Part shown: positions 1 through 64,000 of the stretch, one piece after another
Layout of the letters: the number at the start of each line of letters is the position of its first letter
Position numbering within the stretch: position 1 is the stretch's first letter
Source of the DNA: Verrucomicrobiia bacterium
Lineage (GTDB): Bacteria > Verrucomicrobiota > Verrucomicrobiia > JABWAM01
Length of the DNA: 64,000 nt
Assembly: GCA_020849895.1 (NCBI GenBank)
Contig: JADZFN010000012.1
Location: 7,258 to 71,257, forward strand
Direction: 5' to 3'
Notes under the pieces: generated by a model
Told to the model about the DNA's origin: nothing
Seen by the model: only the letters and a program-made list of their open reading frames with translations
The model's database searches: none
Made by a program: the position numbers and the translations under genes

Positions 1-1
1 G

Positions 2-1378
2 CCGTGGATGTACGTGGCGGTCGGCCAGGGCAACTGGGAGCTTTTCGCCGTCAACGCCGACACGGGGGAGACGAAGTGCCTGGCGGACGTCCAGGGCGAG
101 AAATGCCGGGTCGAGGTCAGCCAGGGCAAGGACGTCTGCACCGCCTCCGTCAACGGAGGGGAGAAAAACGAGAAGTTCTGGTTGGTGGATGGCAAGGCCC
201 TGCCCATGGTGGCCGGGCAAACGCCTCCGGGCACGCCGATGAGCCAGAAGAAGTACGCGCACGTGGAGTGGAAGAACACCAAACCGATGGATGTCTCCCA
301 GCCGCCGGAGCTGGACAAGGAGCGCTGGGTGGAGGCGGATGGTCGGGGCGAGGGGGAAATCTTCTGGCGACCGGCCGGGTCCACGGGCGAGTACAAGTCG
401 CTCAAATTCGCGATCAAAAACGCGGAGCCTGTCCGCATCGAGTCGCTGATCGCCCTGCCGGATGGCTCGCTGCTGGGCAACACCGATTCGTACAACGGTT
501 TTTTCCGCTATTTCCCTGCGGACCGGAAGCTGGACTACTACGGCAAACACGGACCGAGCGGAGTCCAATCCGTGGTCGCCGAGGGGAAGGTCTGGTTCGA
601 CGGCTACCCCAACGTCCACCTGTATGCCTACGATCCCGCGCAACCGTGGACCTCGAAGCCGAACAACCCCAAGGACGCAAAGGTGAACCCGGAAGTCATC
701 GGCTCCTTCGGACAGGGCATCACCGAGGCTCACCACTGCAGGTTCCTCCTGGCCCCGGGCAACGGCCGAATCTACATCTGCGGCCACCGCGAGCGATGGA
801 GCACGGGTACGGGCCTGGGCTGGTACGAGATCGCCACCGGCAAGAAGTTCGGCCTGGGCCAGGCCAACAAGAAGGTCGAGCCCGAGGGCTTCATCGCCCT
901 GCCCAGGCTGGGACGGCTGGTTCTTTCCGTTCAGACCCTCGGGAAGGGCGACGCCCAGCTCATCGTCTACGACATGGATCTCAACGAGGTCGAGCGCCTC
1001 ACCCTCAAGCCCGGCCTGACCAATACCGGCCGGATCTTCAACGGTGACGACGATGGCAAGTTCCTTGGATGCTTTGAGAACCCTGGGCCCAACGATGCCG
1101 AGGCAAAGAGCCACACGCTGTACCTCTACGACCTGGCGGCGAAGAAGATCGAGAGGAGCGTGACCCTACCCTGCGACGCCATGGTCTTCCGTCGGCCCAA
1201 GGACGGCAGTTTCTGGATCAAGCTGGCCAACGGCCTGCTGGCCAGGCTGGATCCCCGCACGCTGGAGCTCAGGCCCGTGGGGCAGCTCGAACGGAAGTTC
1301 AGTTTTCCAACCTGGCAAGGGGCGGACCTCTACGGCGCCTGCGGGGGCGAGCTCGTGCGCGTCGTCGGCGTGAAGTGA
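2..1378 (+). CDS. secreted beta-propeller-like repeat protein, family paralog 1 (5'-truncated at window edge)
   Basis: Open frame runs from base 2. The ATG at 8 is internal: the context PW-MYVAVGQG matches PWVYVAVGQG in the interior of paralog 6217..8259. About 50 % identity to that paralog over blocks such as YNGFFRY and HRERWSTGTGLGWYEIATGKKFGLG. GC3-rich codon usage. The stop is coupled to the next gene (GTGA). Confidence 0.6.
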   Translation, partial: PWMYVAVGQGNWELFAVNADTGETKCLADVQGEKCRVEVSQGKDVCTASVNGGEKNEKFWLVDGKALPMVAGQTPPGTPMSQKKYAHVEWKNTKPMDVSQPPELDKERWVEADGRGEGEIFWRPAGSTGEYKSLKFAIKNAEPVRIESLIALPDGSLLGNTDSYNGFFRYFPADRKLDYYGKHGPSGVQSVVAEGKVWFDGYPNVHLYAYDPAQPWTSKPNNPKDAKVNPEVIGSFGQGITEAHHCRFLLAPGNGRIYICGHRERWSTGTGLGWYEIATGKKFGLGQANKKVEPEGFIALPRLGRLVLSVQTLGKGDAQLIVYDMDLNEVERLTLKPGLTNTGRIFNGDDDGKFLGCFENPGPNDAEAKSHTLYLYDLAAKKIERSVTLPCDAMVFRRPKDGSFWIKLANGLLARLDPRTLELRPVGQLERKFSFPTWQGADLYGACGGELVRVVGVK

Positions 1379-4005
1379 TCGCCATGGCCCCGACATCCTC
1401 AGGGTCCGCTGCGCCCGCGGCTTTGCGCGCGGGAGGCCTGTGGACCGCGGAGGTCCGATTCTGGCTGGCCCAGGAACCGTACTCCCCCGCGCACGCGCCG
1501 CACACCCGTTCCCGATGGTCCACCCGCGTCCGCTTCGCGGGGAGCGCGTCCGAGTGGCGCTTTGAGTTTGAGTGTCGCGCCGATCCGCCCGGGAAGGAGG
1601 CGCCGATCCGTCCCCTCGGCGACCCCGACGTGTGGCAGGGGGAATACGTGGAGGTCTTCATGCCCTGCGGTGAAGAGGGGGAATGCCTCCATCTGAGCGT
1701 GACGCGCTCCGGGTTGGCGATCAGCGAGCGCCACGACAAGCGGCGCGACCCGATCCCCGGCTGGCGGGGGACCGCCCGTGAGGTGAAGGACGGCTGGCGC
1801 GCCGAGATCGTCGTTCCGCGGGGTGCGCCGGGCCTCCCCGGGAAATTCCGTCTCGTGCGCTGGGTGCCGGGCGAGGGGCTTACCCGGTGGCCGACCCCGT
1901 TCGGTTCGTGGTGGCTCGTCGCCCCGCCGGATTTCCTTGAGGTCACCGGGGCAGGCGCCGCGCCCGCGCCCTCGGAGGACGAGATCGGGAAGTTCATCCG
2001 CGAACGCGAGCGGGGCCTTTTCGTTTCCGCCGGTCTCCCCGTGCCGGGAGAGGTCGCGGATCTCGGCTTCCTGGATCCGGTTCCCGCGGGGGAAGGGGGG
2101 TTTCTCCGGACGTTCCAGTTGCGCGCGGAAAAGAATCCGTGGCTGGGTTTCGACCTGCTTCCGCCGGCAAACATGGTGCATGCCCGCGACATGCTGGGGA
2201 ACCGCTTTTGGTATCACGACGCCTCCGTCCAGATGAGGGCGCCGTTCGACTGGGACACGGGCAGGGGCGACCCGTTCGTGATGGTCCACCTGACGCGTTT
2301 CGATTTCCTCGCGGACCTCGTGGCCGCGTGGCGTGAGACCGGCGACCTTGCCTTCGCCCGCAAGGCCATCGAGTGCGTCGCGACGTGGCTGGAGCGCCAC
2401 GACCTTCGCCAGTACCTGACGCCGGCGCGCTACCGCGCGCGTTGGAGCTGGCTGAACCTCCCTCATCGGCTCGTCTGCATGATGCAGACCGTGGGTTCGC
2501 TCGCCGGGACCGGCCTCGTCGGGGAGGGCCTTCTCCTGCGGCTTTACCAGGCCGTGGCGGGGGCGCTCCAGGTCCTCGATGGCAGCATGATGGCCCGGCA
2601 CTACAACAAGAACCACAGCCTGATCATCGCGGACCACGGGGTTGTGCTGTCGGTCCTCTGCTCGGAACTCCGCTGCGCGGCGCCGATGCGCGAGCGGTAC
2701 TTCGAGCATTTCCGCCGCTCCCTCGGGGTCCAGTTCCTTCCGGACGGTGTCCAGTGGGAGCTTTCGACGATCTACCACATGATCTGCTACCAGCGGCTGA
2801 CCGAGGCCACGTCGATGTGCGAGAAGGCCGGGATCCCCGTTCCTCCCGACCTCACCGGGTGGCGGCGCCGGATCATGACGGTGGGAGCGCGCTACCTCAC
2901 GCCGCACGGGCGGGTCTTCAACTTCAACGATGGAGGCATGCCGGGCACCGTGGACGCCATCGGCCGCCCCGACGACACCTTCGTCAGCCTGATCCTGCGG
3001 GAGGGCCCGTCCCTCGATGCGAACGAGGCGTTGGCCCTCGCCACGAACGGGCGGCAGGGAGCGATCTTTCCTCCTTACAGCCACGCGATGCCCTGGGCCG
3101 GGCACTTCATCCTGCGCGACGGCCCGGGGCCGGAGAGCACGGGCCTGGCGTTCGACGCCGGGCCGCTCGGCATGGGACACGCTCACGAGGACGCGCTCAC
3201 CCTCACGATGACCTCCTTCGGGAAGACGCTCCTCGCGGACCTCGGTTCGGGCGCCTACGACAACACCCTTCCCATGCGCGGCTACAGCATGTCCACCGAG
3301 GGACATTCGACGATCTGCGTGGACGGCTGCGGGCAGGCGGGCGCATGGTTCCCCGAGACCTGGAGCCGCAAGACTTCGCTCGAGGGGCGTCACTGGTTCG
3401 GTCGCGCCGTTCAGTTCGTGGCCGGGGAGTACGGCCTTGGGTACGGGGACGAGGGGGCGGTTCGCGTGGAGCATCGCCGCGCGGTCCTCCTCGTGAACGG
3501 GGCGTACGTGGTGGTCTTCGACCGGCTCCTCGGGGAAGGGGAGCACCTCCTTGAGTCGCGCTTCGTGTTCAACGCGCTTCCCTGGCGCGAGACCGAACGC
3601 GGCCTGCGGACGACCAGCGGCACCGGCGACCTCGACGTGCGGGCGATCTGGCCCGTCGCCCTCGCGAGGGAGGTGGCCTGTGGGCAGGAGAAGCCGTTCG
3701 CGGGCTGGGTGATCCGCGGCCTCTACGGGCAGGAACCCGCCCCGCGACTCACTTTCTCGGCGAAGGTGCCGCTCCCCGCCTGTTGGGTCACCCTCCTCAC
3801 GCCGTTCCGCGACGCCGCGGAGATCCCCGAGGTCGCGGCGGAGAAGCACCGCGATGAAATCAGGGTTCGCCTGGCGACCGCGCGTTCAACCGCGTTGCTC
3901 GTGGTGCGTGAGGACCCGTTCAAGGTTGATTTCGAGAATGAGCGGGTGACGTTTTCTGCCGCGGCCGGCGCGGGCGGGAAGTTTGCGTTCCGGGAGGAGG
4001 AGTAA
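1375..4005 (+). CDS. heparinase II/III-like family protein (putative polysaccharide lyase)
   Basis: 876-aa frame with the Hepar_II_III core motif GHAHEDALTLTMTSFGKTLLADLG and NFNDGGMPG. The GTG at 1375 (or ATG at 1384) overlaps the upstream stop. The TAA stop overlaps the next ATG (TAATG at 4003-4007). The opposite-strand 816-aa ORF is Arg/Gly-rich shadow. Confidence 0.7.
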   Translation: MIAMAPTSSGSAAPAALRAGGLWTAEVRFWLAQEPYSPAHAPHTRSRWSTRVRFAGSASEWRFEFECRADPPGKEAPIRPLGDPDVWQGEYVEVFMPCGEEGECLHLSVTRSGLAISERHDKRRDPIPGWRGTAREVKDGWRAEIVVPRGAPGLPGKFRLVRWVPGEGLTRWPTPFGSWWLVAPPDFLEVTGAGAAPAPSEDEIGKFIRERERGLFVSAGLPVPGEVADLGFLDPVPAGEGGFLRTFQLRAEKNPWLGFDLLPPANMVHARDMLGNRFWYHDASVQMRAPFDWDTGRGDPFVMVHLTRFDFLADLVAAWRETGDLAFARKAIECVATWLERHDLRQYLTPARYRARWSWLNLPHRLVCMMQTVGSLAGTGLVGEGLLLRLYQAVAGALQVLDGSMMARHYNKNHSLIIADHGVVLSVLCSELRCAAPMRERYFEHFRRSLGVQFLPDGVQWELSTIYHMICYQRLTEATSMCEKAGIPVPPDLTGWRRRIMTVGARYLTPHGRVFNFNDGGMPGTVDAIGRPDDTFVSLILREGPSLDANEALALATNGRQGAIFPPYSHAMPWAGHFILRDGPGPESTGLAFDAGPLGMGHAHEDALTLTMTSFGKTLLADLGSGAYDNTLPMRGYSMSTEGHSTICVDGCGQAGAWFPETWSRKTSLEGRHWFGRAVQFVAGEYGLGYGDEGAVRVEHRRAVLLVNGAYVVVFDRLLGEGEHLLESRFVFNALPWRETERGLRTTSGTGDLDVRAIWPVALAREVACGQEKPFAGWVIRGLYGQEPAPRLTFSAKVPLPACWVTLLTPFRDAAEIPEVAAEKHRDEIRVRLATARSTALLVVREDPFKVDFENERVTFSAAAGAGGKFAFREEE

Positions 4006-5549
4006 TGACTTCTGCTCTCCCCGTGATTCCCGTTCGGCGCGGCCCGCACCGAATCTGCTCTGATCAAATCAACGTGCCACGCCCCATGAACCCCAACCCG
4101 CCGCTTCTCATCCTCTCCCCGGCCTCTCCGACCGCTGCCTACACCCAGTACATTCGCCAGTTCGTGGATGTTGGCGTTCACTTTCCCTTCGCTGACGACT
4201 ACGCGTTGCCGCGCGGGCTGCCGTCGGACCTCGCGGGAATCCGGTGCGTGGTGATCGATCCGGCGCGGCGTGAGGAGTTTTCGCAGGGGCCGCTTGCGGC
4301 CCGGTTGATCGAGTTCGAGCGCGGCGGGGGCCACCTCTTCTGGCCCGACCCGAACACTCCCACCGGGGGAGCGACGGGCGACCTCATCGTCCGACATTCG
4401 GTCGCGCGCATCATCAACACCGCGGGCCTGCCCATGGGCGACCCGGCGATGATCGCGCGTTTGCAGGAGGTGGACGACGCGTTCCTGGTGGGCGCCTGCA
4501 AGGGTTCAACCGCGGACGAACTGGGCCAGTACGTGCGGATGAGGCACTATTTTCCGGAGCCCGTGGGCATGTGGGCGATGCCGACCGCGATCGAGGCCGC
4601 AGAGTTCTTTGGTGAACCGGCGCTTGCCGACCCGGTCTGGGCACATATCGCCGCGTATTACCCGCAGTGCGACCATCAACCCGACCGCCATGGCACCCAG
4701 CATTTCCTCGATTACGCGGAGAAGACCGGTGACCGGAAGCCCCTGGAGCATCTCGTCGCCGTTTGTCGAGCGTCGAACCCCTGGCCACGGCTCTGGCGGA
4801 AGGGAGACGTTTTCCTCAACTGCGACCTGCACGTGCCGGATGGCGCCGACGCGGACCATCCCCCGGAGATCGTCCTCCGCAACGCGTGGGTCTGGCCCGA
4901 GACCAACCTTTGGATCGGAGAGACGTATGCGACCGTGTCCCGCTTTACGGGGGAGGCGCGCTGGCTCGACCGCGCGGTGGCTCACGTGCTCGAGGCGCAC
5001 CGGTGGCTTTTCGAGCCGAAAACCGCCCTGTACTGGCACGTCGGACGGCCGGGCGGCCCGGACCTTCGTTCCGCGCCGTGGGCGCGAGGCGACTCTCATT
5101 TCCTTTGGGGCGTGCGCTCGATGCTGAACCTCATGCCGGAGGAGCATCCGAAGCGGCGAGACCTCTGCGGCCTGCTGGGCGACCACCTCGAGGGGTTGCT
5201 GCGCGTCCAGGGCGCCGACGGCCTGTGGCTCAACGTGCTCGATGCCTCCCCGTCGGATAGTCGGCCGTGCTCGTCGGCCTCCTCGCAATTCGTCCGCATC
5301 TACGCGCGGGCATACGCGAGGGGATGGCTCCGCGACGAGCGGATCCCGCCGATGGTGGAGCGCGCGTGGAAGGGCCTGAAGACGAAGATCTGGGACGGAC
5401 GCTTCCTTGCGTGGTGCGTGGGGACGTCGCACGGCCTCAACCGCCAAGTGTACCTGTCGCGGCCGCACGATTCCATGCGCTGCTGCCGCTCCGCGATCCT
5501 CTCCGCGTGGATGGAGATCCAGAAGATGCGCGGGGTGACGAAGGGATGA
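4005..5549 (+). CDS. glycoside hydrolase family 88/105-like protein (unsaturated uronyl hydrolase fold, PF07470-like)
   Basis: 514-aa frame. W-A-R-G-x-x-H-x-x-W-G (PWARGDSHFLWGV) and the LWLNVLD block resemble the (alpha/alpha)6 unsaturated glucuronyl/rhamnogalacturonyl hydrolases. Translationally coupled to the upstream lyase. Confidence 0.5.
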   Translation: MTSALPVIPVRRGPHRICSDQINVPRPMNPNPPLLILSPASPTAAYTQYIRQFVDVGVHFPFADDYALPRGLPSDLAGIRCVVIDPARREEFSQGPLAARLIEFERGGGHLFWPDPNTPTGGATGDLIVRHSVARIINTAGLPMGDPAMIARLQEVDDAFLVGACKGSTADELGQYVRMRHYFPEPVGMWAMPTAIEAAEFFGEPALADPVWAHIAAYYPQCDHQPDRHGTQHFLDYAEKTGDRKPLEHLVAVCRASNPWPRLWRKGDVFLNCDLHVPDGADADHPPEIVLRNAWVWPETNLWIGETYATVSRFTGEARWLDRAVAHVLEAHRWLFEPKTALYWHVGRPGGPDLRSAPWARGDSHFLWGVRSMLNLMPEEHPKRRDLCGLLGDHLEGLLRVQGADGLWLNVLDASPSDSRPCSSASSQFVRIYARAYARGWLRDERIPPMVERAWKGLKTKIWDGRFLAWCVGTSHGLNRQVYLSRPHDSMRCCRSAILSAWMEIQKMRGVTKG

Positions 5550-5556
5550 AGGAGGC

Positions 5557-5610
5557 GGTAGCCCGTGCTGTCCCGGCACGGGAGCTGCCGTAGGGACACG
5601 GCGGGCTACC
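5557..5610. repeat. REPIN (inverted REP doublet) GGTAGCCCGTGCTGTCCCGGCACGGGAGCTGCCGTAGGGACACGGCGGGCTACC
   Basis: Nested palindromes (GGTAGCCCG...CGGGCTACC, TCCCG GCA CGGGA, GTAGGGAC). A near-identical copy lies at 6167..6222. Sits immediately 3' of the RAYT gene. Confidence 0.75.
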
Positions 5611-6016
5611 GGGGACATGAGGTTTCCTGACCAAAGCCGAACCATTTCCACTCGGATGGTTCCCTGACCAAACCAGCGCGGACGGGGTTCAGGGCCATGT
5701 ACCAGGACTTCTCCTCGACGGATTCATCCTGCCGCAGGCGACGGTCAAAGAAGTTGTCCTGCCAGTGGAGGGCGAGAGTACGGGTGGTGTAGCGCTTCCA
5801 GTTCTGCATGAGTTTCGCGAGCGACACACCGAGTGGCAGCTGGATCAGCAGGTGAAGGTGGTCCGGCATGATGACGTACGCGCGGCAGAACCATTTGGCT
5901 TGGGCGTGGTAAACGAGAATCGACTCCACGATCCTCCCGGCACAAGCCAGCAGGACCTCGGATCGACGGGGTAGGGCGCATTGCGTCACGTAGAACGTGA
6001 AGTCTTCCGGACGCAC
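5606..6016 (-). CDS. REP-associated tyrosine transposase (RAYT, IS200/IS605 TnpA-like Y1 HUH enzyme)
   Basis: HUH motif YVIMPDHLHLLIQLP, the WQDNFFDRRLR block and the catalytic-Tyr block SWYMALNPVRAG. The N-terminal F-YVT motif (EDFTFYVTQCAL) follows a GTG at 6016. An alternative GTG lies at 6052. The track ORF extends to 6445 only by read-through across REP sequence. The TAG stop lies inside the REP terminus GGGCTACC. Confidence 0.75.
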   Translation of the reverse strand: MRPEDFTFYVTQCALPRRSEVLLACAGRIVESILVYHAQAKWFCRAYVIMPDHLHLLIQLPLGVSLAKLMQNWKRYTTRTLALHWQDNFFDRRLRQDESVEEKSWYMALNPVRAGLVREPSEWKWFGFGQETSCPR

Positions 6017-6113
6017 CGAATCCGGTGGTTGGTGCCGGAGGCGTGAGGCCACGACTGAGCGTAAGCACAGGCGAGGTTGCTGCTGCAACGAAATCCCGCG
6101 CGCGGATGTTGGA

Positions 6114-6140
6114 CCCGTCGTAGGGACACGACGGGCTACC
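6114..6140. repeat. single REP unit CCCGTCGTAGGGACACGACGGGCTACC
   Basis: Hairpin CCCGTCG/CGACGGG with a GGGCTACC tail. Variant of the REP half found in the two REPINs. Confidence 0.6.
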
Positions 6141-6166
6141 AAGGGGAATGTGGGGGAATGCTCTGC

Positions 6167-6222
6167 GGGTAGCCCGTGCCGTCCCGGCACGGGACCCGCC
6201 GTAGGGACACGGCGGGCTACCG
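6167..6222. repeat. REPIN GGGTAGCCCGTGCCGTCCCGGCACGGGACCCGCCGTAGGGACACGGCGGGCTACCG
   Basis: About 95 % identical to 5557..5610. Its terminal GGGCTACC supplies the TAG stop (6217-6219, minus strand) of the beta-propeller gene 6217..8259. Confidence 0.75.
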
Positions 6223-8259
6223 CCCTTCCACCTTCACGCGGAAGACCTCGCCATCCGCGGCGCCGTAGAGGTCGTTCCCGACCCACAGGACGGGATGGAG
6301 CGCCTTGGGAAGCTTTCCGACCGGGGTGAGTTCGAGGGTCTCCACGTTCAGTCGGCAGAGTGAGGAGTCCTTGATGATCCACCACGTCCCGTCCGAGGGA
6401 CGCTGGAAGGCGTTCTCCTGGAGAACCCCGTCCACGTCCGCCCACTTCACGACGGCCTTCTTCTCGAGGTCGTAGAGGTAGAGGGCGTCCTTCGCCTCGC
6501 CGTCGATCCTCCCGAGGAGGGCAGGATCCCTGCCGATCGCGGTGAGGAACCCGGTCGCGGGGAGCCCTTCCTTCACGGTAAGCCGTTCCACCTCCTTGAG
6601 GTCGAGGTCGTAGACCCGGAGTTGGGCGGTTCCGACCGGGGCGCCCTTGGTTTCGGAATGCACCCGCCCGGAGACCACCACTCGTCCGGCCTTCGGGAGC
6701 AGGGCGAAACCCTGGGGATCGACGTCCTTCATGTCAGACCCGAGCCCGAACTTCTTTCCCGTGGCGAGTTCGTAGTAGCCGAGGCCGGTTCCCGTGCTCC
6801 AGCGCTCGCGGTGTCCGAGGAGGTAGAGCCGGCCGTTGGGCCCGAGAAGGATCCCCTTGGAGTGGTGCGCCTCGGTGACGCCCTGCCCGAAGTAGCCGAC
6901 GAGGCGCGGGTTGTCGCCGGGGTTGCCGGCGTTGGCCTTCTGCGGCGCCTTCCAGGGCTGGTCCGGGTCATAGACGTACAGCCCCACGTTCGGATAGCCG
7001 ATGTACCAGGCCTTGCCCTCCGCGACGGTGATCAGCGGGCTGCTCGGGCCGGCCTTCCCGAAATATTCGAACTTCGAGACTTTGGTGTGGTAGCGGAAGA
7101 AGCCGTTGTACTGGACGACGCTTCCGAAAACGTCGCCATCGGGCAACTCGGCCATGGACACGATTTTCTGCGCCGCCGCGCTCTTCACGTGAAAGCTGAC
7201 CGTCTTGAAGTCCTCCTGCGCGCCGGCGGGGCGCCAGCGCACATGGGAGAGTCCCGAGGGATCCATTTCCCCGAGGCCCTGCGGATCGAGCTCGGGCGGC
7301 GTCCCCTCGGGGATGGGTTTCGTCAACTTCCACGGGATATGGGGATACGCGTTGTTCGCCAGGCGAGCGGAGTCCGGCGGCTGGGTCTCCGAGAGCTTGC
7401 CCTCCACGCACCACACGCGCTTGCCGCCGCCTTTCTCGGTGAGGCCGGCCGTGACAAAATCCTTCTCCGCCACCTCGATCCGCGAACCATCGCCCTTGCG
7501 CTCCGCAAGGAGGCGCTTTTCCCCGGTGTCCACGTTGAGGGCCACGAGTTCCCAGTCTCCCTGCCCGACGGCGACGTACACCCAGGGGAGGTCGAGGGCG
7601 AGGGTGTAGCCGTAGGTGAGGCTCGCGGGGCGGTTCGCCCCGATGTCGGTGAAGACCTTCCATTCGAGGGTGTCCGGGTTGATCCGCACGACCGCGGTCT
7701 TGCCGCTGTAGCCCTGGGTGGTCCCGTAGAGGCAGCCGTCCTTTCCGAGCCTGAACTGGTAAAGGCATCGGTCGTTGAAGAAGGGCTTCCACTCGGAGAG
7801 TTCCCCAAGGATCTTGAGCGCGTCCTCGACCGGGTCGTAGTACCACATCTGCATGAAGTCGACCGGGTAGAAGACGCGCCCGTTCTCCGCCCGGATCCCC
7901 AGGCGGCCGTGGAAGCCGGGCAGCCCCAGGGTCTTCACCTTGTTGCCGGCGAGGTCGGCGATGATCCACTCGGCGTCAGGCCGCAACTCGGGGTCTTCGA
8001 AGGCGACGTAGACGCGGCCGGTGCCCTCCACCTTCTTGCGCACGTACTTGAAGTCCGTGGTGCCCGCGTAGTTCATGAACTGCCCGATCCAGCGCCACTC
8101 GCCGCGGGAGTTCTCGACGAGGGTGCTCACGTTGGCGCGCGCCGTCTTCACCGGCGCGCCGAGGTTCTCGGCAAGAAGGGAAGGCACCTCCGCGCGGAGG
8201 AATGAAGTGGTGAGCAGCGAAGCGAGGAGCAGAACGGTGCGGCAGTTCATGGGGATCAT
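6217..8259 (-). CDS. secreted beta-propeller-like repeat protein, family paralog 2
   Basis: 680 aa with an N-terminal signal peptide (MIPMNCRTVLLLASLLTTSFLRAEVPS). Paralog of 2..1378 and a more distant relative of 13286..15382 (shared NPRLV..F.G and GHRERWSTGTG blocks). The antisense 527-aa ORF is shadow. Confidence 0.7.
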   Translation of the reverse strand: MIPMNCRTVLLLASLLTTSFLRAEVPSLLAENLGAPVKTARANVSTLVENSRGEWRWIGQFMNYAGTTDFKYVRKKVEGTGRVYVAFEDPELRPDAEWIIADLAGNKVKTLGLPGFHGRLGIRAENGRVFYPVDFMQMWYYDPVEDALKILGELSEWKPFFNDRCLYQFRLGKDGCLYGTTQGYSGKTAVVRINPDTLEWKVFTDIGANRPASLTYGYTLALDLPWVYVAVGQGDWELVALNVDTGEKRLLAERKGDGSRIEVAEKDFVTAGLTEKGGGKRVWCVEGKLSETQPPDSARLANNAYPHIPWKLTKPIPEGTPPELDPQGLGEMDPSGLSHVRWRPAGAQEDFKTVSFHVKSAAAQKIVSMAELPDGDVFGSVVQYNGFFRYHTKVSKFEYFGKAGPSSPLITVAEGKAWYIGYPNVGLYVYDPDQPWKAPQKANAGNPGDNPRLVGYFGQGVTEAHHSKGILLGPNGRLYLLGHRERWSTGTGLGYYELATGKKFGLGSDMKDVDPQGFALLPKAGRVVVSGRVHSETKGAPVGTAQLRVYDLDLKEVERLTVKEGLPATGFLTAIGRDPALLGRIDGEAKDALYLYDLEKKAVVKWADVDGVLQENAFQRPSDGTWWIIKDSSLCRLNVETLELTPVGKLPKALHPVLWVGNDLYGAADGEVFRVKVEGR

Positions 8260-8337
8260 CGAGGGAGTCGCGGGACAGTGGCGGCGAAGAAGACCCCGCA
8301 GTCAACGGCCTTGCGCCGTTGTTGGGATGCCATCGGT

Positions 8338-9003
8338 TTAAAACTCGAAGTAGAAATCCTCCTGGACCGTGTCTTTCAGATCGATTTTAGCCACTCGTCC
8401 GTCGGCGAAGGCGGCGTTGAATTTGGAATTGTGACAGGCGGACTCGTTGTAGTTGTCGATCCAGGCCGGCGGGGGGGTCCAACTTGGAATGAAATTATCG
8501 GGGCGAAAGGGCCCGCCGGACGCCCGGGAATCCATGAAGAGAACGAGACGCTCGGGCACCGCCTTCATGCTGGCCTTGCCATCGGACTCGTACACATACA
8601 GGACCCGGTTCAGTGCAATCTGCGTGTAGTGGTAGATGTCAGGGCTGACCGCATAGTTCTTGCTGGAGGGGCACCGCAAGATGGGAGTCAAAGTGCTCGG
8701 CTTGTTGTTTTGAGGGAAGCTCACGGGACCGATATAGGTGGTCAGGTTGCTTGCCCAAAAGTAGGTGTTCGGAGCGTGTTGCTCGTTGTCATTGGCATAG
8801 AGGCGAAGGGCCAAATTCAGTTGCCGCTGATTGTTCATGCAGACGATGGAGTGGGCCTGCTCCCGTGCTGACCTGAGCGCGGGCAGGAGCAGCGCCGCCA
8901 AAATTGCGATGATGGCGATGACGACCAGCAACTCGATGAGCGTGAAGCTCCTGCTGTCCGGCGGTTTCTTAATACACCTTTCCTGAAGGCGGGGAGAATT
9001 CAT
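8338..9003 (-). CDS. prepilin-type N-terminal cleavage/methylation domain protein with C-terminal H-X9-DG motif (DUF1559-like pseudopilin)
   Basis: Start at the ATG giving [43 protein letters not shown]. The track ORF start at 9159 is upstream read-through. C-terminal [12 protein letters not shown] matches H-X9-DG. Lies 78 nt upstream of the propeller gene. Confidence 0.8.
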
Positions 9004-9402
9004 CCGATTTGCCGGGAATCGAGGCCGCGGCTGGCCCCCTGCACACGGTCGAAAGGCCCATACCTTGGGCTCCCGCGAAACGCACGCCAACGGTCGGATC
9101 CTGAGGTCATGAGCCGTGGTCACAAGGGAGGTGGGGAGAAGGATGGCTTTTGAGATCATGAATCCATTGCGATTCTCCCAGCATGTCAGTCAGTCGTCAG
9201 CACTCGAACATTGATCATTGTATTGGCGATGGTGGAAGGATTCAGTATTTCGACATGTCCGTCCGAAAAACACAATTGATTGTCGAGGAATATGCGTGAT
9301 GGGGGTAGAGAGCGAGACGGCCCGTTCGATCTCGCGATCGTGCTCCCCGCGAACGACCCCGACATCGTCCCGCTCGTGCGGTCCTCGGAATGACACGGTC
9401 CG

Positions 9403-11964
9403 CTACGATTCCACTGCCTTCCAGGGCTTCTCGATCAACGGCGACACCCTTCCCTTCACCACAGTCGCGCCTTGCTCATCGCGGAGGAACGAGCCGTTGA
9501 CGACCGCCGCGCAGCGGCGATTCCCGTCCGCTCCGAAGCGCTCGACCGCGAGCCACCCGTCCGTCCGCCCGCCCACCGCAGGGCGCGCGTCCCAGCCACC
9601 CCAGCGGATGTGGAGAACATCCCGTGCGCCCTCGCGGAAGACCACCTCCACACAGGCGCCTCTGTCGTCCGTCCCCACCACCCGCACGGCGGGCGTCAGC
9701 GGCTCTCTCGCCGAGGGAACGAGCGCCCATACCTGCCGCATCGGCAGCGTCCCTTCCCAGTGGTGGATGGCGCAGAAGGCGGGGAAGCAGTTGAAATCCT
9801 GCGCCACCCAACCTTGCACGGGGTCCATCTGGCCGCTCACGGCCCGCAGCGACCAGCCTTCTTGGAGGGCGGGCGCGATCTCGAAGTTGGACAGCGCGGC
9901 GCGCGCGGTCGCCGCGCGGAGACCTTTCACGACGACGGGCATCGGCGCGAAGTGCCACAGCGCCTCCGCGGAGTGCTTCCCCTCCCCCTCGAGCTCGTCG
10001 ACCACGAGCCAGTAGTCGGGCTTCAGGAACAGGACCGCGCGGCGGTGCAGGGGCTCTCCCGTCACGCCGGGGTAGCCCCCGGCGTAGACGCCGGCACCCA
10101 CGTCGAGAGTCCCTCCGCTCGCCCAAAAGATCTCGCTGGAGACGTCGCGCTTCCTCGACTCTCGCGTCTCGGAGACGGCCCTCTGCTGGCCTTTTCCGTC
10201 CACGAGGAGCGTGTTGTGGGACGCCGTGGAGCGGTAGTACCGGAAGAACTCGTCCTCGCCGTAACCCGCGATGCCGGGGTCCACGAGGAAGGGCGAGCCG
10301 AAGGCATAGGTCTCGACCCCGAGGGCATCCTCGTGCTGGTGGCCCGCGCCGAACGGCCCGACGTCGAAGAGCGACCACCGGTCCTGCGCGTTCACGCCCG
10401 AGCGCATGACCAGGAGACCTGCGTTCCGAAAACCGTGCGACTCGCCCGACGGAGGTCGCCCCTCGGCGCCGCCGGTGGCGAGCCAGAGCATCCCCGCGTC
10501 CTTCCAGAGCCGCGCCCCCTCTCGAAGGAAGAGATCATGGGACCGCAGGAATCCGCCGGAATCGTTGTGAGCGGGGCAGGTGCCGTCCGGCCGCACGAGT
10601 CCCGCGATCGCGCTGTACATGGCGCGGAGCCGCGCGCCATAAACGCGCGGCATGGGGAAACCGTTGAGCCGCGCCACTTCGAAGGGCTGGACGAAGGCGT
10701 TCGCCGAGCTGATGTGGTAGCCGGGCGAAAGCTCGTTGTGGATGCCATCGGGGTAAACCGTCTCGGCCGCCAGCGCCGCGAGGCGGCCCAGGCCCTCGTC
10801 GCGCCACGAGGCGGACCGGCGGTGCTCTGGGAACGAAATCCCGATAAGCGAAAGCGCCTGCGACTCGATCACCGTCCAGTTGGTGCCCGAAATCGAACCG
10901 TGCCGAAGGAGAAACTCCGCGTGCTCGTGCATGGACTTGAGCATGTCGAACCAGGTGCGGTCCCGCAGCGCCGGTTCCCCGAGGAGACCGAAGAAGACCT
11001 GCAACCACGTCCGCTTGAAGCGGCACCCCGCCGTGAGGGTACTCCAGGCGCGACTCCCCTTGCCATCGTGCCCGACCGGCACCGGCGAGGCGGCGATCCA
11101 CGACGAGAGCACCTCGTCGATCTTGGCGGCGTACTTCCGTTTCCTCGCCGCGTGCCACGCGAGGAGCAGGTCCACCACGAAGTAGTGGCGGTGCAGGCCG
11201 TCCGGGTCCCCGACCTCGCCCGTCGCCAGCTTCCAGTCGAACGTCGGACCGAGGTCCTGTCCCCCGACCACGTTGCGGCAGGCGAGGTCCGCCACCGCCA
11301 GCGAGGTCGGCCACGCCGGGGGCGCAGCGAACGGGAGGCTCGGCTTCTTTCGCCGCGCGAGGTACGCGCGCAAGCCGCGGATCGCCCCCTTAAAGTCCCC
11401 CCGCTCCACCGAGAGCCGAGCCGCCTTGAGGCCGGGGCGGCCCCAGTCCCACGCCCGCGCGAAACCGGTGTCGGTCAGACGCGTCCCCGCAGGCACGCGG
11501 CGCTTCTGCAGGCGCACCGACGCGATCCGCGTCGGGCCGCCGTAGTAACCCCGGACTTGAACGCGCGTCACCCTTCCCCAGATCGAGCCCGGGACGAGGC
11601 CGAAGTTCTCGATCGGGTAGAGCACGTCGCGCCAGCCGTGCCAGCGCTCGCGCGTCATCGCGCCCGCACCGGTGATGCACCGGAGCCTCGGCTTTCCCTC
11701 ACGCTCCACGGTCACCTGGAGCTCGCACCCTTCCCCCTCGCGGAAACCGACGCGCAAAACGACCTGGTCGAAGTCTCCCCAGTCTCCCGCGCAGGGGAGC
11801 TCGACCTCCTGCTTCGACGCGTCGTATAGGGCGCAGGGAACGCCCTCGGGGGAACCTCTCCCGCCATCGGCGAGCCCCGGTGCCGCGGCGAGTTCCCCCG
11901 CGCCGAGCAACACCCGCTCGGCGAGGAGCTCGTCGGTCAGAGTTTCGGGGATCGTGGAGGCCAT
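9403..11964 (-). CDS. heparinase II/III-like family protein (putative polysaccharide lyase)
   Basis: Hepar_II_III core GHQHEDALGVETYAFGSPFLVDPG plus the NELSPGYH and AHNDSGGF blocks. Paralog of 1375..4005. ATG at 11964 (MASTIPE...), 1 nt after the stop of the upstream gene. The antisense 785-aa ORF is shadow. Confidence 0.7.
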   Translation of the reverse strand: MASTIPETLTDELLAERVLLGAGELAAAPGLADGGRGSPEGVPCALYDASKQEVELPCAGDWGDFDQVVLRVGFREGEGCELQVTVEREGKPRLRCITGAGAMTRERWHGWRDVLYPIENFGLVPGSIWGRVTRVQVRGYYGGPTRIASVRLQKRRVPAGTRLTDTGFARAWDWGRPGLKAARLSVERGDFKGAIRGLRAYLARRKKPSLPFAAPPAWPTSLAVADLACRNVVGGQDLGPTFDWKLATGEVGDPDGLHRHYFVVDLLLAWHAARKRKYAAKIDEVLSSWIAASPVPVGHDGKGSRAWSTLTAGCRFKRTWLQVFFGLLGEPALRDRTWFDMLKSMHEHAEFLLRHGSISGTNWTVIESQALSLIGISFPEHRRSASWRDEGLGRLAALAAETVYPDGIHNELSPGYHISSANAFVQPFEVARLNGFPMPRVYGARLRAMYSAIAGLVRPDGTCPAHNDSGGFLRSHDLFLREGARLWKDAGMLWLATGGAEGRPPSGESHGFRNAGLLVMRSGVNAQDRWSLFDVGPFGAGHQHEDALGVETYAFGSPFLVDPGIAGYGEDEFFRYYRSTASHNTLLVDGKGQQRAVSETRESRKRDVSSEIFWASGGTLDVGAGVYAGGYPGVTGEPLHRRAVLFLKPDYWLVVDELEGEGKHSAEALWHFAPMPVVVKGLRAATARAALSNFEIAPALQEGWSLRAVSGQMDPVQGWVAQDFNCFPAFCAIHHWEGTLPMRQVWALVPSAREPLTPAVRVVGTDDRGACVEVVFREGARDVLHIRWGGWDARPAVGGRTDGWLAVERFGADGNRRCAAVVNGSFLRDEQGATVVKGRVSPLIEKPWKAVES

Positions 11965-11965
11965 C

Positions 11966-12766
11966 CTACTTCCCATCCGCGAGCGAGAAAGAAACCTCCA
12001 ATTCGAACCCGCCCTGTGACGCGAACTCGCGTGAGGTGAAGGCGGCGTAGCCGTGGTCCTGGGCCCAGAACACAAACCCGCAACTTTTCCCCTCCTTCGC
12101 CATTGCCTGCACGAGTGCGGTCACGTCCGCGGTGAAACGCCCCTTGTCGGCGGAGTTCCAGCTGTCGGCCTGGACGGGCACCTCGGGGTCCTGGGTGAAG
12201 TCCTCCGTGCCGAAACCCCGCTTGTCATTGGGTGTGCCGGCCGGGACCCTCCACTCGGCGTCCTTCGCCTTGCCAGCCCAGGCACCCCCGTACTGAAAGG
12301 CGGCGTCAAAGGTTGGCCCATAGTTCGCGTTCTGCTTGTCGTCCGCCTCGACGGCGCCTCCCGTTCCCTCGGGGCCGGCGTCGCCGGGCGTTACGTACGA
12401 GAGCCAATCGGTGAGGCAGCGCCCCACGAAGATCTTGCCCTTCGCGGCGCTGTAGTCGTCCACGTAGAAGCTGCCGCAGAGGGTGGCCTTCACGATGCGG
12501 GCGCCCGGCGGGACGTGGCTCGGCCCGATGAGGCCCTTCACGCCCACCAGCCCGTAGTAGAAGGTTTGTCCGCTGGACTGAAAACCAACGCGCACCTCCT
12601 TCAGTTTCCCTTGGTTGAAGTTCTCGCGCCCGCCGACCACGTCGTGACCAACGTAGGTGTCCTCGATCTGGTCCGGAGCGAAATGGAGGATCTTCACCTG
12701 GGCGGAGGCCGCGCACGCGCCGGCGACGGTCAGGACGGTCGCAAGCAGGAGGGAGGAAGGTTTCAT
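11966..12766 (-). CDS. secreted ConA/LamG-like domain protein (putative carbohydrate-binding)
   Basis: Start at MKPSSLLLATVLTVAGACAASAQ (signal peptide). The 468 nt of open frame upstream lacks protein-like composition. LamG-like block GSFYVDDYSAAKGKIFVG. Tightly coupled to the downstream lyase. Confidence 0.45.
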   Translation of the reverse strand: MKPSSLLLATVLTVAGACAASAQVKILHFAPDQIEDTYVGHDVVGGRENFNQGKLKEVRVGFQSSGQTFYYGLVGVKGLIGPSHVPPGARIVKATLCGSFYVDDYSAAKGKIFVGRCLTDWLSYVTPGDAGPEGTGGAVEADDKQNANYGPTFDAAFQYGGAWAGKAKDAEWRVPAGTPNDKRGFGTEDFTQDPEVPVQADSWNSADKGRFTADVTALVQAMAKEGKSCGFVFWAQDHGYAAFTSREFASQGGFELEVSFSLADGK

Positions 12767-13285
12767 GGAGAACCCATCATGCGCCACCGCGCGAGTTTCG
12801 GGCAATCGCACGCGCGTGGCAATTCCTGGGAGCGAGGTCATGGGAACGGGGAAAGTTCGCGGACGATTTCGGCGTAACGGCGGACGCGCGCGACCGGGGT
12901 TGCGGGGGTGACGGGGCTGCCGAGGCTCATGATGAAACGGCCGACGTTGCGGCGGCCCGCGTCGAGCTGGCGGGCGAGATCGCCCTCCCCCGAAGCGGCA
13001 AAATCCTCGGGGTCGAAAGGAACGGCCGCCGGGACCATCGCATCCACCCCTGCTTCCGTCCCCGCGAGGCGCGCGAGGGAGCGAGTGATGCGCTCCGGCG
13101 ACCACGGGCTTCTCAAGGCGACGCAACTCCCCGCCGCGCGGATCCACGAGGCACACGCCACTCTCCGGCTCCTCGATGCGGAACCGCTCGCGATCTCGGC
13201 GCGGATGGGAGGGACGGACGTCGAACCAGTCCATCGCGGGGCGAACGGAGGAGCTTGCCCACGTTCCGAGGCACGCGGAACCACT

Positions 13286-15382
13286 TCAATCCCTGACGGC
13301 ATAGGGCGCCCCTTGCCTCGGGGTCTCGAGGACCTTCCGCGCAGCGCTCACGCGGCGAATCTTCGGAGCACCGTTCACGTAGAGGTTGCCCCCGAGGAAG
13401 AGGAACCGGTGCGCGCCGGGAACGCGGCCGAGGGGGAAGATTTCGAGAGGGTCGGGGGCGATGCGCAGGATCGCATCCATCTCCGCGGCCACGGAGACCC
13501 CGGTCCAGACCTTGCCGTCGGGGCCAAGGATGAAGTCGAAACCCTTGGCGGGCAGGGCGGTGGTGCCCTGCCTCCCCTGGATCAGGCCCGTGTACCGGAT
13601 GATCTCCTCGATCTTCTTCTTCCGGAGGTCGTAGCGGTAGACGAAGGTGGTCTTCTGCTCGGCGTCGGGAGCGAGACCCACCAGCTTGTTCGGTGCCACC
13701 TCGGCGACCCCCGTGAGCGCCTTGAAGCCCGGCAAGGGCACGTGGTCTTCGAGGTATTTCCGCTCGGCGAGGTCCACCACCCGCAGGCGGGCCTCGGCGG
13801 GAACCGCGGCGACAAGCTGGCGATTGGTCTGCACGGTCGTCGAGAGGAACAACCGCTTGCCGTCAAGCGAAAGGCTCGCCCAGGAAACGGCGAGGTGGTC
13901 GTTCCCGCCGCGGTCCTCGATCTCCCCCCTGGTCCCGTCGGCGGGGTTGTACCACACGACGTCGAACCCGAGGAAATGGCGATGCCTCGCGGTGACGATG
14001 TAGACGCAGCCATCCGGCCCCTTGAACATCCGCACCCCCATGTGCCCTCCGGAGCTGGTGTGTCCCGGAAAGTGGGCGACGAGGCGCGGGTTGGCGCGAG
14101 GGTCCTCGTCGGGGATCGCCGGTCGTCCCGGGAGGTCCACGCGGGAGGTCGAAGGCTTGGTGGTGTCCCAGCGCATGAGGGTGGTGCTCGGATAGCCGCT
14201 CGCGTAGACGGTCGGCCCGATGGCGACCATGCAGCGCCCGCTCACCGGCGCGAACGGGGCCTGGATCCCCTTGCCCGTTTTCGGGTCGAAGACGATCGCC
14301 GGGTTGTAGGGTCCCCCGAGCGCCGTGATGCGTCCATCGTCGAGCGCGGTGAGCGCCAGGGTGGGTTCACTCGCGAGGGGGGTGTCCAGGCGGACGTCCT
14401 TCCACTTGTTTTCGTCCTTCGGGTCCTGGTAGTGGATCGCGATCTTGGTCTGGCCCTCGAACAGGGGCGATTCGTCGAGGAGGACCTTCGGAGGAGGCTC
14501 AGCCACAGGCTCCGGAGCCTTGGCGGCGGGGGCATCGGCAGGCAGCGGCGTCGCCCGCCCGTTCGCCACGCCGTAGCGTTGCCAGGGGTCGTTGGGATCC
14601 TGCATGTTCACCCGCGTCGAGAAGTTGGTGCCACTCCCGTTGATGTAGCCGTCCACCGGCGCTGTGAGGATCGTCTCGCGGGCCTTCGTCTTCTTGTTGA
14701 CGGCCACCAGCAACCACGGGCTCTTGCCCCGCAGCGCGGCGTAGATGAAGTCGTTGTCCGAGCCGAGCTCGTAGACGTAGCCGTGCTTGTCGGAGAGGAT
14801 GCCGAACTTCGTCAGCGCCCCGCTCCCCGGGTCGTACATGCTCAACTCGGAGGCGGCGGCCGCGCCCATGGCAACCACGCCGTCCTGGGCCACCGACATT
14901 CGGAACGCCCCGACTTCGGCGTTCTCAAACGGGAGCGGCAGTTCGCGGATCGTGTCCGTGTCGGGATCGTAGACGTGGAACCCCCCGGGCAACCATGTGG
15001 TGAAGTAGAGCTTCCCGCCGGACCAGGCCGTGCGGCTCTGGCCGTAGCCCTTGATCTTGGGGTGCAGCTTGAGCTTGCCGTCGTCCAGCGTGAGCGTGGC
15101 GACGCGAAACTCCCGTGCGTCCCGCTTCTCCTTAAGGACGAGCATCTGGCGCCACTGCTTGGTGGAGGTCTGGAAGATGGGTCCCTTGCTGACCCAGGAC
15201 TGCGCGCCGGCGATGCCGACCTCCTCGGTCTCGAGGAGGGGGGTCGCCTCGGCCTTCAAGGGGACCGCGGGCATCTCGTCCAACGGATTGACGGCAAGGG
15301 CGACGCCCGCCAGGAGAATCGCGCAGCCCAGCGTGGCAAAAAGTCCTGAGAGGTTCTTGGCTATTCGGGTCGTCGGGTTCAT
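13286..15382 (-). CDS. secreted beta-propeller-like repeat protein, family paralog 3
   Basis: 698 aa with a signal peptide ([30 protein letters not shown]). Shares the [10 protein letters not shown] / [12 protein letters not shown] architecture with 6217..8259. Its start overlaps the upstream H-X9-DG gene by 4 nt. Confidence 0.65.
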
Positions 15383-16059
15383 TTGGGTTCAAAGGTGTGC
15401 ATCGCGCTCGAACTCTGCGAGAGTTCCTCGATCTTGTGGGACGCGGCGTGGCCGTCCACGAAGAAGACGTTGGCGCGGTTGCGGTGGTAGTATCCGGTCT
15501 GGTTCGTCGGGCTGCCGGGCACGTAGTAGGGGCGGTCGGATGGATCGCGACCGGCGTCCACGAAAAGCACCGTGGCCGCGGGACGGAGGACCGCCGAGAG
15601 AGGGATCGGGATCTCGAAGTAGCGCGGATTCGCCGGGTCCGAGGGCCAACTCGCGCCAAGGAAGCTGTTGAAGCCGTAGAGGGTATCCAGGCCGCCGAGG
15701 TTGGTGGCCTTGGGCTGGCCGGGACAGCGAAACACGGGCTTGATCTTGTCCGTGTCAGACACGGTGGCGAACTTCCCGAGGTTGAGGTAGGAATAGAGCC
15801 GTCCCGTCCAGTACTGGTTCACGGGGTTGTCCGTGGCGTATTGGGTCCAACGGTAGGAAAACCTACCCCCGGACTCGTCCGCGTACATGAGGCCCGCCAC
15901 GCCGATCTGGCGGAGGTTGCTTATGCACTGAGCGCTCCTCGCGGCGTCCCGCGCGTTCCTGAGCGCAGGGAGAAGGAGTGCTGCAAGGATCGCGATGATC
16001 GCCACGACGACCAGCAACTCGATCAAGGTGAAGGAATCCCGGTAAGAGGCTCGATTCAT
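15379..16059 (-). CDS. prepilin-type N-terminal cleavage/methylation domain protein with C-terminal H-X9-DG motif
   Basis: [33 protein letters not shown] followed by [12 protein letters not shown]. 4-nt overlaps on both sides (PEP-CTERM gene upstream, propeller downstream). Confidence 0.85.
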
Positions 16060-17789
16060 TCGGGCCGCACGCGGTGCGCCCGGCGAACGAGGAGGAGCGC
16101 GCCAAGGGCGACGAGGGCCAGCGAACCCGGCTCGGGGATCAGCGCGATGGGCAGGAGAGACCCCCCCCCGTTCAACAGGTAGCTGCCCCCGGTGCCCCCC
16201 GAGGCCAGGACGGGGTTAAGGTCGGCGACGTAATAGATGTTGAAGCTGCTGATGAGCGAGTTCGTGGCGATGGGGCTGAGGACCTGCACGTAAAGCGCCG
16301 TGCTCGCTAGAGAGTTGCCCGAGAAGAGCTGGAGGCGGTTGCCGCTCGCGAACCCGTCGAGGTCGAGGGTGCCGAGGGAGAAGTTGTTGCTGAACCCGAT
16401 CGTGGTCGCGCCGAGGTCGAACCCCGCCAACACGAGCCTCTGCGTGGCTGTGGCGGTCACGGGGCTGAACTTGAGCGTGCCGTCGAAACTGAATGCGTTC
16501 GAGACCGCGAGCGGTGCGACGTTGGAAAACCCCAGCGTGCTCTTGACCTCGACCAGGGCCGACGCTCCGACGGCGAGCTGCTGGAGGTTGGTCCCGAGCC
16601 GCACCCGGTCGGCGAGGAGGACGCCGTTGGTCATGTTGAAGGAACCCTTGCCGAGGTCCCCCACGCGCACGTGCGCATTGAGTGAGCCGTTGGTGACGAC
16701 GACCCGCCCACCATACTGCTCGAAGTAGCCCACCCCGTTCGCGTGGGCGCCGACCATCAGGGCGCCGGCGCTCGTGCCGTCGCCGTTGGCCGTGAGGAGA
16801 CCGCTGGCCACGACGAGCGTGACGGTCCCGCCGTTGTTCGATCCGACACGGATCTCGCCGGTGTCTGCGCCCACGCGGACGACGGTGGTGGTGCCGCCCT
16901 GCTGCACGAACCAGGCCCTTGCCCCCACTCCGTTGCCGATGCTCAGGTCGTTGTTGGCGTCGTTCATATTCCAGACGGCGCCCCGGTTCGTGATGCTGGC
17001 GTTCTGCCCGCTGAGGGCCACCCTGCCGCGCGTGCGGTCGAAAACCCCTCCGGCGAGGGTGAGCGATGCCGAGGTGTCGCCGCTCACGCTGACTGTCACG
17101 CTCCTCAAAAGGCTGGTCTCGGAAAGGCCGCTGTTGTCGATGTAGGCCACCTTCGTGCCCTGGCTGTACATACTGACATGCAGGAGGGTGTTGGTCACGT
17201 AGAGGCTGCCAGCCCCGATGACATTGTCGCCCACGGTGAGAGTGGCCGAATGGGTCCCGTTGGTGACGATCAGGCTGCCGCCGCTGAATGACGCCATCGA
17301 GCCGCTGCCGGAGCCGCCGATCCCGAAGTCGCGGTTGCCGGCCGGGGAGGTGATCGCCACGGAAGACCCGTTCTTCGCGATGAGCTGGCCGCGCACCCGG
17401 AGGTTGGTACCCACCGAGAGGGCGGTCCCGTCGAGAACGAGCACGCCCCGCTCATTGACCACGTTGGTGGTGGTGATGCGCCAAACCGTGGAAGCAGTCA
17501 CGGCGGAGAGCGTCTGCGTGGGGCCGGCTCCGCCCGTCTGGTGGCCGACCGCGAGGCTGAAGTTGGTGAGGGAAGCCCCGTCCGTGCCCGCGTCAATGGC
17601 GACCGTGTAGGAGGAGGCTGCGTTGGTGACAAAAACCGCGTGCGTCGCGGAGGGAGCCGCCACGGCGCTCCACTGGGCGGCATTCGTCCAGTCGCCGGAC
17701 CCGCCGGCCCAGACGTTGGTGGTGGACTGCGCACGGCCCGAAGCGGCGAGCGCCACAATGAGGAGAGCGATGCCCAAGAAACGGTTCAT
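16056..17789 (-). CDS. PEP-CTERM sorting domain surface protein with autotransporter-associated beta-strand repeats
   Basis: Signal peptide [22 protein letters not shown]. Gly/Ser/Thr/Asn-rich beta-strand repeats. C-terminal [23 protein letters not shown] is a PEP-CTERM anchor. A GGAGG RBS lies 7 nt before the ATG. Confidence 0.8.
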
Positions 17790-17875
17790 GACGAGTCCTC
17801 CGTGTTTCTACGCCTCCTATTCTACCTGGCCTCTCCTATGAACCAAGCAAAAACGGCTAGGCGGTTGAGCCAGAT

Positions 17876-17893
17876 GACGGATTGGCCTACTCG
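17876..17893 (-). promoter_or_regulatory. conserved 18-bp promoter-region motif GACGGATTGGCCTACTCG (copy B), 86 nt upstream of the PEP-CTERM operon start codon
   Basis: Exact 18/18 match to 24990..25007. A TAGAAT -10-like hexamer lies about 50 nt downstream on the transcribed (minus) strand. Confidence 0.45.
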
Positions 17894-17918
17894 ACCACCC
17901 GCGCCCTGACACGGCGAC

Positions 17919-19322
17919 CTATCCGCCGAGGCCCTCGCCTTCCGGTGGCTCGACGCGCTGAACGGACCCCGCCGAGTCCCTCGAGAGGGAGGCGCCGCGG
18001 ATGCGCGTGAAGCGGATCGAGGGCCCGGCCGAACGGGGCGCGGCCACCTCCAGCCGGTGGACCCGAAGGTCGCGCCCGTCCTCGACCTGCAGCTCCGGCC
18101 CCTCCTCGCATGCGAGGCGCACGTCCTGCAACTCGAGTGCGGCCACGTGCCGCGCCCAGAAGGCCTTCCTTGCCGCGATTCGCACCCCGACCATCCGGAC
18201 CCCCTCGAGAGGACACTCCTCAAGCCCGTGAAGGTAGGCGGCCTGTTCGGCCCCCGTCGCCTCGACCTGGTGGAAGCTGAAGTTGCGGAAGCGCGGGGTG
18301 CGCTCGCTGAGCGGCTCCGGCGGCATTGGCCGCGCGTAGTGCATGTCGAAGTGAAACGGATGCGGCACGCGGTCCATGACCACGTTGCTCGCGAGGAGGT
18401 TCTCCACGAGACCGCCGCGCCCGCGCATGGATTTCATCCGAAAGCCGGTCTCGGTCCCGATGAACAGGCAGTTGCTCACGGTGACGTTGCGCACGCCCCC
18501 CGACATGTCCGACCCGATGACCACTCCCCCGTGCCCCCGCCGCGTGACGCAGTTGGCGATCACGACGTTCTCCGTGGGCCCCAGGCCGGCCTCGTTCCAC
18601 CCGCTCTTGAGGCAGATGCAGTCGTCGTTCACGTCGAGGTCGCATCCCAGGACGAACACGTTGCGGCAGGAATCGAGGTCGATCCCATCGCCATTGCAGG
18701 CGCCGGGCGGGTTGCGGAGATTCACGCCCTCGACGCGCGCGACGTCGCAGGAGATCAGGTGCAGGTTCCAGAAGCCCGAGTTCTGAAGGGTGACTCCCTC
18801 GACCCGGACGTCCCTGCAACGCTCGAACTCGACGAGGCGCGGGCGGTGCCATATGCTTCGCTGGACTTCCTCCGGACGGGTCGGCATGGGCTGGGGTGGC
18901 GGTCGCTTCTCCTTCGGGACCGCGTAGTAATCGCGGATCGGCTTCCAAAAGGCTTCACCCTGCCCGTCCACGGTGCCGCGCCCCGTGATCGCGACGCGCT
19001 CGCAGTCCACCGCGTTTACGAGGGCGTCAATCGTGAGCTGCGTCGTCCCCGAGTACCGCCGCGTGACGAGCCGGTAATGCGGGCGCTCGGGCGTCCCGAG
19101 GAGGGTCGCGCCTGCCTCGAGGTGGAGGGTCACGTGGCTGCGGAGATCGATCGGCGCGATGAGATAGCGCCCCGGCGGAACGACGACGCACCCTCCGCCG
19201 GCCTCCCCGCAGGCGTCGATGGCCGCCTGGAGAGCGGCGGTGTCGAGGGCAAGTCCATCCCCCCGCGCGCCGAAGTGGCGAGGATCAAACACGCGCGGGT
19301 TTTTGCTCGTCGGATTGCTCAT
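17919..19322 (-). CDS. glycoside hydrolase family 28 (polygalacturonase/rhamnogalacturonase-like)
   Basis: GH28 signature blocks NGDGIDLDSC, NDDCICLKSG, RRGHGGVVIGS and GFRMKSM in a right-handed beta-helix context. No signal peptide. 23 nt after the upstream lyase gene. Confidence 0.8.
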   Translation of the reverse strand: MSNPTSKNPRVFDPRHFGARGDGLALDTAALQAAIDACGEAGGGCVVVPPGRYLIAPIDLRSHVTLHLEAGATLLGTPERPHYRLVTRRYSGTTQLTIDALVNAVDCERVAITGRGTVDGQGEAFWKPIRDYYAVPKEKRPPPQPMPTRPEEVQRSIWHRPRLVEFERCRDVRVEGVTLQNSGFWNLHLISCDVARVEGVNLRNPPGACNGDGIDLDSCRNVFVLGCDLDVNDDCICLKSGWNEAGLGPTENVVIANCVTRRGHGGVVIGSDMSGGVRNVTVSNCLFIGTETGFRMKSMRGRGGLVENLLASNVVMDRVPHPFHFDMHYARPMPPEPLSERTPRFRNFSFHQVEATGAEQAAYLHGLEECPLEGVRMVGVRIAARKAFWARHVAALELQDVRLACEEGPELQVEDGRDLRVHRLEVAAPRSAGPSIRFTRIRGASLSRDSAGSVQRVEPPEGEGLGG

Positions 19323-19345
19323 GCCGGGACGCTCCTGCTCGAGGC

Positions 19346-22300
19346 CTATCGGACCCGGATCAACCGTCGTCCATTGGCCAAGGCCTCCTCGGTGAAGGAT
19401 GTCGTGATCCCCCCGGTCTCGTCGATGACCGAGCTCGCGGCCTTCCAGGTAGCGCCCTCGTCGGCGGAGACCTCCACTTGTCTTCCCGGGAGGGTGAGGG
19501 TGCAGGCCGCGTTCGCACGGAGCTCGAAGACACCCGGGCCCCGCGCGTCGAGGCGCCGCAGGAAAAGGTGCGCGGCGACTGAAACCCGGTCGCCGGGGCC
19601 CTGGTCGTGGAAAACCACCATACGGCGTCCATCCCCGTCGGAATCCGGCAGGTCCGCCTCCTGGAGTTTGCGGCCTTCCACGCGCAGCCGGTAGGTGTCA
19701 CCCGGCATGTCGACGGTCCACTCGCGATCCCCCCGCTCGTTGCGGACAAGTTGCTGGTGGTAGGGCCAGCCGGGGTGCGGATCATTGGACGCGTCGAGGT
19801 ACTCTCGGGGGTGCTGGCGGGTGAAGAACATCAGGCCGTCCTCGCGGATCCGGGTGACCTCGAGATCGAGCATCTTCTCGCCGGGCTGGACCTCCACGAG
19901 GGTCTTGCCATCCGGCGCAAACTTGCGCTGCTTTTCCGTCGCAATCATGGCCAAGGTCAACTTGCCGTCCCCGTTGGCGTCCGTCACGTCCTGCTGCAAG
20001 AGGGTGTTCTGGTGGCGTCGTGCCGCGGGCCATCCGGTGTAGAAGAACCGGTCGCCGAGGGTGACCGAGACGCGGCCGATCGCTTTTCCCGCCTCGTTGA
20101 CCGCGGTCGTTCCCTCATACGCCTCGGGGTGATAGCTGTGCAGGTACGGGGGAACATCCAGCTCGGCGAACCCCTCCTTCGCGTCCAGGCGTCCCACACC
20201 GCCCTGGTAGACGGCCGAGGGGCGGTCGAACTCCAAGCGCGTGCCGTTGATGCGGGCCGCTTTCCGCGTGGTCTGGTGGCGGGGGTTGGCCACCTCAAGG
20301 ATCTCGCCATCGAGCAGCCGGGCCGGCCACGCGTCGCTCAGGGTGGCGATCCGTCCGCCGTCCGTCGTCGCCCTGATCTCCGAGCGGTATTCCGCCCGCG
20401 CGAGCCTCGCGGAAATCCCGGAGTGGGAGACCTCCGTCCCTCCCACGAGGCCGAGCAGCCGCAACCCTCGGGCATCCCGGGAGATGAACGCGAGATTTCC
20501 AGAAGCCCGCGCGTTTCCTTCGATCGCAGCGGACTTCGTGCGATCCGGGCCGGAGAAGAGAAGGTCGGTCTGACCGAACGCGGTCTTCACCTCGATCGCG
20601 ACGGCCCGGGTGGCGCCCTCGCCCGCGTTCTCAACCTTCAACTGTCTCACCGAGGTCACAAAGGGCTGGCCCGCGTACGGTTCGATCACCGAGGGATAGA
20701 CCGAGCCCGAGACCTCCGCACCGTCGCGGCGCACGTAAAGGAACGGAAAATTGTAGAAGCGCGAATCCATTTTCTTCGCGTACCAGTTGGCCACCATCAC
20801 CTTCTCCCCGCCGTGGCCGAGGAGGTGGACCTTCGTGAATTTCTCGGGGGCGGCCGGGTCGTACGATTTCCCGGACATCGCTCGCTCGGCGTTGCCCAGC
20901 TTGATCCCGTTCACGACCTCTTCCTTGCGCCGCAGTTTCCAGGTCGCCTCCAGCACCTCGGGGGCGACCCCCTCCCTTGCAGTGCCCTCGAGGTGCTCCT
21001 TCAGGTAGCGCTGGGCGACCCCACTCGTCGCCGGCGCCAGTCCGGCGTTGCTGGTGAACTCCTCCGAGACACACCCGTGGAAACACCAGGTGTGCGTCCT
21101 TCCGCCCCGGACGCGGAAGACATCGAACAGGTAGCCGCTGGGGGTTCTCTCCCTTCCGTTTCCCGGGTCGCACATCACCTGCAGCACGCCGCGTGCGTAG
21201 AGAGAGACCTGCGGGTGCGTCTCGGCCCTGGCCCCGCCGAGCACGTACTGCGCGCCCGGCAGTGGTTTGAAGGCGTCCAGCCACCCGAGGGCGGTCGTGT
21301 TCTGCGGCCCGCCGGAGAAATCCTGCTCGTCCACCTGGACGACGTTGTGCACGTACGAACTCATGCACGACGGGTGGCCGTACCGCCCAAGATGCCGACC
21401 TCCAAGATCGCTGCTCATTCGGAAACCGTGCGCGTATACCTCCAGGTCAAGGGTGTCGGGGTGCGCGTGCCCCGAACCGATTCCAAAGCGCAGCATCGCC
21501 GCGTTCTTGTGCCGCAGGTCCTCCGCGTCGGAGCCTTCCTCCAGCACGGCGATCCCGAAACCCTCGAGGACCCGGCTCGCGGCGTGGCGGACCGGGTCTC
21601 GTCCTGCCTGCGCAGCCTTCACGATCTGCTGCCATTCCGCGTCCGGGCAGGCGCCCTGGCCCATTTGGTTCGCAAGCACCCAGGCGATCCGCGGGTCTTT
21701 CGTCCATTCCCAGCTTCGGAGGAAGTACTCGCGCCACGCGGGGTCGTACATGAGCTTCGGGGCGAGGGTCGGCGTACCTACGTCGCCCACGCCCGCCGCA
21801 TGCCCGCCGGCCACGTGCAGCCCGAGGATCGAGGCCGCCTGCGCGGCGAGTTGCGGGAAGCGGGACGGGTTGACCACGTCGAAGCGCTTGTCCCCGCCCG
21901 CCGAGACGTGGCGGGCCAGCAAGTCCGCCACCTCGAAGAGTTCGTCCTTCGACTCGAAAGGGGCGTAGTAAGTCGAGCCGATGTAGTTCAGGCCGTCGCG
22001 GCTGTAGTTCCCCACCACGCTGTCGGGAAAACCGCAGAGAGTGTTGCGCAAGTAGATGCGTCGGAAGTATCCGTCAAGGATCCGCGTGCTGACTTCGTTC
22101 GGGCCAAGCACGGCCGCCGAGACGGGGACCACGGTCTGCGCGTAGAAGACGTGCTGCACGCCGTCCTGCGCCCCGCGCTGCACCAGGAAGGTGTCCAGCA
22201 GGCGAATGACGTCTTCCGGCGACCTCACCCAGGGGATGAACCGCCCCAGGCGCGCGGCGAGCTCGGCGTTTCCCTGGATGTAGGGGAAGAGCTTGTCGTA

Positions 22301-23626
22301 AGCGTGGCAGAGCCGGACATACTCGGGGCCGCTCCATTGCCCCGCGGGGCCGCGACCACCCTCGCCCGCCCTGAAGGCCCGTCCAGGGTAGTAGATGTTC
22401 TCCACCGCGTGCAGCTTGTAGTCGTAGCCGGGAAACCGGTACGCGACCGCGGCCAGAAGGAACGCGGCGTCCGCCGCGGCCCCGAGGTCGTCATAGAGCA
22501 GGTAGCGGTCCGCAAGGGAGGGCTTCTCGGGATCGCCGCCGCACAACGCCCCCATCATCGCGGCGTATCGGCTGCCGATATGGCGCGGAAGGATACCGTA
22601 GTTGAACGAGGCCTCGAGGCCGGTCTTCTCTTTCTCGTAGAAGAAACCGCCGCCGTCTTCCGGAAAGGGCCAGGGCGCGGGCAGCGGGCGGCCCGCGCGG
22701 TAATCCGCCATCGTGTATCCCAACGCGAGGGTGCGGTTGGTGAGCGTGCCCGGCTGATCCCAGACCGCGCCATGGGCGCTCACCCAGTTGCCGAGGGGCT
22801 TCCCAAGGACTTTCTCCTGATGGGAGATCGCCTGCTTGAGCATGTCCGACGCCTTCGGCGCGCATATATCGAGGAGGTAGTAGTTCCCGCAATTCGCGTT
22901 GATGGGCATCAGCGACTCGTTCCAGATCACCCGGTCGCGCGCCGCACGCACTTCCATCGAAAGGGGCGCGGACTGGACCGGCGCGTGGACCCTTCCCCCT
23001 TTCGCGGCAGTCGCCCGAAGCTGTTGGATTTCCTCGGGCGTGGAGAGCGTACGGCGGTTCTTGAGCGCGCGGAACGCGAAGTTCGCAAGAGGGTTGCGCA
23101 ACTCCACGCGGTCGACCACCAACTCGCGGATCCGTCCGCGCGGGCCAAGATAGATTTCGGCAGAGTAGCCCCGCTCCTCGGGCGTGTGGAAGTAGATGCG
23201 GGCGACGTGCTCGTACAGGCCGCGTTCGGGGAGCGGCACGCGAAGCCGGTACTCCTCCGCCCCGCCCCCGGGGGCGCTGTTCACCTTCAGGTGGAGGTAG
23301 AGCGGCACGGCCTCCCGCGTGCCCGGTCCCGCCACAAACGGGTCGGGACCGCCAAGCCGGGCGGCAACATGCACACTGTGCATCCCCACGGGCAGGCGGC
23401 CAAGTTCGAGCCTGAAGCCCGAGCCTTCCCCCGCGAGGAGCACGGCCTTGCCTCCGCTGGCGGCCCGATCGTCGATAACCCTGGCCGCGCCCAGCGCCGG
23501 GAGGGTTTCCGCCTCGAACGACCGAACCAAGGGGTCCGGCTCGAGCACCTGGGTCAGCGTGTCGAGGTGGGCGAACGCCGTCGGGACAGCGAGCAGGCAG
23601 GCAAGCGGAACAGCGGGGAGCCTCAT
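19346..23626 (-). CDS. large secreted heparinase II/III-like family protein (putative polysaccharide lyase, 1426 aa)
   Basis: Signal peptide MRLPAVPLACLLAVPTAFA. Hepar_II_III core IGSGHAHPDTLDLEVYAHGFRMSSDLGG. Its ATG overlaps the upstream stop (ATGA). The antisense 1435-aa ORF is shadow. Confidence 0.65.
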   Translation of the reverse strand: MRLPAVPLACLLAVPTAFAHLDTLTQVLEPDPLVRSFEAETLPALGAARVIDDRAASGGKAVLLAGEGSGFRLELGRLPVGMHSVHVAARLGGPDPFVAGPGTREAVPLYLHLKVNSAPGGGAEEYRLRVPLPERGLYEHVARIYFHTPEERGYSAEIYLGPRGRIRELVVDRVELRNPLANFAFRALKNRRTLSTPEEIQQLRATAAKGGRVHAPVQSAPLSMEVRAARDRVIWNESLMPINANCGNYYLLDICAPKASDMLKQAISHQEKVLGKPLGNWVSAHGAVWDQPGTLTNRTLALGYTMADYRAGRPLPAPWPFPEDGGGFFYEKEKTGLEASFNYGILPRHIGSRYAAMMGALCGGDPEKPSLADRYLLYDDLGAAADAAFLLAAVAYRFPGYDYKLHAVENIYYPGRAFRAGEGGRGPAGQWSGPEYVRLCHAYDKLFPYIQGNAELAARLGRFIPWVRSPEDVIRLLDTFLVQRGAQDGVQHVFYAQTVVPVSAAVLGPNEVSTRILDGYFRRIYLRNTLCGFPDSVVGNYSRDGLNYIGSTYYAPFESKDELFEVADLLARHVSAGGDKRFDVVNPSRFPQLAAQAASILGLHVAGGHAAGVGDVGTPTLAPKLMYDPAWREYFLRSWEWTKDPRIAWVLANQMGQGACPDAEWQQIVKAAQAGRDPVRHAASRVLEGFGIAVLEEGSDAEDLRHKNAAMLRFGIGSGHAHPDTLDLEVYAHGFRMSSDLGGRHLGRYGHPSCMSSYVHNVVQVDEQDFSGGPQNTTALGWLDAFKPLPGAQYVLGGARAETHPQVSLYARGVLQVMCDPGNGRERTPSGYLFDVFRVRGGRTHTWCFHGCVSEEFTSNAGLAPATSGVAQRYLKEHLEGTAREGVAPEVLEATWKLRRKEEVVNGIKLGNAERAMSGKSYDPAAPEKFTKVHLLGHGGEKVMVANWYAKKMDSRFYNFPFLYVRRDGAEVSGSVYPSVIEPYAGQPFVTSVRQLKVENAGEGATRAVAIEVKTAFGQTDLLFSGPDRTKSAAIEGNARASGNLAFISRDARGLRLLGLVGGTEVSHSGISARLARAEYRSEIRATTDGGRIATLSDAWPARLLDGEILEVANPRHQTTRKAARINGTRLEFDRPSAVYQGGVGRLDAKEGFAELDVPPYLHSYHPEAYEGTTAVNEAGKAIGRVSVTLGDRFFYTGWPAARRHQNTLLQQDVTDANGDGKLTLAMIATEKQRKFAPDGKTLVEVQPGEKMLDLEVTRIREDGLMFFTRQHPREYLDASNDPHPGWPYHQQLVRNERGDREWTVDMPGDTYRLRVEGRKLQEADLPDSDGDGRRMVVFHDQGPGDRVSVAAHLFLRRLDARGPGVFELRANAACTLTLPGRQVEVSADEGATWKAASSVIDETGGITTSFTEEALANGRRLIRVR

Positions 23627-24900
23627 GCGCGCCTCATGCCCGGCGCTCCCCGCGAAGGGGGACCGACCGCTGCCGACGGCGCCCGCGCCGAACGCTCGCG
23701 AGATCCGCGCCCCGCTGAGGGTTCCGCGGGCGGAGGCGGCGGGATGTCCACCGGGATTCTCGTTTCAACACTCCGGTCGATGGCCTCGCACAGGGCGACC
23801 GCGTTGCGCCCATCGAGGATGTCGGGGTGGACCTGGCGGTTGTTCCGGATCGCGTCCTCGATCAGCAGGGACATGCTCTTTTCGCCCCCGCCATGCGCCA
23901 CTCCCTGGGGATAGAAGTTGGCGCGCTCGACGCGGGCCGAGTCACGTGGGCGATACTCCAGGAAGAGCCGTTCGTCCATCGCGTAGCGGACGAAGATCGC
24001 GCCCCTGTCGCCGATCACCTCGTAGGTGGTCTGGTACTCGGGCGTGAACTGGCACTCGACGTAGCTGCAGCGCCCGCCCCCCTTGTAGTCGATGGTGGCG
24101 ATGGCGTTGTCGTAGACATTCGTCTCCCGCGCGAACACGCAGAGCGAATCGGGGAAGGGAAACGGCATCCCCCCGATGAGGGCCTTGTCGCCGTTCTCCG
24201 GACACGTGCCGCGCTCGTCGCACGCCCTGCACTTGAGGTCGTCCGGCTTGTCCCCGCCGAAGTGATCGAGGCCACCCGACGCGAAGACGCGCACGGGGTC
24301 GTCGCCCATGAAGAGGTTGCAGATGTCGAGGAAGTGGACCCCCTTCGCCAGCGTCAGCGACCGCACCTGGTCCTTCCGTCGATAGCGGGAGGCGCGGTAG
24401 AAGCACGCCCCCATGCCCACGCTGTCGAGGCAGGTCACCAGTCGCACCTTGCCGACCGCCCCCTCGTCGATGAGTCTCTTCGCTTCCTGGATCAGAGGAC
24501 AGGTGCGGATCTGCATGTCCACGATGCCGATCCTCCCCGATCGCCTCCACGCGGCCACTAGGCGGTCGGCTTCCTCGATGCTCTGGCACATCGGTTTGGC
24601 AACCTGGATGTTGAGACCCGCTTCTAGGCAGTCGATGGCATTCTGGGCATGGTGGTTGTCCCACGAGTTGATCGTCACCACGTCCGCGTCCGCGCGGGCA
24701 AGCCAGGACGTGAGATCGGACGTGAACTCCGCCTTCGCAGCCTTGTCTCCGAAGAACTGCTTTGCCTTGTCCAGCGCCGCGGGGCTGGGGTCCACCACCG
24801 CGACAACTTCGCAATGGACGAACCGGAGCCAGTAGTTGATGACATGTCGGCCCCGTTCGCCCGCCCCCAGGAGCGCGACTCGGATGGGATTTTTATGCAT
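23623..24900 (-). CDS. Gfo/Idh/MocA family NAD(P)-dependent oxidoreductase
   Basis: Rossmann N-terminus MHKNPIRVALLGAGERGRHV after the ATG at 24900. The track start at 24960 is upstream read-through. Pro-rich C-terminal tail. Overlaps the start of the lyase gene by 4 nt. Confidence 0.8.
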   Translation of the reverse strand: MHKNPIRVALLGAGERGRHVINYWLRFVHCEVVAVVDPSPAALDKAKQFFGDKAAKAEFTSDLTSWLARADADVVTINSWDNHHAQNAIDCLEAGLNIQVAKPMCQSIEEADRLVAAWRRSGRIGIVDMQIRTCPLIQEAKRLIDEGAVGKVRLVTCLDSVGMGACFYRASRYRRKDQVRSLTLAKGVHFLDICNLFMGDDPVRVFASGGLDHFGGDKPDDLKCRACDERGTCPENGDKALIGGMPFPFPDSLCVFARETNVYDNAIATIDYKGGGRCSYVECQFTPEYQTTYEVIGDRGAIFVRYAMDERLFLEYRPRDSARVERANFYPQGVAHGGGEKSMSLLIEDAIRNNRQVHPDILDGRNAVALCEAIDRSVETRIPVDIPPPPPAEPSAGRGSRERSARAPSAAVGPPSRGAPGMRRA

Positions 24901-24989
24901 GGGGAACTCCTTCCGCGGCGGCGACCTGCTCAAGCTTCCGTGGGCGTCGGCGACAGGCAAGGGGATTGCCGTAGGGAAATCATGGCCCG

Positions 24990-25007
24990 GACGGATTGGC
25001 CTACTCG
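24990..25007 (-). promoter_or_regulatory. conserved 18-bp promoter-region motif GACGGATTGGCCTACTCG (copy A), 89 nt upstream of the Gfo/Idh/MocA-lyase-GH28 operon start and just downstream of araC
   Basis: Identical to 17876..17893. Lies in the 111-nt araC-operon spacer. Confidence 0.45.
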
Positions 25008-25011
25008 GGTT

Positions 25012-25884
25012 TCATGCCCCCCTTCCCCGGGCCACGCTGCCACGGCGCTGGGCAAACGAAGCGGTCGGGTTGGTCCCAAAGTGTTCCTTGAACGCCTTGC
25101 TGAAGTCGTTGGGATAGTGGTAACCCAACTGGTACGCGACTTCCTTCACCGACATCTGCCGCAGCATCTCCCTGGCGCGCTCCATCTTGAGCTGCTGGAA
25201 GAAGGCCGCGGGCGACCTCCCGAGGCCATCCAGAAAGGCGCGCCGAAGCGTCGAGGGGGAGACCTGCAGGTAGTCGCAGATATGATGGACGGGGTTGGCG
25301 ACTTCCAGGTGCTCCCGCATCCAACGGACCGCGAGGGCGCACGGTCCTTCCTGCGACAACACCGATATCCCCGCCCCGCGGGAACGCGCCAGCGCCACTT
25401 CCAGCGCCAGGCGCAGGTGCTTGAGGGCGAGCGGCGTGAACTGGTCCGAATAAAAGACCTCCTGGCGACATTCGGCGTGGATCTGCTCGAGACGGCGCAC
25501 GACCCCCGGGCTCGCCTTCCAGCGGAGCAATCCCTTCCGCGGGGGAATGCAGGCCTCGCAGGCCGGCGGGGCCTCCCACTGCCACACCAGCACGTTCGAC
25601 TGACGGTCGCTCACGTCCCACAGCGACTGAACGCACCCCGGCGCGAACACGAAGACGTCGTTCGCTCCCACGGGAAACTCCTTCAGCCCCCAGCGGAGGA
25701 TGGGATTGCCCCGGCGGATCACGTGCCAGCCCCACGCCGTGGCCGGCACGTGCGGGGAAGGTTTCTGCCCATAGAACCGGTGGCCCCACGCGAGGTAGAG
25801 AAGATCGAGACGCGAGCCGCGGGGACGCATCCAGTGGAGCCGGTGCGGCGTGGGGAACGTGGAGACCTGGACCGGATCGTCCAT
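25012..25884 (-). CDS. AraC family transcriptional regulator
   Basis: C-terminal AraC HTH (ICDYLQVSPSTLRRAFLDGLGRSPAAFFQQLKMERAREMLRQMSVKEVAYQLGYHYPNDFSKAFKEHFGTNP). Cupin-like N-terminal part. ATG at 25884 (MDDPVQV). Confidence 0.85.
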   Translation of the reverse strand: MDDPVQVSTFPTPHRLHWMRPRGSRLDLLYLAWGHRFYGQKPSPHVPATAWGWHVIRRGNPILRWGLKEFPVGANDVFVFAPGCVQSLWDVSDRQSNVLVWQWEAPPACEACIPPRKGLLRWKASPGVVRRLEQIHAECRQEVFYSDQFTPLALKHLRLALEVALARSRGAGISVLSQEGPCALAVRWMREHLEVANPVHHICDYLQVSPSTLRRAFLDGLGRSPAAFFQQLKMERAREMLRQMSVKEVAYQLGYHYPNDFSKAFKEHFGTNPTASFAQRRGSVARGRGA

Positions 25885-26063
25885 CCGTCCGGTCAGCCTA
25901 CCCCTCCTGCGCCAAGAGGGCAATCCTCCGCTTTCTGCACGGCGGACGGGTGCGCGACAACAAGGTTGGCGAACCGCGTCCGATGGGTCTCTGATTGGAG
26001 CCGCGACGCCCCCGTCGCGCCCTGTCCTAAATTAGGAAGGGCCGCAGTTCGGTGAGCGAGAAG

Positions 26064-26137
26064 TGGCTACCCGAGAAGGATTCGAACCTTCACTAAAGGC
26101 TCCAAAGGCCTCTGTGCTACCATTACACCATCGGGTA
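26064..26137 (-). tRNA. tRNA-Gln (anticodon UUG)
   Basis: Cloverleaf folded by hand: acceptor UACCCGA/UCGGGUA with the U1:A72 pair typical of bacterial tRNA-Gln, D-arm GUG-UAAUGGUAG-CAC, anticodon stem GAGGC/GCCUU with loop CUUUGGA, T-arm GAAGG-UUCGAAU-CCUUC, discriminator G, CCA encoded. Confidence 0.85.
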
Positions 26138-26246
26138 GAACGAAGTTCATGGTAGGGCGAAGAAGGCCGCCGCGCAAGGCCGCGCGAACAGCCGACGGAG
26201 CGCTGGCGCACCACAGTTTTTGCAGTCCCGTTCGCGAACGGCGAAT

Positions 26247-26792
26247 TCAGGCCCGGATGCCCGAGCCGCCTGCATCCACGCGGCGACGGTAGACGCGAAC
26301 AACGTCCGCAGCGACCGCGCGCGGCGGGCGATTCGAGCCTTCCACACTCAACGGGATCGCATCGTAAAGCGGCTGCCGCTTCGCGAACAGCTCGCGCAGG
26401 CGCGCTTCACCGTCAGGCCCCGCCACCAGCGGGCGGTGGCCGTGGCCGCGCGCACGCGCCCAGGCGCACTCCGGGGTGACGTGCAGATGCACAATCACGC
26501 CCGCCACGCCGAGCCGCTCGAGGTTGACGGGGCGGAGCACGATCCCTCCACCGGTCGCGATCACCTGCCCCCGCCTCTCCGCCACCTCCGTGGCGACCTT
26601 CGACTCGATCCGGCGGAACTCCTCCTCGCCGCACGTCTCGAAGATGCGGGTGATCGTCGCGCCTTCGCGCTGCTCGATCTCGTGGTCGAGATCCACGAAA
26701 CGCAGCCCGAGATCGGCGGCGGCGAGGCGCCCGACCGAGCTTTTCCCAGAGCCCATGAAACCCACGAGAACCAGGTTCGGACGCGTGTCCAT
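26247..26792 (-). CDS. aroK: shikimate kinase
   Basis: MDTRPNLVLVGFMGSGKSSVGR (P-loop) after the ATG at 26792. The remainder of the 596-aa track ORF is antisense of polX. Confidence 0.85.
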   Translation of the reverse strand: MDTRPNLVLVGFMGSGKSSVGRLAAADLGLRFVDLDHEIEQREGATITRIFETCGEEEFRRIESKVATEVAERRGQVIATGGGIVLRPVNLERLGVAGVIVHLHVTPECAWARARGHGHRPLVAGPDGEARLRELFAKRQPLYDAIPLSVEGSNRPPRAVAADVVRVYRRRVDAGGSGIRA

Positions 26793-26909
26793 GACGAAAA
26801 CATACCAGAAGCCGGCGGGCCTTTCACTCAAGACTCTCCCTCCTTCGTGTGATCGCGCGGCTCCTCCGATGCTTTGCAGCGCAGCAAGACACCTGATACG
26901 GTTTCCACG

Positions 26910-28649
26910 ATGGACAAGAACGCGATCGCCAAGATGCTGCGCGAGATCGGGGTGCTCCTCGATCTCAAGGGCGAAAACCGCTTCAAGTCGCTCGCCTACG
27001 CGAACGCCGCGCGCACGCTCGAAACCCTTCAGGAAGACTTCGATGTCCTCGTCGCCCAAGGCCGTCTCGGCGAACTCAAGGGCATCGGCGCGGAGCTTTC
27101 CAAGAAGATCGCTGAACTCCATGCCACCGGACACCTCCCTTACTACGAAGAACTCAAGGCCTCGTTTCCGACGGGTCTGCTTGATTGCCTCCGCATCCCG
27201 GGGCTTGGCCCCAAGAAAGTAAAGACGCTCTGGGAGCGCCTCCAGATTGATTCGCTCGGCGATCTCAAGCTCGCCTGCGACCGCGGCGTGATTGCCGGAC
27301 TCGACGGGTTCGGCGAGAAGACTCAGGCGAAGATCCTCGAAGGGATCGCCAACCTCGACAAATACCGGGGGCAGTTCCTGCTCCTCGAGGCCGAAGCCGC
27401 CGCCGCGCCGCTCCTCGCCGCCCTGCGCGTCTGCAAGGCCGCGCGACGCGTCGAGATCGCCGGCAGCCTCCGCCGCCGCAAAGAGGTGGTGCGCGATCTC
27501 GATTTCGTCGTCGCTACCGAGGCGCCCAACGTCGTGATGGACGCCTTCTTCGCCGCGCCCGGCGCGGGAAAGATCGTCGCCCGCGGGCCGACCAAGGCGA
27601 GCCTGCTCCTCGAAAACGGGATGCAGGCCGACGTGCGCTGCGTGACGCCCGACGAGTTCCCGTTCGCCCTCGCCTACTTCACAGGATCGAAGGAACACAA
27701 CATCGCGATGCGCCAGCGCGCGATCGAACAAAAGCTCAAGCTCAACGAATACGGATTGTTCCCTCTCGTCGAAGGAAAGGAAAAAACCCTTCCCTGCCGG
27801 GATGAGGCGGATCTCTACCGCGCGCTCGGCCTCGCCTGCGTGCCGCCCGAGCTCCGCGAGGACCTGGGCGAGTTCGCAGCCGCCGAAAAGGATGCCCTGC
27901 CTCGCCTCGTCCGCGCGGACGACCTGCGCGGCGTGTTCCACTGCCATACAACGGCGAGCGACGGCCGAAATTCCCTCGAAGAGATGGCTCGCGCCGCGAT
28001 CGCGCTCGGTTGGGAATACCTCGGCATCGCCGACCACAGCAAGACATCAGCCATCGCCCATGGCCTCGATGCGAAACGCCTCGCCAGGCAGGGCAAGGAG
28101 ATCGCCGCACTCAACCGGCGCCTCGCCGACGAAGGGATCCGATTCCGCGTCTTTGCGGGCAGCGAGGTGGATATCCTCGCCGACGGGCGCCTCGATTTTT
28201 CCGACGACGTGCTGGCGGGCCTCGACTTCGTGGTCGCCTCGATCCACCAGGGTTTCGGAAGCGAGGAGGCGAAGCAGACCACGCGCATCCTCCGCGCGCT
28301 GGAAAATCCGCATGTGACCATGCTGGGGCACGCCACGGGACGTCTACTCCTCGGCCGCGAGCCGCTCCGCCTCGATCTCACCGCGATCCTCGAAGCGGCG
28401 GCGAAAAAGAAGGTCGTCATCGAGTTCAACACAACCCCTTCGCGAATGGAACTCGACTGGCGCTGGTGGCGACGCGCGCGCGACCTCGGGGTGATGTGTT
28501 CCATCAATCCCGACGCGCATTCCACCGAACAGCTTCGCATGGCGCTCGACGGCACCGCCACCGCGAGCAAGGGGTGGCTCCGCCCCGAAGACGTCCTCAA
28601 CACCCGATCGCTCGCGAAGGTGGAAAAACTGCTCCTCCGACGGCGATAA
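26910..28649 (+). CDS. polX: family X DNA polymerase with C-terminal PHP phosphoesterase domain
   Basis: HhH/pol-beta fingers ([28 protein letters not shown]), nucleotidyltransferase core and a PHP domain (HCHTTASDG...ADHS). ATG at 26910 ([10 protein letters not shown]). Confidence 0.85.
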
Positions 28650-28723
28650 CCCGCGAACGGACCGGCCGGCGTCCGCATCCGCATTGCCGCGGAGGGCTTT
28701 CGGAGCTACGTTTCGCCCCTTTG

Positions 28724-30568
28724 ATGACTCTTCCCATCCGCAACGTAGCGATCATCGCCCACGTGGACCACGGCAAGACCACGCTCGTGGACCAGCTCCT
28801 CCGCCAAGGCGGCGCCTTCCGCGCCAATCAGATCGTCCAGGAATGCGTGATGGATTCCATGGACCTCGAACGCGAGAAGGGGATCACCATCCGCGCCAAA
28901 AATGCCTCCGTGAACTGGCATCCGCCGGGCGGCGGTACCGAGGTGAAGATCAATCTCGTGGACACCCCCGGCCACGCCGACTTCGGCGGAGAGGTCGAGC
29001 GGATCATCCGCATGGTGGACGGCGCGCTGCTCATGGTGGACGCCTACGAAGGTCCGCAGGCACAGACCAAGTTCGTCCTGCGCAAGGCGCTCGCGCAGGG
29101 TCTCCGTCCGATCGTGCTCATCAACAAGGTGGACCGCGAGCACGCCGAGCCGCACCGCGCGCTCGACAAGGTCTTCGACCTCTTCGTGGCGCTCCACGCG
29201 ACGGACGCTCAGCTCGATTTCCCCGCGCTCTACGGCAGCGGACGCGGCGGCTACATGCTCCCGCATCTCGAGGAATGCGCCGACCCCGAAAGGCGCAAAC
29301 TGGGGCTGCTCCCGCTCTTCGAGACGATCGTCCGCCACGTCCCGCCGCCCAAGGCCGACCCGAACGGGCCGTTCCAGTTTCTGGTCTGCAACCTCGGCTA
29401 CGACGACCACCTCGGGCGGGTGGCCTACGGCAAGATCATGAGCGGGAGCACGGCCATCGGCACTTCCGTTTATGCCGCTCACAAGGACGGTCGCCGGGAA
29501 GAGGGCAAGGTCACCATGTTCTTTTCGTTCGCCGGGATCGCGCAGCGCCGCGCAGACGAAATCACGGCAGGCGACATCGCGGGGATTACCGGCTTCGAGG
29601 AAATCGACATCGGCGAAAGCCTCGTCGCCGCGCCGGATACCCCCGCGCCGCCCTTCGTCGAGATTGATCCCCCCACGATCACGATGTCCCTCGGAGTGAA
29701 CGATGGTCCCCTCGCAGGCCGCGAGGGGAAATGGGTCACGGCACGGAACATCCGCGAACGGTTGATCCGCGAGGCGCGCAACAACGTGAGCCTCGCCGTC
29801 GAGGACTCCGACTCGGGCAACATCTTCGCGGTGAAAGCGCGCGGCGAGATGCAGATCGCCGTGCTCGTCGAGCAGATGCGCCGCGAAGGCTTCGAGGTCG
29901 TGGTCTCTCGCCCCGAGGTGATTTTCCGCAAGGAAGGCGGAAAGACGCTCGAACCCTACGAGGAACTCGCCGTCGAGATCGCCGGCGAGAAGCTGGGAGA
30001 CGTGCTCCAGGCGCTTGCGCGGCGCAAGGCGAAGGTGACGCACCTTGATCACCACGGCACGCAGGCGACCGTCATGGCCGAAATCCCAACACGCGGCCTC
30101 ATCGGTTTTGAGACCGAACTCGTGAACATGACGAGCGGCGAAGGCCTCCTCAGCCACCTCTTCCTCGAGTATCGCGAACAGGCTGGAGAAATCCCCTCCC
30201 GCCTCACGGGCGTCCTCGTGGCCATGGAGGCGGGGTCCTCCAAGGCCTATGCCCTCGACCAGCTCCAGGAACGCGGGCGCCTCTTCATTGACCCCGGCGA
30301 GGAGGTCTATGTCGGCATGATTGTCGGCGAAAACGCGCGCAACGAGGACATCAATGTGAACCCCTGCAAGGCGAAACATCTCACCAACATGCGCAGCGTC
30401 GGCGAAGGCAAGGGCATCATGCTCGAGCCTCCGCTCCGCATGTCGTTGGAGCGCGCCATCGAGTATATCGCCGCGGACGAGCTCGTCGAGGTCACCCCAA
30501 AAACCCTCCGTTTCCGCAAACGGATTCTCGATCCCGTGCGCCGCAAGCGCGCCGCCTTCCGGGATTGA
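28724..30568 (+). CDS. typA: translational GTPase TypA/BipA
   Basis: [31 protein letters not shown] and NKVDR G-motifs. ATG at 28724. The upstream part of the 852-aa track ORF is non-coding read-through. Confidence 0.9.
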
Positions 30569-30706
30569 AAACCCGGGTCGCTTGCCCCAGAATGCGCGCC
30601 TTCGCAGGCCTCGACCCGGTCCGCCCCACACCCCATGCGCTACATCTGGATTTGCATCATTGACGGCTGCATCGTCCGTTCGGGCGCGGTGCAGGCCGGG
30701 GAAACC

Positions 30707-31339
30707 ATGCCCAAGCTTATCGAGCGGATCTCACGCCACTTGCCGCACATGGCTTCCGACTCGATGAAGGTCGTCGGCGAAGACGGCAAGGTCTACGACA
30801 GCCACGCCTGGTTCCCCGGTCCCGCCCCCGAAACGCCCGGTGCCCCGCCCGAAACCGAACTGATCGCCGCCGGCGTCGTCGAATCGTTTTTCGGAGTCAA
30901 ACTCCATCACGGGGCAACCCCCGAAGACGTGATCCAGGCGGAAGCCCAATCCTTCAGCGGACGCATTGACGACATGGTGGATTTCGGTGTGTTCGATTTC
31001 TCCGGCGAACAGCTTGCTTCAATCGAGGACATGGTGGCTTACGTTCAGCAGACGGAACCCGACAAGGCGCCCGATTACGTGGACGAATCGAAAGGCCCGC
31101 CGCACGAAGGCGAAGGCGGCGATGGCAGACGCCGCCGGGGACGAAACCGTCAACGCGGGCACCGGAACCGTCGCGATTTCCGCCGCCGGGGAAACGGCGG
31201 CGGAGCTCCTGAGGGGCCGAAAACCCAAGGGACGAAGGATCCCGAAACGCCGGCGCCTTCGGGAGGCGATGCCCCGCCGGCATCGCCGGACGTCGGCAAC
31301 GCCCCGCCTCCTCCTCCCACGCCACCCGCAACGGCCTGA
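30707..31339 (+). CDS. hypothetical protein with acidic N-domain and Arg/Gly-rich C-tail
   Basis: Strong GC3 codon bias from the ATG at 30707 (MPKLIERISRHL...). C-terminal RRRRGRNRQRGHRNRRDFRRRGNGGG. No recognised family. Confidence 0.45.
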   Translation: MPKLIERISRHLPHMASDSMKVVGEDGKVYDSHAWFPGPAPETPGAPPETELIAAGVVESFFGVKLHHGATPEDVIQAEAQSFSGRIDDMVDFGVFDFSGEQLASIEDMVAYVQQTEPDKAPDYVDESKGPPHEGEGGDGRRRRGRNRQRGHRNRRDFRRRGNGGGAPEGPKTQGTKDPETPAPSGGDAPPASPDVGNAPPPPPTPPATA

Positions 31340-31415
31340 ACGGCCGCCTCTCGATCGAAGCGGCGAACGGGTGCTCTCCGCGGCGAAAGATCCCTCGCCG
31401 GAAGGTTTTTGCTTC

Positions 31416-33731
31416 CTATTTCTTCTCCGCCGGCTGAGCGGAGACACAGCGGAACCCGATCTGGCGGCTGCGCTTAAGAGGCGAGTTGCGCAGATCGCGC
31501 AGATCCAGGCGAACGTCCTTCGACGCCCAGGAACCGCCCCGGACGACCGGCACTTTCGAGGTGGGAAAGTCGGGATTGAAGTCGAAGGAATCCGTCCACT
31601 CGCTCACGTTGCCGGCCATCTCCATCACTCCATACCAGCTCCGGTCGCTCCGCACCGCGCCCACGGGCGCCCACAGGCTGAATCCATCCTTCTGGCCGGA
31701 GGAAGGATCGCCGGGGCCGTCTTCGAGATCGGCGCCGGTGTTGGCGAATTTCGCGCTGAATTCGTTGCCCCAAGGATAACGGTTGCCCTGAGGGCCGCGC
31801 GCCGCCTTTTCCCATTCCTCCTCGGTCGGGAGCCGTTTGCCGGCCCATCGCGCGTAGGCCCACGCGTCGTAATAATCCACATCAAAGACCGGGGTGTTCA
31901 CGAAGACGCGCACGCCGCGATAGAGTTTTCCTTGCTGAACGCCTTCTGTCCAGACGGAACCCCATTCAGGCGGGGTATGGTCCTTGTTTTTTCGGGCGTC
32001 GGGATGTTCCTGAATCGCCGCACGATTCTTTGCGCACGCCTCAAGGAACTTCGCGTATTGGCCGAGAGTGACCTCGTATTTATCCATCCAAAACGAGGGA
32101 AGGACCTTTTTCTGCTGTTCTTGATACACGAACTCTCCGCCCTTAATTTCCACGGTGGCGTCGAGATCCTTGGCGCCTGCGTTCTTGAAGCGCAGCGAGG
32201 TATACCAAAGCGTCCCGTAAAGCAGCGCACCGGCCGCAACCGCGCCCGCCGCCCACAGCATCCACGGCTTCACGACCTTTTTCTCCTCGGGCACGATCAC
32301 GCGGCTGGCGGCGAGAGGGCGCACCACCCGCATCGCGCGGCGGCGCAAATCCAGCTGATGCCCTTCATGCAGCAAGGCGTCCCACGCAGCGAACCCTCCC
32401 TCTCCGGCGCGGTCCATTCGTTCGAGGAGACTCTGAAACTCCACGCTGGCCGTCGCGGCGCCCTCCATCGCCTCGCGGAGAATTCTCGCGAGGCGCTTCA
32501 TCTCGTCATATTCGCCCGATGAGACCTCTCCGTCTTCGAGAGTCACGTTGTTGAGGAGCTTCGGCACTCCGACGTTCGGCATGAGGATCTGCTCCATGCT
32601 GAGCGGGGTGTGCAGGATTCCGTTCTTCTTCTCGTAATTGAGCGCCTCACTGATGTTGAGGAGGACGCGAAGGGCGAGCTCTTCGGCGAGCACCTGGCCC
32701 TGCTGGCAACGGTCGTGAAGGTTGGCGCCGTCGAGATATTCGCGCGCGTAAAAATAAAGCCCGTTGCTCTCCCCCGCTTCGTAGACCGCCGTGATGTAGG
32801 GATTCTGCGCCCGTGCCATCGCCGCGGTGAAGGCGACAAACTGCTGAACCTGCTGGGGGTCCTCGTAAAACGCGGGCTGAAGGATCTTCAGCGCAACCGT
32901 GCGGTTTACGGCAATCTGCGTGGCCTCGTAGAGCGTCCCCCAATAATCCGTCGCAAGACGTTTTCGGACGCGGAACGGGCCGACCATGCGTCCGATCAGC
33001 TGTTCGCCCAAAGCCTCCTTCCTCAGGTCGCTCGCCTCATCTTCGCCGCGTTCGTCGCGCCGGCGGGCGCCTTCCATGAGCAGGTGCTCCCAACCCGCGC
33101 TGACCGTAAGCTTCGGGGCGCCGACGCCCTCTTCCAACGCAACCTCCGCGCCGTCCCATCCCAGCATTTCGTAGACCGCCTCCTCCCCTTCGAGCCCGGG
33201 GATCGCGGCGTGCGCCACCGTGCCGCCATGGATGTAGACCGCGCCTTCCTGACTGCCCGCCACAACGCGCAAACAGCCCGTCTTCTGGCTGATGCAGCAC
33301 ATCTGGATCAGGTCTGCGAGCTTGAACGCCGCCACGACTCCGGCGGCCGCCGGCGCCGACGCAGGCGCCCTCTCCCCCGCTCCCGTCGGAGATGGGAGAA
33401 AAGGCGCGGCAGCGACGGGCGTCAATGGCGCGGGCATCAGATCCGCTGCGCCAAAGGCGCGCACGGCGGTGGCCTCTTCCGGCGCGGGGTCCTCGACATA
33501 GCCCACGAGGCGCACCGAGGGAAAATTCGCGGCGACCGCGCCGCACACCTGCGCGCTCCATTCTCCGTCGCGCGCGTGACGGAAGAAAAGCGCGTCGCAC
33601 GACGCGGCTTCCAACGCCACAAAGGCCGCCTCGAGGGTTGCGGCCCCCGCGGCGTCGAACCCCGCTTCGCGAAAGGCCTTTTCGAGGTTCGCTGCGGATT
33701 CCGGTTGCGGGTCGAGGATGACGATTCTCAT
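31416..33731 (-). CDS. multidomain signalling protein: REC-like / DUF4388 / degenerate Ser-Thr kinase domain / TM / FGE-sulfatase (SUMF1-like) domain
   Basis: N-terminus MRIVILDPQ..SCDALFF (receiver-like). DUF4388 block LADLIQMCCISQKTGCLRVV. Kinase subdomain II VALKIL but the catalytic loop is replaced by ILHTPLSMEQ (pseudokinase). TM segment KPWMLWAAGAVAAGALLYGTLWY. C-terminal RGGSWASKDVRLDLRDLRNSPLKRSRQIGFRCV is classic FGE-sulfatase. Confidence 0.7.
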   Translation of the reverse strand: MRIVILDPQPESAANLEKAFREAGFDAAGAATLEAAFVALEAASCDALFFRHARDGEWSAQVCGAVAANFPSVRLVGYVEDPAPEEATAVRAFGAADLMPAPLTPVAAAPFLPSPTGAGERAPASAPAAAGVVAAFKLADLIQMCCISQKTGCLRVVAGSQEGAVYIHGGTVAHAAIPGLEGEEAVYEMLGWDGAEVALEEGVGAPKLTVSAGWEHLLMEGARRRDERGEDEASDLRKEALGEQLIGRMVGPFRVRKRLATDYWGTLYEATQIAVNRTVALKILQPAFYEDPQQVQQFVAFTAAMARAQNPYITAVYEAGESNGLYFYAREYLDGANLHDRCQQGQVLAEELALRVLLNISEALNYEKKNGILHTPLSMEQILMPNVGVPKLLNNVTLEDGEVSSGEYDEMKRLARILREAMEGAATASVEFQSLLERMDRAGEGGFAAWDALLHEGHQLDLRRRAMRVVRPLAASRVIVPEEKKVVKPWMLWAAGAVAAGALLYGTLWYTSLRFKNAGAKDLDATVEIKGGEFVYQEQQKKVLPSFWMDKYEVTLGQYAKFLEACAKNRAAIQEHPDARKNKDHTPPEWGSVWTEGVQQGKLYRGVRVFVNTPVFDVDYYDAWAYARWAGKRLPTEEEWEKAARGPQGNRYPWGNEFSAKFANTGADLEDGPGDPSSGQKDGFSLWAPVGAVRSDRSWYGVMEMAGNVSEWTDSFDFNPDFPTSKVPVVRGGSWASKDVRLDLRDLRNSPLKRSRQIGFRCVSAQPAEKK

Positions 33732-33753
33732 GATCGGCAGTCGCGGTTTCTCC

Positions 33754-34878
33754 TCACTCCATCCCCGTCTCGCGCGCAAGCGACGGCGAATCCGCGTAGC
33801 GATCGTTCAATTCGCCATGGAAGTAAAGCTTCGCCACAATTCCACAGTAGGAGTATGCGGTTCCTGATCGCATCGTCTTTCCCCGAAAGTATCCGCGCGG
33901 CACGGAGTAATTCAAGGAAAGCGTCTGGCGTTCTCCCGCGATCCATTCCCGCCGCGGCTGAAGCTTGAAGGGAAGCCCCGGCGCTTCCACCCGGACGGGG
34001 CGGAAAATTCCGTCCGCTCCGCGCGTCTGATCGTAGAACGCCACCTCGAGGCGGACGCCCGAAAGTTCCACTGTGCCGAGGAAACCTTCCGAGTCGAGGG
34101 TGAACTCGAGGCGAAACCTCAGGTCGTACAAATCCTCGAGCGGGAGATCCACGCGCGCGACTCTTGCGATGCGAAGGCGCGCCGCGGACGCGACCGGCGC
34201 AGCGGCATCCAGCAAGCCCGGAACCGGTGTTAGAACGATCGGCTTGTCGCCCGCCTTGCGAATCGCGTCGTCCACGCCGGCGAGCCGCTTCAGGTTCGAC
34301 TGAATCTCCGCGGCCGCGGCGGGATCCCCGCCCGCGACCGATCCGGCTTTCTCCCATAAAAATCGTGCTTGGGAAGCCAACCCCTGATCTTCGTAAAGAG
34401 GCGCGAGGCGTCGGATGGCGGGCAGATAGCCCGGCGCCCGGCGGAGCGCAGCCTCGAACGCCTCCGCCGCCGGCTGACGCAGTCCCGACTGAAGCAGGGC
34501 CTCGCCCCGCTGTTGAAACGCCGCCGCATCCTTCTCGGCGGCGCCCTGGAGCGAAGCCGACTGCTGCTCCTGGAGCCGCGCGCGTGCGCGTTCGCGCTCC
34601 GCGCGCTCCATGGCCCGCGTCACGTCGTCCTGCACCGGGCGACGCGCCTCGCGCCGCGCCTGCTCGGCGCGCTGAAGCCCGAGGGTGTCGTTCACCGATT
34701 CCGTCGAACGCACCGTTTCGAATTCCGAAAAGACGACGGGGTCGAAACGATGCCCGAAGGCCGTGCGCGACCAGAACACCGAGAGGAGGGCGGCGGCCTG
34801 CAGGAGCAGAATCGCGCCAACCAACGTCCCGACGCCGATCAGAACGGGCGAGGGCTTTCCCGGTTTTTCCTCGGACAT
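33754..34878 (-). CDS. hypothetical single-pass membrane protein with coiled-coil/TPR-like periplasmic region
   Basis: TM segment PVLIGVGTLVGAILLLQAAALLSVFW near the N-terminus, protein-like composition. Lies between pilT and the kinase-FGE gene with 22-25-nt spacers. Confidence 0.5.
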   Translation of the reverse strand: MSEEKPGKPSPVLIGVGTLVGAILLLQAAALLSVFWSRTAFGHRFDPVVFSEFETVRSTESVNDTLGLQRAEQARREARRPVQDDVTRAMERAERERARARLQEQQSASLQGAAEKDAAAFQQRGEALLQSGLRQPAAEAFEAALRRAPGYLPAIRRLAPLYEDQGLASQARFLWEKAGSVAGGDPAAAAEIQSNLKRLAGVDDAIRKAGDKPIVLTPVPGLLDAAAPVASAARLRIARVARVDLPLEDLYDLRFRLEFTLDSEGFLGTVELSGVRLEVAFYDQTRGADGIFRPVRVEAPGLPFKLQPRREWIAGERQTLSLNYSVPRGYFRGKTMRSGTAYSYCGIVAKLYFHGELNDRYADSPSLARETGME

Positions 34879-34903
34879 GACGTGGCCCGTCCGTATCCCC
34901 GCC

Positions 34904-35995
34904 TCAGCCGATGATCCGGCGGGATTCGTCGAGGAAGATTCCCTTCAGGTTCATCTTCAACTGGTCGGGGTTCGAGGACTTGGCGATCCCGTCTTCTTCG
35001 CTGACCAGCCCCGCCTTGATCAGCTTGTAGATGGACTGGTTGAAGGACTGCATCCCGTCCTCGCCTCCGCTTTCGATCGCGGCGGGGATCTTCTCGAGCT
35101 TTCCTTCTTCGAGAAGCTTGCGGACCATCGGGGCGTCGAGGAGGATCTCGACCGCCGGCACCGCGCCCCCCCCCTTGCCGGGAATCATCCGCTGGCAGAT
35201 CACCGCCCGGAGACTGTTTCCGAGCGCCCGAAGGACGGCGATGCGGTCCTCCTGAGGGAAGAAATCGAGGATGCGTGTGATCGTCTGGGCGGCGTTGTTC
35301 GAGTGGACGGTGCTCATCACGAGGTGTCCGGTCTCGGCGGCGGTCACCGCAGCGGCAAAGCTTTCCGCGTCGCGCATCTCCCCCACCATGATGATGTCGG
35401 GATCCTGGCGCAGGACGTTTTTCAGCGCGTGATGGAACGAGAGCGTGTCGAGCCCGATCTCTCTCTGGTTGATCACACACTGGCGATCCTCGAACACATA
35501 TTCGATGGGATCCTCCAGCGTGATGATGTGACAGCGGTCGTGCGCGTTCACGTATTCGATCATGCAGGCCAGCGTGGTGGACTTGCCGCTGCCGGTCGCG
35601 CCCGCGACCAGGACGATCCCCCGCTCGCTCATCGCGAGCCGCTGGATGATCGCAGGCAGGTTCAGCGTCGCGAAGTCGGGCACCTTCCCTTTCACGTGCC
35701 GCATCGCAATATTCACCAATCCGCGCTGCTTGTAGACGTTGGTGCGGAAACGCCCGATCGCCGGAGAAAAATAGGAAAAATCCACCTCATGCTCCTTCTC
35801 GAACCTCGGCCTCAGGAACTCGGGGATGATCAGCGACGCGATCTGAACCATGTCCATGTCCGTCGGAGGTTCCGCCTCGACAGGCAACAACTGCGCCGAC
35901 ACCCGCAGGATCGGGGCCTTGTTCGCCTTGAGATGAATGTCCGACGCCCCAAGGTTCACCGCGTAGCGCAGGATTCCGTCGAGATAATCCTTCAT
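34904..35995 (-). CDS. pilT: type IV pilus retraction ATPase PilT/PilU family
   Basis: Walker A GATGSGKSTT, Asp-box, Walker B and His-box (TVHSNNAAQ) of the PilT subfamily. 363 aa. Confidence 0.85.
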   Translation of the reverse strand: MKDYLDGILRYAVNLGASDIHLKANKAPILRVSAQLLPVEAEPPTDMDMVQIASLIIPEFLRPRFEKEHEVDFSYFSPAIGRFRTNVYKQRGLVNIAMRHVKGKVPDFATLNLPAIIQRLAMSERGIVLVAGATGSGKSTTLACMIEYVNAHDRCHIITLEDPIEYVFEDRQCVINQREIGLDTLSFHHALKNVLRQDPDIIMVGEMRDAESFAAAVTAAETGHLVMSTVHSNNAAQTITRILDFFPQEDRIAVLRALGNSLRAVICQRMIPGKGGGAVPAVEILLDAPMVRKLLEEGKLEKIPAAIESGGEDGMQSFNQSIYKLIKAGLVSEEDGIAKSSNPDQLKMNLKGIFLDESRRIIG

Positions 35996-36029
35996 GAGAT
36001 TCCTGGACTTGATCGTCCGGGCGCGGAGG

Positions 36030-36872
36030 CTAGCGGGACGATGGGAGCACGCGCTCGCCCGATTCTTGCAGGAGGCGAAGGGCCTTTCGAATTTTCTCCG
36101 TCAAATCCGCCTTTGCACGAAGGCGCGCGGTGAAGGCGTCCTGCGCTCCGGCGACGACGGCAGCCTCCGCCTTTTCGCGTGCCACGTCCACCTGTTCGGC
36201 GGCCAAAGCGAGCTCGGCATCCGGCTCGATATACGCCCGCCGGACGACGAAATGGATCAGGGCCGAAAGCCGTCCGGGGCTTGCCGAAAGGCTGTCGCGC
36301 TCTCCGGCCACGTAGCTTTCCCATTCCCGCTGGGCGGCGGCGTCCTCTCCCAGGCGGAGCCGGCGCGCCACCTCATCGAAATCCGCCAGCGTGCCGGGTC
36401 CGATTTTTAGCTCGCGCGCGGCGTAGATGACGAGCGGCGTCGCAGGGGAACCCGCAGCCTCCGTCGGGCGTGCGAGGCCTGCGGGCGACGGAGGAGGCGC
36501 TTCGCGAGACGGCGCTGCCGCAAGTTTCGGCGGCGGCAGCGTCGCTCGCGGCAGAGTCGCGGTCTCGTGAGCCGGAGGCGGCGCGGGGCTTCGCCCGGCC
36601 TCCATCGCAGCCAAAGAATTCGCCGGGGCCGGCACCGCGCCGGGACGCAACACCTGCTGAAGCTCCTTCATGCGGCGAACCTTGTCGCGGAGCGCGCGCC
36701 GAAGCATCGCCTGCTGCGATGCAGCGCCGGGGTCCGCGAGGCGGACTTCCAATTCGCTGACCTCGACGCGCAGCCGTTCGAGTTCGTCGGAGGGCGATTC
36801 GGCATGCACGCGAGAAGGCGCCAGCGTCAGCCCGCCCGCGACCAGCAGCGAAAGAAGGAGGTTTCGTTTCAC
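36030..36872 (-). CDS. hypothetical secreted protein (signal peptide, coiled coil, Pro-rich linker)
   Basis: Best start is the GTG at 36872, giving VKRNLLLSLLVAGGLTLAPSRVHA as the signal peptide. The track start at 36920 would overlap leuC by 23 nt. Confidence 0.45.
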   Translation of the reverse strand: MKRNLLLSLLVAGGLTLAPSRVHAESPSDELERLRVEVSELEVRLADPGAASQQAMLRRALRDKVRRMKELQQVLRPGAVPAPANSLAAMEAGRSPAPPPAHETATLPRATLPPPKLAAAPSREAPPPSPAGLARPTEAAGSPATPLVIYAARELKIGPGTLADFDEVARRLRLGEDAAAQREWESYVAGERDSLSASPGRLSALIHFVVRRAYIEPDAELALAAEQVDVAREKAEAAVVAGAQDAFTARLRAKADLTEKIRKALRLLQESGERVLPSSR

Positions 36873-36897
36873 GGGAAGGAATGCGGAAGCGAACGTT

Positions 36898-38274
36898 TCA
36901 AGAGGAGGGGAGATGCTCACGCGGATCGGTGATTCGCCCGGTCAGCGCCGAAGCCGCCACGGTATAGGGCGAAGCGAGATAGACCTTCGAATCCTTGTGC
37001 CCCATGCGTCCGGGGAAATTGCGGTTGGTGGCGGTGATGCAGTTCATCGGGCGGTTCAGGCGCCCGAACGTGTCCTCCGGCCCGCCGAGGCACGCCGCGC
37101 ACGACGCGTTTTCCGTCATCCGCACTCCGGCTTCCTCCAACACGCGCCATGCGCTTTTCCCGTCCATCTGGAAGACCTGAAGCTCGCGAACCACCTCGGG
37201 CGTCGCGGGCACGCCGAAGGTGTCGATCTTGACGCGCTTTCCTTTCACCACCCGGGCGAAGGCGAGAAAATCACTCGCCTTGCCGCCCGTGCAGGAACCG
37301 ATATAGGCGCGGTCGAGGGCGATGTCCCCGCAATCGCGCGCGAGGGCGCGCTGCCCGGGATCGGGATGTTTCGCGACGGTCGGCTCGATCTTCGAAAGGT
37401 CGAAGGTTTTGTCGTAGACGAACTTCTGCTCGCGATCGGCCTCCACGGGTTCGTAGGCGGCGCGTGTCCCGTTGGCGCGGATGCGCGCGTCCACGTAAGC
37501 CTTCGTCTTGGCGTCGAATTCGAAGATGCCGTTCTTGCCGCCGGCTTCAATCGCCATATTGGCGATCGTCATGCGGTCGTCCATGGAGAGAGACCGGGCG
37601 CCTTCGCCGTCGAACTGCATCGCGCGATACGTCGCCCCGTCGAACCCGATCTCCCCGATCACATGGAGGATCGCGTCCTTGGCCATCACCCCGAAGGGGA
37701 GCGCGCCTTCCAAGCGAAACCGCATCGTCTCGGGCACTTTCAAGAGGAGTTTGCCCGTGCCCATCACGAAGCCGGCGTCGGTATTTCCAATGCCGGTGGC
37801 GAAGAGGTTGAACGCCCCCGCCATGCAGGTATGCGAGTCGGTGCCGAGGAGCACTTCGCCGGGGCGGGTGTGCCCCTTTGCGGCGAGCGCGGTATGGCAG
37901 ACGCCTGCAAATGCGTCGCCGTATTGCCGCTTGAGCTGCCCCTTGGCCGCATCGAACTTCCAGACGCTTTTCGGATCGTCAATCACATCGTAGAACCAAC
38001 GGATCCCCTGCTCGCGCACGAACTCCCGCAGGAGATCCACGTTGCGGTTCGAACGCGAATCGGCCGTGAAGATGTAGTGGTCCGGGATGATCACGATGCG
38101 CGAGGCGTCCCAAACCTTCGCATCCCGGCCGAACTCGCGGTGGAAAACGCCGATGGTCCCCGGGCCGCACACGTCGTGAGTCATCAATACGTCCACCTGC
38201 ACCCAGACGTTTTCGCCAGGCGCTACGCGCATCTTCCCGCCCGCGCGGGCGAGCAGTTTTTCCGTAAGCGTCAT
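36898..38274 (-). CDS. leuC: 3-isopropylmalate dehydratase large subunit (aconitase family, LeuC/HACN type)
   Basis: Aconitase-family Fe-S ligands and substrate blocks (GSCTGGKASDF, NASCAACLGG, NRNFPGRMG). 458 aa. Confidence 0.8.
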   Translation of the reverse strand: MTLTEKLLARAGGKMRVAPGENVWVQVDVLMTHDVCGPGTIGVFHREFGRDAKVWDASRIVIIPDHYIFTADSRSNRNVDLLREFVREQGIRWFYDVIDDPKSVWKFDAAKGQLKRQYGDAFAGVCHTALAAKGHTRPGEVLLGTDSHTCMAGAFNLFATGIGNTDAGFVMGTGKLLLKVPETMRFRLEGALPFGVMAKDAILHVIGEIGFDGATYRAMQFDGEGARSLSMDDRMTIANMAIEAGGKNGIFEFDAKTKAYVDARIRANGTRAAYEPVEADREQKFVYDKTFDLSKIEPTVAKHPDPGQRALARDCGDIALDRAYIGSCTGGKASDFLAFARVVKGKRVKIDTFGVPATPEVVRELQVFQMDGKSAWRVLEEAGVRMTENASCAACLGGPEDTFGRLNRPMNCITATNRNFPGRMGHKDSKVYLASPYTVAASALTGRITDPREHLPSS

Positions 38275-38596
38275 GCCGGCAATCTAGCGCAAATCTTTCG
38301 CACAGCGAATGAATATTTCAGGGCGGGACGCGGGCGAAAGCCGGCGGGCCGTCAGGACCGGCGGCCACCGTGCGGCCCTTGCGGAAGAACCCGCCGAAAC
38401 GGTCCCGCATCCGGACGCACAAGGTGTTGGCAGGAGGGCTGGCAAAGATGACGCCCAGCCGTCCCCCGTCTGGGTCTGACCCGAGACCGCATCGCCACAA
38501 AGGCATTCGAGGCTGAGCAAACTGTTTTTCGCCGCTCTCGAACGACGACCGGCAAATCTGCCGCATGTCCGGACGCGCATTGGATGGGAAAGGGGG

Positions 38597-38624
38597 TTGA
38601 CACCCCCTGCTTTTAGCTAATAGC
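38597..38624 (+). promoter_or_regulatory. sigma70-like promoter candidate (TTGACA ... TAATAG) for the aminotransferase gene, overlapping a GGGGGTTGACACCCCC hairpin
   Basis: TTGACA at 38597 and a TAATAG -10-like hexamer 15-17 nt downstream, about 60 nt before the ATG at 38688. Confidence 0.3.
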
Positions 38625-38687
38625 ATGGACCTCATTCACCTCCGACCTCTTAAGAGAGGCGGATCCTCCCCTCCCCCTCCCTCCTCC

Positions 38688-40049
38688 ATGTCCACGTATC
38701 CTTTGACTCCCAAAACCGTTCCTCACGTTCAAACCGCGTATCGGACCATCCGCACCCAGCTCCCCGTGCCGGAATCGCTTCCGATCCTCGAGGAGATGCG
38801 CAAATACGAGCCGCAATCCATGAGCGGCCTTCCTCCCGTGGTTTGGAAGAAGGGCGAAAACGATCTCGTGCATGATTATTGGGGCAACCGCTGGATTGAT
38901 TGGTCGTGCGGCGTCCTCATCACCAACGTCGGCCACGGGCGCAAGGAGATCGTGGATGCGATCGTCACCCAAGCGCAGAGCGGTCTACTCACCAATTACC
39001 TCTTCCCTCACGCCCTCCGCGGCAAGCTCGCCCGGTTGCTTGTCGAGCGCGCCCCGAAAAACCTCGACAAGGCCTTCATCCTTTCCACCGGCTCGGAAAC
39101 CCTCGAGTGCGCGATCAAGCTGTGCCGCACCCGCGGGATGAACCTTTCTCCCTCCAAACGGGTCATCGTCAGCTTCATCAACGCCTTTCACGGGCGCACC
39201 CTCGGTTCCCAGATGATCGGCGGCGTCCCCGGCCTGAAGGCCTGGATCGGCCATCAGGACCCGAGGATGGTCCAGGTCCCCTTCCCCGAAGGTTTCCGAT
39301 GCAAGGACCTGAGCTTCGAACTCTTCAAGAGCTCGCTCGCGAAGGCGGGCGTAAAACCCGCGGACGTCTGCGGGGTGATCCTCGAAAGCTACCAGGGCGG
39401 CAACGCCAGCTTTGCGGACGTCGCGTATATCAAGGCTCTCCGCGAGTGGTGCGACGAGCACTCCGCGCTTCTGGTCTTCGACGAGGTGCAGGCCGGCTTC
39501 GGGCGCACCGGAAAATACTGGGGGTTCGAACACTACGGCGTCCGCGCCGACATCCTCTGCTGCGGCAAGGGGATCAGCGGTTCGCTCCCGCTCTCCGCCG
39601 TGATCGCCCATCACGAGGTGCTCGACCTCTATGCGCCCGGCTCGATGACCTCCACTCATTCCTGCAATCCGGTCTGCTGTGCGGCGACCATCGCCAATCT
39701 CGAAGTGCTCGATCGCGAAAAGGCGGTGGAAAACGCCGCGCGCCTCGGCGAGACGCTCCACGCCAGCTTGCGCACCCTGCAGAAGAAACACGCGTCGCGC
39801 ATCGGCGCGGTCCATGGCAAAGGGCTGGTCGCCGCGCTTCACATGGTGAAGGCCGGCTCCGAAGATCCGGACGCCGACGCGGCGTGGAAGATCGTGGAGG
39901 CCTGCTACGAACGCGGAGTGCTCATGTTCTCTCCGGTCGGTTTCGGCGGCGCTTCGGTAAAGATCGCTCCACCGCTCACGATCGCGCGCGAAGCGCTTGA
40001 GGAAAGCCTCGGGGTGCTCGGGGAATCCCTGAAGGCCGTGCTGGGTTGA
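38688..40049 (+). CDS. class-III PLP-dependent aminotransferase
   Basis: DEVQAGFGRTGKYWGFEHYGVRADILCCGKGISG (PLP-Lys block) and the GHGRKEIVDAI block. ATG at 38688 (MSTYPL). Confidence 0.8.
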   Translation: MSTYPLTPKTVPHVQTAYRTIRTQLPVPESLPILEEMRKYEPQSMSGLPPVVWKKGENDLVHDYWGNRWIDWSCGVLITNVGHGRKEIVDAIVTQAQSGLLTNYLFPHALRGKLARLLVERAPKNLDKAFILSTGSETLECAIKLCRTRGMNLSPSKRVIVSFINAFHGRTLGSQMIGGVPGLKAWIGHQDPRMVQVPFPEGFRCKDLSFELFKSSLAKAGVKPADVCGVILESYQGGNASFADVAYIKALREWCDEHSALLVFDEVQAGFGRTGKYWGFEHYGVRADILCCGKGISGSLPLSAVIAHHEVLDLYAPGSMTSTHSCNPVCCAATIANLEVLDREKAVENAARLGETLHASLRTLQKKHASRIGAVHGKGLVAALHMVKAGSEDPDADAAWKIVEACYERGVLMFSPVGFGGASVKIAPPLTIAREALEESLGVLGESLKAVLG

Positions 40050-40119
40050 GGGCGGCGCGCCCTTGCGCCCTCGGAGAGGAAGGTTGCGGCCCGCCGCGCT
40101 CCATCTGTAACCTTCCTCC

Positions 40120-40716
40120 ATGCCCCTTCGCCTCTCATTTTACGGCGATCCGATCCTCCGTAAAAAGGGCGCCGAGATCGTCCGCGTGGACGACGCGATC
40201 CGCGTTTTCGCGCGCGAGATGATCGAAACGATGCATGCCCACCGCGGGGTCGGCCTCGCCGCCCAACAAGTCGGCCGCGCCCTCATGCTCTGCGTGGTGG
40301 ACGTGCGCAACGTCGAACGCCCTTCCCAACTCTTCGTCGGAGGGTGCGAAGTTCCCGTGGAAAGCCTCATGCCGATCGTCCTCATCAACCCGCGCCTTCA
40401 AGAGGCGCCAGAGAGCGAGGAAGGAGTCGAAGGCTGCCTCAGCTTCCCCGGACTTGCCGCGCCGGTGCCGCGCAGCCCTTCGACTCAAGTGAGCGCGCTC
40501 GGACTCGAGGGACGCCCGCTTGCGCTCATGGCCACCGGTTTCCTCGCACGCGCGATCCAGCACGAAGTGGACCATCTCAACGGCGTCCTCTTCATTGACC
40601 GCATGACGCCCGAGGCGCGAAAGCCTCTCGAACCCGATATCCTGCGTCTCGAACGCGCCACGAAGGCCGAACTCAAGAAATCCCGCCGGCGTTCGGCGAA
40701 GCCGGCGCCTCATTGA
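40120..40716 (+). CDS. def: peptide deformylase
   Basis: Motifs GVGLAAQQVG, EGCLSFPG and HEVDHLNG. Confidence 0.9.
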   Translation: MPLRLSFYGDPILRKKGAEIVRVDDAIRVFAREMIETMHAHRGVGLAAQQVGRALMLCVVDVRNVERPSQLFVGGCEVPVESLMPIVLINPRLQEAPESEEGVEGCLSFPGLAAPVPRSPSTQVSALGLEGRPLALMATGFLARAIQHEVDHLNGVLFIDRMTPEARKPLEPDILRLERATKAELKKSRRRSAKPAPH

Positions 40717-40757
40717 TTTCAGTGGAAATTCTCCTCTGACGTCGCGAAACTGACGAC

Positions 40758-41576
40758 ATGGCGAATCTGGGCCTCAAGATCGGTTTCCTCGGGGCGGGCC
40801 GGATGAGCGCCGCCCTCGCACGCGGCGTCCTCGACGCCGGGCTTTGTGAGCCTTCCCAGATCCTGGCGAGCGATCCCGACGCCGCCCAACGCGCCGCCTT
40901 TCAGAAAGAAACCGGTGGGACGCCCTTCGCCCGCAACGCGGAGGTCGCCTCCGCCTGCGATCTCGCCGTCCTCGCCGTGAAACCGAGCCATGCATACGAA
41001 GTGCTCGACGAGATCCGCAAGCCCTTCGGCGCGCGTCTTCTTCTCTCTGTCGCCGCGGGAGTCTCTCTGGCCAGGATCGAAGCGGGGCTTGATGAAAACG
41101 CGCGCGTCGTTCGCGCGATGCCGAACACGCCCGCCCTGATCCGCCGCGGCGCGTCCGCCTACAGCGCGGGGCGCAACGCCACCGAAGCGGACCTCGCCCT
41201 CGTCGAAGCCCTCCTCGGCGCCGTCGGCCTCGCCGTGTGCCTTCCCGAAAAGATGCTCGATGCGGTCACCGGCCTCAGCGGGAGCGGCCCCGCCTATCTC
41301 TTCCTCGCCATCGAAGCGCTCTCCGACGGTGGCGTCGAGATGGGCCTGCCCCGCGACGTCGCCCTCAAGCTCGCCGCCCAGACCGTCCTCGGCGCAGCCG
41401 AGATGGTCCTCGCCACCGGCAAACATCCCGGCGTGCTCAAGGACATGGTCGTCTCTCCCGGTGGCACCACCATCGAGGGGCTCCGCGCGCTCGAACAGGC
41501 CGGCGTCCGCGCCGCCTTCATGGGCGCCGTCCGCGCCGCGGCGGAAAAATCCCGCAGGCTCGGCCAAGGGCGATAA
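40758..41576 (+). CDS. proC: pyrroline-5-carboxylate reductase
   Basis: IGFLGAGRMSAAL Rossmann N-terminus. P5CR C-terminal dimerisation block SPGGTTIEGLRALEQAGVRAAFMGAV. Confidence 0.85.
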   Translation: MANLGLKIGFLGAGRMSAALARGVLDAGLCEPSQILASDPDAAQRAAFQKETGGTPFARNAEVASACDLAVLAVKPSHAYEVLDEIRKPFGARLLLSVAAGVSLARIEAGLDENARVVRAMPNTPALIRRGASAYSAGRNATEADLALVEALLGAVGLAVCLPEKMLDAVTGLSGSGPAYLFLAIEALSDGGVEMGLPRDVALKLAAQTVLGAAEMVLATGKHPGVLKDMVVSPGGTTIEGLRALEQAGVRAAFMGAVRAAAEKSRRLGQGR

Positions 41577-41833
41577 GCGCGGCGCCCTTGGAGCGCAAGG
41601 GACATTGCCGCCATCACGTCCTTTGAGCCTGCTCATCGGCAACGCCTTTTGACGCAACGCGTGTTGCTGCGATCCGTTGGCGGCGCCGTTGGATCGCCTG
41701 TGGCCGAACCACCCCGAGCTGTGGTTCGTCACCGACCACGGCGACATCCGTCATCCGAATACGGAATGCCATCCCGATCAACCTTCGGACTTCCGATTCT
41801 TGGACCATCCAAAAAATCAGAGAAGGAGGCGGT

Positions 41834-42790
41834 TCAGAGGGCGCCTGCAATCATCTCGCGCACCGCTTCTTCGACCCCGCGCCGCGGGCGGAAGCCCGTC
41901 AGCCTCTCGAGACGCGACACGTCGGGAATCCGCGACGGCATGTCGGCAAAATCGGTGTCGTACACCTCGCGCGGATCCACGTGGAGAATCGTCGAACGCG
42001 AGCCGGCCAGGCGGATGACCCTCCTTGCCAAATCAAGCATCGTTACGGACTCGGGATTCCCCACGTTCACAATCTGCCTCTCGGCGTCGGGCGCGTTCGC
42101 GAGGCGGAGCGTGGCTTCCACCGCGTCCGCCACATGCATAAAGCATCGCGATTGCGAGCCGTCGCCGAACACGGTGAGCGGCTCACCCGCCACCGCCTGG
42201 CGCACGAAGCGAGGCAGCACCATTCCGTGATCGGGGATCTGGCGCACCCCGACCGCATTGAAGCAACGCAACGCCACGAAGCGCAACCCCTGCCGCTTCG
42301 CCTGGGCGAAGGCGTAAAACTCGGCCAGCGCCTTGCTGCACGCGTAGCCCCAGCGCCCGATGGTCGGCGCGCCGAGGACAAGGTCGGAGTCTTCGACAAA
42401 CGCACCGCCCGGTGCCTTCCCGTAGACCTCGCTCGTCGAAGCGAACAGGATCTTCTTGCCGAGCCGCGCGCCGGCGTCGAGAACGTGGCGCGCGCCGACG
42501 AAATTGGTTTCGAGGGTGCGAATCGGGTCGCGGATTACGAGGCGCACTCCCACCACCGCGGCGAAGTGAAACACGAGGTCCGCCTCGCCGACCAAACGCC
42601 CGACGAGCGCCGCATCGAGCACCGAGCCGTTCACGATCCGCAGGCGCGGATCCCTCCGGCACGCGTCGAGGTTTTCCTCGCGCCCCGTGGAGAAATCGTC
42701 GAGCACGACGGCTTCTCCTCCCCGCGCGAGCCATGCCTCCGTCAGATGGGAGCCGAGGAACCCTCCGCCACCCGTAATTAACGCTTTCAT
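41834..42790 (-). CDS. NAD-dependent epimerase/dehydratase (extended SDR, UDP-sugar epimerase/decarboxylase-like)
   Basis: ITGGGGFLGSHL and the YACSK catalytic dyad. 318 aa. Confidence 0.8.
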   Translation of the reverse strand: MKALITGGGGFLGSHLTEAWLARGGEAVVLDDFSTGREENLDACRRDPRLRIVNGSVLDAALVGRLVGEADLVFHFAAVVGVRLVIRDPIRTLETNFVGARHVLDAGARLGKKILFASTSEVYGKAPGGAFVEDSDLVLGAPTIGRWGYACSKALAEFYAFAQAKRQGLRFVALRCFNAVGVRQIPDHGMVLPRFVRQAVAGEPLTVFGDGSQSRCFMHVADAVEATLRLANAPDAERQIVNVGNPESVTMLDLARRVIRLAGSRSTILHVDPREVYDTDFADMPSRIPDVSRLERLTGFRPRRGVEEAVREMIAGAL

Positions 42791-42887
42791 CCGCGCTTCA
42801 CGTTATCGAGGGATTCCGCCGAAAGAAAGCGCGCGGCGACGCACTCCTCTTTCGCCGGCAAACACGCGCGACGCCGCGCCGCGCCGA

Positions 42888-43601
42888 TTACGTCGCCCCG
42901 CGCTGATGGAAGAGGAGGCGTCCGCAATTGGTGCAGGCGACGAGCAGGTCTTCGCGCCGGGCGTCGTGGAGAGTCTGTGTGGTGAGCTTCAGATGGCACC
43001 CCGAGCAGATCCCGTGGACGATTCCCACCACCGCCTGTCCGTGGCGATGCGCGAAGATCCGTTCGTAGCGCGAGAGCGCGTCTTCCGGAATCCCTTCGGT
43101 CAGCGCCTTGCGATCTTCGCCCAGCTTTTCGATTTCCCCACGCATCGCGCCTTCCCGAACTTCCAGATCCTTTTTCTGGAGGGCGGTCCGCGCGGCGGTT
43201 TCCTTCTGCCGCGCTTCCGCGGCCTTCGCTTCACGCTGAAGGTTTTCGACCTGCTCCATGAATTCGAGTTCGCGGTCCTCGATTCTGCGAATGTCCTGCT
43301 CCGCCGCGGCGATCTCGTGCTGCAGGGCGTGAAACTGATCGTTGTTTTTGATTTCGAGAAGCTGGGTCTTGTATTTTTGGATCTGGGCCTGTTTCGAGGA
43401 GACCTCGATCTCCAGCTTTTTGCGCTCGGCCTCCGCGTGGCGCATGGCGGCCTTGGCGTCTTCAGCGCCTTTCGCCGCGGCATCTTCCTTTCTCTCGAGC
43501 TCTGCGCGCTCTTTCGGCGCGTACTCCAGCGCCGTTTTCAGATCGAGGAGACGCTTGTCGCGATCCTGAAGAACCAGCAGTTTCTCGAGCGCGGGGTTCA
43601 T
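42888..43601 (-). CDS. coiled-coil zinc-ribbon protein (DUF164/COG1579-like C4 zinc ribbon)
   Basis: ATG at 43601 (MNPALEKLLVLQDRDKRLLDL). Long coiled coil. C-terminal CSGCHLKL...CTNCGRLL. 4-nt overlap with ribE. Confidence 0.65.
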   Translation of the reverse strand: MNPALEKLLVLQDRDKRLLDLKTALEYAPKERAELERKEDAAAKGAEDAKAAMRHAEAERKKLEIEVSSKQAQIQKYKTQLLEIKNNDQFHALQHEIAAAEQDIRRIEDRELEFMEQVENLQREAKAAEARQKETAARTALQKKDLEVREGAMRGEIEKLGEDRKALTEGIPEDALSRYERIFAHRHGQAVVGIVHGICSGCHLKLTTQTLHDARREDLLVACTNCGRLLFHQRGAT

Positions 43602-44200
43602 GTCCTCCGCACCTTCTCTCCCAGGGCTTTCCACGCATATTTGGCGAGCATGTCGGCTTCGAGATTCACAAAATCCCCGACGCATTTCCATCCTAAAGTC
43701 GTGATCTCGAGCGTGTGCGGGATCAGCCAGATCCCGAACCGCGCGGAGGAGACGGAGCTGACCGTGAGACTGACCCCATCGAGGGCGACGCATCCCTTCA
43801 TCACGATCCAGCGCATGAATCCGCGCGGCGGCGCGATCTCGATGTAGAGGTCCGCGCCCTTCGTGCGACGCGCAACGAGACGCCCGATTCCGTCAATGTG
43901 GCCCGTCACAAAGTGTCCGCCGAGAGTGTCGCCAAGCTTCAGCGACGTCTCGAGATTGATCCTTTCGGGAGGCTTCGCGCGATGGAATACGGTGCGCTTC
44001 CAGGTTTCCCGGAGGACGTCGAACTCCAGAAGCCCGCCGCGGTTTTCCACCACGGTGAGACAACAGCCGTTGACGGCTACGGACGATCCCGTCTTCGCCT
44101 CGCGTGCCAGGCCGAGATGGCGGATGCGCACGCGGATGCTTTTCCGGCCGGGGCGAATGCTTTCGAGAAGACCTTGACCGGCGACGATTCCGCTGAACAT
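43598..44200 (-). CDS. ribE: riboflavin synthase alpha chain
   Basis: MFSGIVAGQG...GSSVAVNGCCLTV...GGHFVTGHIDGIG...LIPHTLEITTLG, the duplicated lumazine-binding repeats. Confidence 0.85.
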   Translation of the reverse strand: MFSGIVAGQGLLESIRPGRKSIRVRIRHLGLAREAKTGSSVAVNGCCLTVVENRGGLLEFDVLRETWKRTVFHRAKPPERINLETSLKLGDTLGGHFVTGHIDGIGRLVARRTKGADLYIEIAPPRGFMRWIVMKGCVALDGVSLTVSSVSSARFGIWLIPHTLEITTLGWKCVGDFVNLEADMLAKYAWKALGEKVRRT

Positions 44201-44342
44201 GGAGCTTCGAGGTTACCGAAACCGCCGCGGGCACGACAGCAAAATCGTGCGCCTGCTGGGCGATACCACAAAGAAGACAGAATGCAGGATTGATCGCCTC
44301 TTGGAAGACTCTAAAGTTCAAGAGATCGTTTCGCCTCTCGAC

Positions 44343-46769
44343 ATGACGTTCCGCCTTACCCGCTTTCCGCTCTCCGTTTCTTGCGTCTTGACCGTCGCCG
44401 CGTTTCTGGGGCTCGTCCCATCGCTGGCGCCCGCGGCGCCGGCGCCATCCGCGGCGGCGCCGGTCACCGTCAAGGTCTTCAGCCTGCCTTCGAAACAGGC
44501 GGGGAACCCCGACGGCATCGCGAACTATCGAGTGTTGGAACGCTTTCACGAACTTCACCCCCATATCCGCCTGACTTCCTCCACGGCCCTCCAGATCGAG
44601 GGACGCGGGAGCGACACCGCCCCCCTCATGTCCATCGCGGGCGGCTCCTCACCCGACATCATTTACGTCAATTTTCGCATCTCGGACACCTACATCAGCC
44701 AGGGTTTCCTGCAGCCTCTCGACGAATATCTCGCAAAGATGAGTCCCGAGGAGCGCGCAGAACGGCTTCCCAAAACCGTGCTCCCCGTCGTCTATCGTCA
44801 TGGCCCCGGAGGCAAACACTACTGGGCCATGCCGCAGCGCGTCCTGGCCACCGTTCTCATCTATCGTCGGGACCTCTTCGCCGCCGCCGGACTCGATCCG
44901 AACCGAGCGCCGCGCGACTGGAACGAGCTGCGGGAGTTCGCGCGAAAGGTCGCCGACCCGGCCAAGGGCATCTACGGCCTCGCGTTTCCCGTAAGCCCCC
45001 ACGCCTCCGCCGCCATCAACTCCTACCTCTGCAGCGCGGGCGCCCATGCGGTCACCCAGCTTCCGGACGGCGAATGGCGCGCCACGTTCGACTCGGATGA
45101 GGCGGTCACCGCCTACTCTTTCGTGGACGAACTCCAGAAGGAGAAGGTCGTCCGCGACGGCAAAGAAGGCTTCCTCGCCTACCGCGCCGTGGACGCCAGC
45201 AAGAAATGGGCCGACGGACGGATCGCGATGACCTTCATCTATCTGGGCGGCGGCCGGCTCGGCGATCTCAACCCCGAGCTGATCGGGGTGGCGCCGGTCC
45301 CCAAAGGCCCGACCGGTCGCTCGAGTTCCGAGGTGAACTGCATGATGCTCGGCATCTTCGCGGGGCAGAAGGACCAACGGGTGCGCGACGCCGCGTGGGA
45401 GTATATCCGCTTCCTCGACAGTCGGGAGGCGCGCCGCATCTTCACGCAGACCATGGTCGAGCAGGGCGGCGCGCGCATGGTCCATCCCAAATGGCTCCGC
45501 GAGTTCGGCTATCCGCAACTCGCCCTCCTCTCCCCGCCCGGCCTAGCGGAGGCTTACGAGCAGGCCCTCGTCAACGGCACGCCGGAACCCTACGGCCGAA
45601 ACTGCCAATCCATCTACTACATGATGACGAGGCCGCTGGAGCAGATTTATTTCACCGATTTCACTGGCATGAACGCGGAACAACGTCTCGCCAAGATCAA
45701 GGATTTCCTCTCCGCCGCCGTCCGCGAAGCCAACGAAAAGCTGATCGGCCACGTCCCCGAGTCCGTCCGCCGCACGCGCAACGCCGTCGCGTGGGGAGTC
45801 GCCGTCTTGGTCGCCGTGGGGTTCGTCGCCCTTCTCGCAAAGGTCTTCCGTTGGATCAGCGTCGGCCAGGCGCCTCCGGACGAGAAGTCCTCGGCCTACA
45901 AGACGTGGTTCGCCCTCGGCCTGCTTGCCCCCGCCTTGGGCCTCATCCTTCTCTGGCATTACGTGCCGCTCGCGCGCGGCACACTCATCGCCTTCCAAGA
46001 CTACCGCGTGATGGGCGGTGTTCCCTGGGTCGGGATCAGCAACTTCGCGGACGTGCTCTTCGATACGCGCTTCTGGCTCTCCCTCTGGCACGCCGCCTAC
46101 TTCTGCGCCCTGTGGATGCTCCTCGGTTTTCTCCCTCCGATGTTTCTCGCCATCTTGCTCCAGGAAATCCCGAAGGGAAAAATCCTTTATCGCGTCCTTT
46201 TCTATCTCCCCGCCGTCGTTTCGGGGGTGGTGATCCTGTTCATGTGGCGCGCCATCTACGATCCGATGCCCGACGGCATCCTCAACCGCATCCTCGGCGT
46301 CTTCGGCGTCCCGCCCCAGCAATGGCTCCAGGACCCTTCCATCGCCATGCTCTGCGTCGTCTTTCCGCTTGCGTGGGCGCACCTCGGCCCCGGTTGCATC
46401 ATCTACCTCGCCGCCCTCAAAGGCATCCCCGACGAGCTTTATGAGGCCGCCGACATTGACGGCGCCGGCTTCTCCACCAAGGTGCGCTTCATCGTCATCC
46501 CCTACATGAAGCCGCTCCTCGTCATCAACGGCGTCGGCGCCCTCATCCATGGCTTCAACTCCGGCAGCGCCGTCCTCGCCATGACCGGCGGCGGGCCCAA
46601 CATGGCGACCCACGTCGTCGGTTACGAAATCTTCGAACGCAGCTTTCTCTTCCTGCGCTTCGGCCACGGCACCGCGATGGCCTGGATCGTCGGCCTCCTC
46701 CTCCTCTCCTTCACCGCCGTCCAGCTCCGCATCCTCAATAAGGTTGAATTCCGTACCGCCAACCGCTGA
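44343..46769 (+). CDS. ABC sugar transporter: fused periplasmic solute-binding domain + MalF-type permease
   Basis: Signal peptide MTFRLTRFPLSVSCVLTVAAFLGLVPSLAPAA, then an SBP family-1 domain (about 450 aa), then 6 TMs with the EAA loop EAADIDGAGFSTKVRFIVIPYMKP. Confidence 0.7.
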   Translation: MTFRLTRFPLSVSCVLTVAAFLGLVPSLAPAAPAPSAAAPVTVKVFSLPSKQAGNPDGIANYRVLERFHELHPHIRLTSSTALQIEGRGSDTAPLMSIAGGSSPDIIYVNFRISDTYISQGFLQPLDEYLAKMSPEERAERLPKTVLPVVYRHGPGGKHYWAMPQRVLATVLIYRRDLFAAAGLDPNRAPRDWNELREFARKVADPAKGIYGLAFPVSPHASAAINSYLCSAGAHAVTQLPDGEWRATFDSDEAVTAYSFVDELQKEKVVRDGKEGFLAYRAVDASKKWADGRIAMTFIYLGGGRLGDLNPELIGVAPVPKGPTGRSSSEVNCMMLGIFAGQKDQRVRDAAWEYIRFLDSREARRIFTQTMVEQGGARMVHPKWLREFGYPQLALLSPPGLAEAYEQALVNGTPEPYGRNCQSIYYMMTRPLEQIYFTDFTGMNAEQRLAKIKDFLSAAVREANEKLIGHVPESVRRTRNAVAWGVAVLVAVGFVALLAKVFRWISVGQAPPDEKSSAYKTWFALGLLAPALGLILLWHYVPLARGTLIAFQDYRVMGGVPWVGISNFADVLFDTRFWLSLWHAAYFCALWMLLGFLPPMFLAILLQEIPKGKILYRVLFYLPAVVSGVVILFMWRAIYDPMPDGILNRILGVFGVPPQQWLQDPSIAMLCVVFPLAWAHLGPGCIIYLAALKGIPDELYEAADIDGAGFSTKVRFIVIPYMKPLLVINGVGALIHGFNSGSAVLAMTGGGPNMATHVVGYEIFERSFLFLRFGHGTAMAWIVGLLLLSFTAVQLRILNKVEFRTANR

Positions 46770-46790
46770 CGCGCCCCGCCCCTCCGCCTC

Positions 46791-48632
46791 ATGCCCATCC
46801 TGAACTCCATTCAACGACGCTCCCGCGGCGGACGCCTCCTTTTCGGAGTCGTCTACGCCCTGCTGACCCTCGGCGCCGCATGGATGGTGTATCCCTTCCT
46901 CCTCCTGCTCAGCGGCGCCCTCAAAAGCGAAACCGATATCCGCCACTTCGACGTCTTCCCGAAGTATCTCACCGACGATCTCATGCTTTTCCGGAAGTTC
47001 GAGGACCAACGCTACGGCGGCAGCCTCGACCTCTTCACCAGCACCACCGGCGTGCCGCTCTACTCCTTCGAACAAACGCCCAAGCCTCCTCCCTCCGCAC
47101 CAGCCGTCCTCGCCGATTGGCGCGAGTTTCTTCGCGGTTCGGACGCATGGCCTGAGCCCTTTCTCCGCCTCGGCCACGTCTTGGGCTATCGCACCCTCGG
47201 TGAAGTCACGCTCGAATACCAACATCGCCTCGCGAAAGCGTTTCCGGATCTCCAGAAGGAGGAGTTTGCGGTCCGACTCGTGAGCGAAGCGTGGCCTTCC
47301 CGCTCCTATCAGCCCGTGCATGGCCTGTTCGCCCCCGTCTACCAAAAACTCCGCCGCGACCTGCCGCGCCGCTATTTCTATCCGACTTCGCTCCAAGGCA
47401 ACTTCGAGACCTCTTATCTCCGGGCGCGTTATGGCACTGGAGAAGATGGAGTCGAGAAGCTCAACGCTCGCTGGGGCACGCGCTACGCAAGCCTTCAGGA
47501 CGCCATCCTGACGCCCGAGCCCCCCCTCCAGCCGGGGATGCGCGAAGACTGGTGGATCTACGTCCGCGACAGCCTTTCGTCCCGCTTCATCCGCTGCGCG
47601 CCCTCGCTGCTGCCGGAGTACCGCGCCTTTCTCCGGGATAAGTATCGGGATCTCGCCGCCTTCGGCGACGCCTACGGACGTCCGTTCCGTTCGTGGAACG
47701 ACGCCGCCTTCCCTGCGCCGGACGCGCGCGCGCTCGCCTTCAGCGATTTCGAAGTCTTTCTCCAGACCCGCAAAGGTCCCGAGGGGGTTTCTCTCGACGG
47801 GCCGGAGTTTCGCTGGCGCGCCTTTCTCCGAGAAAAATACGGAGACGATCTCGCCGCGTTCCAACGAGCCCACGGCGGCGTCTCGACCTTCGAAGGCGTC
47901 AGGATGCCCGTTTTTGCCGACGACTGGCAGATCATGCAGGAGCACAAAGGCGCGATCCTCCGGGACTTCCTGACCCGGAACTTCCGCATCGTCTGGGACC
48001 AGCTCTCCGTGCGCGGGCGCGCCTTCCAGAACACGATCATCTTCTGCGCCCTCGCCATCCTCACCGCCCTCATCGTGAACCCGCTGGCCGCCTACGCCCT
48101 CTCCCGCTTCCAACCGCGCTGGGGCTACAAGGCCCTTTTCTTCCTCATGGCGACCATGGCCTTTCCCGCGGAAGTCACCCAGATTCCAAACTTCCTCATG
48201 CTCCGCGAGCTCGGCCTCCTCAACACCTTTGCTGCGCTGATCCTCCCCGGCGCCGCCAGCGGCTACTCCATCTTCCTCTTGAAAGGCTTTTTCGACAGTC
48301 TCCCCCGCGATCTCTACGAATCGGCCAATCTGGACGGCGCAAGCGAACTCCGCATCTTCTTCACCATCACCCTGCCGCTCTCCAAACCGATCCTGGCGGT
48401 GATCGCCCTCGGCGCATTCACTCACGCCTACGGCGCGTTCATGTTCGCCCTGCTCGTCTGTCAGAAGGAATCCATGTGGACCCTCATGGTTTACATCTAT
48501 CAGCTCCAGATGGGGTTCGGTCCCCCGGTCGTCTTCGCCGCCCTCATCATGGCCGCGGTCCCGACCCTGCTCGTCTTCGTCTTCTGCCAGAACATCATCA
48601 TGCGCGGCATCGTGGTCCCCGTCGAAAAATGA
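46791..48632 (+). CDS. ABC sugar transporter permease (MalG-type) with about 370-aa periplasmic insertion after TM1
   Basis: TM1 at residues 17-40, a long hydrophilic insert, then TMs with the EAA loop ESANLDGASELRIFFTITLP. The stop overlaps the next start (ATGA). Confidence 0.7.
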   Translation: MPILNSIQRRSRGGRLLFGVVYALLTLGAAWMVYPFLLLLSGALKSETDIRHFDVFPKYLTDDLMLFRKFEDQRYGGSLDLFTSTTGVPLYSFEQTPKPPPSAPAVLADWREFLRGSDAWPEPFLRLGHVLGYRTLGEVTLEYQHRLAKAFPDLQKEEFAVRLVSEAWPSRSYQPVHGLFAPVYQKLRRDLPRRYFYPTSLQGNFETSYLRARYGTGEDGVEKLNARWGTRYASLQDAILTPEPPLQPGMREDWWIYVRDSLSSRFIRCAPSLLPEYRAFLRDKYRDLAAFGDAYGRPFRSWNDAAFPAPDARALAFSDFEVFLQTRKGPEGVSLDGPEFRWRAFLREKYGDDLAAFQRAHGGVSTFEGVRMPVFADDWQIMQEHKGAILRDFLTRNFRIVWDQLSVRGRAFQNTIIFCALAILTALIVNPLAAYALSRFQPRWGYKALFFLMATMAFPAEVTQIPNFLMLRELGLLNTFAALILPGAASGYSIFLLKGFFDSLPRDLYESANLDGASELRIFFTITLPLSKPILAVIALGAFTHAYGAFMFALLVCQKESMWTLMVYIYQLQMGFGPPVVFAALIMAAVPTLLVFVFCQNIIMRGIVVPVEK

Positions 48633-49879
48633 GAAGAGCCTCGCCCTTCCCCGCCCCTTCTCTCGAACTCCCTCTGAACGAAGAGCGCGCCGCCTGCCCC
48701 CGCTGCGGCGGTCTCCTCGTCTTTCCCGCCGGCCGCGAGCGCCTGGCCTGCGCCGGCTGCCGCGCCGACTGGTTGCGACCGGTCGCCTCGGCGCGCGCGC
48801 TCGTGTTCGAAACCGCCGGACGTCGTCTCGCGTTCGGACGCCGCTGGATCGGCGTCGCGCATCGGCCGCGCTACCCGTTCCACCACGCTCTCCACGCGGA
48901 ACCCGAGGTCCGCAAGCTCGCCGCGGAATTCGGCGTTCCCCGCCGGCTCCGTGGGAAAACGCAATGGGAACGCCAACGCGATCTCCTCCGGGTCCTGCGG
49001 ATCGAACTGTTTCGCCATCGCCCGCCGGCGCCCGTCCTGCGACGCCTCGCCCTTTGGACGATCGCGCGGACCAACCGCCACTGGTACTGCACGCACCTCG
49101 CCTATTTCTACTCGGCCTTTGCCGCCTCCCTCGGCTGGACGGCCCGCATTCTCAACATCGGCCGGGACCATCTGGAAAAAACCGACGGCCACATGATCGC
49201 GGAAATCTGGAACGACGATTGGCAGAAATGGGTGATGGTGGATCCGCTCTTCGCCGCCTGGTTCTCGCGCCGCGGACGCCCTTCCGAACCGCTCTCCTTC
49301 TTCGAGGTCCGCCAGGACTGGCTCCGCGGCGGAGGCCGTCGCATGATCCTCCATCATCGGGTACGCAGCGCGAGCCAAGACCTCATCGGCCCCGAGCGCA
49401 CGCTCCCCGCGCTTCGCGACGACACGCGAAACCGCAGCCTGCATCCCTCCCACTACTTCTGGGCGATCGCCTATCTCAGCAACCGCTTTCTCACCGAACC
49501 TTATGAAGACGGACGGTTTCTCGCCCTGTTCTGGCGCGACCGCTGGAACACGGGCCGCGCCTGGTACAACCGAGACAAGCCCGTCGGCTACTATCGCGCG
49601 CGACACGTCGTGGAAACCTCGACTCCCCTCGATTTTCATCCTCCGCTCAACAACACAGCGGTCTGGCTGTTGCGCGACGCGGTCCGTCCGCGCGTCTTCC
49701 TGCGCGCCTACTGCCCCAACTTCGCCCGCTTCGAAATGAAGCGGGACGGCGCTTGGCGGCGCATCCCCGCCGAATTTCCGCTTCCGCCCGCGCATGGCCG
49801 CTTCGCCTGGGAGTTCCGCGCCGTGAACCGCTTCGGCGTCGCCGGAAAACCCGCCGCCCTAACGGGGATCGCGCGCTGA
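48629..49879 (+). CDS. zinc-ribbon + transglutaminase-like (Cys-His-Asp) domain protein
   Basis: CPRCGG..x15..CAGC ribbon. Transglutaminase-like core [20 protein letters not shown] ... DGHMIAEIW ... WVMVDP. ATG at 48629 overlaps the permease stop. Confidence 0.55.
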
Positions 49880-49922
49880 CTCCTCATTGTCAAATCCGCC
49901 ATCCTCGGCGAGACTGGAGGGA

Positions 49923-50711
49923 ATGTCCGCCCCCCTGCTTATCGCCGGCCGCGAGTTCCGGTCCCGCCTGCTCCTCGGCACCGGCAAGTTCTCCTCGAAC
50001 GAAAGAATGAAAGAGGCCATCGAGGCTTCCGGCGCGGAGCTCGTTACGGTCGCCCTCCGCCGCGCCGATCTCACCGGTCGACACGATCCGTTCGCCAACA
50101 TCCTCGAATACATTGACGCGGAAAAGTGTCTCGTGCTCCCGAACACCTCGGGCGCGATGAACGCCGAGGAAGCCGTCCGCCTCTGCCGCCTCGCCGCCGC
50201 CGCCGGCCTCCCTCGCTGGGTGAAACTCGAAATTCATCCCGATCCGCGCTATCTCCTTCCCGATCCGGTCGAGACCCTCGCCGCCGCTGAAATCCTCGTG
50301 AAGGAAGGCTTCACCGTCCTCCCCTACATCAACGCCGACCCCGTGCTCGCCCTGCGCCTGCAGGATGCCGGCTGCGCCACGGTGATGCCGCTCGGCGCCC
50401 CCATCGGCTCGAACCGCGGCATCGAGACGCGCGCCCAAATCGAAATCATCCTCGAACAGGCGCGCGTCCCCGTCGTCGTGGACGCCGGGCTCGGCGCGCC
50501 CTCTCAGGCCGCCGAGGCGATGGAAATGGGCGCCGACGCCGTGCTCGTGAACACCGCCATCGCCGTCGCGAAGGATCCGATCCGCATGGCGCGCGCCTTC
50601 CGCGCCGCCGTCGAGGCGGGTCGCGACGCCTTTGAGGTCGGTCTCGCCGCCGAACGTCGCACCGCCGATCCCACCAGTCCCCTCACCGCTTTCCTCCACG
50701 CCGCCAAATGA
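49923..50711 (+). CDS. thiG: thiazole synthase
   Basis: ThiG TIM-barrel blocks ([57 protein letters not shown]). ATG at 49923. Confidence 0.85.
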
Positions 50712-50726
50712 GGCGGAAAGCGTGGG

Positions 50727-53700
50727 TCAAGGGACCAGCTTCTGAAACAGCGCCATTCCCCGGATGGGGTTGAAGCGGGCGTCGCCGCGGACGGTGTTGA
50801 TGAGATTGGTGTCCAGCGAGAACGCTTTCGCGAGATTGCTGCAGGCGGCCTCGCCGCGAAGCGAAGACGCATGGAAAACGGCGAGGGTGTACCACGCGAA
50901 GGCGTTCTTCGGCTCGCGTTTCACGAGGCGCTGGAGGAGGGTTTCGATGCGGTCGAGGCGGTTGGGCGGCACGTAGAACTGCTGGATCACCTCAAACCAG
51001 AGGGTGGCGGGGGTCGTTGGACGATCCAGAAACTCGTCCACGACGCGATCGGCAGCCGCAGATTTTCCGCGTTCCCTGAGCACGTTGGCGTATTGAAGGA
51101 CAAACTGAGGATCGTTCTTGCAAGTGGAGTAAAGAGAGGCCAGCTCGGCCTCCTTGCGCTCCAGTGTGCGCAGCATCGTGACCTTCTGAAGGACGTCCTG
51201 CGGAGCGGAATTGAAGGGGTCGAGCTTGAGCCATTCCTCGCAGTTGACGAAAGCCTCGTCGTAGCGCCCCTGACTGACGAGACACTCGGTGAGGCGGGAG
51301 CGCGCCTCGGCGCTGGCGGGATAAAAATCGAGCGCCTGGTGGAGGCTCTTCTCCGTCTCATAATGCATGCCGCGGAAAAGGTACAGGCCGCCGAGCGAAC
51401 TGCGCAGCTTCGAAAAGGATTTTCGCGCCACGTCGTCGCGGAGAAACTTCGGGTCGGCCATCAACCGGGCGACGAGGCCGGACCAGAGCGCCATGTCGCG
51501 CCGCACCGCCTCGGGAGGGATCGCCTTGATGGGCTCCTTGTTGATTTTCATAATGAGCCCGGCGGGCTCGAGGTAGGGGTACATCCACGGAATGGGATAG
51601 CTTTCTTCGACGTAGAAGGTGTGTCTCGCCTTGTTCATCTCGAAGATCCATTTGGCGATCGCGCCGTTAATGGCGAACACGCCCTCGACCCCCTGCACGC
51701 TGGCGCGTACGACTTTACCCATCGCATCGCGTTGGAAGGTGACGCCCTTCTGCGAGTTGCTCTGCGCCTCCTGCACCACCTGGCTGAAGATGAGATTGAA
51801 CTCGTTGTCGTTCGGCAGGCGGAGCGGCTCTTGGGGATAGAGGCGGTCGCGCCCCAGCAGGCGGTGATACCAGCGGTCCATCTTCTCGCGGCCCGTGTCA
51901 TAGTGGCCGCGGATGTAGTTCATGTAGGTCTGGTCCGCGAGGGCGTTCTGCGTGATGATGTAGAGATCGCGGCGGTCGAAGTCCGGGTCCTCGCGCCAGC
52001 GTTTCGGCTGGAAGCTCTCGACGAAAATCATGTAGGTCGGCACGAAACGTCCGGGATCGGTGCCGCCATAGACCACGGCGTCCCGATCGAGGTCCTTGAG
52101 CATGTCGTGTCCGTAGAGCCAACCGAAGTCGTGCCCGCGCATCTCGCTGTCGGCCCAGTTCATGCAGAGGGGCACGAGGGGGATCGCCGCGACGAACGCG
52201 AGCCCGCCGCGCGACCATCCGGGATGCTGGACGAGGCGGATCAGGATGCCGAGAAACAGCGCCGCCCCCGCAAGCCAGAGCGTTTCCGTCGTCCACGCGC
52301 GTTCAAGGTGGAACCCCAGAAAGGCGGCGAAGACGAACCCGAGGGCGACGGCGAATGCCGGGGTCGCGCGCTTCGCGCCCTGCACCCAGTGGAGGAGGAA
52401 AATCGTTCCGAGGCCGATCCAGAGCGAATACACTCCGTGCGAAAGGGAATAGAAGACGCGGATGATGAAGGAAGTCTGGAGATCGAATTTCGCATTGAGC
52501 AGATAGACGAGCATGAAGCCCATGAAGACGAAACAGAGGACCGTGAACGCAAGATAAGCCTTCTCTCGCCGGGGAAAATCGCGGATGAACACGAGCGGGA
52601 GCACCCCGAGCAGACAGAGCGGGAGAGAGAAATTCTCCTCCAGATCGTTGAAGAACTGGTTGTACTGGCCGAGGAGCACCTTCAGCGGACGGGACGTCTG
52701 GATCCGTTCATACTGGCCGCGAGTGATGTGGTGGCGGAAACCTTCGACCGTTCGCGTGTAGCCCCAATTCATCGGGGGGTTTGTCGCCGAGGAAAGGGGC
52801 ATATAGAGGTAGACACTGCTTCCCGCGGTAAACATGATGAAGCTCAAGAGGAACGGCGCGATCGCCTTGAGCGCGCCATGGCGCGTGAGAAGGTCGAAAA
52901 TGAGAATGCCGACCCACGCGGCGAAAAGCACGGCGGCGAGGAAAATCCAGAGCGGGCGATCGTCCATTGCCGAGAAGACGATCATGGCGAGCGCGGCGAG
53001 GAGCATCGAAAACGTGGCGCTGAAGAGGTTGCGGACGTTCCACGCGTGCGGCTCGCGGAGCATCAGCCAGAGGTAGTGCAGCAAGAATCCCGCAGAGAAA
53101 ACCCACAGGAGTCCCAGCGAGCTTTGCCACGCGAAGATCGCGCAGGAAAGCGACGCCAGGAACGCGCAGTCCCGGTAGAGCACGCGGTCGGCGTAGAACA
53201 TCGCGAAGATGAACGCCGGGGCGCTCACCAGCAACGTCTGGTGGTTCGTGATCCCCAGGCCGAAGACGAGCGCGATCAGGCAGGCCCAACGCCACTGGTG
53301 CGGAGCGTCGAACCACCGCAGGACGAGCAGACAGAGAAGCGTGAAAAAGAAATCGTTGAGCGGATAAACCTCCGTGACCGTCGCCTGCGCCCACGTGGTG
53401 TCAATGAAGGCATAGACGAGCCCCGCCACCAGTCCGGCGATGAGGATGAGGACCTCGCGGGAAATCCCGGGCAGCGTGAAGTCCTTCAGGCGTTCCAGGC
53501 TCCAGAGCCGCTCGGCCAGCTTGCAGGTGAGCAGCGTCATCAGGCCGCAGGCCAGCGCTCCGTAGAACGCGGCCATGAAGTTCCCTCGCCACGCGGCGTT
53601 CCCGTACGGGAGGATCCGCTCGAAGAGGTTCGCCGAAATCGTCCAGATGGGGTAGCCCGGCGGGTGCGGCACGCCCCAGTGGTACGCCGCAGTCAGGAAC

Positions 53701-53825
53701 TCGCCCGAATCCTCGAGCGTCACGTTCGGGGCGAGCGTGTAGACGTACACGCTCAGCGAGATCAGCGTCGTGATCCAGAACCCCAGCCATTCGGTCCTGG
53801 AGAAATAGCGCGGTCGGAGGCTCAT
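50727..53825 (-). CDS. DUF2723-like GT-C-fold membrane glycosyltransferase (PMT/TMEM260-like) with C-terminal TPR repeats
   Basis: ATG at 53825 (MSLRPRYF). N-terminal motif YVYTLAPNVTLEDSGEFLTAAYHWGVPHPPGYPIW. More than 10 TMs, then about 400 aa of soluble TPR-like C-terminus. Confidence 0.55.
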   Translation of the reverse strand: MSLRPRYFSRTEWLGFWITTLISLSVYVYTLAPNVTLEDSGEFLTAAYHWGVPHPPGYPIWTISANLFERILPYGNAAWRGNFMAAFYGALACGLMTLLTCKLAERLWSLERLKDFTLPGISREVLILIAGLVAGLVYAFIDTTWAQATVTEVYPLNDFFFTLLCLLVLRWFDAPHQWRWACLIALVFGLGITNHQTLLVSAPAFIFAMFYADRVLYRDCAFLASLSCAIFAWQSSLGLLWVFSAGFLLHYLWLMLREPHAWNVRNLFSATFSMLLAALAMIVFSAMDDRPLWIFLAAVLFAAWVGILIFDLLTRHGALKAIAPFLLSFIMFTAGSSVYLYMPLSSATNPPMNWGYTRTVEGFRHHITRGQYERIQTSRPLKVLLGQYNQFFNDLEENFSLPLCLLGVLPLVFIRDFPRREKAYLAFTVLCFVFMGFMLVYLLNAKFDLQTSFIIRVFYSLSHGVYSLWIGLGTIFLLHWVQGAKRATPAFAVALGFVFAAFLGFHLERAWTTETLWLAGAALFLGILIRLVQHPGWSRGGLAFVAAIPLVPLCMNWADSEMRGHDFGWLYGHDMLKDLDRDAVVYGGTDPGRFVPTYMIFVESFQPKRWREDPDFDRRDLYIITQNALADQTYMNYIRGHYDTGREKMDRWYHRLLGRDRLYPQEPLRLPNDNEFNLIFSQVVQEAQSNSQKGVTFQRDAMGKVVRASVQGVEGVFAINGAIAKWIFEMNKARHTFYVEESYPIPWMYPYLEPAGLIMKINKEPIKAIPPEAVRRDMALWSGLVARLMADPKFLRDDVARKSFSKLRSSLGGLYLFRGMHYETEKSLHQALDFYPASAEARSRLTECLVSQGRYDEAFVNCEEWLKLDPFNSAPQDVLQKVTMLRTLERKEAELASLYSTCKNDPQFVLQYANVLRERGKSAAADRVVDEFLDRPTTPATLWFEVIQQFYVPPNRLDRIETLLQRLVKREPKNAFAWYTLAVFHASSLRGEAACSNLAKAFSLDTNLINTVRGDARFNPIRGMALFQKLVP

Positions 53826-54125
53826 GCGGAAAAGGGAGACCCTACCAGAACCCGTTCCGTTGCGGCAAACACAACTCCCGACCCCTCGGAGCGCCTCATG
53901 CCGCCGATCGGCGCCTGCAGTTGCACCGATGGCTCGACCGATTGGCCGGTCCCCGCTTGAGAACGGCGAAAAAGGAGAGAACGGAGGGCCCACAGGGAAA
54001 CGGGCCTTCCCGTCTTGCGTCTCTCCTCCTTCGAGCTCCTTGCGACTCCCGACATCTTTGCTTCACTCCCAGTTGCGCCCTCGTCGCTTTGCGCTTGCGG
54101 CAAACCGCGCGCTGCTCTACCGCCC

Positions 54126-54893
54126 ATGGGCATGAACCCTTGGGACCGCTTCTGGTCGAGCCGCGCCGATGCGGAGGAGTTCTACCCGCAACACGAGCGC
54201 ATCGAACGCGCCGTGCGCGAGGAGGGCGAATGGCGCGGCGCGCGCTCCCTCGAAGTGGGATGCGGCGCCGGCGGCTCCGCCGCGTTCCAACTCGAACTCG
54301 ACCTCCGTCCGGTGCTCCTCGATTTCTCGCTCGCTTCGCTCGCCAAATGCCGGATGCGACTCCGCGGGGAAACGCGCGCCGCCCTTGTGCGCGGAGACGC
54401 CTTTCGCCTCCCCTTCAAGGACGGCGCATTCGACCTCGTCTTCCACCAGGGACTCATCGAACATTTCCGCGGAGACGGCCCCGACCGCATCGTCCGCGAG
54501 AACCTGCGCGTGCTGCGCTCCGGCGGCGCCGTCGTGGTGGACGTCCCCCAGTCTTTCCACTGGGAGAGCCTGTTTTCCCGGCCTTTCATCTGGGCGGGGA
54601 AATGGTTCGCCGGATGGCAGACCTATTACACGCCGACGGCGCTCCGCCGCCTCGCGGAGCGCACGGGCCTGCGTCACGCGCGTTTTTATGGGAGCTGGAT
54701 GAGCCCCTCCTACTTTTACCGGGTGCTGCGTTTCGTGCTACGCTCGCGACTTCGGCTGCCGCTCCGCCCTCCGCAAATTCCTCCCCTCGCACGCCTTCGG
54801 GCCTGTGCGCGGCAGCGACTCTTCCACAGCCCGTTGGCGCTCTGGACCGGCGCCAGCATCGGCTTTCTCGCCAGAAAACCGAAGTCGCCCTAG
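54126..54893 (+). CDS. class I SAM-dependent methyltransferase
   Basis: Motif I LEVGCGAGGSA and post-I acidic residue. ATG at 54126 or 54132. Confidence 0.7.
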   Translation: MGMNPWDRFWSSRADAEEFYPQHERIERAVREEGEWRGARSLEVGCGAGGSAAFQLELDLRPVLLDFSLASLAKCRMRLRGETRAALVRGDAFRLPFKDGAFDLVFHQGLIEHFRGDGPDRIVRENLRVLRSGGAVVVDVPQSFHWESLFSRPFIWAGKWFAGWQTYYTPTALRRLAERTGLRHARFYGSWMSPSYFYRVLRFVLRSRLRLPLRPPQIPPLARLRACARQRLFHSPLALWTGASIGFLARKPKSP

Positions 54894-54933
54894 CGCCTGG
54901 CGAACTCCCAGTTCTTCGGAAACGGAGCGGCGC

Positions 54934-55650
54934 TCATGACCTCCATCTCAACATCGGCACGAGGAACGCCGCTTCCCGGACGATGCGGGGATCCATCTTC
55001 GAGACGCCCTGGTGGCGGTCCGTGAAGACGATCGGCACTTCGGCGAGGTGGAAGCCCTTCTTCCAAAGGTAATAGCTCACCTCGATTTGAAAGGCGTAAC
55101 CGTTGGAACGAATGCGCGAGAGGTCGAGCGCGGCCAGCGCCTCCCGGCGGAAACACTTGAACCCACTTGTCGGGTCGGTGAGCGGCAGACCCGTCCAGAA
55201 CCGCGTATAGGCGGAGGCGAAACGACTCAGGAAAAGCCGTCGCAGCGGCCAGTTGATGATCCGGATGCCGTCGAGATACCGCGAGCCGACGACGAGGTCC
55301 GCGCCGTTGTTCGCGCGCCGCACGAAGTTCGGGATCTCCGAAGGATCGTGCGAAAGGTCGGCGTCCATCTCGAACACGAGGTCGTACCCGCGTTCGAGCG
55401 CCCACGCGAAGCCCGCGACGTAGGCCGTGCCGAGCCCCATCTTTCCGGGACGTTCGAGTAGGTGCGTTCCGGGACGGCGCACCTGCAATTCGCGGATCCA
55501 TTCCGCCGTGCCGTCGGACGAGCGGTCGTCCACAAAGAGGAGGTCCGTGGCGGGCGCCGGAGGAATCCTTTCCACGAGGCGGGGCAGATTCTCCCGCTCG
55601 TTATAGGTCGGAATGACCAGCAGAATCCGTTGAGAGGTTCCGGAGTTCAT
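54934..55650 (-). CDS. GT2 polyprenol-phosphate glycosyltransferase (Dpm1/ArnC-like)
   Basis: ILLVIPTYNERENL, DDRSSDGT and the DADLSH (DXD) blocks. ATG at 55650. Confidence 0.8.
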   Translation of the reverse strand: MNSGTSQRILLVIPTYNERENLPRLVERIPPAPATDLLFVDDRSSDGTAEWIRELQVRRPGTHLLERPGKMGLGTAYVAGFAWALERGYDLVFEMDADLSHDPSEIPNFVRRANNGADLVVGSRYLDGIRIINWPLRRLFLSRFASAYTRFWTGLPLTDPTSGFKCFRREALAALDLSRIRSNGYAFQIEVSYYLWKKGFHLAEVPIVFTDRHQGVSKMDPRIVREAAFLVPMLRWRS

Positions 55651-55687
55651 CGTCCGCGATTTCGGCCATCGGCTGTCGGAAAGGTCT

Positions 55688-56803
55688 TCAGGTCTTCTGC
55701 TGCCGCCACAAGAGATACCCGCCGAAAGCCTGGAAGACAAGATTGGGCAACCAGACGACAAATTCCGGATAGAGATGCGGGCTGCGCTTGAGCCCCTCCG
55801 CAAAGAGCACGAGGAAATAGTAGGCCACCGCGAGCACGAGGCTGATCAGAATCCCGATCGAAGTCTCCCGCCGATGCACGCGGACTCCCAGCGGGACCGC
55901 CACCGTCACGAACGCGAGGCAGGCCGTGCCGAGCGCCAGCCGCTTGTGCAGTTCCACCAGCATCGGCGTGGGATGCACTCCTTGCCTTCCCAGCCGTCGC
56001 GCCTGCCGCCACAGCTCCGTCGAAGAGCAGTGGTGCGCCTCCTTCACCGCCCGGCGCTGGTCAATCAAACGGGCGAGATCGAGTTCCAACGGATATTCCG
56101 CCACGGTCATCCCCCACTTCCGTTTCTCGATGTTTTCCGGATCGGTCGGGTCGCGCTGATCAATCTGCGCGTTAAACAGGCGCAGGTGCAGCTTGAGCTG
56201 AAGCGGATCCACCGACAGCGCGCCGCGTTCGGCGTGGATCTCCTGCGACATCTCGTTGTTTTCAAGCGTGGTGATCCGCACGTCGTAGAGCATGTTTTGA
56301 CGGATATCGCGTCGTCCGATGTAGAGCACCATGTCCTGAAAATCCCGGAGATACGTCCCCTCTTCGAGAAGCGAGATGGGGCTCTTGATCGCAAGCTCCA
56401 CGAAGGCCTGGTTGAAGCGGTGCTTCAGGCCCGGCGCGACAAAGCAGTTCACCCAGAGACAGGCCAACGACAGCGCCGCAGCCACCCCAAAGATCGGCGC
56501 GGTCACGTGCAGAAAGCTCAATCCCGTTGCGCGGCAGGCCGTCAGCTCGCCGTCCGCCGAGAAGGCGCCCATCACCAGCAGCGTCGCCGCGAGGAGCGCC
56601 ATCGGCATCGAGAACGAAAGCACATACGGCATCAGCAACGCCAAAAACCGCCCGATCGTCCAGACGTCAATGGTGCGGTTCGACAGCAGCGCCACCAGAT
56701 CTTTGAAGATGTTTCCCAGCAGCAGGACGAAGGTGAACACCGCCAGCGTCATTCCCAGGCTGACGAGATGCGAAGTCAGGAGGTATCGGTGCAGGACGCC
56801 CAT
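55688..56803 (-). CDS. LptF/LptG (YjgP/YjgQ) family permease
   Basis: 6-TM YjgP/YjgQ architecture with a periplasmic beta-jellyroll insert. ATG at 56803 (MGVLHRYLL). Confidence 0.7.
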   Translation of the reverse strand: MGVLHRYLLTSHLVSLGMTLAVFTFVLLLGNIFKDLVALLSNRTIDVWTIGRFLALLMPYVLSFSMPMALLAATLLVMGAFSADGELTACRATGLSFLHVTAPIFGVAAALSLACLWVNCFVAPGLKHRFNQAFVELAIKSPISLLEEGTYLRDFQDMVLYIGRRDIRQNMLYDVRITTLENNEMSQEIHAERGALSVDPLQLKLHLRLFNAQIDQRDPTDPENIEKRKWGMTVAEYPLELDLARLIDQRRAVKEAHHCSSTELWRQARRLGRQGVHPTPMLVELHKRLALGTACLAFVTVAVPLGVRVHRRETSIGILISLVLAVAYYFLVLFAEGLKRSPHLYPEFVVWLPNLVFQAFGGYLLWRQQKT

Positions 56804-56951
56804 GAACCTCCGCCTCTTACCCGTCAGGCCGGCGCCTCGCAAGGCCCATTCGTTTCCCCCGAGAACCGGGCAGCCCTTGCCCGCCGAGTTCGAACGCAGC
56901 CGTTCCGCATTCCGCGGTTTCTCTCGTCGGAAACGCCTGCCGCAAGCGGCG

Positions 56952-59597
56952 TTACGCGGAAGCCGAGACGGCGCCCTTCACCTTGAGGAACTCCAAATCG
57001 CCCGTTTTTCCTGGGCGGGCGACGAGGTGATCGCCCTCCCTGAACTTTCCGTCAAGGAGGTCGAGCGAGAGCCGGTCGAGCACCTCCCGCTGAATCGCAC
57101 GTTTGAGCGGGCGCGCGCCGAACACGGGATCGAACCCGTCTTTCGCGAGCAGGGCGCGCGCGGCAGGCTCGAACTCGATTTCGAGCCGCTGCTCGCGCAA
57201 GCGCTGCCTCACCCGTTCCAACTGGAGGCCCACGATCTTCCCGATCTCCTCCTCGCGCAGCGAACGGAATACGACGATCTCGTCGAGGCGGTTGAGAAAC
57301 TCAGGGCGGAAGTGACGCCGAAGCTCGGCCATCACCTCCTTTTCCATCGCCTTGTAAGCGGAGCTGTCGGCGTCGCCGCTCCCCTGCCCCGCAAAGTATT
57401 CCTGAATGATCGGGCTGCCGATGTTCGAAGTCATCACCACGAGGGCGTTGCGAAAATCCACCGTCCTTCCCTGTCCGTCCGTGAGCCGTCCATCGTCGAG
57501 AAGCTGGAGGAGTGCGTGGAACACTTCGGGATGCGCCTTTTCGATCTCGTCGAAAAGGATCACGGAATAGGGCCGCCGTCGCACCGCCTCGGTGAGCTGG
57601 CCGCCCTCCTCGTAGCCGACGTAACCCGGCGGGGCGCCGATGAGACGGGCCACGGAATGCTTCTCGCCGTATTCGGACATGTCCACGCGCACCATGGCGT
57701 TTTCGTCATCGAAGAGGAACTCGGCGACCGCGCGTGCCAGTTCGGTCTTCCCCACGCCGGTCGGCCCCATGAAGATGAACGATCCGATCGGACGATTCGG
57801 GTCCTGCAGGCCCGAGCGGGAGCGGCGGATCGCGTGGCTCACCGCGCGCACCGCGTGGTCCTGCCCGATCACGCGCTGATGGAGGCGTTCCTCCATGTGC
57901 ACGAGTTTCTGCCGTTCGCCCTCCAACATGCGCGTCACGGGGATGCCCGTCCATGAAGCCACAACGCGGGCGATGTCCTCTTCGCGCACCTCCTCCTGGA
58001 CCATGCTTCCGCTTCTCTGAAGTTCGGCCTGTTTCTTCTGGGCCTTGGCGAGCTTCTTTTCGAGTTCAGGAAGCGTTCCGTGCTGGAGTTCGGCGGCGCG
58101 GGTCAGATCGCCTTTCCGCTTGGCCTGATCGAGCGCCTCCTTCGCTTTCTCCACCTGGGCCAACAGCGCCTGGCCCTCGGCGAGATGCTTCTTCTCGCTC
58201 TGCCACTGCGCCTTGAGGGCGGCCGATTTCTCCCGGAGCCGCCCCACTTCCGCATGCAGCTTCTTCAGCCGTTCCCGACTCGGGGCGTCCTCCTCCTTTT
58301 TGAGCGCCTGCTCCTCGATCTGGAGCTGCATAAGCCGCCGTTCGATCTCGTCAATTTCGGAGGGGACGCTGTCGATCTCGATCTTCAGGCAGGACGCCGC
58401 CTCGTCCATGAGATCCACCGCCTTATCCGGCAAAAAGCGTTCGCTGATGTAGCGATGCGACAGGGTTGCCGCCGCGACGAGCGCGGCGTCGCTGATCCGC
58501 ACCCCGTGATGCAGTTCGTAGCGCTCTTTGAGTCCGCGCAGGATCGCCACGGTGTCCTCCACCGAAGGCTCGTTCACCTGGACGGGTTGGAAGCGGCGTT
58601 CGAGCGCCGCGTCTTTCTCCACATATTTCCGATACTCGTCCAGGGTCGTCGCCCCGATGCAGCGCAGCTCGCCGCGCGCGAGCTGGGGTTTCAGCAGATT
58701 CGCAGCGTCCACGGCGCCCTCCGCCTTGCCCGCGCCGACGAGCGTGTGCAGCTCGTCCACAAAAAGGATGATCCGCCCTTCCGAGGAAGTCACTTCCTTG
58801 AGGAAGGCCTTCAGGCGGTCTTCGAACTCTCCGCGGTATTTCGCGCCGGCAATCATCGCACCGAGATCCATCGCCACGAGGCGCTTCTCCTTGAGCCCTT
58901 CAGGGACGTCGCCCGCCACGATTCGCCGCGCGAGCCCTTCGACGATCGCGGTTTTTCCCACGCCGGGCTCCCCGATGAGAACGGGATTGTTCTTCGTGCG
59001 CCGCGACAGCACCTGCATCACTCGGCGGATCTCGGGATCGCGCCCGATCACCGGATCAATCTTCCCCTGACGTGCCGCGGCGGTCAGGTCGCGCCCGTAG
59101 CGTTCCAACGACTGAAATTTCTCCTCCGGATTCGGATCGGTCACCTGCTGGTTCCCCCGCAACTCCTGAAGGGCGCGGAGGAGCGAGACCTTGTTCACGC
59201 CCATCCCCTTGAGCAGAGCGGCGGCATCCGTCTTGCCGTGCTCGACGATCCCCAGCAGGAGATGATCGGTGCTCACGTACTTGTCCCGCAACCGTTCGCT
59301 CTCCTTTTCGGCCTGGAGGAGAACCGCATTCATCTCCGAAGAAAGCACGGTTTGCGCGGCGGCGCCGGAGACCTGCGGCTTGCGATTCAGCGTCGCATCG
59401 AGAAGCGACTGCAGCCGCTTCACGTCCGCGCCCAGCTTTTGCAGCAGGGGGCGGACGAGGCCCTCCTCCTGCTTGAGGAGGGCGGCCAGAAGATGTTCCG
59501 GCGAGAGTTCGGAATGCCCCTGCGCCTCGGCTTCGCGATGAGCCTCCTGAATCGCCTCCTGCGCCTTGACGGTCAACTTGTTGAACTGGAACGCCAT
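56952..59597 (-). CDS. clpB: ATP-dependent chaperone ClpB
   Basis: Two AAA+ modules ([30 protein letters not shown]) and the middle coiled-coil domain. ATG at 59597 ([15 protein letters not shown]). Confidence 0.9.
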
Positions 59598-59607
59598 AAA
59601 TTCAACG

Positions 59608-60324
59608 TCACGTTTCCTCCACAACCTCCGTAAGGGCAAATTTCTTCTCGTAAAGCGCCTTGCCGACGATCACGCCTTCCAGGTTGGCGTGGCGCAGCCC
59701 TTGGATCGCGCGCACATCGTCCAGCGTGCCGACACCGCCGGAGGCGACGACGAAACCGGGCACCGACACACAAACCCGCCCGATGCTGGAGAGCGGCGGG
59801 CCGCGCATCGTGCCGTCGGTCGCCACATCGGTAAAGACAAAACGGGTTGCGCCCATCGCGCCGGCCTTTCTCGCAAACTCGAAGGCATCCACCGCGGTCG
59901 TCTGCGTCCAACCCTGCACGGCGATCTTGCCGTCGCGCGCATCAATCCCGACCACGATCCGGTCGCTGAACTCCGCCAGCATCCGGTCGAGGAACGGTTC
60001 TGAGAGCGCTTTCGTGCCGAGGACCACACGCGCCACCCCGGCGCCGAGCGCGCGTTCGACGGCGTCGCGCGTGCGCAGGCCGCCGCCGAGCTGCACCGCA
60101 CAGCGAACGGCCGAGCAGATGCGCGAAATCCACTCCAGATTCTTCTGCTTCCCGCTGAAGGCCCCGTCGAGATCCACGACGTGCAGGATCGTGGCGCCCT
60201 GCGCCTCCCAATGGCGCGCCATCGCAACGGGATCCTGGGAATACACGGTGACCTCCTCGGCGCGCCCTTGGCGAAGCCGCACGCATTGGCCCTCTTTCAG
60301 ATCAATGGCGGGGATCACGAACAT
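59608..60324 (-). CDS. hisA: phosphoribosylformimino-5-aminoimidazole carboxamide ribotide isomerase
   Basis: [17 protein letters not shown] ... VVDLDGA ... GGGLR ... (beta/alpha)8 HisA blocks. Confidence 0.85.
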
Positions 60325-60586
60325 GGCGACAGCTTCGGGAATCGCCGCGCCAATTTCGAGGGAAATCCTGCGGAAGGCGCACGGGCGGCCGCGCCGGGGA
60401 GTGCGCGGAGGGTTTTGGGAAAATTAATTGGCTTCCGCCCTTTCGGCGGCCGGCGCCTCATTTCCTTGCCGCCGTTCCCGCTCCTCATTCATCCAACCGG
60501 GCCCGCGAATTTTCCGCAGTCGGATCTCGGACAAGGCCTTTGCGCTCCCGCCTCTGTGAGGCCGATGATCCACTCCAGCAGGCGGA

Positions 60587-61375
60587 TCAGGCCCGCAGGT
60601 GCGCGAGGAGGGCGCGCGTGGCGCTCTCGACGTCGGAACGGCGCATGAGGCCTTCTCCGACGAGAACGGCGCTCGCGCCGGCGGCACGGACACGACGGAG
60701 GTCCTCGTCGCGCCCGAGGCCGCTTTCGCTCACGACGATCCGGTCGCGCGGAACGCGCGGGGCAAGCGTTTCGGTCACCGAGAGATCCACCTTGAAGGTC
60801 TTCAGGTTCCGGTTGTTGATTCCGAGGACCGACGCGTTCGCCTGGAGCGCGGCGTCGAGCTCGCGGCCATCGTGCACCTCGACGATCGCGTCGAGCCCCG
60901 CCGCGCGCGCGATTTCGAGAAGGCGGACCAGTTCGCGATGGAGCAGCGCGGCAACGATGAGCAGGATCGCGTCCGCGCCGGCGGCGCGCGCCTCCCAGAC
61001 CTGATATTCGGAGATGATGAAGTCCTTGCGGAGGCAAGGGAGCGTCGTCGCGGCGCGAGCGGCGCGAAGGTGGTCGAGATGCCCGTGGAAATAGGCCTCG
61101 TCGGTGAGCACGGAAAGGGCGTTGGCGCCGCCGCGTTCATAGGCGGCGGCGAGCGCGGCGGGGTCGAAGTCGGAGCGGATCGTTCCCGCGGAGGGAGAAG
61201 CTCGCTTGATCTCGGCAATGAGGGCGAGGCCGTTCGAGGCGCGGAGGGCGGCGGCGAACGGGCGCGCCGCACCGCGCGGATCGGGAAGGGCGCGAAGCCT
61301 TCCCAGAGGAAGCGTCCGGGAGCGCGTCGCAACCTCGGCGCGTTTCGTCTCCAGGATTTTCTCGAGAAAGTTCAT
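60587..61375 (-). CDS. trpC: indole-3-glycerol phosphate synthase
   Basis: LIAEIKRASPSAG, LRKDFII and ESGL blocks. Confidence 0.85.
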   Translation of the reverse strand: MNFLEKILETKRAEVATRSRTLPLGRLRALPDPRGAARPFAAALRASNGLALIAEIKRASPSAGTIRSDFDPAALAAAYERGGANALSVLTDEAYFHGHLDHLRAARAATTLPCLRKDFIISEYQVWEARAAGADAILLIVAALLHRELVRLLEIARAAGLDAIVEVHDGRELDAALQANASVLGINNRNLKTFKVDLSVTETLAPRVPRDRIVVSESGLGRDEDLRRVRAAGASAVLVGEGLMRRSDVESATRALLAHLRA

Positions 61376-61441
61376 TGTCGAAAAAGGCGCGGGCGGCGCC
61401 GGAAAGGAATTGCCATGAGAACCCGTCCTTCGGCAAGGCCC

Positions 61442-62579
61442 TCAATCCTCCTCTTCGGCGTCGGCGGCGGCGGCCTTCTTCCCTTTGAGCGAGGCCTCGA
61501 TGAAGGGCTGGATTTCGCCATCGAGCACGCCCTGAACGTTGCTGGTGTGCTCTCCCGTGCGGCGGTCTTTCACGAGCTGGTAGGGCTGGAGGACGTAGGA
61601 GCGGATGTGCTGTCCGAAGGCGATGTCGCCTTTCTCGCTGTAGTGCCGCTCGATCTCGGCGCGCTTCTTGTCCATCTCGATCTCGTGGAGGCGCGCCTTG
61701 AGGATCCGCATGGCGGTCACCCGGTTTTTCTGCTGGGAGCGCTCGTTTTGGCAGGCGACGACAATCCCCGTGGGAAGATGGGTGAGGCGGACGGCGGAAT
61801 CGGTCTTGTTCACGTGCTGGCCGCCGGCGCCGCTGGAGCGGTAGGTGTCTACGCGGAGGTCCTTGTCCAGAATCTCGATCTCGATGTCGTCCTCCATCTC
61901 AGCGAGGACGTCGAGCGAAGCAAACGAGGTGTGGCGGCGCGCGTTCGAGTCGAACGGCGAAATCCGCACGAGGCGATGGACGCCTCGTTCGGTTTTGAGA
62001 TAACCGTAAGCGTTCGGCCCGCGGACGATGAAGGTGACGTTCTTGAGCCCCGCCCCCTCGCCGGGAAGGGCCTCGGTGACTTCGACCTCGAATCCGTGGC
62101 GCTCGCAGTAGCGGCGGTACATGCGGAAAATCATGTCGGCCCAGTCGAAGGCCTCCGTGCCGCCCGCGCCCGAGTGGATGCTGAGGATGGCGTTTCGGGC
62201 GTCTTCGGGACGGGCGAGGAGCAGGGCGAGCTCGAAATCTCCGAGGAGGCGGCGGGCCTCGCCGAGCTCGCGCGAGGCCTCTTCGAAGAGCTTGGCCGAA
62301 TCGGACGACTCGGGATCGGCCTGAATCAGTTCGGCGTAGGCGGCAAGGTCCGCGAGGCGGCGCTGGAGGTCCTCGTAACGCGTGAGCCGGTCTTTAATCG
62401 CGCTGATCTCAGAAGTCGTTTCCTTCGCCTTCTTCGGAGCGTCCCAAAAGCCGGGCTCCGCCATCCGTCCTTCGAGCTGCGCGACGCGCGATTTCAGTTT
62501 GGCGACGTCAAAGAAACCTCCGAAGGTCGCTCAGGCGGTTTTCCAAGGCGGTGATCTCGGGTCGAAGATCGCTGATCAT
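61442..62579 (-). CDS. prfB: peptide chain release factor 2, expressed via programmed +1 ribosomal frameshift
   Basis: Frame-0 leader begins at the ATG at 62579 (MISDLRPEITALENRLSDLRRFL) and ends at an in-frame TGA (62510-62508). The main body resumes in the +1 frame (DVAKLKSRVAQLEGRMAEPGFWD...) and contains the GGQ motif SGAGGQHVNKTDSAVR. Confidence 0.85.
62508..62522 (-). other. RF2 autoregulatory +1 frameshift site: AGG-spacer-CTT TGA C (minus strand: cggAGGtttCTTTGAC)
   Basis: Canonical CUU UGA C slippery/stop context with an upstream SD-like AGG, 3 nt 5' of CTT. Confidence 0.8.
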
Positions 62580-62744
62580 GCAGCGAGCCTAACGGCTCCC
62601 CATCCCGGAGGCAACCTCGGGCGAGATGGAGGCGCGGCCGAGAGTCGGAGGCCGCTCGAAAACGACGAAAAAAAACAAGGAGCCGGAGATCGCGCAGAGA
62701 CGCGAGTCCTCCCGTCGCCCGTCTCCTGTCTCGCGTCTCTTCTC

Positions 62745-64000
62745 CTACTTGGCGGGGAGGATGGCCGGCGCGGTTTTCTCCGCCTCGTCGTGGAGAGAGC
62801 TCCGTCGGAAAAGGGGGATGCGATCGAGCACCTTTTCCTGAAAGGTTTCCAACTCGAGGAAGATCACCGGCGTGAGATAAAGCGTGATCACTTGCGAGAC
62901 CACGAGGCCGCCGACGATGCAGAGGCCGAGAGGACGGCGGGATTCACCGTCGCTTCCATAACCGAGCGCGATCGGGACCGCGCCCATGAGAGCGGCGAAC
63001 GTCGTCATGAGGATCGGACGGAGGCGTTCCATGCAGGCTTCCTTGGTGGCCGCGACACGATCGAGGCCCTCGTTCATTCGATGGAGGGCGAAGTCCACGA
63101 TCATGATGCCGTTTTTCTTCACGATCCCCATGAGGAGGAAGAGGCCGACGTCGGCGTAGAGTGACAGCTCCGAGCGGAAGATCCACAGCGTCAACAGCCC
63201 CCCGAGGGTGGCGACGAAGAGGCCGGAGAGCACCGTGAGCGGGTGGACATAGCTCTCGTAGAGAATGCCGAGCAGGACATACATGACGAAGATGGCCACC
63301 ACGCCCATGACCATCAGAGACCGCACCGCTTCGGAGAAGGTCTGGGCTTCTCCCATGAAGGCGCGGATCAGGGTCGGATCCAAAATCTGATCCGCAAGTT
63401 TCGTGATTTTCGCGGTGACTTCCCCGATGGAGGCGTGCGGCGACAGGTCGAAGAAAATCGTCGTCGCGTCGAACTGGTTGATATGGTTGACCGACTGGGG
63501 GCCGAGCGTGGGGCGCCATTCGGCGACGGCCTCGATGGGAACCAGGCTGCCGCTTGAGGAATTGAGCCAGAGGAGCGCGAGGTCCTCGGGGCGCCTGCTG
63601 AAGGCGTCGTCCACCTCGACAATCACCTGATACTGCTGAAGAGGCTCCTTGATGAGATAGGTGTAATTTTGGGAATAGGCATTGCGGAGGGCGCCCTCGA
63701 CGGCGCCGGCGGTGACGCCGTAGGTGGAGGCGGGATCGCGTTTGAGCTCCACCGCCAGCCGCGGGGTGTTCAGATGGAGGTCGGAGGACGCGAGAGTGAC
63801 TCCCGGAATTTTCCGGATTTCGTCCAAGAGTTTCGAAGCCCCATCGTACACCTTGTTGCGGTCGGTGCCCGAGATGGCGAAGGCGTATTTGCCCTGGTTT
63901 TGAGCGGTGGCGCCGGTGCTGATCGAGAGCACCGGATTGGGGCGAATCGCGGGAAAAACCCCAGGAATCGCGAACAAATCTCGGGCCAGTTGATCCGAGA
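62745..64000 (-). CDS. RND family efflux transporter permease (AcrB/HAE1-like), C-terminal part; gene continues past window end
   Basis: C-terminal TM bundle and periplasmic docking blocks typical of AcrB (VMGVVAIFVMYVLLGILYESYVHPLTVLSGL ... GSDGESRRPLGLCIVGGLVVSQVITLYLTPV). Confidence 0.75.
   Translation of the reverse strand, partial: SDQLARDLFAIPGVFPAIRPNPVLSISTGATAQNQGKYAFAISGTDRNKVYDGASKLLDEIRKIPGVTLASSDLHLNTPRLAVELKRDPASTYGVTAGAVEGALRNAYSQNYTYLIKEPLQQYQVIVEVDDAFSRRPEDLALLWLNSSSGSLVPIEAVAEWRPTLGPQSVNHINQFDATTIFFDLSPHASIGEVTAKITKLADQILDPTLIRAFMGEAQTFSEAVRSLMVMGVVAIFVMYVLLGILYESYVHPLTVLSGLFVATLGGLLTLWIFRSELSLYADVGLFLLMGIVKKNGIMIVDFALHRMNEGLDRVAATKEACMERLRPILMTTFAALMGAVPIALGYGSDGESRRPLGLCIVGGLVVSQVITLYLTPVIFLELETFQEKVLDRIPLFRRSSLHDEAEKTAPAILPAK

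Follow-up and report, generated by a model that had tools for sequence, protein, structure and literature searches.

An 18-bp word upstream of two carbohydrate operons as a probable half-site for an adjacent AraC-type regulator in a Verrucomicrobiia bacterium

Introduction

Why should one and the same 18-bp word stand ahead of two separate operons of a carbohydrate cluster in an uncultured Verrucomicrobiia bacterium, and does the AraC-type regulator encoded next to one of the copies have anything to do with it? To our knowledge, transcriptional control in the Verrucomicrobia is almost unstudied. For the AraC-type regulators of verrucomicrobial glycan-degradation clusters, we found no operator in the literature. 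Work reported here on the 64-kb stretch of DNA that carries both operons (referred to as the window) yields a concrete box of 15-18 bp, a position weight matrix derived from nine sites and, as candidate, one defined regulator, which makes the regulon directly testable. It may also provide a route by which DUF1559 prepilin-like and PEP-CTERM-annotated proteins can be assigned to a specific polysaccharide response.

Results

The word GACGGATTGGCCTACTCG occurs exactly twice on the plus strand of the window, at 17876-17893 (copy A) and at 24990-25007 (copy B). Both search and reading of the sequence agree with the first-pass annotation of this DNA, which had placed the copies at these positions in short gaps before minus-strand operons, and both copies are non-coding. 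Copy A lies within a 129-nt gap between the stop of a GH28 gene (17919) and an ATG at 17789, and copy B is separated by 4 nt from the stop codon of the AraC gene (25014..25012), directly 3' of that gene as had been claimed. The spacing to the ATG previously given, 86 nt for copy A and 89 nt for copy B (ATG at 24900), is likewise correct. No third copy is present in the window, even when up to three mismatches are allowed, a search for which the expectation is 0.14 and in which two or more matches were obtained in 1 of 100 shuffles. In the direction of the genes the core of the word is RTAGGNNAWTCCGYC; copy A as a whole reads CGAGTAGGCCAATCCGTC on the gene strand (17876..17893, minus strand), its core GTAGGCCAATCCGTC occupying 17890..17876, and it is matched exactly by copy B (24990..25007, minus strand). 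As discussed below, each copy is a putative strong, promoter-distal half-site.

A chance match had been called negligible, which overstates the case for the window as a whole. Random sequence with the composition of the window would by our own estimate contain about 0.2-0.3 such pairs of at least 18 nt, and the window holds two other exact repeats of at least that length. Within non-coding DNA, the 18-bp repeat exceeds chance: the longest word common to different non-coding stretches is 18 nt, compared to 12-16 nt in 200 shuffles of the 7.7 kb of non-coding DNA in the window. Dispersed repeats of the REP or MITE-like kind are typically palindromic and occur in many copies without regard to gene starts. 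The word does not behave in this way in the window, where it has two copies, both at promoters and neither with a hairpin. When 185,579 species genomes (the source MAG not among them) were searched for the 18-mer, a single exact match was found, in an unrelated gammaproteobacterial MAG. The window does have genuine REP palindromes, at 5558-6223, to which the box is unrelated in sequence.

The genes downstream of copy A form operon A (9403..17789, minus strand), in which the ORF ends overlap or abut. Its products run from a secreted protein of 577 aa (16056-17789) and a DUF1559/prepilin-like protein (15379-16059) through proteins of 698 aa (13286-15382) and 422 aa (11966-13234) to a heparinase II/III-like lyase (9403 to about 12000), all encoded on the minus strand. 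Operon B, downstream of copy B (17919..24900, minus strand), begins with the gene for a Gfo/Idh/MocA oxidoreductase (23623-24900), which is followed by those for a protein of 1426 aa (19346-23626) and for a GH28 polygalacturonase-like enzyme (17919-19322); the first and the last of the three products are recognized by domain search. The identities given earlier broadly hold, as they do for the AraC (HTH_18), Gfo/Idh/MocA, GH28 and DUF1559 proteins; the "lyase" of 1426 aa and the "PEP-CTERM" protein of 577 aa have no match in Pfam or NCBIfam. SusC and SusD genes are absent from the cluster, and DUF1559 prepilin-like and PEP-CTERM-annotated proteins are present instead.

Four further metagenomic lineages, each with an AraC orthologue of at least 50% identity, also have the box, which brings the number of lineages to five, and its orthologous positions are kept in spite of diverged flanks. 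It is found at the AraC stop codon, on the opposite strand before the AraC start, or before orthologous target genes, and its orientation is always that of the downstream genes. In L003/L004 (66% identity), GTAGGCCGATCCGTC overlaps the AraC stop codon, and in L003 the gene order is AraC, box, Gfo-like gene, as at copy B. L005 has GTAGGGAAATCCGTC on the opposite strand, 9 nt 5' of the AraC start, and a further box, GTAGGCGATTCCGCC, at the AraC stop, L006 has ATAGGATATTCCGCC 9 nt 5' of the AraC start and a second site that precedes a DUF1559-like gene, and in L007 the box comes right after the AraC stop, ahead of a DUF1559 gene. In three lineages the position of the box is fixed relative to the ends of the AraC gene; in two loci (L005a and L006a) it lies between divergent genes, at a distance of 9 nt from the AraC start. 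Because the reading frame of the box varies between lineages, this conservation is not due to coding. The distance from box to ATG ranges in the relatives from 64 nt (L003) to about 150 nt, and we therefore do not read the nearly equal distances at copies A and B as a functional constraint.

Loci fetched by a second route, through orthologues of the 577-aa target (L048 and L049/L050), carry the box too; the orthologues of this gene with a box upstream are those in L048, L049/L050/L005 and L006. The orthologous site of L048 (73% identity) is part of a block of 41 nt that shares about 83% identity with copy A, retains ATAGGCCGATCGGTC and has a weak half-site block nearly identical to that of copy A, and the sequence upstream of the block is unrelated. 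An orthologue of the 1426-aa protein (66% identity) sits in a putative box-controlled operon of L049. One conserved box (L005b/L049) faces a convergent gene, so a box need not stand ahead of an evident operon, and the sample of loci is biased because most were fetched through the AraC gene or one target gene.

The box was not found in the loci of AraC homologues of about 40% (40-42%) identity, which are likewise part of pectin-type clusters, nor was it found at the 577-aa orthologue on contigs without an AraC gene. These homologues differ in their recognition helices (S(P/A)STLRR and YPNDFSKA versus PATLTR or SSNLHR and HPNDFSRA). L008, in which the AraC protein is 49% identical, was left out of the site set because its candidates are merely degenerate. 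This conservation of the box, together with its tracking of one AraC subgroup, supports the earlier suggestion that the word is an operator or an activator site, one that the adjacent AraC protein plausibly uses. A scan of metagenomes with the strict pattern TAGGNNAWTCCGYC-N9-A-N4-CC-N12-CTT returned 34 loci and is uninformative, because this is approximately the number expected by chance, the loci are of mixed G+C and none has an AraC homologue nearby.

In an ungapped alignment of the nine sites, TAGG, C20 and a CTT at +29..31 are invariant, and AA and CC are near-invariant. The box has a conserved core of 15 bp, and a position weight matrix scores copy A at 49 bits and copy B at 38 bits, where shuffles reach 17 at most; beyond the two promoter copies, nothing in the window scores above shuffles. 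Conserved positions at fixed offsets therefore lie downstream of both copies, contrary to the first-pass annotation, which had described the flanks as unrelated.

Part of this downstream conservation resembles the box itself in reverse. At copy A, a putative weaker inverted half-site, GGCTCAACCGCCTAG (17857..17871, minus strand), the reverse complement of CTAGGCGGTTGAGCC, is located 4 bp from the strong half and matches the distal-box matrix with p=0.0014 at this pre-set position, and at copy B the equivalent CCATGATTTCCCTAC (24971..24985, minus strand), the reverse complement of GTAGGGAAATCATGG, gives p=0.0005 at the fixed position and is the top reverse-complement match in the 81-nt region, p-values that are inflated because the sites are phylogenetically related. 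Over the nine sites, 90 combinations of offset and orientation have their clear maximum in the inverted orientation at a single offset (Fisher X2 89, runner-up 57). We also considered a direct-repeat second half-site like that of AraC, which showed no consistent offset, and the inverted arrangement is therefore preferred. The site as we describe it consists of the identical 18-bp word with its 15-bp core and a putative weaker inverted half 4 bp away, and the position of the promoter is taken from hexamers picked out by eye.

The CTT is located 29 nt past the box (17847..17845 in copy A, invariant in nine of nine aligned sites) and may mark where a weak -35 element begins. For operon A, the candidate core promoter (17819..17846, minus strand) would have a -35-like TTGGTT at 17846..17841, a 16-nt spacer and a -10-like TAGAAT at 17824..17819. 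This is the TAGAAT that had been assigned to copy B; it actually lies 51 nt downstream of copy A (17876). For operon B, in which the CTT has the same offset as in copy A, the candidate (24932..24960, minus strand) would have a -35-like TTGCCT at 24960..24955 and, after a 17-nt spacer, AAGCTT as the -10-like hexamer at 24937..24932, both hexamers being weak. A scan for consensus sigma-70 promoters made no call at either copy, at operon A because the -35 matches at only 3 of 6 positions, and the hexamers of both operons consequently remain assignments by eye. Sigma-54 promoters, ECF -10/-35 elements inside the 18-mer and Bacteroidetes-type promoters were also compared by eye, and none suits both copies. 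The proposal that the site lies upstream of the core promoter is nevertheless consistent with the order seen here, the box preceding the conserved -35-like CTT/TTG position. In L003 the start of transcription from the guessed promoter would fall on the ATG, which speaks against our reading of the site.

The candidate binder of the box is a 290-aa regulator of the AraC/XylS family (25012..25884, minus strand), the sole transcription factor found in the cluster. Residues 202-275 match Pfam HTH_18 (4e-21), and its sequence matches in the PDB are AraC-type DNA-binding domains, which in this family measure about 100 residues and contain two helix-turn-helix motifs. In a structural model (mean pLDDT 79.6), residues 17-123 form a beta-barrel and residues 126-170 two long helices, a double-HTH domain is present, and the seven-helix C-terminal domain superposes on 3oio, 3mn2 and 3lsg (TM 0.77-0.83, target-normalised). 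Foldseek matches the full-length model to ToxT and Rns, and the N-domain to AraC, RhaR and BgaR (TM 0.6-0.72, target-normalised); Pfam cupin_2 is found in some of the homologues. The regulator is thus predicted to have an AraC/RhaR-like fold with a cupin-like N-domain for effector binding and dimerisation.

Discussion

Taken together, our data suggest that the 18-mer is probably the strong half of a site through which the adjacent AraC-type regulator controls both polysaccharide-degradation operons, the link between regulator and site being suggested by adjacency and co-occurrence. The composite site would measure about 34-40 bp, with the 18-mer as the high-affinity half for the protein encoded at 25012-25884. 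Along the direction of transcription, RTAGGNNAWTCCGYC would come first and, past a 4-bp spacer, a weaker inverted copy that has CCTAC at its end; the CTT would follow about 10 bp later. A dimer of the regulator might occupy both half-sites upstream of the core promoter, its cupin-like N-domain sensing a breakdown product of a uronic-acid-containing polysaccharide, and so activate in parallel the unit of Gfo, 1426-aa and GH28 genes and the unit of 577-aa, DUF1559, 698-aa, 422-aa and heparinase-like lyase genes. The analysis shows the repeat, its conservation with a constant architecture in five lineages, its association with one AraC subgroup and with orthologues of the target genes, and the AraC-like fold of the regulator; from there on we infer binding by the regulator, its dimeric state, activation rather than repression, the promoter hexamers, the start of transcription and the effector.

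The block could instead be the promoter or operator of some other factor, an ECF-type sigma or another transcription factor, with the AraC gene merely a frequent neighbour, which we consider unlikely. In the ECF version, AA(A)C at +10..13 would serve as -35 and CTT at +29..31 as -10, and indeed AA (columns 30-31) and CTT (49-51), approximately 17 nt apart, are readable as promoter elements. The canonical sigma-70 promoter that went uncalled at both copies and the 64 nt between box and ATG in L003, which suits a start further upstream than our sigma-70 guess, are in keeping with this possibility, as is the fact that every locus was reached by way of AraC or of the gene next to it. However, neither the 26-kb cluster nor the rest of the window has a gene for a sigma factor or for a transcription factor other than the AraC protein, and the box follows the subgroup of AraC recognition helices, being missing from similar clusters with diverged AraC paralogues. 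The fixed position of the box relative to the AraC gene ends in three lineages also speaks against another factor, as does the likeness of the proximal block, at one offset and no other, to the distal box in reverse complement.

That the identity of the two copies is a by-product with no regulatory role seems very improbable, whether it arose by chance, by gene conversion or a recent local duplication, or because the copies are pieces of a dispersed or mobile repeat. Copying could explain why the copies are identical even where the lineages vary (the CGA before GTAGG and the middle CC), genuine REP-type repeats do occur elsewhere in the window, and a repeated 18-mer is not vanishingly rare in 64 kb of 66% G+C DNA. 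Against this, the box is unlike the REP elements, has just two copies at up to three mismatches and no hairpin, is matched exactly by the lone gammaproteobacterial MAG among the species genomes, and has a length that shuffles of the non-coding DNA never attain; its conservation at orthologous positions in five lineages with diverged flanks is likewise not expected of a by-product. We give equally little credence to an RNA-level element, such as a leader, a riboswitch-like structure or a processing site, in a transcript begun upstream, for example by read-through from the AraC or GH28 gene. Read-through transcripts containing the box are conceivable, as a terminator scan called no terminator-like site between the upstream genes and either copy, and the constant orientation of the box toward the downstream genes would fit as well. 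Yet there is no Rfam match at the box, four leaders that were folded gave inconsistent z-scores (-2.25, +1.67, -1.21 and +0.46) and no common structure, and the divergent regions of L005a and L006a have no upstream co-directional gene to supply such a transcript.

Regulators of the AraC/XylS family usually have two half-sites of about 17-18 bp at a promoter, either upstream of the -35 or across it. The putative half-sites of the AraC-type regulator can be compared to two well-known systems, RhaS, whose half-sites are 17-18 bp long and in inverted orientation, and AraC, whose half-sites are 4 bp apart (PMC11983282). RhaS, acting at rhaI1-rhaI2 of the E. coli rhaBAD promoter, is an AraC-family protein that senses a sugar and has an N-domain of the cupin type, as is proposed for the regulator here, and the two putative inverted half-sites upstream of the candidate core promoter and the 18-bp length of the word would resemble its arrangement; the N-domain of our model superposes on that of its paralogue RhaR (TM 0.72, target-normalised). 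In contrast to RhaS, the gap between half-sites would be about 4 bp instead of 14-16 bp, strong conservation is seen in the promoter-distal half, and the identity of the regulator to RhaS is limited to the DNA-binding domain (37 bits compared to a cut-off of 288). The resemblance to AraC at araI1-araI2 of araBAD lies in the regulator gene adjoining the target promoter (divergently in L005 and L006), the 4 bp between the putative half-sites and a fold of the N-domain matched by the AraC structures 2arc and 1xja. AraC differs in that it activates through direct repeats, while the second half-site here would be inverted, and in that a distant looping site of the O2 type is without evidence here; the box is also unrelated in sequence to the AraC site TAGCnnnTnnnnCCnnA. 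Unlike in both systems, the site would end about 10 bp upstream of the guessed -35 and would not overlap it. A further likeness is to the hybrid two-component systems of Bacteroides polysaccharide utilisation loci, in which an AraC-type domain controls adjacent glycan-degradation operons, as is proposed here, and the DNA-binding domain of our regulator matches the hybrid protein 12aw_A by sequence. Here, however, the regulator is a small, cytoplasmic, one-component protein with a cupin sensor and no fusion to a membrane sensor kinase, and the cluster lacks the SusC/SusD pair of those loci.

The box is most likely a control element of an ordinary kind, though itself not described previously, and as a concept it is a standard activator-site arrangement that would not surprise a specialist. 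A more far-reaching interpretation, which we raise only tentatively and hold to be rather doubtful, is that an operator and its regulon become definable here for the first time in a verrucomicrobial cluster for polysaccharide degradation, with an AraC-family dimer on inverted 18-bp half-sites about 4 bp apart. If this were true, the centre of the site would be about 60 bp upstream of the transcription start, a geometry that fits neither the AraC nor the RhaS paradigm, and secreted proteins of the PEP-CTERM-annotated and DUF1559 prepilin-like kinds would be co-regulated with lyases and hydrolases, which would give a testable handle on the role of these abundant and enigmatic PVC-group proteins in glycan capture.

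One further feature of the locus recalls AraC, which may have a counterpart here in a site at the start of the regulator's own gene. Directly 5' of the AraC start codon (25887..25929) we find a tentative pair of weak box-like sequences, GTAGGCTGACCGGAC at 25901..25887 on the minus strand and AGAGGGCAATCCTCC at 25915-25929 on the plus strand, both of which rank within the top ~13 of 128,000 positions with the distal-box matrix. The two are arranged back-to-back, unlike the strong sites, and they are only suggestive of what is possibly an autoregulatory site.

Placement of the 18-mer repeat

The 18-mer GACGGATTGGCCTACTCG has two exact copies in the window, at 17876-17893 (copy A) and 24990-25007 (copy B), both on the plus strand; on the minus strand, which is that of all neighbouring genes, it reads CGAGTAGGCCAATCCGTC, and no third copy was found in the window with up to 3 mismatches allowed. 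The 129 nt that separate the stop of a GH28 gene (17919) from ATG 17789 of a gene encoding a 577-aa protein contain copy A, with 86 nt between 18-mer and ATG. Copy B follows an AraC-family gene (25012-25884), starting 4 nt past its stop codon, and stops 89 nt short of ATG 24900 of a Gfo/Idh/MocA gene. The first-pass annotation thus placed the pair correctly upstream of two minus-strand operons, with the same coordinates and spacings, and copy B next to the AraC gene, but the TAGAAT hexamer that it assigned to copy B in fact follows copy A (17824..17819).

Calling a chance match in 64 kb negligible, as that annotation did, is too strong: the window holds two other exact repeats of at least 18 nt, and by our own estimate about 0.2-0.3 repeated 18-mer pairs are expected in random DNA of its composition. 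The significance of the repeat comes from both copies falling within 7.7 kb of non-coding DNA, where the longest word shared among non-coding stretches was 12-16 nt in 200 shuffles versus the 18 observed. A scan of a species-genome collection, of which the source genome is not a member, returned a single, unrelated match to the 18-mer. As for the other two repeats, GACGACCAGCAACTCGAT (8920-8937 and 16006-16023) lies inside the codons of the prepilin methylation motif at the N-termini of two DUF1559 paralogues and is therefore conserved coding sequence, not a regulatory element, and a 25-nt repeat at 5587/6198 is due to REP-type palindromes. The latter belong to a REPtron-like unit (5558-6223), in which palindromes with a common CGTAGGGACACGGCGGGCTACC at 5589, 6119 and 6200 flank an IS200/RAYT-type ORF (~5606-6100, minus strand; Pfam Y1_Tnp, HUH motif MPDHLHLL).

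The gene cluster and its regulator

The carbohydrate cluster occupies positions 1-25,900, up to a tRNA-Gln gene (26064-26137), beyond which the window holds housekeeping genes. It encodes two heparinase II/III-like lyases, GH88, GH28 and a Gfo/Idh/MocA oxidoreductase, together with two DUF1559 prepilin-like proteins and several large secreted proteins without a family match; the AraC-family gene is its sole transcription factor. The regulator is predicted (mean pLDDT 79.6) to consist of a cupin-like barrel, a pair of long helices and a DNA-binding domain of seven helices, with full-length Foldseek matches to ToxT and Rns and, for its N-terminal half, to the sugar-sensing/dimerisation domains of AraC, RhaR and BgaR. 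By its predicted domains and fold the protein is a member of the AraC/XylS family.

Conservation of the box in related loci

Loci from relatives were fetched through their proteins, by way of AraC orthologues and of orthologues of the 577-aa target, the second route being independent of the AraC gene. The conserved core of the 18-mer, or box, is present on all contigs with an AraC orthologue of at least 50% identity. In L003/L004 (AraC 66% identity) the TAG of GTAGGCCGATCCGTC is itself the AraC stop codon and a Gfo-family gene is next. L005 (53%) carries GTAGGGAAATCCGTC on the opposite strand, 9 nt ahead of the AraC start, and GTAGGCGATTCCGCC on the AraC stop codon, while in L006 (53%) ATAGGATATTCCGCC, at the same 9-nt distance upstream of that gene's start, heads a 577-aa orthologue (51% identity) and a second site heads a prepilin-like gene and a homologue of the 698-aa gene of operon A. 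In L007 (51%) the box lies 1 nt past the AraC stop and heads a DUF1559 gene. The box does not keep one reading frame with respect to the AraC C-terminus, which means that it is the DNA itself that is conserved.

Through the 577-aa protein we recovered L048 (73% identity; same sample as L004), whose site scores 46.5 bits; a 41-nt block there shares ~83% identity with copy A, and upstream of the box the two are unrelated. In L049/L050, of the lineage of L005, the box upstream of the AraC start heads an operon of the 577-aa orthologue, a prepilin-like gene, a 1426-aa orthologue (66% identity), a 621-aa gene and a second prepilin-like gene. The stop-codon box of that lineage (L005 1122-1136, plus strand; L049 7576, minus strand) is well conserved, including CTT at +29, and is directed into the 3' end of a gene that runs towards it (beta-propeller or oligogalacturonate lyase-like), with a hairpin following. 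An insertion may have broken up an earlier AraC-box-operon order and left this box as a remnant, or the box may be an antisense promoter.

No box was found in L043-L047, which have similar pectin-type clusters and AraC homologues of 40-42% identity, and the recognition helices of these homologues differ from those of the box-associated group. Nor was one found in L051-L053, contigs with a 577-aa orthologue (51% identity in L051) and without an AraC gene; there a perfect 14-bp palindrome, GCAATTCGAATTGC (L051 ~856-869), upstream of the 577-aa orthologue suggests a different regulator. A strict-architecture metagenome scan gave only about as many matches as expected by chance, so the element, or at least this exact version of it, is not common.

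Architecture of the candidate operator

Nine sites align without gaps, with the strong-box consensus RTAGGNNAWTCCGYC. The flanks of the two copies, which had been described as unrelated, are not entirely so downstream, where positions are conserved at fixed offsets. Numbered from the box's final base, these are A at +10, CC(T)A(C) at +15..19 and an invariant CTT at +29..31. As CCTAC mirrors GTAGG, the reverse complement of columns 25-39 was scored with a matrix built from the distal boxes only, giving position-specific p-values of 0.0005 to 0.14; this offset and orientation were a clear maximum among 90 tested (Fisher X2 89 versus 57 for the next best), and no consistent direct repeat of the box appeared among the offsets tested. 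The inverted-half scores at a fixed offset and the absence of a direct repeat indicate an imperfect inverted repeat, in which, on the alignment, 4 bp separate a strong promoter-distal half from a weak proximal one.

Hexamers resembling a -35 begin with the invariant CTT (TTGGTT, TTGCCT, TTTCGC, TTCCAT and others), and 16-18 nt past them are -10-like yAnnnT hexamers (TAGAAT, AAGCTT, CAGCGT, CAAGAT, CATTAT). If these assignments hold, the palindrome would be centred ~60 bp upstream of the transcription start; a consensus promoter scan called no promoter at copy A or copy B. In L003 the guessed transcription start is the likely ATG: the probable start of the Gfo-like gene downstream of the box (ATG 1262, MNATRYVRKYALAGCSG..., in the stretch 1250-1264) is only 6 nt after CAGCGT, which implies a leaderless transcript if the promoter guess is right and otherwise that the guess is wrong there. 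Box-to-start-codon distances vary (64, 86, 89, 112-114 and ~150 nt), so the near-equal spacing in the window, first read as a shared feature, is not a conserved constraint.

Interpretation of the element

In our view the adjacent AraC-family regulator probably binds the 18-mer and thereby co-ordinates two polysaccharide-degradation operons; comparative genomics lends support to this first-pass proposal of an operator or activator site. The box could instead be recognised by another factor or an alternative sigma, and the proximal conserved positions could indeed be promoter elements, yet the box follows the AraC subgroup in its occurrence, and its neighbourhood encodes no further regulator. 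An RNA element was rejected: Rfam gave no match, folding z-scores were inconsistent, and some boxes lie between divergent genes, with no upstream co-directional gene to supply a transcript. A dispersed repeat likewise appears unlikely, there being only two copies in the window, no hairpin in the box and no relation to the REP elements at 5558-6223.

A cupin-sensor AraC-family protein adjoining its candidate targets resembles the classical AraC/RhaS systems in function, as do the proposed half-sites of ~18 bp and possible self-regulation. RhaS binds inverted half-sites 14-16 bp apart and AraC direct repeats 4 bp apart (PMC11983282). The candidate operator shares inversion with RhaS but has a spacing of 4 bp, and shares the 4-bp spacing with AraC but is inverted; unlike in both, its half-sites apparently do not overlap the -35, as judged from the putative hexamers. 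Our literature searches turned up no operator of this kind described from Verrucomicrobia.

Two weak box-like sequences, GTAGGCTGACCGGAC (minus strand) and AGAGGGCAATCCTCC (plus strand), immediately precede the AraC start codon (25887-25929), both within the top ~13 of 128,000 positions scored with the box's position weight matrix. They stand back-to-back, in contrast to the strong sites, and could form an autoregulatory site.

Elsewhere in the window, a 787-aa protein (31416-33779, minus strand) combines DUF4388, Ser/Thr protein kinase and C-terminal FGE-sulfatase (formylglycine-generating enzyme-like) domains. One 856-aa ORF (44199-46769, plus strand) with SBP_bac_1 (extracellular solute-binding) and BPD_transp_1 (ABC permease) may represent a true fusion or result from crude ORF calling.

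Follow-up and report, generated by a model that had tools for sequence, protein, structure and literature searches.

A membrane-anchored PATAN pseudokinase with an FGE-fold ectodomain encoded next to pilT in a Verrucomicrobiia bacterium

To our knowledge, PATAN domains are the least understood of the widespread regulators of type IV pili, and we know of direct evidence on their function almost only from cyanobacterial response regulators. [quoted passage not shown] By experiment its partners are PilB, the extension ATPase, and PilC, the platform protein, rather than PilT (Han et al., bioRxiv 10.1101/2021.06.11.447907); yeast two-hybrid assays of the Synechocystis PATAN regulators showed no binding to PilT1 or PilT2 (bioRxiv 10.1101/2021.06.11.447907). 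PATAN genes also lie repeatedly close to mglA/mglB (bioRxiv 10.1101/2021.06.11.447907; PMC4316618), an association credited in PMC4316618 to Makarova et al. 2006. The 771-aa protein considered here likewise has PATAN and receiver-type domains, and its family likewise has a genetic tie to pilus motors. It differs from the cyanobacterial regulators in that the order is reversed (receiver, then PATAN), the receiver is without its acceptor Asp, and the protein is integral to the membrane, with a pseudokinase and an FGE-fold ectodomain added; its locus is also without a chemosensory (CheA/MCP) context.

The other elements have parallels of their own. Genuine counterparts of both members of the MglA/MglB polarity module of Myxococcus xanthus are encoded beside pilB and pilT in relatives of our cluster; by contrast, neither mglA nor mglB, nor pilB, was found by tblastn within the window, the whole 64-kb stretch of DNA that was analysed. 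The PATAN proteins of Myxococcus, such as SgnC, are not described as membrane pseudokinases, unlike the 771-aa protein. Its topology of a cytoplasmic kinase fold, one transmembrane helix and an extracytoplasmic FGE domain is shared with Hanks-type receptor Ser/Thr kinases of the 'Proteo1' kind (bioRxiv 10.1101/2025.01.12.632604), but here the kinase is dead and is preceded by a pseudo-receiver and a PATAN domain; none of the seven pseudokinase families described in that atlas of bacterial Ser/Thr kinases has this architecture, and Verrucomicrobia are not mentioned in it (bioRxiv 10.1101/2025.01.12.632604). Pseudokinase scaffolds of bacteria and eukaryotes, among them the pseudokinase domain of MviN and receptor pseudokinases like EphB6, have, as here, kept the fold, lost the catalytic residues and are presumed to act as scaffolds or allosteric switches, though in another domain context. 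SUMF2 (pFGE), the non-catalytic FGE paralogue, and PorK/GldK likewise show the FGE fold without the catalytic cysteines, and PorK/GldK demonstrates that a machine for motility or secretion can use this fold as a structural part in the periplasm; that likeness is at the domain level only, the 771-aa protein being anchored by a transmembrane helix rather than as a lipoprotein, in a pilus rather than a type IX secretion context.

The locus is a run of five co-oriented genes in the order LeuC/HacA, ORF-A, PilT, ORF-C and 771-aa protein (Table 1), separated by 25, 34, 25 and 22 nt as read from the sequence, which bears out the earlier description of minus-strand genes following leuC with spacers of 22-34 nt. 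No sigma-70-like sites were found inside the cluster on the minus strand. The first gene of the run scores 414 bits against NF001614 (cutoff 385), and its product is, on sequence, a member of the LeuC/HacA family, leuC and homoaconitase being indistinguishable here; it stands outside the conserved module and precedes the cluster, among the loci compared, only in the window and L081. ORF-A, with an N-terminus (MKRNLLLSLLVAGGLTLAPSRVHA) that looks like a signal peptide, has no match in Pfam or NCBIfam; its sole homologue found is in L081 (53% identity), and by these comparisons it appears to be lineage-specific.

Table 1. Genes of the cluster and domains of the 771-aa protein, in window coordinates
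Feature	Position	Strand	Basis or remark
LeuC/HacA-family aconitase-type dehydratase large subunit	36898-38274	(-)	Pfam Aconitase and NCBIfam NF001614
ORF-A, 280 aa	36030-36872	(-)	GTG start; Pro/Ala-rich middle region
PilT/PilU-family type IVa pilus ATPase, 363 aa	34904-35995	(-)	TIGR01420
ORF-C, 374 aa, single-pass TPR protein	33754-34878	(-)	
771-aa protein: pseudo-receiver, PATAN, pseudokinase, TM helix, FGE-fold ectodomain	31416-33731	(-)	
Residues 1-111, receiver-like (beta-alpha)5 fold, Arg51 at phospho-acceptor position	33399-33731	(-)	AF2 secondary structure and motif table
Residues 131-231, PATAN (DUF4388 / PatA_N) domain	33039-33341	(-)	Pfam PF14332
Residues 247-468, pseudokinase with complete Hanks-type fold	32328-32993	(-)	Foldseek; HMMER alignment to StkP
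Residues 489-515, predicted transmembrane helix	32187-32267	(-)	AF2 helix 489-515; sequence PWMLWAAGAVAAGALLYGTLWYTSL
Residues 524-765, FGE-sulfatase-fold domain without catalytic Cys pair, presumed periplasmic	31437-32162	(-)	Pfam PF03781

The PilT of the window scores 413.7 bits against TIGR01420 (curated cutoff 319.1) and shares 70-91% identity with the PilTs of the clusters in relatives. Among PDB structures it scores 284-310 bits with PilT and 282 with PilU, the best solved relative being Aquifex PilT (310 bits). In the alignment to that protein the Walker A motif (GATGSGKST), the Asp box (ITLEDPIEYVF), Walker B (DPDIIMVGEMRD) and the His box (ETGHLVMSTVHSN) are all intact, and the position of AIRNLIRE, the C-terminal motif of P. 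aeruginosa PilT, reads MVRKLLEE, with three of the eight residues identical and conservative changes besides.

In the clade to which the window protein belongs, the inner clade, the succession pilT, ORF-C, big gene is found in eight distinct loci (the window, L081/L082, the P0007 locus, L083, which is the same as L094, L084, the P0018 locus, L087 and L093), with big proteins 43-75% identical to that of the window, while what lies upstream varies: leuC and ORF-A, a Complex1_51K gene, a TAL_FSA gene on the opposite strand, or an AAA ATPase. Fortuitous adjacency, which the first-pass annotation had named as the outcome to be expected if the kinase proved intact and the gene order were conserved in no relative, does not account for an order that recurs with such different flanks; the association with pilT is not a chance one. 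ORF-C (a transmembrane segment at residues 11-40, a conserved juxtamembrane segment, a TPR region at 134-208 and a C-terminal beta-sandwich at 234-362) is the obligate upstream partner of proteins of the 771-aa type. In seven loci (P0007, L083/L094, L084, P0018, L087, L091 and L093) the module is followed by a TPR and MshEN protein and by PilB, the latter matching TIGR02538 with 641 bits, and in relatives there are 4-nt overlaps both between ORF-C and the big gene and between the MshEN gene and pilB. After pilB come an unknown protein (X) and MglA in six of the seven, the contig of L093 ending within pilB; the MglA of L083 scores 239 bits against that of M. xanthus (PDB 5ymx). The full set of pilB, mglA and MglB (Roadblock/LC7) is present in the P0007 locus, L083, L084, L087 and L091, and the P0018 locus has pilB and mglA, with the gene after mglA cut by the contig end. 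The pilB-mglAB half is not adjacent in the window lineage (window, L081 and L090), and in L092, also of this inner clade, about 290 nt of non-coding sequence followed by the contig end lie directly upstream in place of pilT. As the cluster runs on in relatives with pilB, mglA and mglB, its theme is the control or placement of the whole motor and not specifically retraction.

The pair of ORF-C and pseudokinase/FGE protein is widespread in Verrucomicrobia without pilT nearby, even where PATAN is present, and is older than its pilT-linked form. In a larger outer clade the receiver is intact, the third partner is a secreted protein and pilT is not close by, and neither pilT nor pilB nor mglAB occurs within 10 kb of the two-gene core in L088, L089 or the eight metagenome loci with wide context. 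Since the core occurs without pilus genes in many Verrucomicrobia, the module is no pilus component by nature; only one small clade ties it to pili.

Pfam annotation of the 771-aa protein matches DUF4388, Pkinase and FGE-sulfatase, in the architecture that had been described from the sequence. The inter-domain geometry of its AF2 model is unreliable (pTM 0.39). The N-terminal part of that model (pLDDT about 82-89) has the elements of a receiver (E2-6 H10-22 E26-30 H33-42 E47-51 H57-69 E74-79 H84-92 E97-100 H105-111), and the homologues P0006, P0012, P0021 and P0022 match Pfam REC (PF00072), to which the window protein gives no match at E<=0.01. The earlier assignment of a receiver-like N-terminus stands as to the fold, without having mentioned that the phospho-acceptor Asp is missing: Arg51 occupies the acceptor position that closes beta3, the acidic pair DD following beta1 reads DP, and KP, whose Lys is normally conserved ahead of alpha5, reads AP. 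Judged from these motifs, the receiver is catalytically dead. The acceptor is non-acidic in all 18 of the tabulated inner-clade sequences; the tabulated outer-clade and PATAN-less relatives, with a single exception, have Asp or Glu there.

DUF4388 is the PATAN domain, an identity that the first-pass annotation had missed; PF14332 covers residues 131-228 (E 2.6e-18, 66.7 bits against a cutoff of 25), and it is the sole domain of the protein with a known output role. The kinase region, with 39.3 bits to Pfam Pkinase over residues 265-392 (cutoff 31.7), resembles PknB and PknA in Foldseek with target-normalised TM-scores of 0.59-0.69 over about 250-270 columns, the C-lobe included. The VAIK lysine is retained as VALK (Lys282) and is nearly invariant in inner and outer clades. 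In the HMMER alignment to StkP, HRDLKPQN is matched by HTPLSMEQ, with the loss of the HRD Asp and of the catalytic-loop Lys and Asn, as had been read from the letters; the closer alignment adds the loss of the Gly loop (GRGGMADV to ATDYWGTL), of the alphaC Glu (to Phe) and of the DFG Asp (DFG to N-NV). The degenerate HRD loop is common to all inner-clade members tabulated, and among 35 tabulated family sequences one (P0132) keeps the HRD-position Asp, one (P0142) keeps DFG and none keeps both. By its sequence motifs the domain is a pseudokinase family-wide, and therefore not a product of recent decay. The first-pass annotation had coupled the protein through this pseudokinase to the retraction ATPase. 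By analogy with cyanobacteria, PATAN rather than the pseudokinase is likely to be the link to the pilus motor, PilB and PilC being its shown partners.

The predicted transmembrane helix is of moderate hydrophobicity, under a KD>1.6 filter, and is followed by a strong match to PF03781 (FGE-sulfatase; residues 524-763, 157.7 bits, E 5.8e-46), so that the helix and the FGE-sulfatase domain proposed earlier are both recovered; the domain is presumed to be periplasmic, from topology logic only. Its PDB matches are SUMF1, SUMF2 and CalU17, the best solved being CalU17 and SUMF2. That it is without the catalytic cysteines had been missed in the first-pass annotation. In the alignment to SUMF1 (2aft) a Ser stands at the position of human C336 and C341 falls in a five-residue gap of the query; the only cysteines of the window domain are C566 and C762, and no family member tabulated has a Cys in the segment of the catalytic pair. 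An EgtB/OvoA-type sulfoxide synthase was considered and rejected (TIGR03440 68.7 bits against a cutoff of 360, over the FGE-like part only, and no DinB family in Pfam), as was membership of the PorK/GldK ring lipoproteins of type IX secretion (TIGR03525 67.7 bits, cutoff 350).

As receiver, kinase and FGE fold are all catalytically disabled and PATAN is the sole known output, we lean, by a modest preference, to the reading that the 771-aa protein and ORF-C, translationally linked to it, form a phosphorylation-independent, envelope-spanning adaptor, recruited in the inner clade to the type IV pilus motor through PATAN. The PATAN domain, tethered in the cytoplasm by the transmembrane helix, would contact the motor, on the cyanobacterial analogy at PilB, at the N-terminal domain of PilC or at both, and possibly at PilT. 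Pseudokinase and pseudo-receiver would serve as dimerisation or allosteric scaffolds, and the FGE-fold ectodomain with the TPR and beta-sandwich of ORF-C would bind an envelope or surface cue, or else anchor the complex at a fixed site in the envelope; the sites of pilus extension and retraction, or their occurrence at all, would be biased as a result. Counting against this proposal are the two-gene cores without pilus genes, those with PATAN among them, the separation from the pilB-mglAB half in the window lineage, the non-coding DNA in place of pilT in L092, the lack of binding of the Synechocystis regulators to PilT1 and PilT2, and the unreliable inter-domain geometry of the AF2 model. A more committed version, which we regard as less likely than not, makes of the protein a new class of receptor pseudokinase: the FGE ectodomain and ORF-C as periplasmic TPR/beta-sandwich co-receptor would sense a surface or glycan cue, and a purely conformational or oligomeric signal would cross the membrane and pass through the dead kinase and receiver to a PATAN domain directly gating or positioning PilB/PilT. 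Were that so, Verrucomicrobia would sense surfaces and steer twitching motility by a pathway free of phosphorylation. The ligand-regulated twitching or surface sensing suggested in the first-pass annotation is likewise a hypothesis.

We think it unlikely that the module serves Verrucomicrobia for envelope or cell-surface signalling in general, functionally unconnected to pili, and stands beside pilT through a historical insertion that one small clade has kept. Such a role would suit the outer-clade loci, which with or without PATAN carry an ORF-C-like protein, a REC-pseudokinase-FGE protein and a secreted protein of about 310 aa, in such unrelated contexts as an HtrA protease, a GH63 glycosidase, an amidase or ribosomal genes, and also the window lineage, where adjacency to pilB and mglAB has already been lost. 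However, in lineages whose identity falls as low as 43%, with PilT itself 70-91% conserved across them, the module lies precisely between pilT and pilB, its genes overlapping or set very close together; on acquiring the pilus context the inner clade also lost the secreted partner and the acceptor Asp, which points to rewiring and not drift; and a pilus-motor role is documented for PATAN. Less probable again is an FGE domain acting not as a sensor but as a structural periplasmic element like the PorK/GldK ring, the protein serving the pilus machine as a fixed stator or anchor. Overlapping with the adaptor reading, it differs solely in making the ectodomain an anchor rather than a sensor; the absent catalytic residues, the protein-interaction modules of ORF-C and the match of the C-terminal half of the domain to GldK/PorK (TIGR03525, E 1.2e-18; structures 9mzu/9ots at E about 7e-10) agree with it, but the TIGR03525 score is far under the family cutoff, there is no lipoprotein signal and a transmembrane helix anchors the domain, CalU17 and SUMF2 rather than PorK are the best solved matches, and the outer clade has the module without pilus genes.

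Readings that restore an enzyme fare worst. Modification of a periplasmic substrate such as pilin or a sulfatase, suggested by the strength of the Pfam match and by the NCBI name 'SUMF1/EgtB/PvdO family nonheme iron enzyme', is highly improbable given that the Cys pair used by FGE is missing in every member, that no DinB-like domain, which in EgtB is N-terminal and carries the iron ligands, is among the Pfam matches, and that SUMF2 is among the closest solved relatives. It is equally hard to credit that the kinase domain, atypical as it is, phosphorylates PilT or other motor proteins, as an active kinase or as an ATP-dependent switch: against the nearly invariant beta3 lysine, the complete fold with its C-lobe and the persistence of nucleotide binding in some eukaryotic pseudokinases (discussed in bioRxiv 10.1101/2025.01.12.632604) stand the joint absence from the window protein of every other catalytic element compared (Gly-rich loop, alphaC Glu, HRD Asp, catalytic-loop Lys and Asn, DFG Asp) and a family table in which HRD-position Asp and DFG never occur together.

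The family has a PATAN domain fused to a membrane segment and an extracytoplasmic domain, with all enzymatic signalling disabled, in a gene that in relatives lies between pilT and pilB/mglAB. The inner clade, with its dead receiver and motor genes, set against the outer clade, with its intact receiver and secreted partner, presents a signalling module rewired onto a new output. As far as we know, the regulation of pili in Verrucomicrobia is essentially uncharacterised. If the function proposed here is correct, the protein would be a natural test case for PATAN output that needs no phosphorylation, a case of a bacterial receptor pseudokinase whose downstream machine can be identified, and a first handle on how Verrucomicrobia control pilus activity.

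The 771-aa protein is encoded by the last of five minus-strand ORFs that all run in one direction and, as judged from the junction sequences, are separated by spacers of 25, 34, 25 and 22 nt. No sigma-70-like site was found on the minus strand inside this cluster, and the nearest minus-strand terminator-like sites past its last stop codon lie within the convergent gene. The ORF order, the spacers and the Pfam and TIGR01420 matches agree with the first-pass annotation, which had placed pilT in an operon with a membrane protein of receiver, DUF4388, pseudokinase and FGE-sulfatase domains; that description is therefore accurate. The first gene encodes a large subunit not separable between leuC and homoaconitase (NF001614, 414 bits; hacA_fam, 382.6 bits vs. 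a cutoff of 385.7). It is followed 25 nt later by ORF-A, a 280-aa protein with no match in Pfam or NCBIfam, and not by the small-subunit gene leuD/hacB, as is also the case in L081, the locus of the closest relative. Also on the L081 contig are an AbiEi/AbiEii toxin-antitoxin pair (2756-4353), which precedes the aconitase-family gene, and a set of bacterial microcompartment shell genes accompanied by an acetate kinase (19921-22310), some 8-10 kb beyond the module on its downstream side.

Genes of the pilT cluster (window coordinates) and parts of their products (residues)
Feature	Position	Strand	Remarks
LeuC/HacA-family dehydratase large subunit	36898-38274	minus	
ORF-A	36030-36872	minus	GTG start, signal-peptide-like N-terminus
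PilT	34904-35995	minus	
ORF-C	33754-34878	minus	
771-aa protein	31416-33731	minus	
Convergent 234-aa ORF	30635-31339	plus	Arg/Gly/Pro-rich C-terminal tail; no Pfam or NCBIfam match
771-aa protein, canonical (beta-alpha)5 receiver fold	1-111		AF2 model; then disordered linker
771-aa protein, compact PATAN domain	138-231		AF2 model; Pfam DUF4388 131-228
771-aa protein, complete two-lobed kinase fold	253-468		AF2 model; Pfam Pkinase 265-392
771-aa protein, long helix, taken as membrane span	489-515		AF2 model
771-aa protein, FGE fold	526-765		AF2 model; Pfam FGE-sulfatase 524-763
ORF-C, N-terminal TM helix	11-40		AF2 model
ORF-C, conserved segment FGHRFDPVVFSEFETVRSTESVN	41-68 (window 34675-34756)		Modelled disordered (pLDDT <50)

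The AF2 model of the 771-aa protein, for which 20 homologues were used, has a mean pLDDT of 81.6 and a pTM of 0.39, the latter value meaning that the single domains are reliable and their mutual arrangement is not. In a Foldseek search with the full model, the kinase part matched PknB and PknA (target-normalised TM-scores 0.59-0.69); kinases alone were matched, and nothing was found for the receiver or PATAN (DUF4388) parts. The predicted TM helix was not flagged by a simple Kyte-Doolittle filter, and is taken as such from the AF2 helix and from domain logic. In the HMMER alignment to pneumococcal StkP the beta3 lysine is kept (VAVK in StkP, VALK here), while the Gly loop GRGGMADV reads ATDYWGTL, the alphaC Glu is Phe, the catalytic loop HRDLKPQN reads HTPLSMEQ and DFG is N-NV. 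The receiver has Arg51 at the acceptor position, DP as its acidic pair and Ala for the conserved Lys. The FGE-domain segment matching the catalytic-Cys segment of SUMF1 reads GGSWASKD: Ser replaces the first of the two cysteines, the other falls in an alignment gap, and in no family member was a Cys found at this catalytic-pair segment. Judged by these motifs, receiver, kinase and FGE fold are all 'pseudo' versions; PATAN is the sole domain with known output activity. The protein is identical to a Verrucomicrobiae bacterium MAG protein at NCBI, where it is named 'SUMF1/EgtB/PvdO family nonheme iron enzyme'.

ORF-C, a 374-aa single-pass protein, has a sub-threshold TPR match and no other in Pfam or NCBIfam (AF2 model, pLDDT 73.6). 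Its juxtamembrane stretch FGxRFDPVxFSEFETVRSTESVN is strongly conserved, modelled with low confidence and followed by a long helix, and the C-terminal beta-sandwich bears the invariant motif QTLSLNYSVPxGY. The disordered segment listed in the table ranks with the best-conserved stretches of ORF-C and could be where the FGE ectodomain or some other partner binds; QTLSLNYSVPRGY or FGxRFDPVxFSEFETVRS are candidates for putative co-receptor interface sites. In ORF-C homologues the positive charge is higher N-terminal of the TM helix, which suggests a periplasmic location for most of ORF-C, shared with the FGE domain. The window PilT itself scores 413.7 bits on TIGR01420 (cutoff 319), with Walker A, Asp box, Walker B and His box intact and MVRKLLEE at the position of the AIRNLIRE motif; its closest solved relatives are PilT of Aquifex, Geobacter, Thermus and Pseudomonas (284-310 bits) and PilU (282 bits).

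About 20 proteins, 43-75% identical to the window protein, make up its inner clade. A PilT of 363-371 aa, then ORF-C, then the gene for the large protein stand in this order wherever inner-clade loci have upstream context, with one exception given below: in the window, L081/L082, L083 (=L094), L084, L087, L093 and the loci around proteins P0007 and P0018. What lies upstream of pilT varies from locus to locus (leuC/ORF-A, a Complex1_51K gene, TAL_FSA on the opposite strand, or an AAA ATPase), so it is evidently the trio itself that is maintained; among these loci PilT identity is 70-91%, while that of the large protein falls to 43-51%. The sole exception to pilT adjacency among the informative loci is L092 (1-356), in which the DNA between the ORF-C homologue and the upstream contig end, about 290 nt, is non-coding and rich in AT and stop codons and holds no pilT. 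Fortuitous adjacency, the alternative that the first-pass annotation had set against its own reading, is ruled out by this conserved synteny.

In the P0007 and P0018 loci, L083, L084, L087, L091 and L093, the large gene is followed by those for a TPR+MshEN protein and PilB (641 bits on TIGR02538), which overlap by 4 nt, and then by an unannotated protein, a genuine MglA (239 bits to M. xanthus MglA) and a Roadblock/LC7 MglB; the L093 contig stops inside pilB, and that of the P0018 locus breaks off within the gene that comes after mglA. The MshE-type c-di-GMP-binding motif of PilB falls just below its cutoff (35.7 vs. 38 bits). Together with the MshEN protein (L083 12338-14949, after the pseudokinase gene, and likewise in L084, L087, L091 and L093), this near-cutoff motif hints that c-di-GMP feeds into this locus. 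In a sub-lineage made up of the window, L081 and L090, the large gene is the last of the cluster and faces the convergent 234-aa ORF, kept at the same position and followed by bipA/typA; pilB, mglA and mglB were not found in the 64-kb window. The inner clade is rare, with 5 of the 80 metagenome loci listed from a search of 241 million metagenome records, and the cytoplasmic part was matched by 44 representatives at E<=1e-30 in a library of 1.84 billion proteins. One metagenome protein, P0131 (672 aa), has a pseudokinase and FGE part of inner-clade appearance (47% identity, NNVT motif, non-acidic receiver) and lacks PATAN entirely.

With an outer-clade member as query, 258 proteins were found at E<=1e-40, either REC-PATAN-pseudokinase-FGE (~800 aa) or REC-pseudokinase-FGE; the few with named sources come from Chthoniobacterales, Chthoniobacteraceae, Chthoniobacter and Verrucomicrobiales MAGs. 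HRD-Asp, DFG-Asp or both are missing in all family members tabulated, and the pseudokinase state is thus ancient. In nearly all of the outer-clade receivers tabulated the acceptor residue is acidic, and the DD pair, S/T-G-Y motif and KP are kept. The outer-clade locus has an equally conserved shape of its own: an ORF-C-like gene (matched by the inner-clade ORF-C profile at E 6e-16 to 2e-10), the large gene, and the gene for a secreted partner of ~310 aa, whose identity between outer-clade loci is 33-59%; this partner belongs to no Pfam family and is missing from the window's clade. This module, at L085 8964-13413, L088 8711-13356, L089 4960-9395 and also in L095-L116, consists of a bitopic ORF-C-like protein, a REC-(PATAN)-pseudokinase-TM-FGE protein with optional PATAN and the secreted partner, in surroundings unrelated to pili. 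Among the matches listed from a search of genome contigs by full-length alignment, all loci belonged to the outer clade or shared the FGE part alone; genomes of the inner clade were not among them.

The PATAN-less L002-L008 and L085, all without pilT, had raised the idea that the presence of PATAN predicts pilT linkage. L088 and L089 carry PATAN and have no pilT within 10 kb, so PATAN alone is no predictor and the idea was rejected; within the same distance, pilT is likewise absent from eight metagenome loci of the outer clade for which wide context was available, counted irrespective of PATAN content. In none of at least 13 outer-clade loci with wide context, L088 and L089 included, were pilT, pilB or mglAB found within 10 kb. 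Linkage to pilT tracks clade, not domain content. L008 (CAJCIA010000159.1), a 4.9-kb contig that encodes a Verrucomicrobia-family REC-pseudokinase-FGE protein, is filed under a Betaproteobacteria MAG, probably a binning artefact. In two Nitrospiraceae MAGs (L059 10001-13545, L069 10001-13120), an unrelated FGE-sulfatase-domain gene faces, in convergent orientation, a pilT homologue (~43% identity with the window PilT) and a second gene for a PilB/PilT-like ATPase; this is possibly a coincidence.

The outer clade lends support to seeing here a general envelope signalling module whose adjacency to pilT is merely historical, but the tight conservation and correlated rewiring within the inner clade make this unlikely. 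Somewhat less plausible still is a purely structural FGE part, as a PorK/GldK-like periplasmic element, the similarity being weak and at the level of the domain alone (67.7 bits vs. a cutoff of 350). The joint loss of five catalytic features leaves an atypical active kinase highly improbable, and an enzyme of FGE/EgtB type, for which both the Cys pair and a DinB domain are absent, is scarcely credible.

Each component was known before: PATAN pilus regulators, the association of PATAN with MglAB, and both kinase-FGE-sulfatase receptors and bacterial pseudokinases (bioRxiv 10.1101/2025.01.12.632604). In the searchable literature we found no description of the REC-PATAN-pseudokinase-FGE fusion or of its pilT/pilB/mglAB locus, nor was this architecture met with in work on DUF4388 with PilT, PATAN with pseudokinases, FGE-sulfatase with pseudokinases, or Verrucomicrobia with MglA. 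[quoted passage not shown] Neighbourhoods of mglA/mglB are known to hold PATAN genes (PMC4316618).

We read the ancestral unit as an envelope-spanning module of two or three genes with a phosphorylatable receiver, which in one lineage came to be placed between pilT and pilB/mglAB; this pilT-linked lineage lost the secreted partner and the acceptor site of the receiver. The 771-aa protein is most likely an adaptor for the pilus motor that works without phosphorylation. Its anatomy, its dead motifs and the conserved synteny are observed, while how it lies in the membrane, what it binds and whether it senses anything are inferred. Its dead kinase and dead receiver would act as scaffolds, and the FGE-fold ectodomain, together with ORF-C, would be either the source of an envelope cue or else a fixed anchoring point.

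What the first reader, a model, noticed from the sequence alone, without database searches (positions are those of the whole stretch)
44343..49879. ATPase-less sugar ABC importer with fused binding-protein/permease, a permease carrying a 370-aa periplasmic insert, and a translationally coupled Zn-ribbon transglutaminase-like protein
The first gene encodes a signal peptide plus family-1 solute-binding domain fused in one chain to a MalF-type permease (EAA loop present). The second permease has about 370 hydrophilic residues between TM1 and TM2. Its stop overlaps (ATGA) a cytoplasmic-looking protein with a C-x2-C...C-x2-C ribbon and a Cys/His/Asp transglutaminase-like core. No nucleotide-binding protein is encoded nearby, so a shared MsiK-type ATPase is implied. 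The coupled transglutaminase-like protein has no obvious role in transport and may be a regulator or processing protease.
Basis: partly seen in the sequence, partly recalled or inferred. Interest (0 to 1): 0.5.

Follow-up and report, generated by a model that had tools for sequence, protein, structure and literature searches.

The report
Sugar importer with tethered binding domain
This is a real three-gene operon for a sugar-type ABC importer whose binding protein is fused to one membrane subunit and whose other subunit carries a 377-residue periplasmic helical-repeat loop; the transporter design is common but unstudied in Verrucomicrobia and allied phyla, whereas the overlapping transglutaminase-fold gene is a lineage-specific add-on most likely acting on the imported glycan.

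Summary
All the described features are present at the stated coordinates. P1 (44343-46769) is signal peptide, family-1 binding domain, one anchor helix, then a six-helix MalF/UgpA-type permease. P2 (46791-48632) is a MalG/UgpE-type permease with 377 residues between TM1 and TM2. P3 (48629-49879, ATGA overlap) has a CxxC...CxxC ribbon and an invariant Cys-His-Asp triad.

The fusion is not a frameshift. A fused gene sits directly upstream of the P2 gene in 71 of 72 relatives' loci that hold enough upstream DNA. The P2 family occurs in at least 476 species genomes.

The P2 insert is not an enzyme. It consists of three to five copies of a ~35-residue motif also seen inside GH42 glycosidases.

The 64-kb window encodes no ABC ATPase. 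In five relatives a MalK-type ATPase gene directly follows P2, so a distally encoded MalK/MsiK-type ATPase is a sound inference.

Verdict: a new variant of known kinds, of moderate interest.

The parts
44343..46769 (+). P1: fused substrate-binding domain and MalF/UgpA-type permease (808 aa)
   Evidence: SBP_bac_1 and BPD_transp_1 lie in one ORF. NCBIfam gives UgpA/MalF-like hits at 521-800. Full-length fused homologues are 76%, 61%, 42% and 32% identical.
44343..44429 (+). P1 signal peptide or N-terminal signal anchor (residues 1-29)
   Evidence: Hydrophobic segment at 10-28 preceded by Arg residues. All five aligned homologues have a hydrophobic N-terminus. Cleavage was not tested.
44430..45767 (+). 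P1 periplasmic family-1 (sugar-type) substrate-binding domain (residues ~30-475)
   Evidence: Pfam SBP_bac_1 matches 13-305 of 307 profile positions. The best solved relatives are Thermotoga MalE3 (6dtq, E 1e-17) and the trehalose/maltose-binding protein 1eu8.
45783..45839 (+). P1 extra anchor/linker transmembrane helix (residues 481-499), returning the chain to the cytoplasm before the canonical TM1
   Evidence: Hydropathy 2.55. The helix is conserved in position in the fused homologues. Topology is inferred from the N-in six-helix core of MalF/UgpA-type permeases.
45900..46766 (+). P1 six-helix permease core with EAA loop (residues 520-808)
   Evidence: AlgM1, MalF and SugA are the closest solved chains.
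46791..48632 (+). P2: MalG/UgpE-type permease (613 aa) with a giant TM1-TM2 periplasmic loop
   Evidence: Pfam and NCBIfam results. AlgM2 (E 5e-22), SugB and MalG are the closest solved chains. More than 3500 homologues were found, about 120 of them full length at 39% identity or more.
46905..48035 (+). P2 periplasmic insert (residues 39-415) built from tandem helical-motif repeats
   Evidence: Bounded by TM1 (16-38) and TM2 (416-434). Weak, multiple hits to positions ~144-194 of PF02449 (GH42) occur in the family. The family profile hits GH42-type structures only over this motif.
47403..47504 (+). Repeat motif copy (P2 residues 205-238)
   Evidence: Motif HMM hit, E 4e-12.
47610..47711 (+). 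Repeat motif copy (P2 residues 274-307)
   Evidence: Motif HMM hit, E 2e-12.
47802..47909 (+). Repeat motif copy (P2 residues 338-373)
   Evidence: Motif HMM hit, E 1e-12. Two more degenerate copies lie upstream, and relatives such as P0110 have five clear copies about 70 residues apart.
48036..48629 (+). P2 permease core TM2-TM6 with EAA loop and invariant C-terminal tail ...RGIVVPVEK
   Evidence: Alignment of 45 homologues.
48629..48632 (+). ATGA overlap of the P2 stop and the P3 start
   Evidence: Read directly from the sequence. The same 4-nt overlap is present in L006 and L007.
48629..49879 (+). P3: cytoplasmic Zn-ribbon plus transglutaminase-fold (Cys-His-Asp) protein with a C-terminal beta-sandwich (416 aa)
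48695..48760 (+). P3 Zn ribbon, C23-x2-C26...C41-x2-C44
   Evidence: Conserved in the seven members of the close clade (window protein included) whose N-terminus is present in the alignment, and in five distant ones. Also encoded in L005 upstream of the called start.
49088..49243 (+). P3 catalytic triad: codons C154 (49088-49090), H188 (49190-49192), D205 (49241-49243)
   Evidence: Invariant in 36 of 36 aligned family members. These residues align with the Cys/His/Asp of PNGase 2f4m.
49652..49876 (+). P3 C-terminal beta-sandwich (residues ~342-416)

Best explanation
Transporter. The operon encodes the membrane part of a CUT1 (MalFGK2-like, type I) carbohydrate ABC importer of an unusual but widespread design.
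- P1 is exported by its N-terminal signal. It keeps its sugar-binding domain tethered to the membrane through one extra helix that leads into a six-helix MalF/UgpA-type permease.
- P2 is the MalG/UgpE-type partner. Its first periplasmic loop has expanded into a ~377-residue domain of tandem helical motifs.
- I infer that this loop sits beside the tethered binding domain and serves as its docking or guiding platform. This would be analogous to the MalF P2 loop that embraces MalE.
- Each P1-P2 heterodimer therefore carries exactly one built-in receptor.
- Both subunits keep EAA loops. Energy therefore comes from a dimer of a MalK/MsiK-type ATPase encoded elsewhere in the genome.

P3. It is translated from an ATGA overlap with P2. 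It is a cytoplasmic Cys-His-Asp transglutaminase-fold enzyme. I infer that it acts on the imported glycan or glycoconjugate by cleaving or transferring an amide- or ester-linked group on a sugar. This could be PNGase-like or deacylase/acyl-transferase-like chemistry.

Shown versus inferred. Shown: domain architecture, topology pattern, conservation, absence of a local ATPase, the fold and triad of P3, and the gene neighbourhoods of P3 relatives. Inferred: the substrate, the role of the insert, the identity of the ATPase, and the chemistry of P3.
For: Architecture and family.

Fusion conserved: window-type three-gene loci L006, L007 and L012, and two-gene modules L010, L011 and the P0028 context. 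In 71 of 72 GTDB loci with enough upstream DNA, a fused gene lies directly upstream of P2. The junction helix aligns across homologues.

ATPase: none in the window. A homologous ~366-aa gene directly follows P2 in five loci, and the one scanned (L026) is ABC_tran + OB_MalK + TOBE_2. EAA loops and an invariant cytoplasmic tail are conserved.

Insert: three to five copies of one motif about 70 residues apart.

P3 context: relatives lie next to a GH42-like gene, heparinase II/III, GH67N+DUF4838 and LacI/PfkB/HAD genes. Relatives are also fused to DUF4838+GH67N, to an apiosidase/GH5-like domain and to a Pel9A beta-helix. DUF4838 enzymes are GlcNAc-cleaving GH163/GH185 (PMC10570127).

Coupling: the 4-nt overlap is kept in L006 and L007. 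The P2-core + P3 block is retained in L006 even though the upstream half there is a different paralogue.
Against: - P3 is absent from 79 of 80 species-level loci of the transporter family. In L005 an orthologue lies by thiG without any transporter. The functional link to transport may therefore be loose or accidental.
- No structure of P1 or P2 was predicted, so the contact between insert and binding domain is purely inferred.
- The operon lies among housekeeping genes with no glycosidase or sugar regulator nearby, so the substrate is unknown.
- The ATPase of this genome was not seen.
Confidence: 0.55

Rival explanations
1. P3 is functionally unrelated to the transporter. It belongs with thiG or the local backbone. 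The P1-P2 module was inserted upstream of it in one lineage, and the ATGA overlap is a by-product of compaction.
For: L005 (71% identical P3) has an N_methyl gene, P3 and ThiG with no transporter. The window also has thiG 43 nt downstream with no terminator. 79 of 80 transporter loci lack P3. The neighbours of the P1-P2 module are otherwise highly variable.
Against: The 4-nt overlap and gene order are kept at about 75% nucleotide identity in L006, L007 and L012. In L006 the P2-core + P3 block stayed together while the upstream part differs. P3 relatives elsewhere are consistently in carbohydrate-utilisation clusters, which fits a sugar importer.
Confidence: 0.25
2. P3 is a transglutaminase-like cysteine protease or a regulator. 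It would either process a protein (for example the tethered binding domain or its signal anchor) or bind the transporter's cytoplasmic face.
Against: P3 has no signal peptide or TM helix, so it cannot reach the periplasmic binding domain. The transporter family works without it in almost all genomes. Some family members are secreted, or are fused to glycoside hydrolases or lyases, which a transporter-specific regulator would not be.
Confidence: 0.12
3. The fusion or the insert is an annotation or sequencing artefact, for example a frameshift joining two genes.
For: High-GC DNA gives many long spurious ORFs.
Against: The same fused architecture appears in independent contigs from many phyla, with an aligned junction helix. 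Codon-position GC supports both frames. P2-length proteins of ~600-640 aa number in the hundreds.
Confidence: 0.02

Closest known systems
E. coli maltose transporter MalEFGK2 (type I ABC importer, CUT1 family)
   Same: Two different permease subunits of the MalF and MalG types with EAA loops. A family-1 sugar-binding receptor. A MalK-type ATPase with a C-terminal OB/TOBE domain, seen in relatives' loci. One subunit carries a large periplasmic loop.
   Different: Here the receptor is covalently fused to the MalF-type subunit through an extra helix. The large loop is on the MalG-type subunit, between TM1 and TM2. It has ~377 residues of helical repeats, whereas the MalF P2 loop lies between TM3 and TM4 (MalF P2 details are from my own knowledge). 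The ATPase is not in the operon.
Sphingomonas alginate importer AlgM1M2SS-AlgQ2 and mycobacterial LpqY-SugABC
   Same: These are the closest solved permease sequences: AlgM2 at E 5e-22, SugB at E 4e-18 and AlgM1 at E 1e-16. They are oligosaccharide importers of the same family.
   Different: They use separate soluble or lipoprotein receptors, have short periplasmic loops, and encode the ATPase in the operon.
GlnPQ and OpuA (ABC importers with substrate-binding domains fused to the permease)
   Same: The receptor is tethered to the translocator. As in GlnP, the domain order is signal sequence, binding domain(s), then permease (PMC8025302 abstract for tandem SBDs linked to the TMD; the order is from my own knowledge).
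   Different: Those are amino-acid and osmolyte families with homodimeric permeases, giving 2-4 receptors per complex. Here a sugar-type (cluster-1/CUT1) receptor is fused in a heterodimer, giving one receptor per complex, and the partner subunit carries a giant loop.
MsiK/MsmK-type shared ATPases of CUT1 systems
   Same: The operon lacks an ATPase gene although both permeases keep the coupling (EAA) loops. That MsiK/MsmK-type ATPases serve several ATPase-less sugar operons is from my own knowledge; multitask ATPases of type I importers are the subject of PMC7658222 (title and abstract seen only).
   Different: The ATPase of this organism was not identified. Sharing between several systems is inferred, not shown.
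Peptide:N-glycanase (PNGase/NGLY1) and the transglutaminase-like superfamily
   Different: The Zn ribbon here is a separate N-terminal module about 110 residues before the catalytic Cys. There are no PUB or Rad23-binding parts. The protein has an extra alpha/beta subdomain and a C-terminal beta-sandwich. The family has its own signature (E192, W194, K200-W201, P221, E226, D304, N400, G406). Activity is untested.
NanM-fused SSS/MFS sialic-acid transporters of Planctomycetes and Verrucomicrobia
   Same: The same phyla fuse a leader-peptide-bearing periplasmic accessory domain to the N-terminus of a transporter; for the NanZ (MFS) fusions the paper mentions an extra N-terminal element (text cut in my excerpt) (PMC8461474).
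   Different: Those are secondary transporters, and the fused domain is an enzyme (a mutarotase), not a receptor.

Membership tests
Type I ABC importer, carbohydrate uptake (CUT1 / MalFG-like) | Two permease subunits with the BPD_transp_1 fold and a cytoplasmic EAA coupling loop | tested here: met
   BPD_transp_1 in P1 (E 1e-8) and P2 (E 4e-15). EAA motifs were read in both translations. The closest solved chains are AlgM1/M2, SugA/B and MalF/G.
Type I ABC importer, carbohydrate uptake (CUT1 / MalFG-like) | Family-1 (cluster 1, sugar-type) extracytoplasmic substrate-binding protein | tested here: met
   SBP_bac_1 at E 3e-25. MalE3, trehalose/maltose-binding protein and other sugar-binding proteins are the best PDB hits. 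The domain is fused rather than free.
Type I ABC importer, carbohydrate uptake (CUT1 / MalFG-like) | MalK-type ATPase with a C-terminal regulatory (OB/TOBE) domain | tested here: inconclusive
   None in the 64-kb window. A homologous gene directly follows P2 in five related loci, and the one scanned (L026) has ABC_tran + OB_MalK + TOBE_2. The rest of this genome is not available.
Type I ABC importer, carbohydrate uptake (CUT1 / MalFG-like) | ATP-driven, receptor-dependent sugar uptake | not testable with these tools
   Needs biochemistry or genetics.
ABC importers with a receptor fused to the permease (GlnPQ/OpuA type) | Binding domain and permease in one polypeptide, conserved among relatives | tested here: met
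   Single ORF. The fusion is present in 71 of 72 informative loci. The junction aligns across homologues.
ABC importers with a receptor fused to the permease (GlnPQ/OpuA type) | Homology to the PAAT/QAT families (amino-acid or betaine receptors, homodimeric permease) | tested here: not met
   The receptor is SBP_bac_1 and the permeases are a MalF/MalG-type heterodimer. The fusion is therefore analogous and independent.
Transglutaminase-like superfamily (Pfam Transglut_core, clan of papain-like Cys-His-Asp enzymes) | Cys-His-Asp triad in the canonical order and motifs | tested here: met
   C154/H188/D205 are invariant in 36 of 36 sequences. They align to the PNGase and TGase triads.
Transglutaminase-like superfamily (Pfam Transglut_core, clan of papain-like Cys-His-Asp enzymes) | Transglutaminase core fold | tested here: met
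Transglutaminase-like superfamily (Pfam Transglut_core, clan of papain-like Cys-His-Asp enzymes) | Pfam gathering score reached | tested here: inconclusive
   P3 scores 21.7 bits against a cut-off of 23. Five of the ten relatives scanned pass with 23.5-32.3 bits (P0131, P0139, P0140, P0150, P0154, P0165 at or above 23).
Peptide:N-glycanase (PNGase) | Zinc-binding CxxC pairs packed against the catalytic core | tested here: inconclusive
   Two CxxC pairs exist, but as a separate N-terminal ribbon (residues 23-44) about 110 residues before C154. The position in PNGase is recalled from memory, not compared here.
Peptide:N-glycanase (PNGase) | Chitobiose-binding residues and deglycosylating activity | not tested
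   No coordinates or PNGase alignment were available for a residue-level comparison. Activity needs an assay.
Glycoside hydrolase family 42 (for the P2 insert) | Complete (beta/alpha)8 catalytic domain with its catalytic glutamates | tested here: not met
   Only a ~35-50-residue motif (profile positions ~144-194 of 376) matches, and it matches repeatedly. The window protein scores 13.5 bits against a cut-off of 21.

The most novel reading that the evidence does not exclude
The P1-P2 pair would represent an undescribed structural class of sugar ABC importer that is a main oligosaccharide uptake route in Verrucomicrobiota, Kiritimatiellia, Lentisphaerota, Planctomycetota and Armatimonadota. In this reading, the single tethered receptor and the helical-repeat loop of the partner subunit form one co-evolving periplasmic capture module, as hinted by their joint replacement in L006. 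In addition, the P3 family would be a new glycan-active Cys-His-Asp enzyme class, such as a bacterial PNGase-like glycoamidase or a sugar de-N-acylase/acyl-transferase, that partners with GH163/GH185-type and heparinase-type enzymes.
Probability: 0.2. Interest if true: 0.7.

Novelty: new variant of a known kind. Interest (0 to 1): 0.42.

Why it matters
Glycan uptake. PVC-group bacteria are major degraders of complex and sulfated glycans, including mucin, algal polysaccharides and glycosaminoglycans. How they take up the products is poorly understood. A conserved importer design with a built-in receptor and a giant periplasmic loop, present in hundreds of species, is a concrete and testable candidate for that step.

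ABC transporter mechanics. The design is a natural experiment: one tethered receptor per heterodimer, with a docking domain on the MalG-type rather than the MalF-type subunit.

The P3 family. It has 979 cluster representatives at E < 0.001 and an invariant triad, and it is tied by gene neighbourhood and by fusion to glycoside hydrolases and lyases. If it acts on sugar-linked amides or esters, it would add a new catalytic fold to the carbohydrate-active enzyme repertoire.

Tried and rejected
- A first AF2 run of P3 with only nine close homologues gave a useless model (pLDDT 56). It was replaced by a run with 36 diverse sequences (pLDDT 90).
- Foldseek against the PDB gave no significant hit. 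The afdb50 library was unavailable.
- A profile search of the word-indexed protein database with the diverse P3 alignment returned essentially only the known close clade, so it gave no domain-architecture census.
- One context look-up landed on a 1.7-kb contig.
- The idea that the P2 insert is a periplasmic GH42-like glycosidase was rejected. Only a short repeated motif matches.
- A frameshift origin for the fusion was rejected.
- A lipoprotein signal in P1 was considered. No proper lipobox precedes the hydrophobic core (read), so a type I signal or an uncleaved anchor is more likely.
- Five literature searches for a described sugar-type receptor-permease fusion or for this P3 family found nothing specific. 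The library lacks most subscription journals and TCDB, so absence is weak evidence.
- Promoter and terminator scans were at chance level.


Full report
**Observation.** The region 44343-49879 holds three co-directional genes with the codon-position GC pattern of real genes in this ~65% GC sequence. The organism is a Verrucomicrobiae MAG: P3 is 100% identical to NCBI 'hypothetical protein IT578_01845'.

**P1 (44343-46769, 808 aa).** One chain carries Pfam SBP_bac_1 (residues 63-363, E 3e-25) and BPD_transp_1 (615-797, E 1e-8). It also gives UgpA/MalF-like NCBIfam hits over 521-800. Hydropathy shows a signal-like N-terminal helix (10-28), one extra helix (481-499), and then six helices. This is the arrangement needed to keep an N-terminal domain in the periplasm ahead of an N-in six-helix permease. 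The topology is inferred, not measured.

**P2 (46791-48632, 613 aa).** It is a UgpE/MalG-type permease. TM1 is at 16-38 and TM2 at 416-434. Both P1 and P2 have EAA loops.

**P3 (48629-49879, 416 aa).** It starts at an ATG that overlaps the P2 stop as ATGA. It has no hydrophobic segment. It carries C23-x2-C26...C41-x2-C44 and a weak Transglut_core hit of 21.7 bits against a cut-off of 23.

**The fusion is real.** It fails.
- Contigs carrying P3 orthologues (L006, L007) and contigs carrying more distant P2 homologues (L010, L011, the P0028 context) all have a fused SBP_bac_1 + BPD_transp_1 gene of 803-925 aa directly upstream of a ~600-650-aa permease.
- In the best 80 loci, every locus with enough upstream DNA except one (71 of 72) has an ORF directly upstream of P2 that matches both the binding-domain half and the permease half of P1.
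- The junction helix aligns across homologues that are 32-76% identical.
- Carriers include Verrucomicrobiota, Kiritimatiellia, Lentisphaerae/Victivallales (including cultured Victivallis vadensis DSM 14823 and Lentisphaera marina), Planctomycetota, Armatimonadota, Cloacimonadota and Gemmatimonadaceae.
- Databases label these proteins simply as 'carbohydrate ABC transporter permease'.

**Family placement.** The closest solved chains to the P2 profile are AlgM2 of the alginate importer (E 5e-22), SugB of LpqY-SugABC (E 4e-18) and MalG (E 4e-16). For P1 the closest permease chains are AlgM1, MalF and SugA. The closest receptors are Thermotoga MalE3 and the Thermococcus trehalose/maltose-binding protein. 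This is a CUT1/MalFGK2-type type I importer.

**The insert.** Precomputed and fresh Pfam scans show short hits, often multiple, to positions ~144-194 of the GH42 model in many P2 homologues. The window protein scores only 13.5 bits. The family profile touches GH42-type structures only over that motif. A motif HMM built from the family has the consensus PgFfWRaFLRaKYGGDLAALNRAHGTNYASFDEV. It finds three copies in the window protein (205-238, 274-307, 338-363) and five copies about 70 residues apart in relatives such as P0110. Variants of ~765 aa have more matched stretches.

The insert is thus a tandem helical-motif domain, not a glycosidase. Its role is inferred. By analogy with the MalF P2 loop, which docks MalE (my own knowledge), it probably cradles or guides the tethered binding domain.

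**The ATPase.** A six-frame motif scan of the whole window finds no LSGGQ signature. The four Walker-A hits lack it; by position and local sequence they look like a PilT-like ATPase, ClpB (two sites) and shikimate kinase, but these ORFs were not scanned against any library.

Among the 80 related loci, 73 have no candidate within 10 kb. In five loci the gene directly after P2 is one homologous ~366-aa family. The example scanned, from L026, has ABC_tran + OB_MalK + TOBE_2. The P2 family keeps its EAA loop and an invariant cytoplasmic tail, RGIVVPVEK. A distally encoded MalK/MsiK-type ATPase is therefore a sound inference. ATPase-less CUT1 operons are ordinary.

**P3: fold.** Only nine close homologues exist in the word-indexed database. 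An exhaustive profile search found 979 cluster representatives at E < 0.001 and 287 at E < 1e-10, many of them ~360-430 aa and matching end to end.

With 36 diverse sequences, AF2 gave a confident model (pLDDT 90, pTM 0.90). The model has four parts:
- an N-terminal beta-rich Zn-ribbon module;
- a helical and beta-sheet transglutaminase core;
- an extra alpha/beta subdomain;
- a C-terminal beta-sandwich.

C154/H188/D205 are invariant in 36 of 36 sequences. A family signature is nearly invariant at 18-26% identity to the window protein: E192, W194, K200-W201, P221, E226, D304, N400 and G406. Some members carry the Zn ribbon and no signal peptide, like P3. Others have signal peptides instead.

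**P3: linkage to the transporter.** The three-gene arrangement with the 4-nt overlap occurs in the window, L006 and L007; L012 has the same three-gene order (overlap not checked). However:
- L012 is the only one of the 80 species-level transporter loci that has a P3 gene.
- L005 is a 71%-identical orthologue that is full length, including the ribbon once the start is corrected. It lies between an N_methyl gene and thiG with no transporter.

**P3: what its relatives sit next to.**
- A GH42-like gene (L001-L003).
- Heparinase II/III genes (L004 and L094).
- A GH67N + DUF4838 gene plus a sugar-type GntR/Peripla_BP regulator (L093).
- LacI, HAD, PfkB and CN_hydrolase genes (L009).

Distant relatives are fused to DUF4838 + GH67N, to an apiosidase/GH5/DUF6298-like domain and to a Pel9A-type beta-helix. 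DUF4838 enzymes are the GH163 endo-GlcNAcase acting on complex N-glycans and the GH185 6-sulfo-GlcNAcase (PMC10570127).

This consistent link to glycan breakdown, together with the PNGase-like fold, makes a cytoplasmic glycan or glycoconjugate-processing role the best reading. The chemistry would be cleavage or transfer at an amide or ester on a sugar. I put this at about 45%. 'No functional link' is about 25% and 'protease or regulator' about 12%.

**Surroundings.** The operon lies among housekeeping genes. Upstream are aconitase family, class-III aminotransferase, peptide deformylase, proC, an NAD-epimerase and a CT398-like Zn-ribbon protein. Downstream are thiG, a TMEM260-like glycosyltransferase with TPR repeats, and a methyltransferase. 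No CAZyme or sugar regulator is nearby, so the substrate cannot be named. Across the 80 loci the only recurrent neighbour is the ATPase. GFO/IDH/MocA oxidoreductases, a Zn-dehydrogenase and a PfkB kinase recur sporadically.

**Comparison and novelty.** Each element has precedent:
- tethered receptors: GlnPQ has tandem substrate-binding domains linked to the permease (PMC8025302) and OpuA has an intrinsic substrate-binding domain (PMC2861598);
- a large docking loop (MalF P2, PMC6906923);
- multitask ATPases of type I importers (PMC7658222);
- N-terminal periplasmic domains fused to transporters in the same phyla (PMC8461474).

The combination appears undescribed in the searchable literature. 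That combination is a sugar-type receptor fused to the MalF-type subunit, plus a ~377-residue helical-repeat loop on the MalG-type subunit, conserved across several phyla. The literature evidence is weak, since the library is incomplete and TCDB was not searchable.

P3 belongs to the transglutaminase-like superfamily but forms its own uncharacterised family. It cannot be filed as a PNGase.

**Verdict.** New variant of known kinds; interest 0.42.

Noticed in passing
L006:355-6312 compared with window 44343-49879: L006 is a mosaic. Nucleotide similarity to the window (75%) runs only from about P2 residue 398 (the start of the permease core) through P3. P1 (32% identical) and the P2 TM1 plus insert belong to a divergent paralogue. 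Either the binding domain and the insert were swapped together by recombination, which would hint that they co-evolve, or this megahit contig is an assembly chimera.
   Followed up: partly
L005:1176-2417: The called 351-aa P3 orthologue is truncated by the gene caller. The upstream in-frame sequence encodes the Zn ribbon ([23 protein letters not shown]...). The gene lies between an N_methyl-domain gene and thiG, with no transporter.
   Followed up: yes
L001-L005, L010, L094 (e.g. L094:558-3773): Genes with prepilin-type N_methyl and DUF1559/SBP_bac_10 domains recur next to P3-family genes and near P1-P2 loci. In L094 there are four in a row. They are very abundant in these phyla (from my own knowledge), so this may be chance.
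   Followed up: no
window 50727-53993 (-): A 1088-aa protein with a TMEM260-like protein O-mannosyltransferase domain (E 2e-41) and C-terminal TPR repeats lies just downstream of thiG.
   Followed up: no
window 42888-43793 (-): A CT398-like coiled-coil hairpin plus C4 zinc-ribbon protein (301 aa) lies upstream of the operon on the other strand. The overlapping 386-aa + strand ORF is probably spurious.
   Followed up: no
window 49880-49925: The likely thiG start is the ATG at 49923, only 43 nt after the P3 stop, with no terminator-like site. thiG may be co-transcribed with the operon. The P3-thiG adjacency is also seen in L005.
   Followed up: partly
P2 family alignment A3 (window 48606-48629): The cytoplasmic C-terminal tail RGIVVPVEK is almost invariant across phyla. 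The last ~115 residues of P2 are far more conserved than the rest, which suggests a specific contact with the ATPase dimer.
   Followed up: no
P0028 context (contig of 254 kb, genes at 5970-11860): Some family loci carry an additional free SBP_bac_1 gene (463 aa) immediately upstream of the fused gene. Some of these transporters may therefore use both a tethered and a soluble receptor.
   Followed up: no
P0101, P0108, P0117, P0121, P0128 (765-774 aa): Longer P2 variants show three to four separate GH42-motif stretches with stronger scores (up to 66 bits). The number of repeats in the insert therefore varies between lineages.
   Followed up: partly
window 46001-50000: GC skew is markedly more negative here (-0.19 to -0.20) than in the flanks (about -0.10 to 0.00). 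This is probably a codon or amino-acid composition effect of the C-rich coding strand.
   Followed up: no
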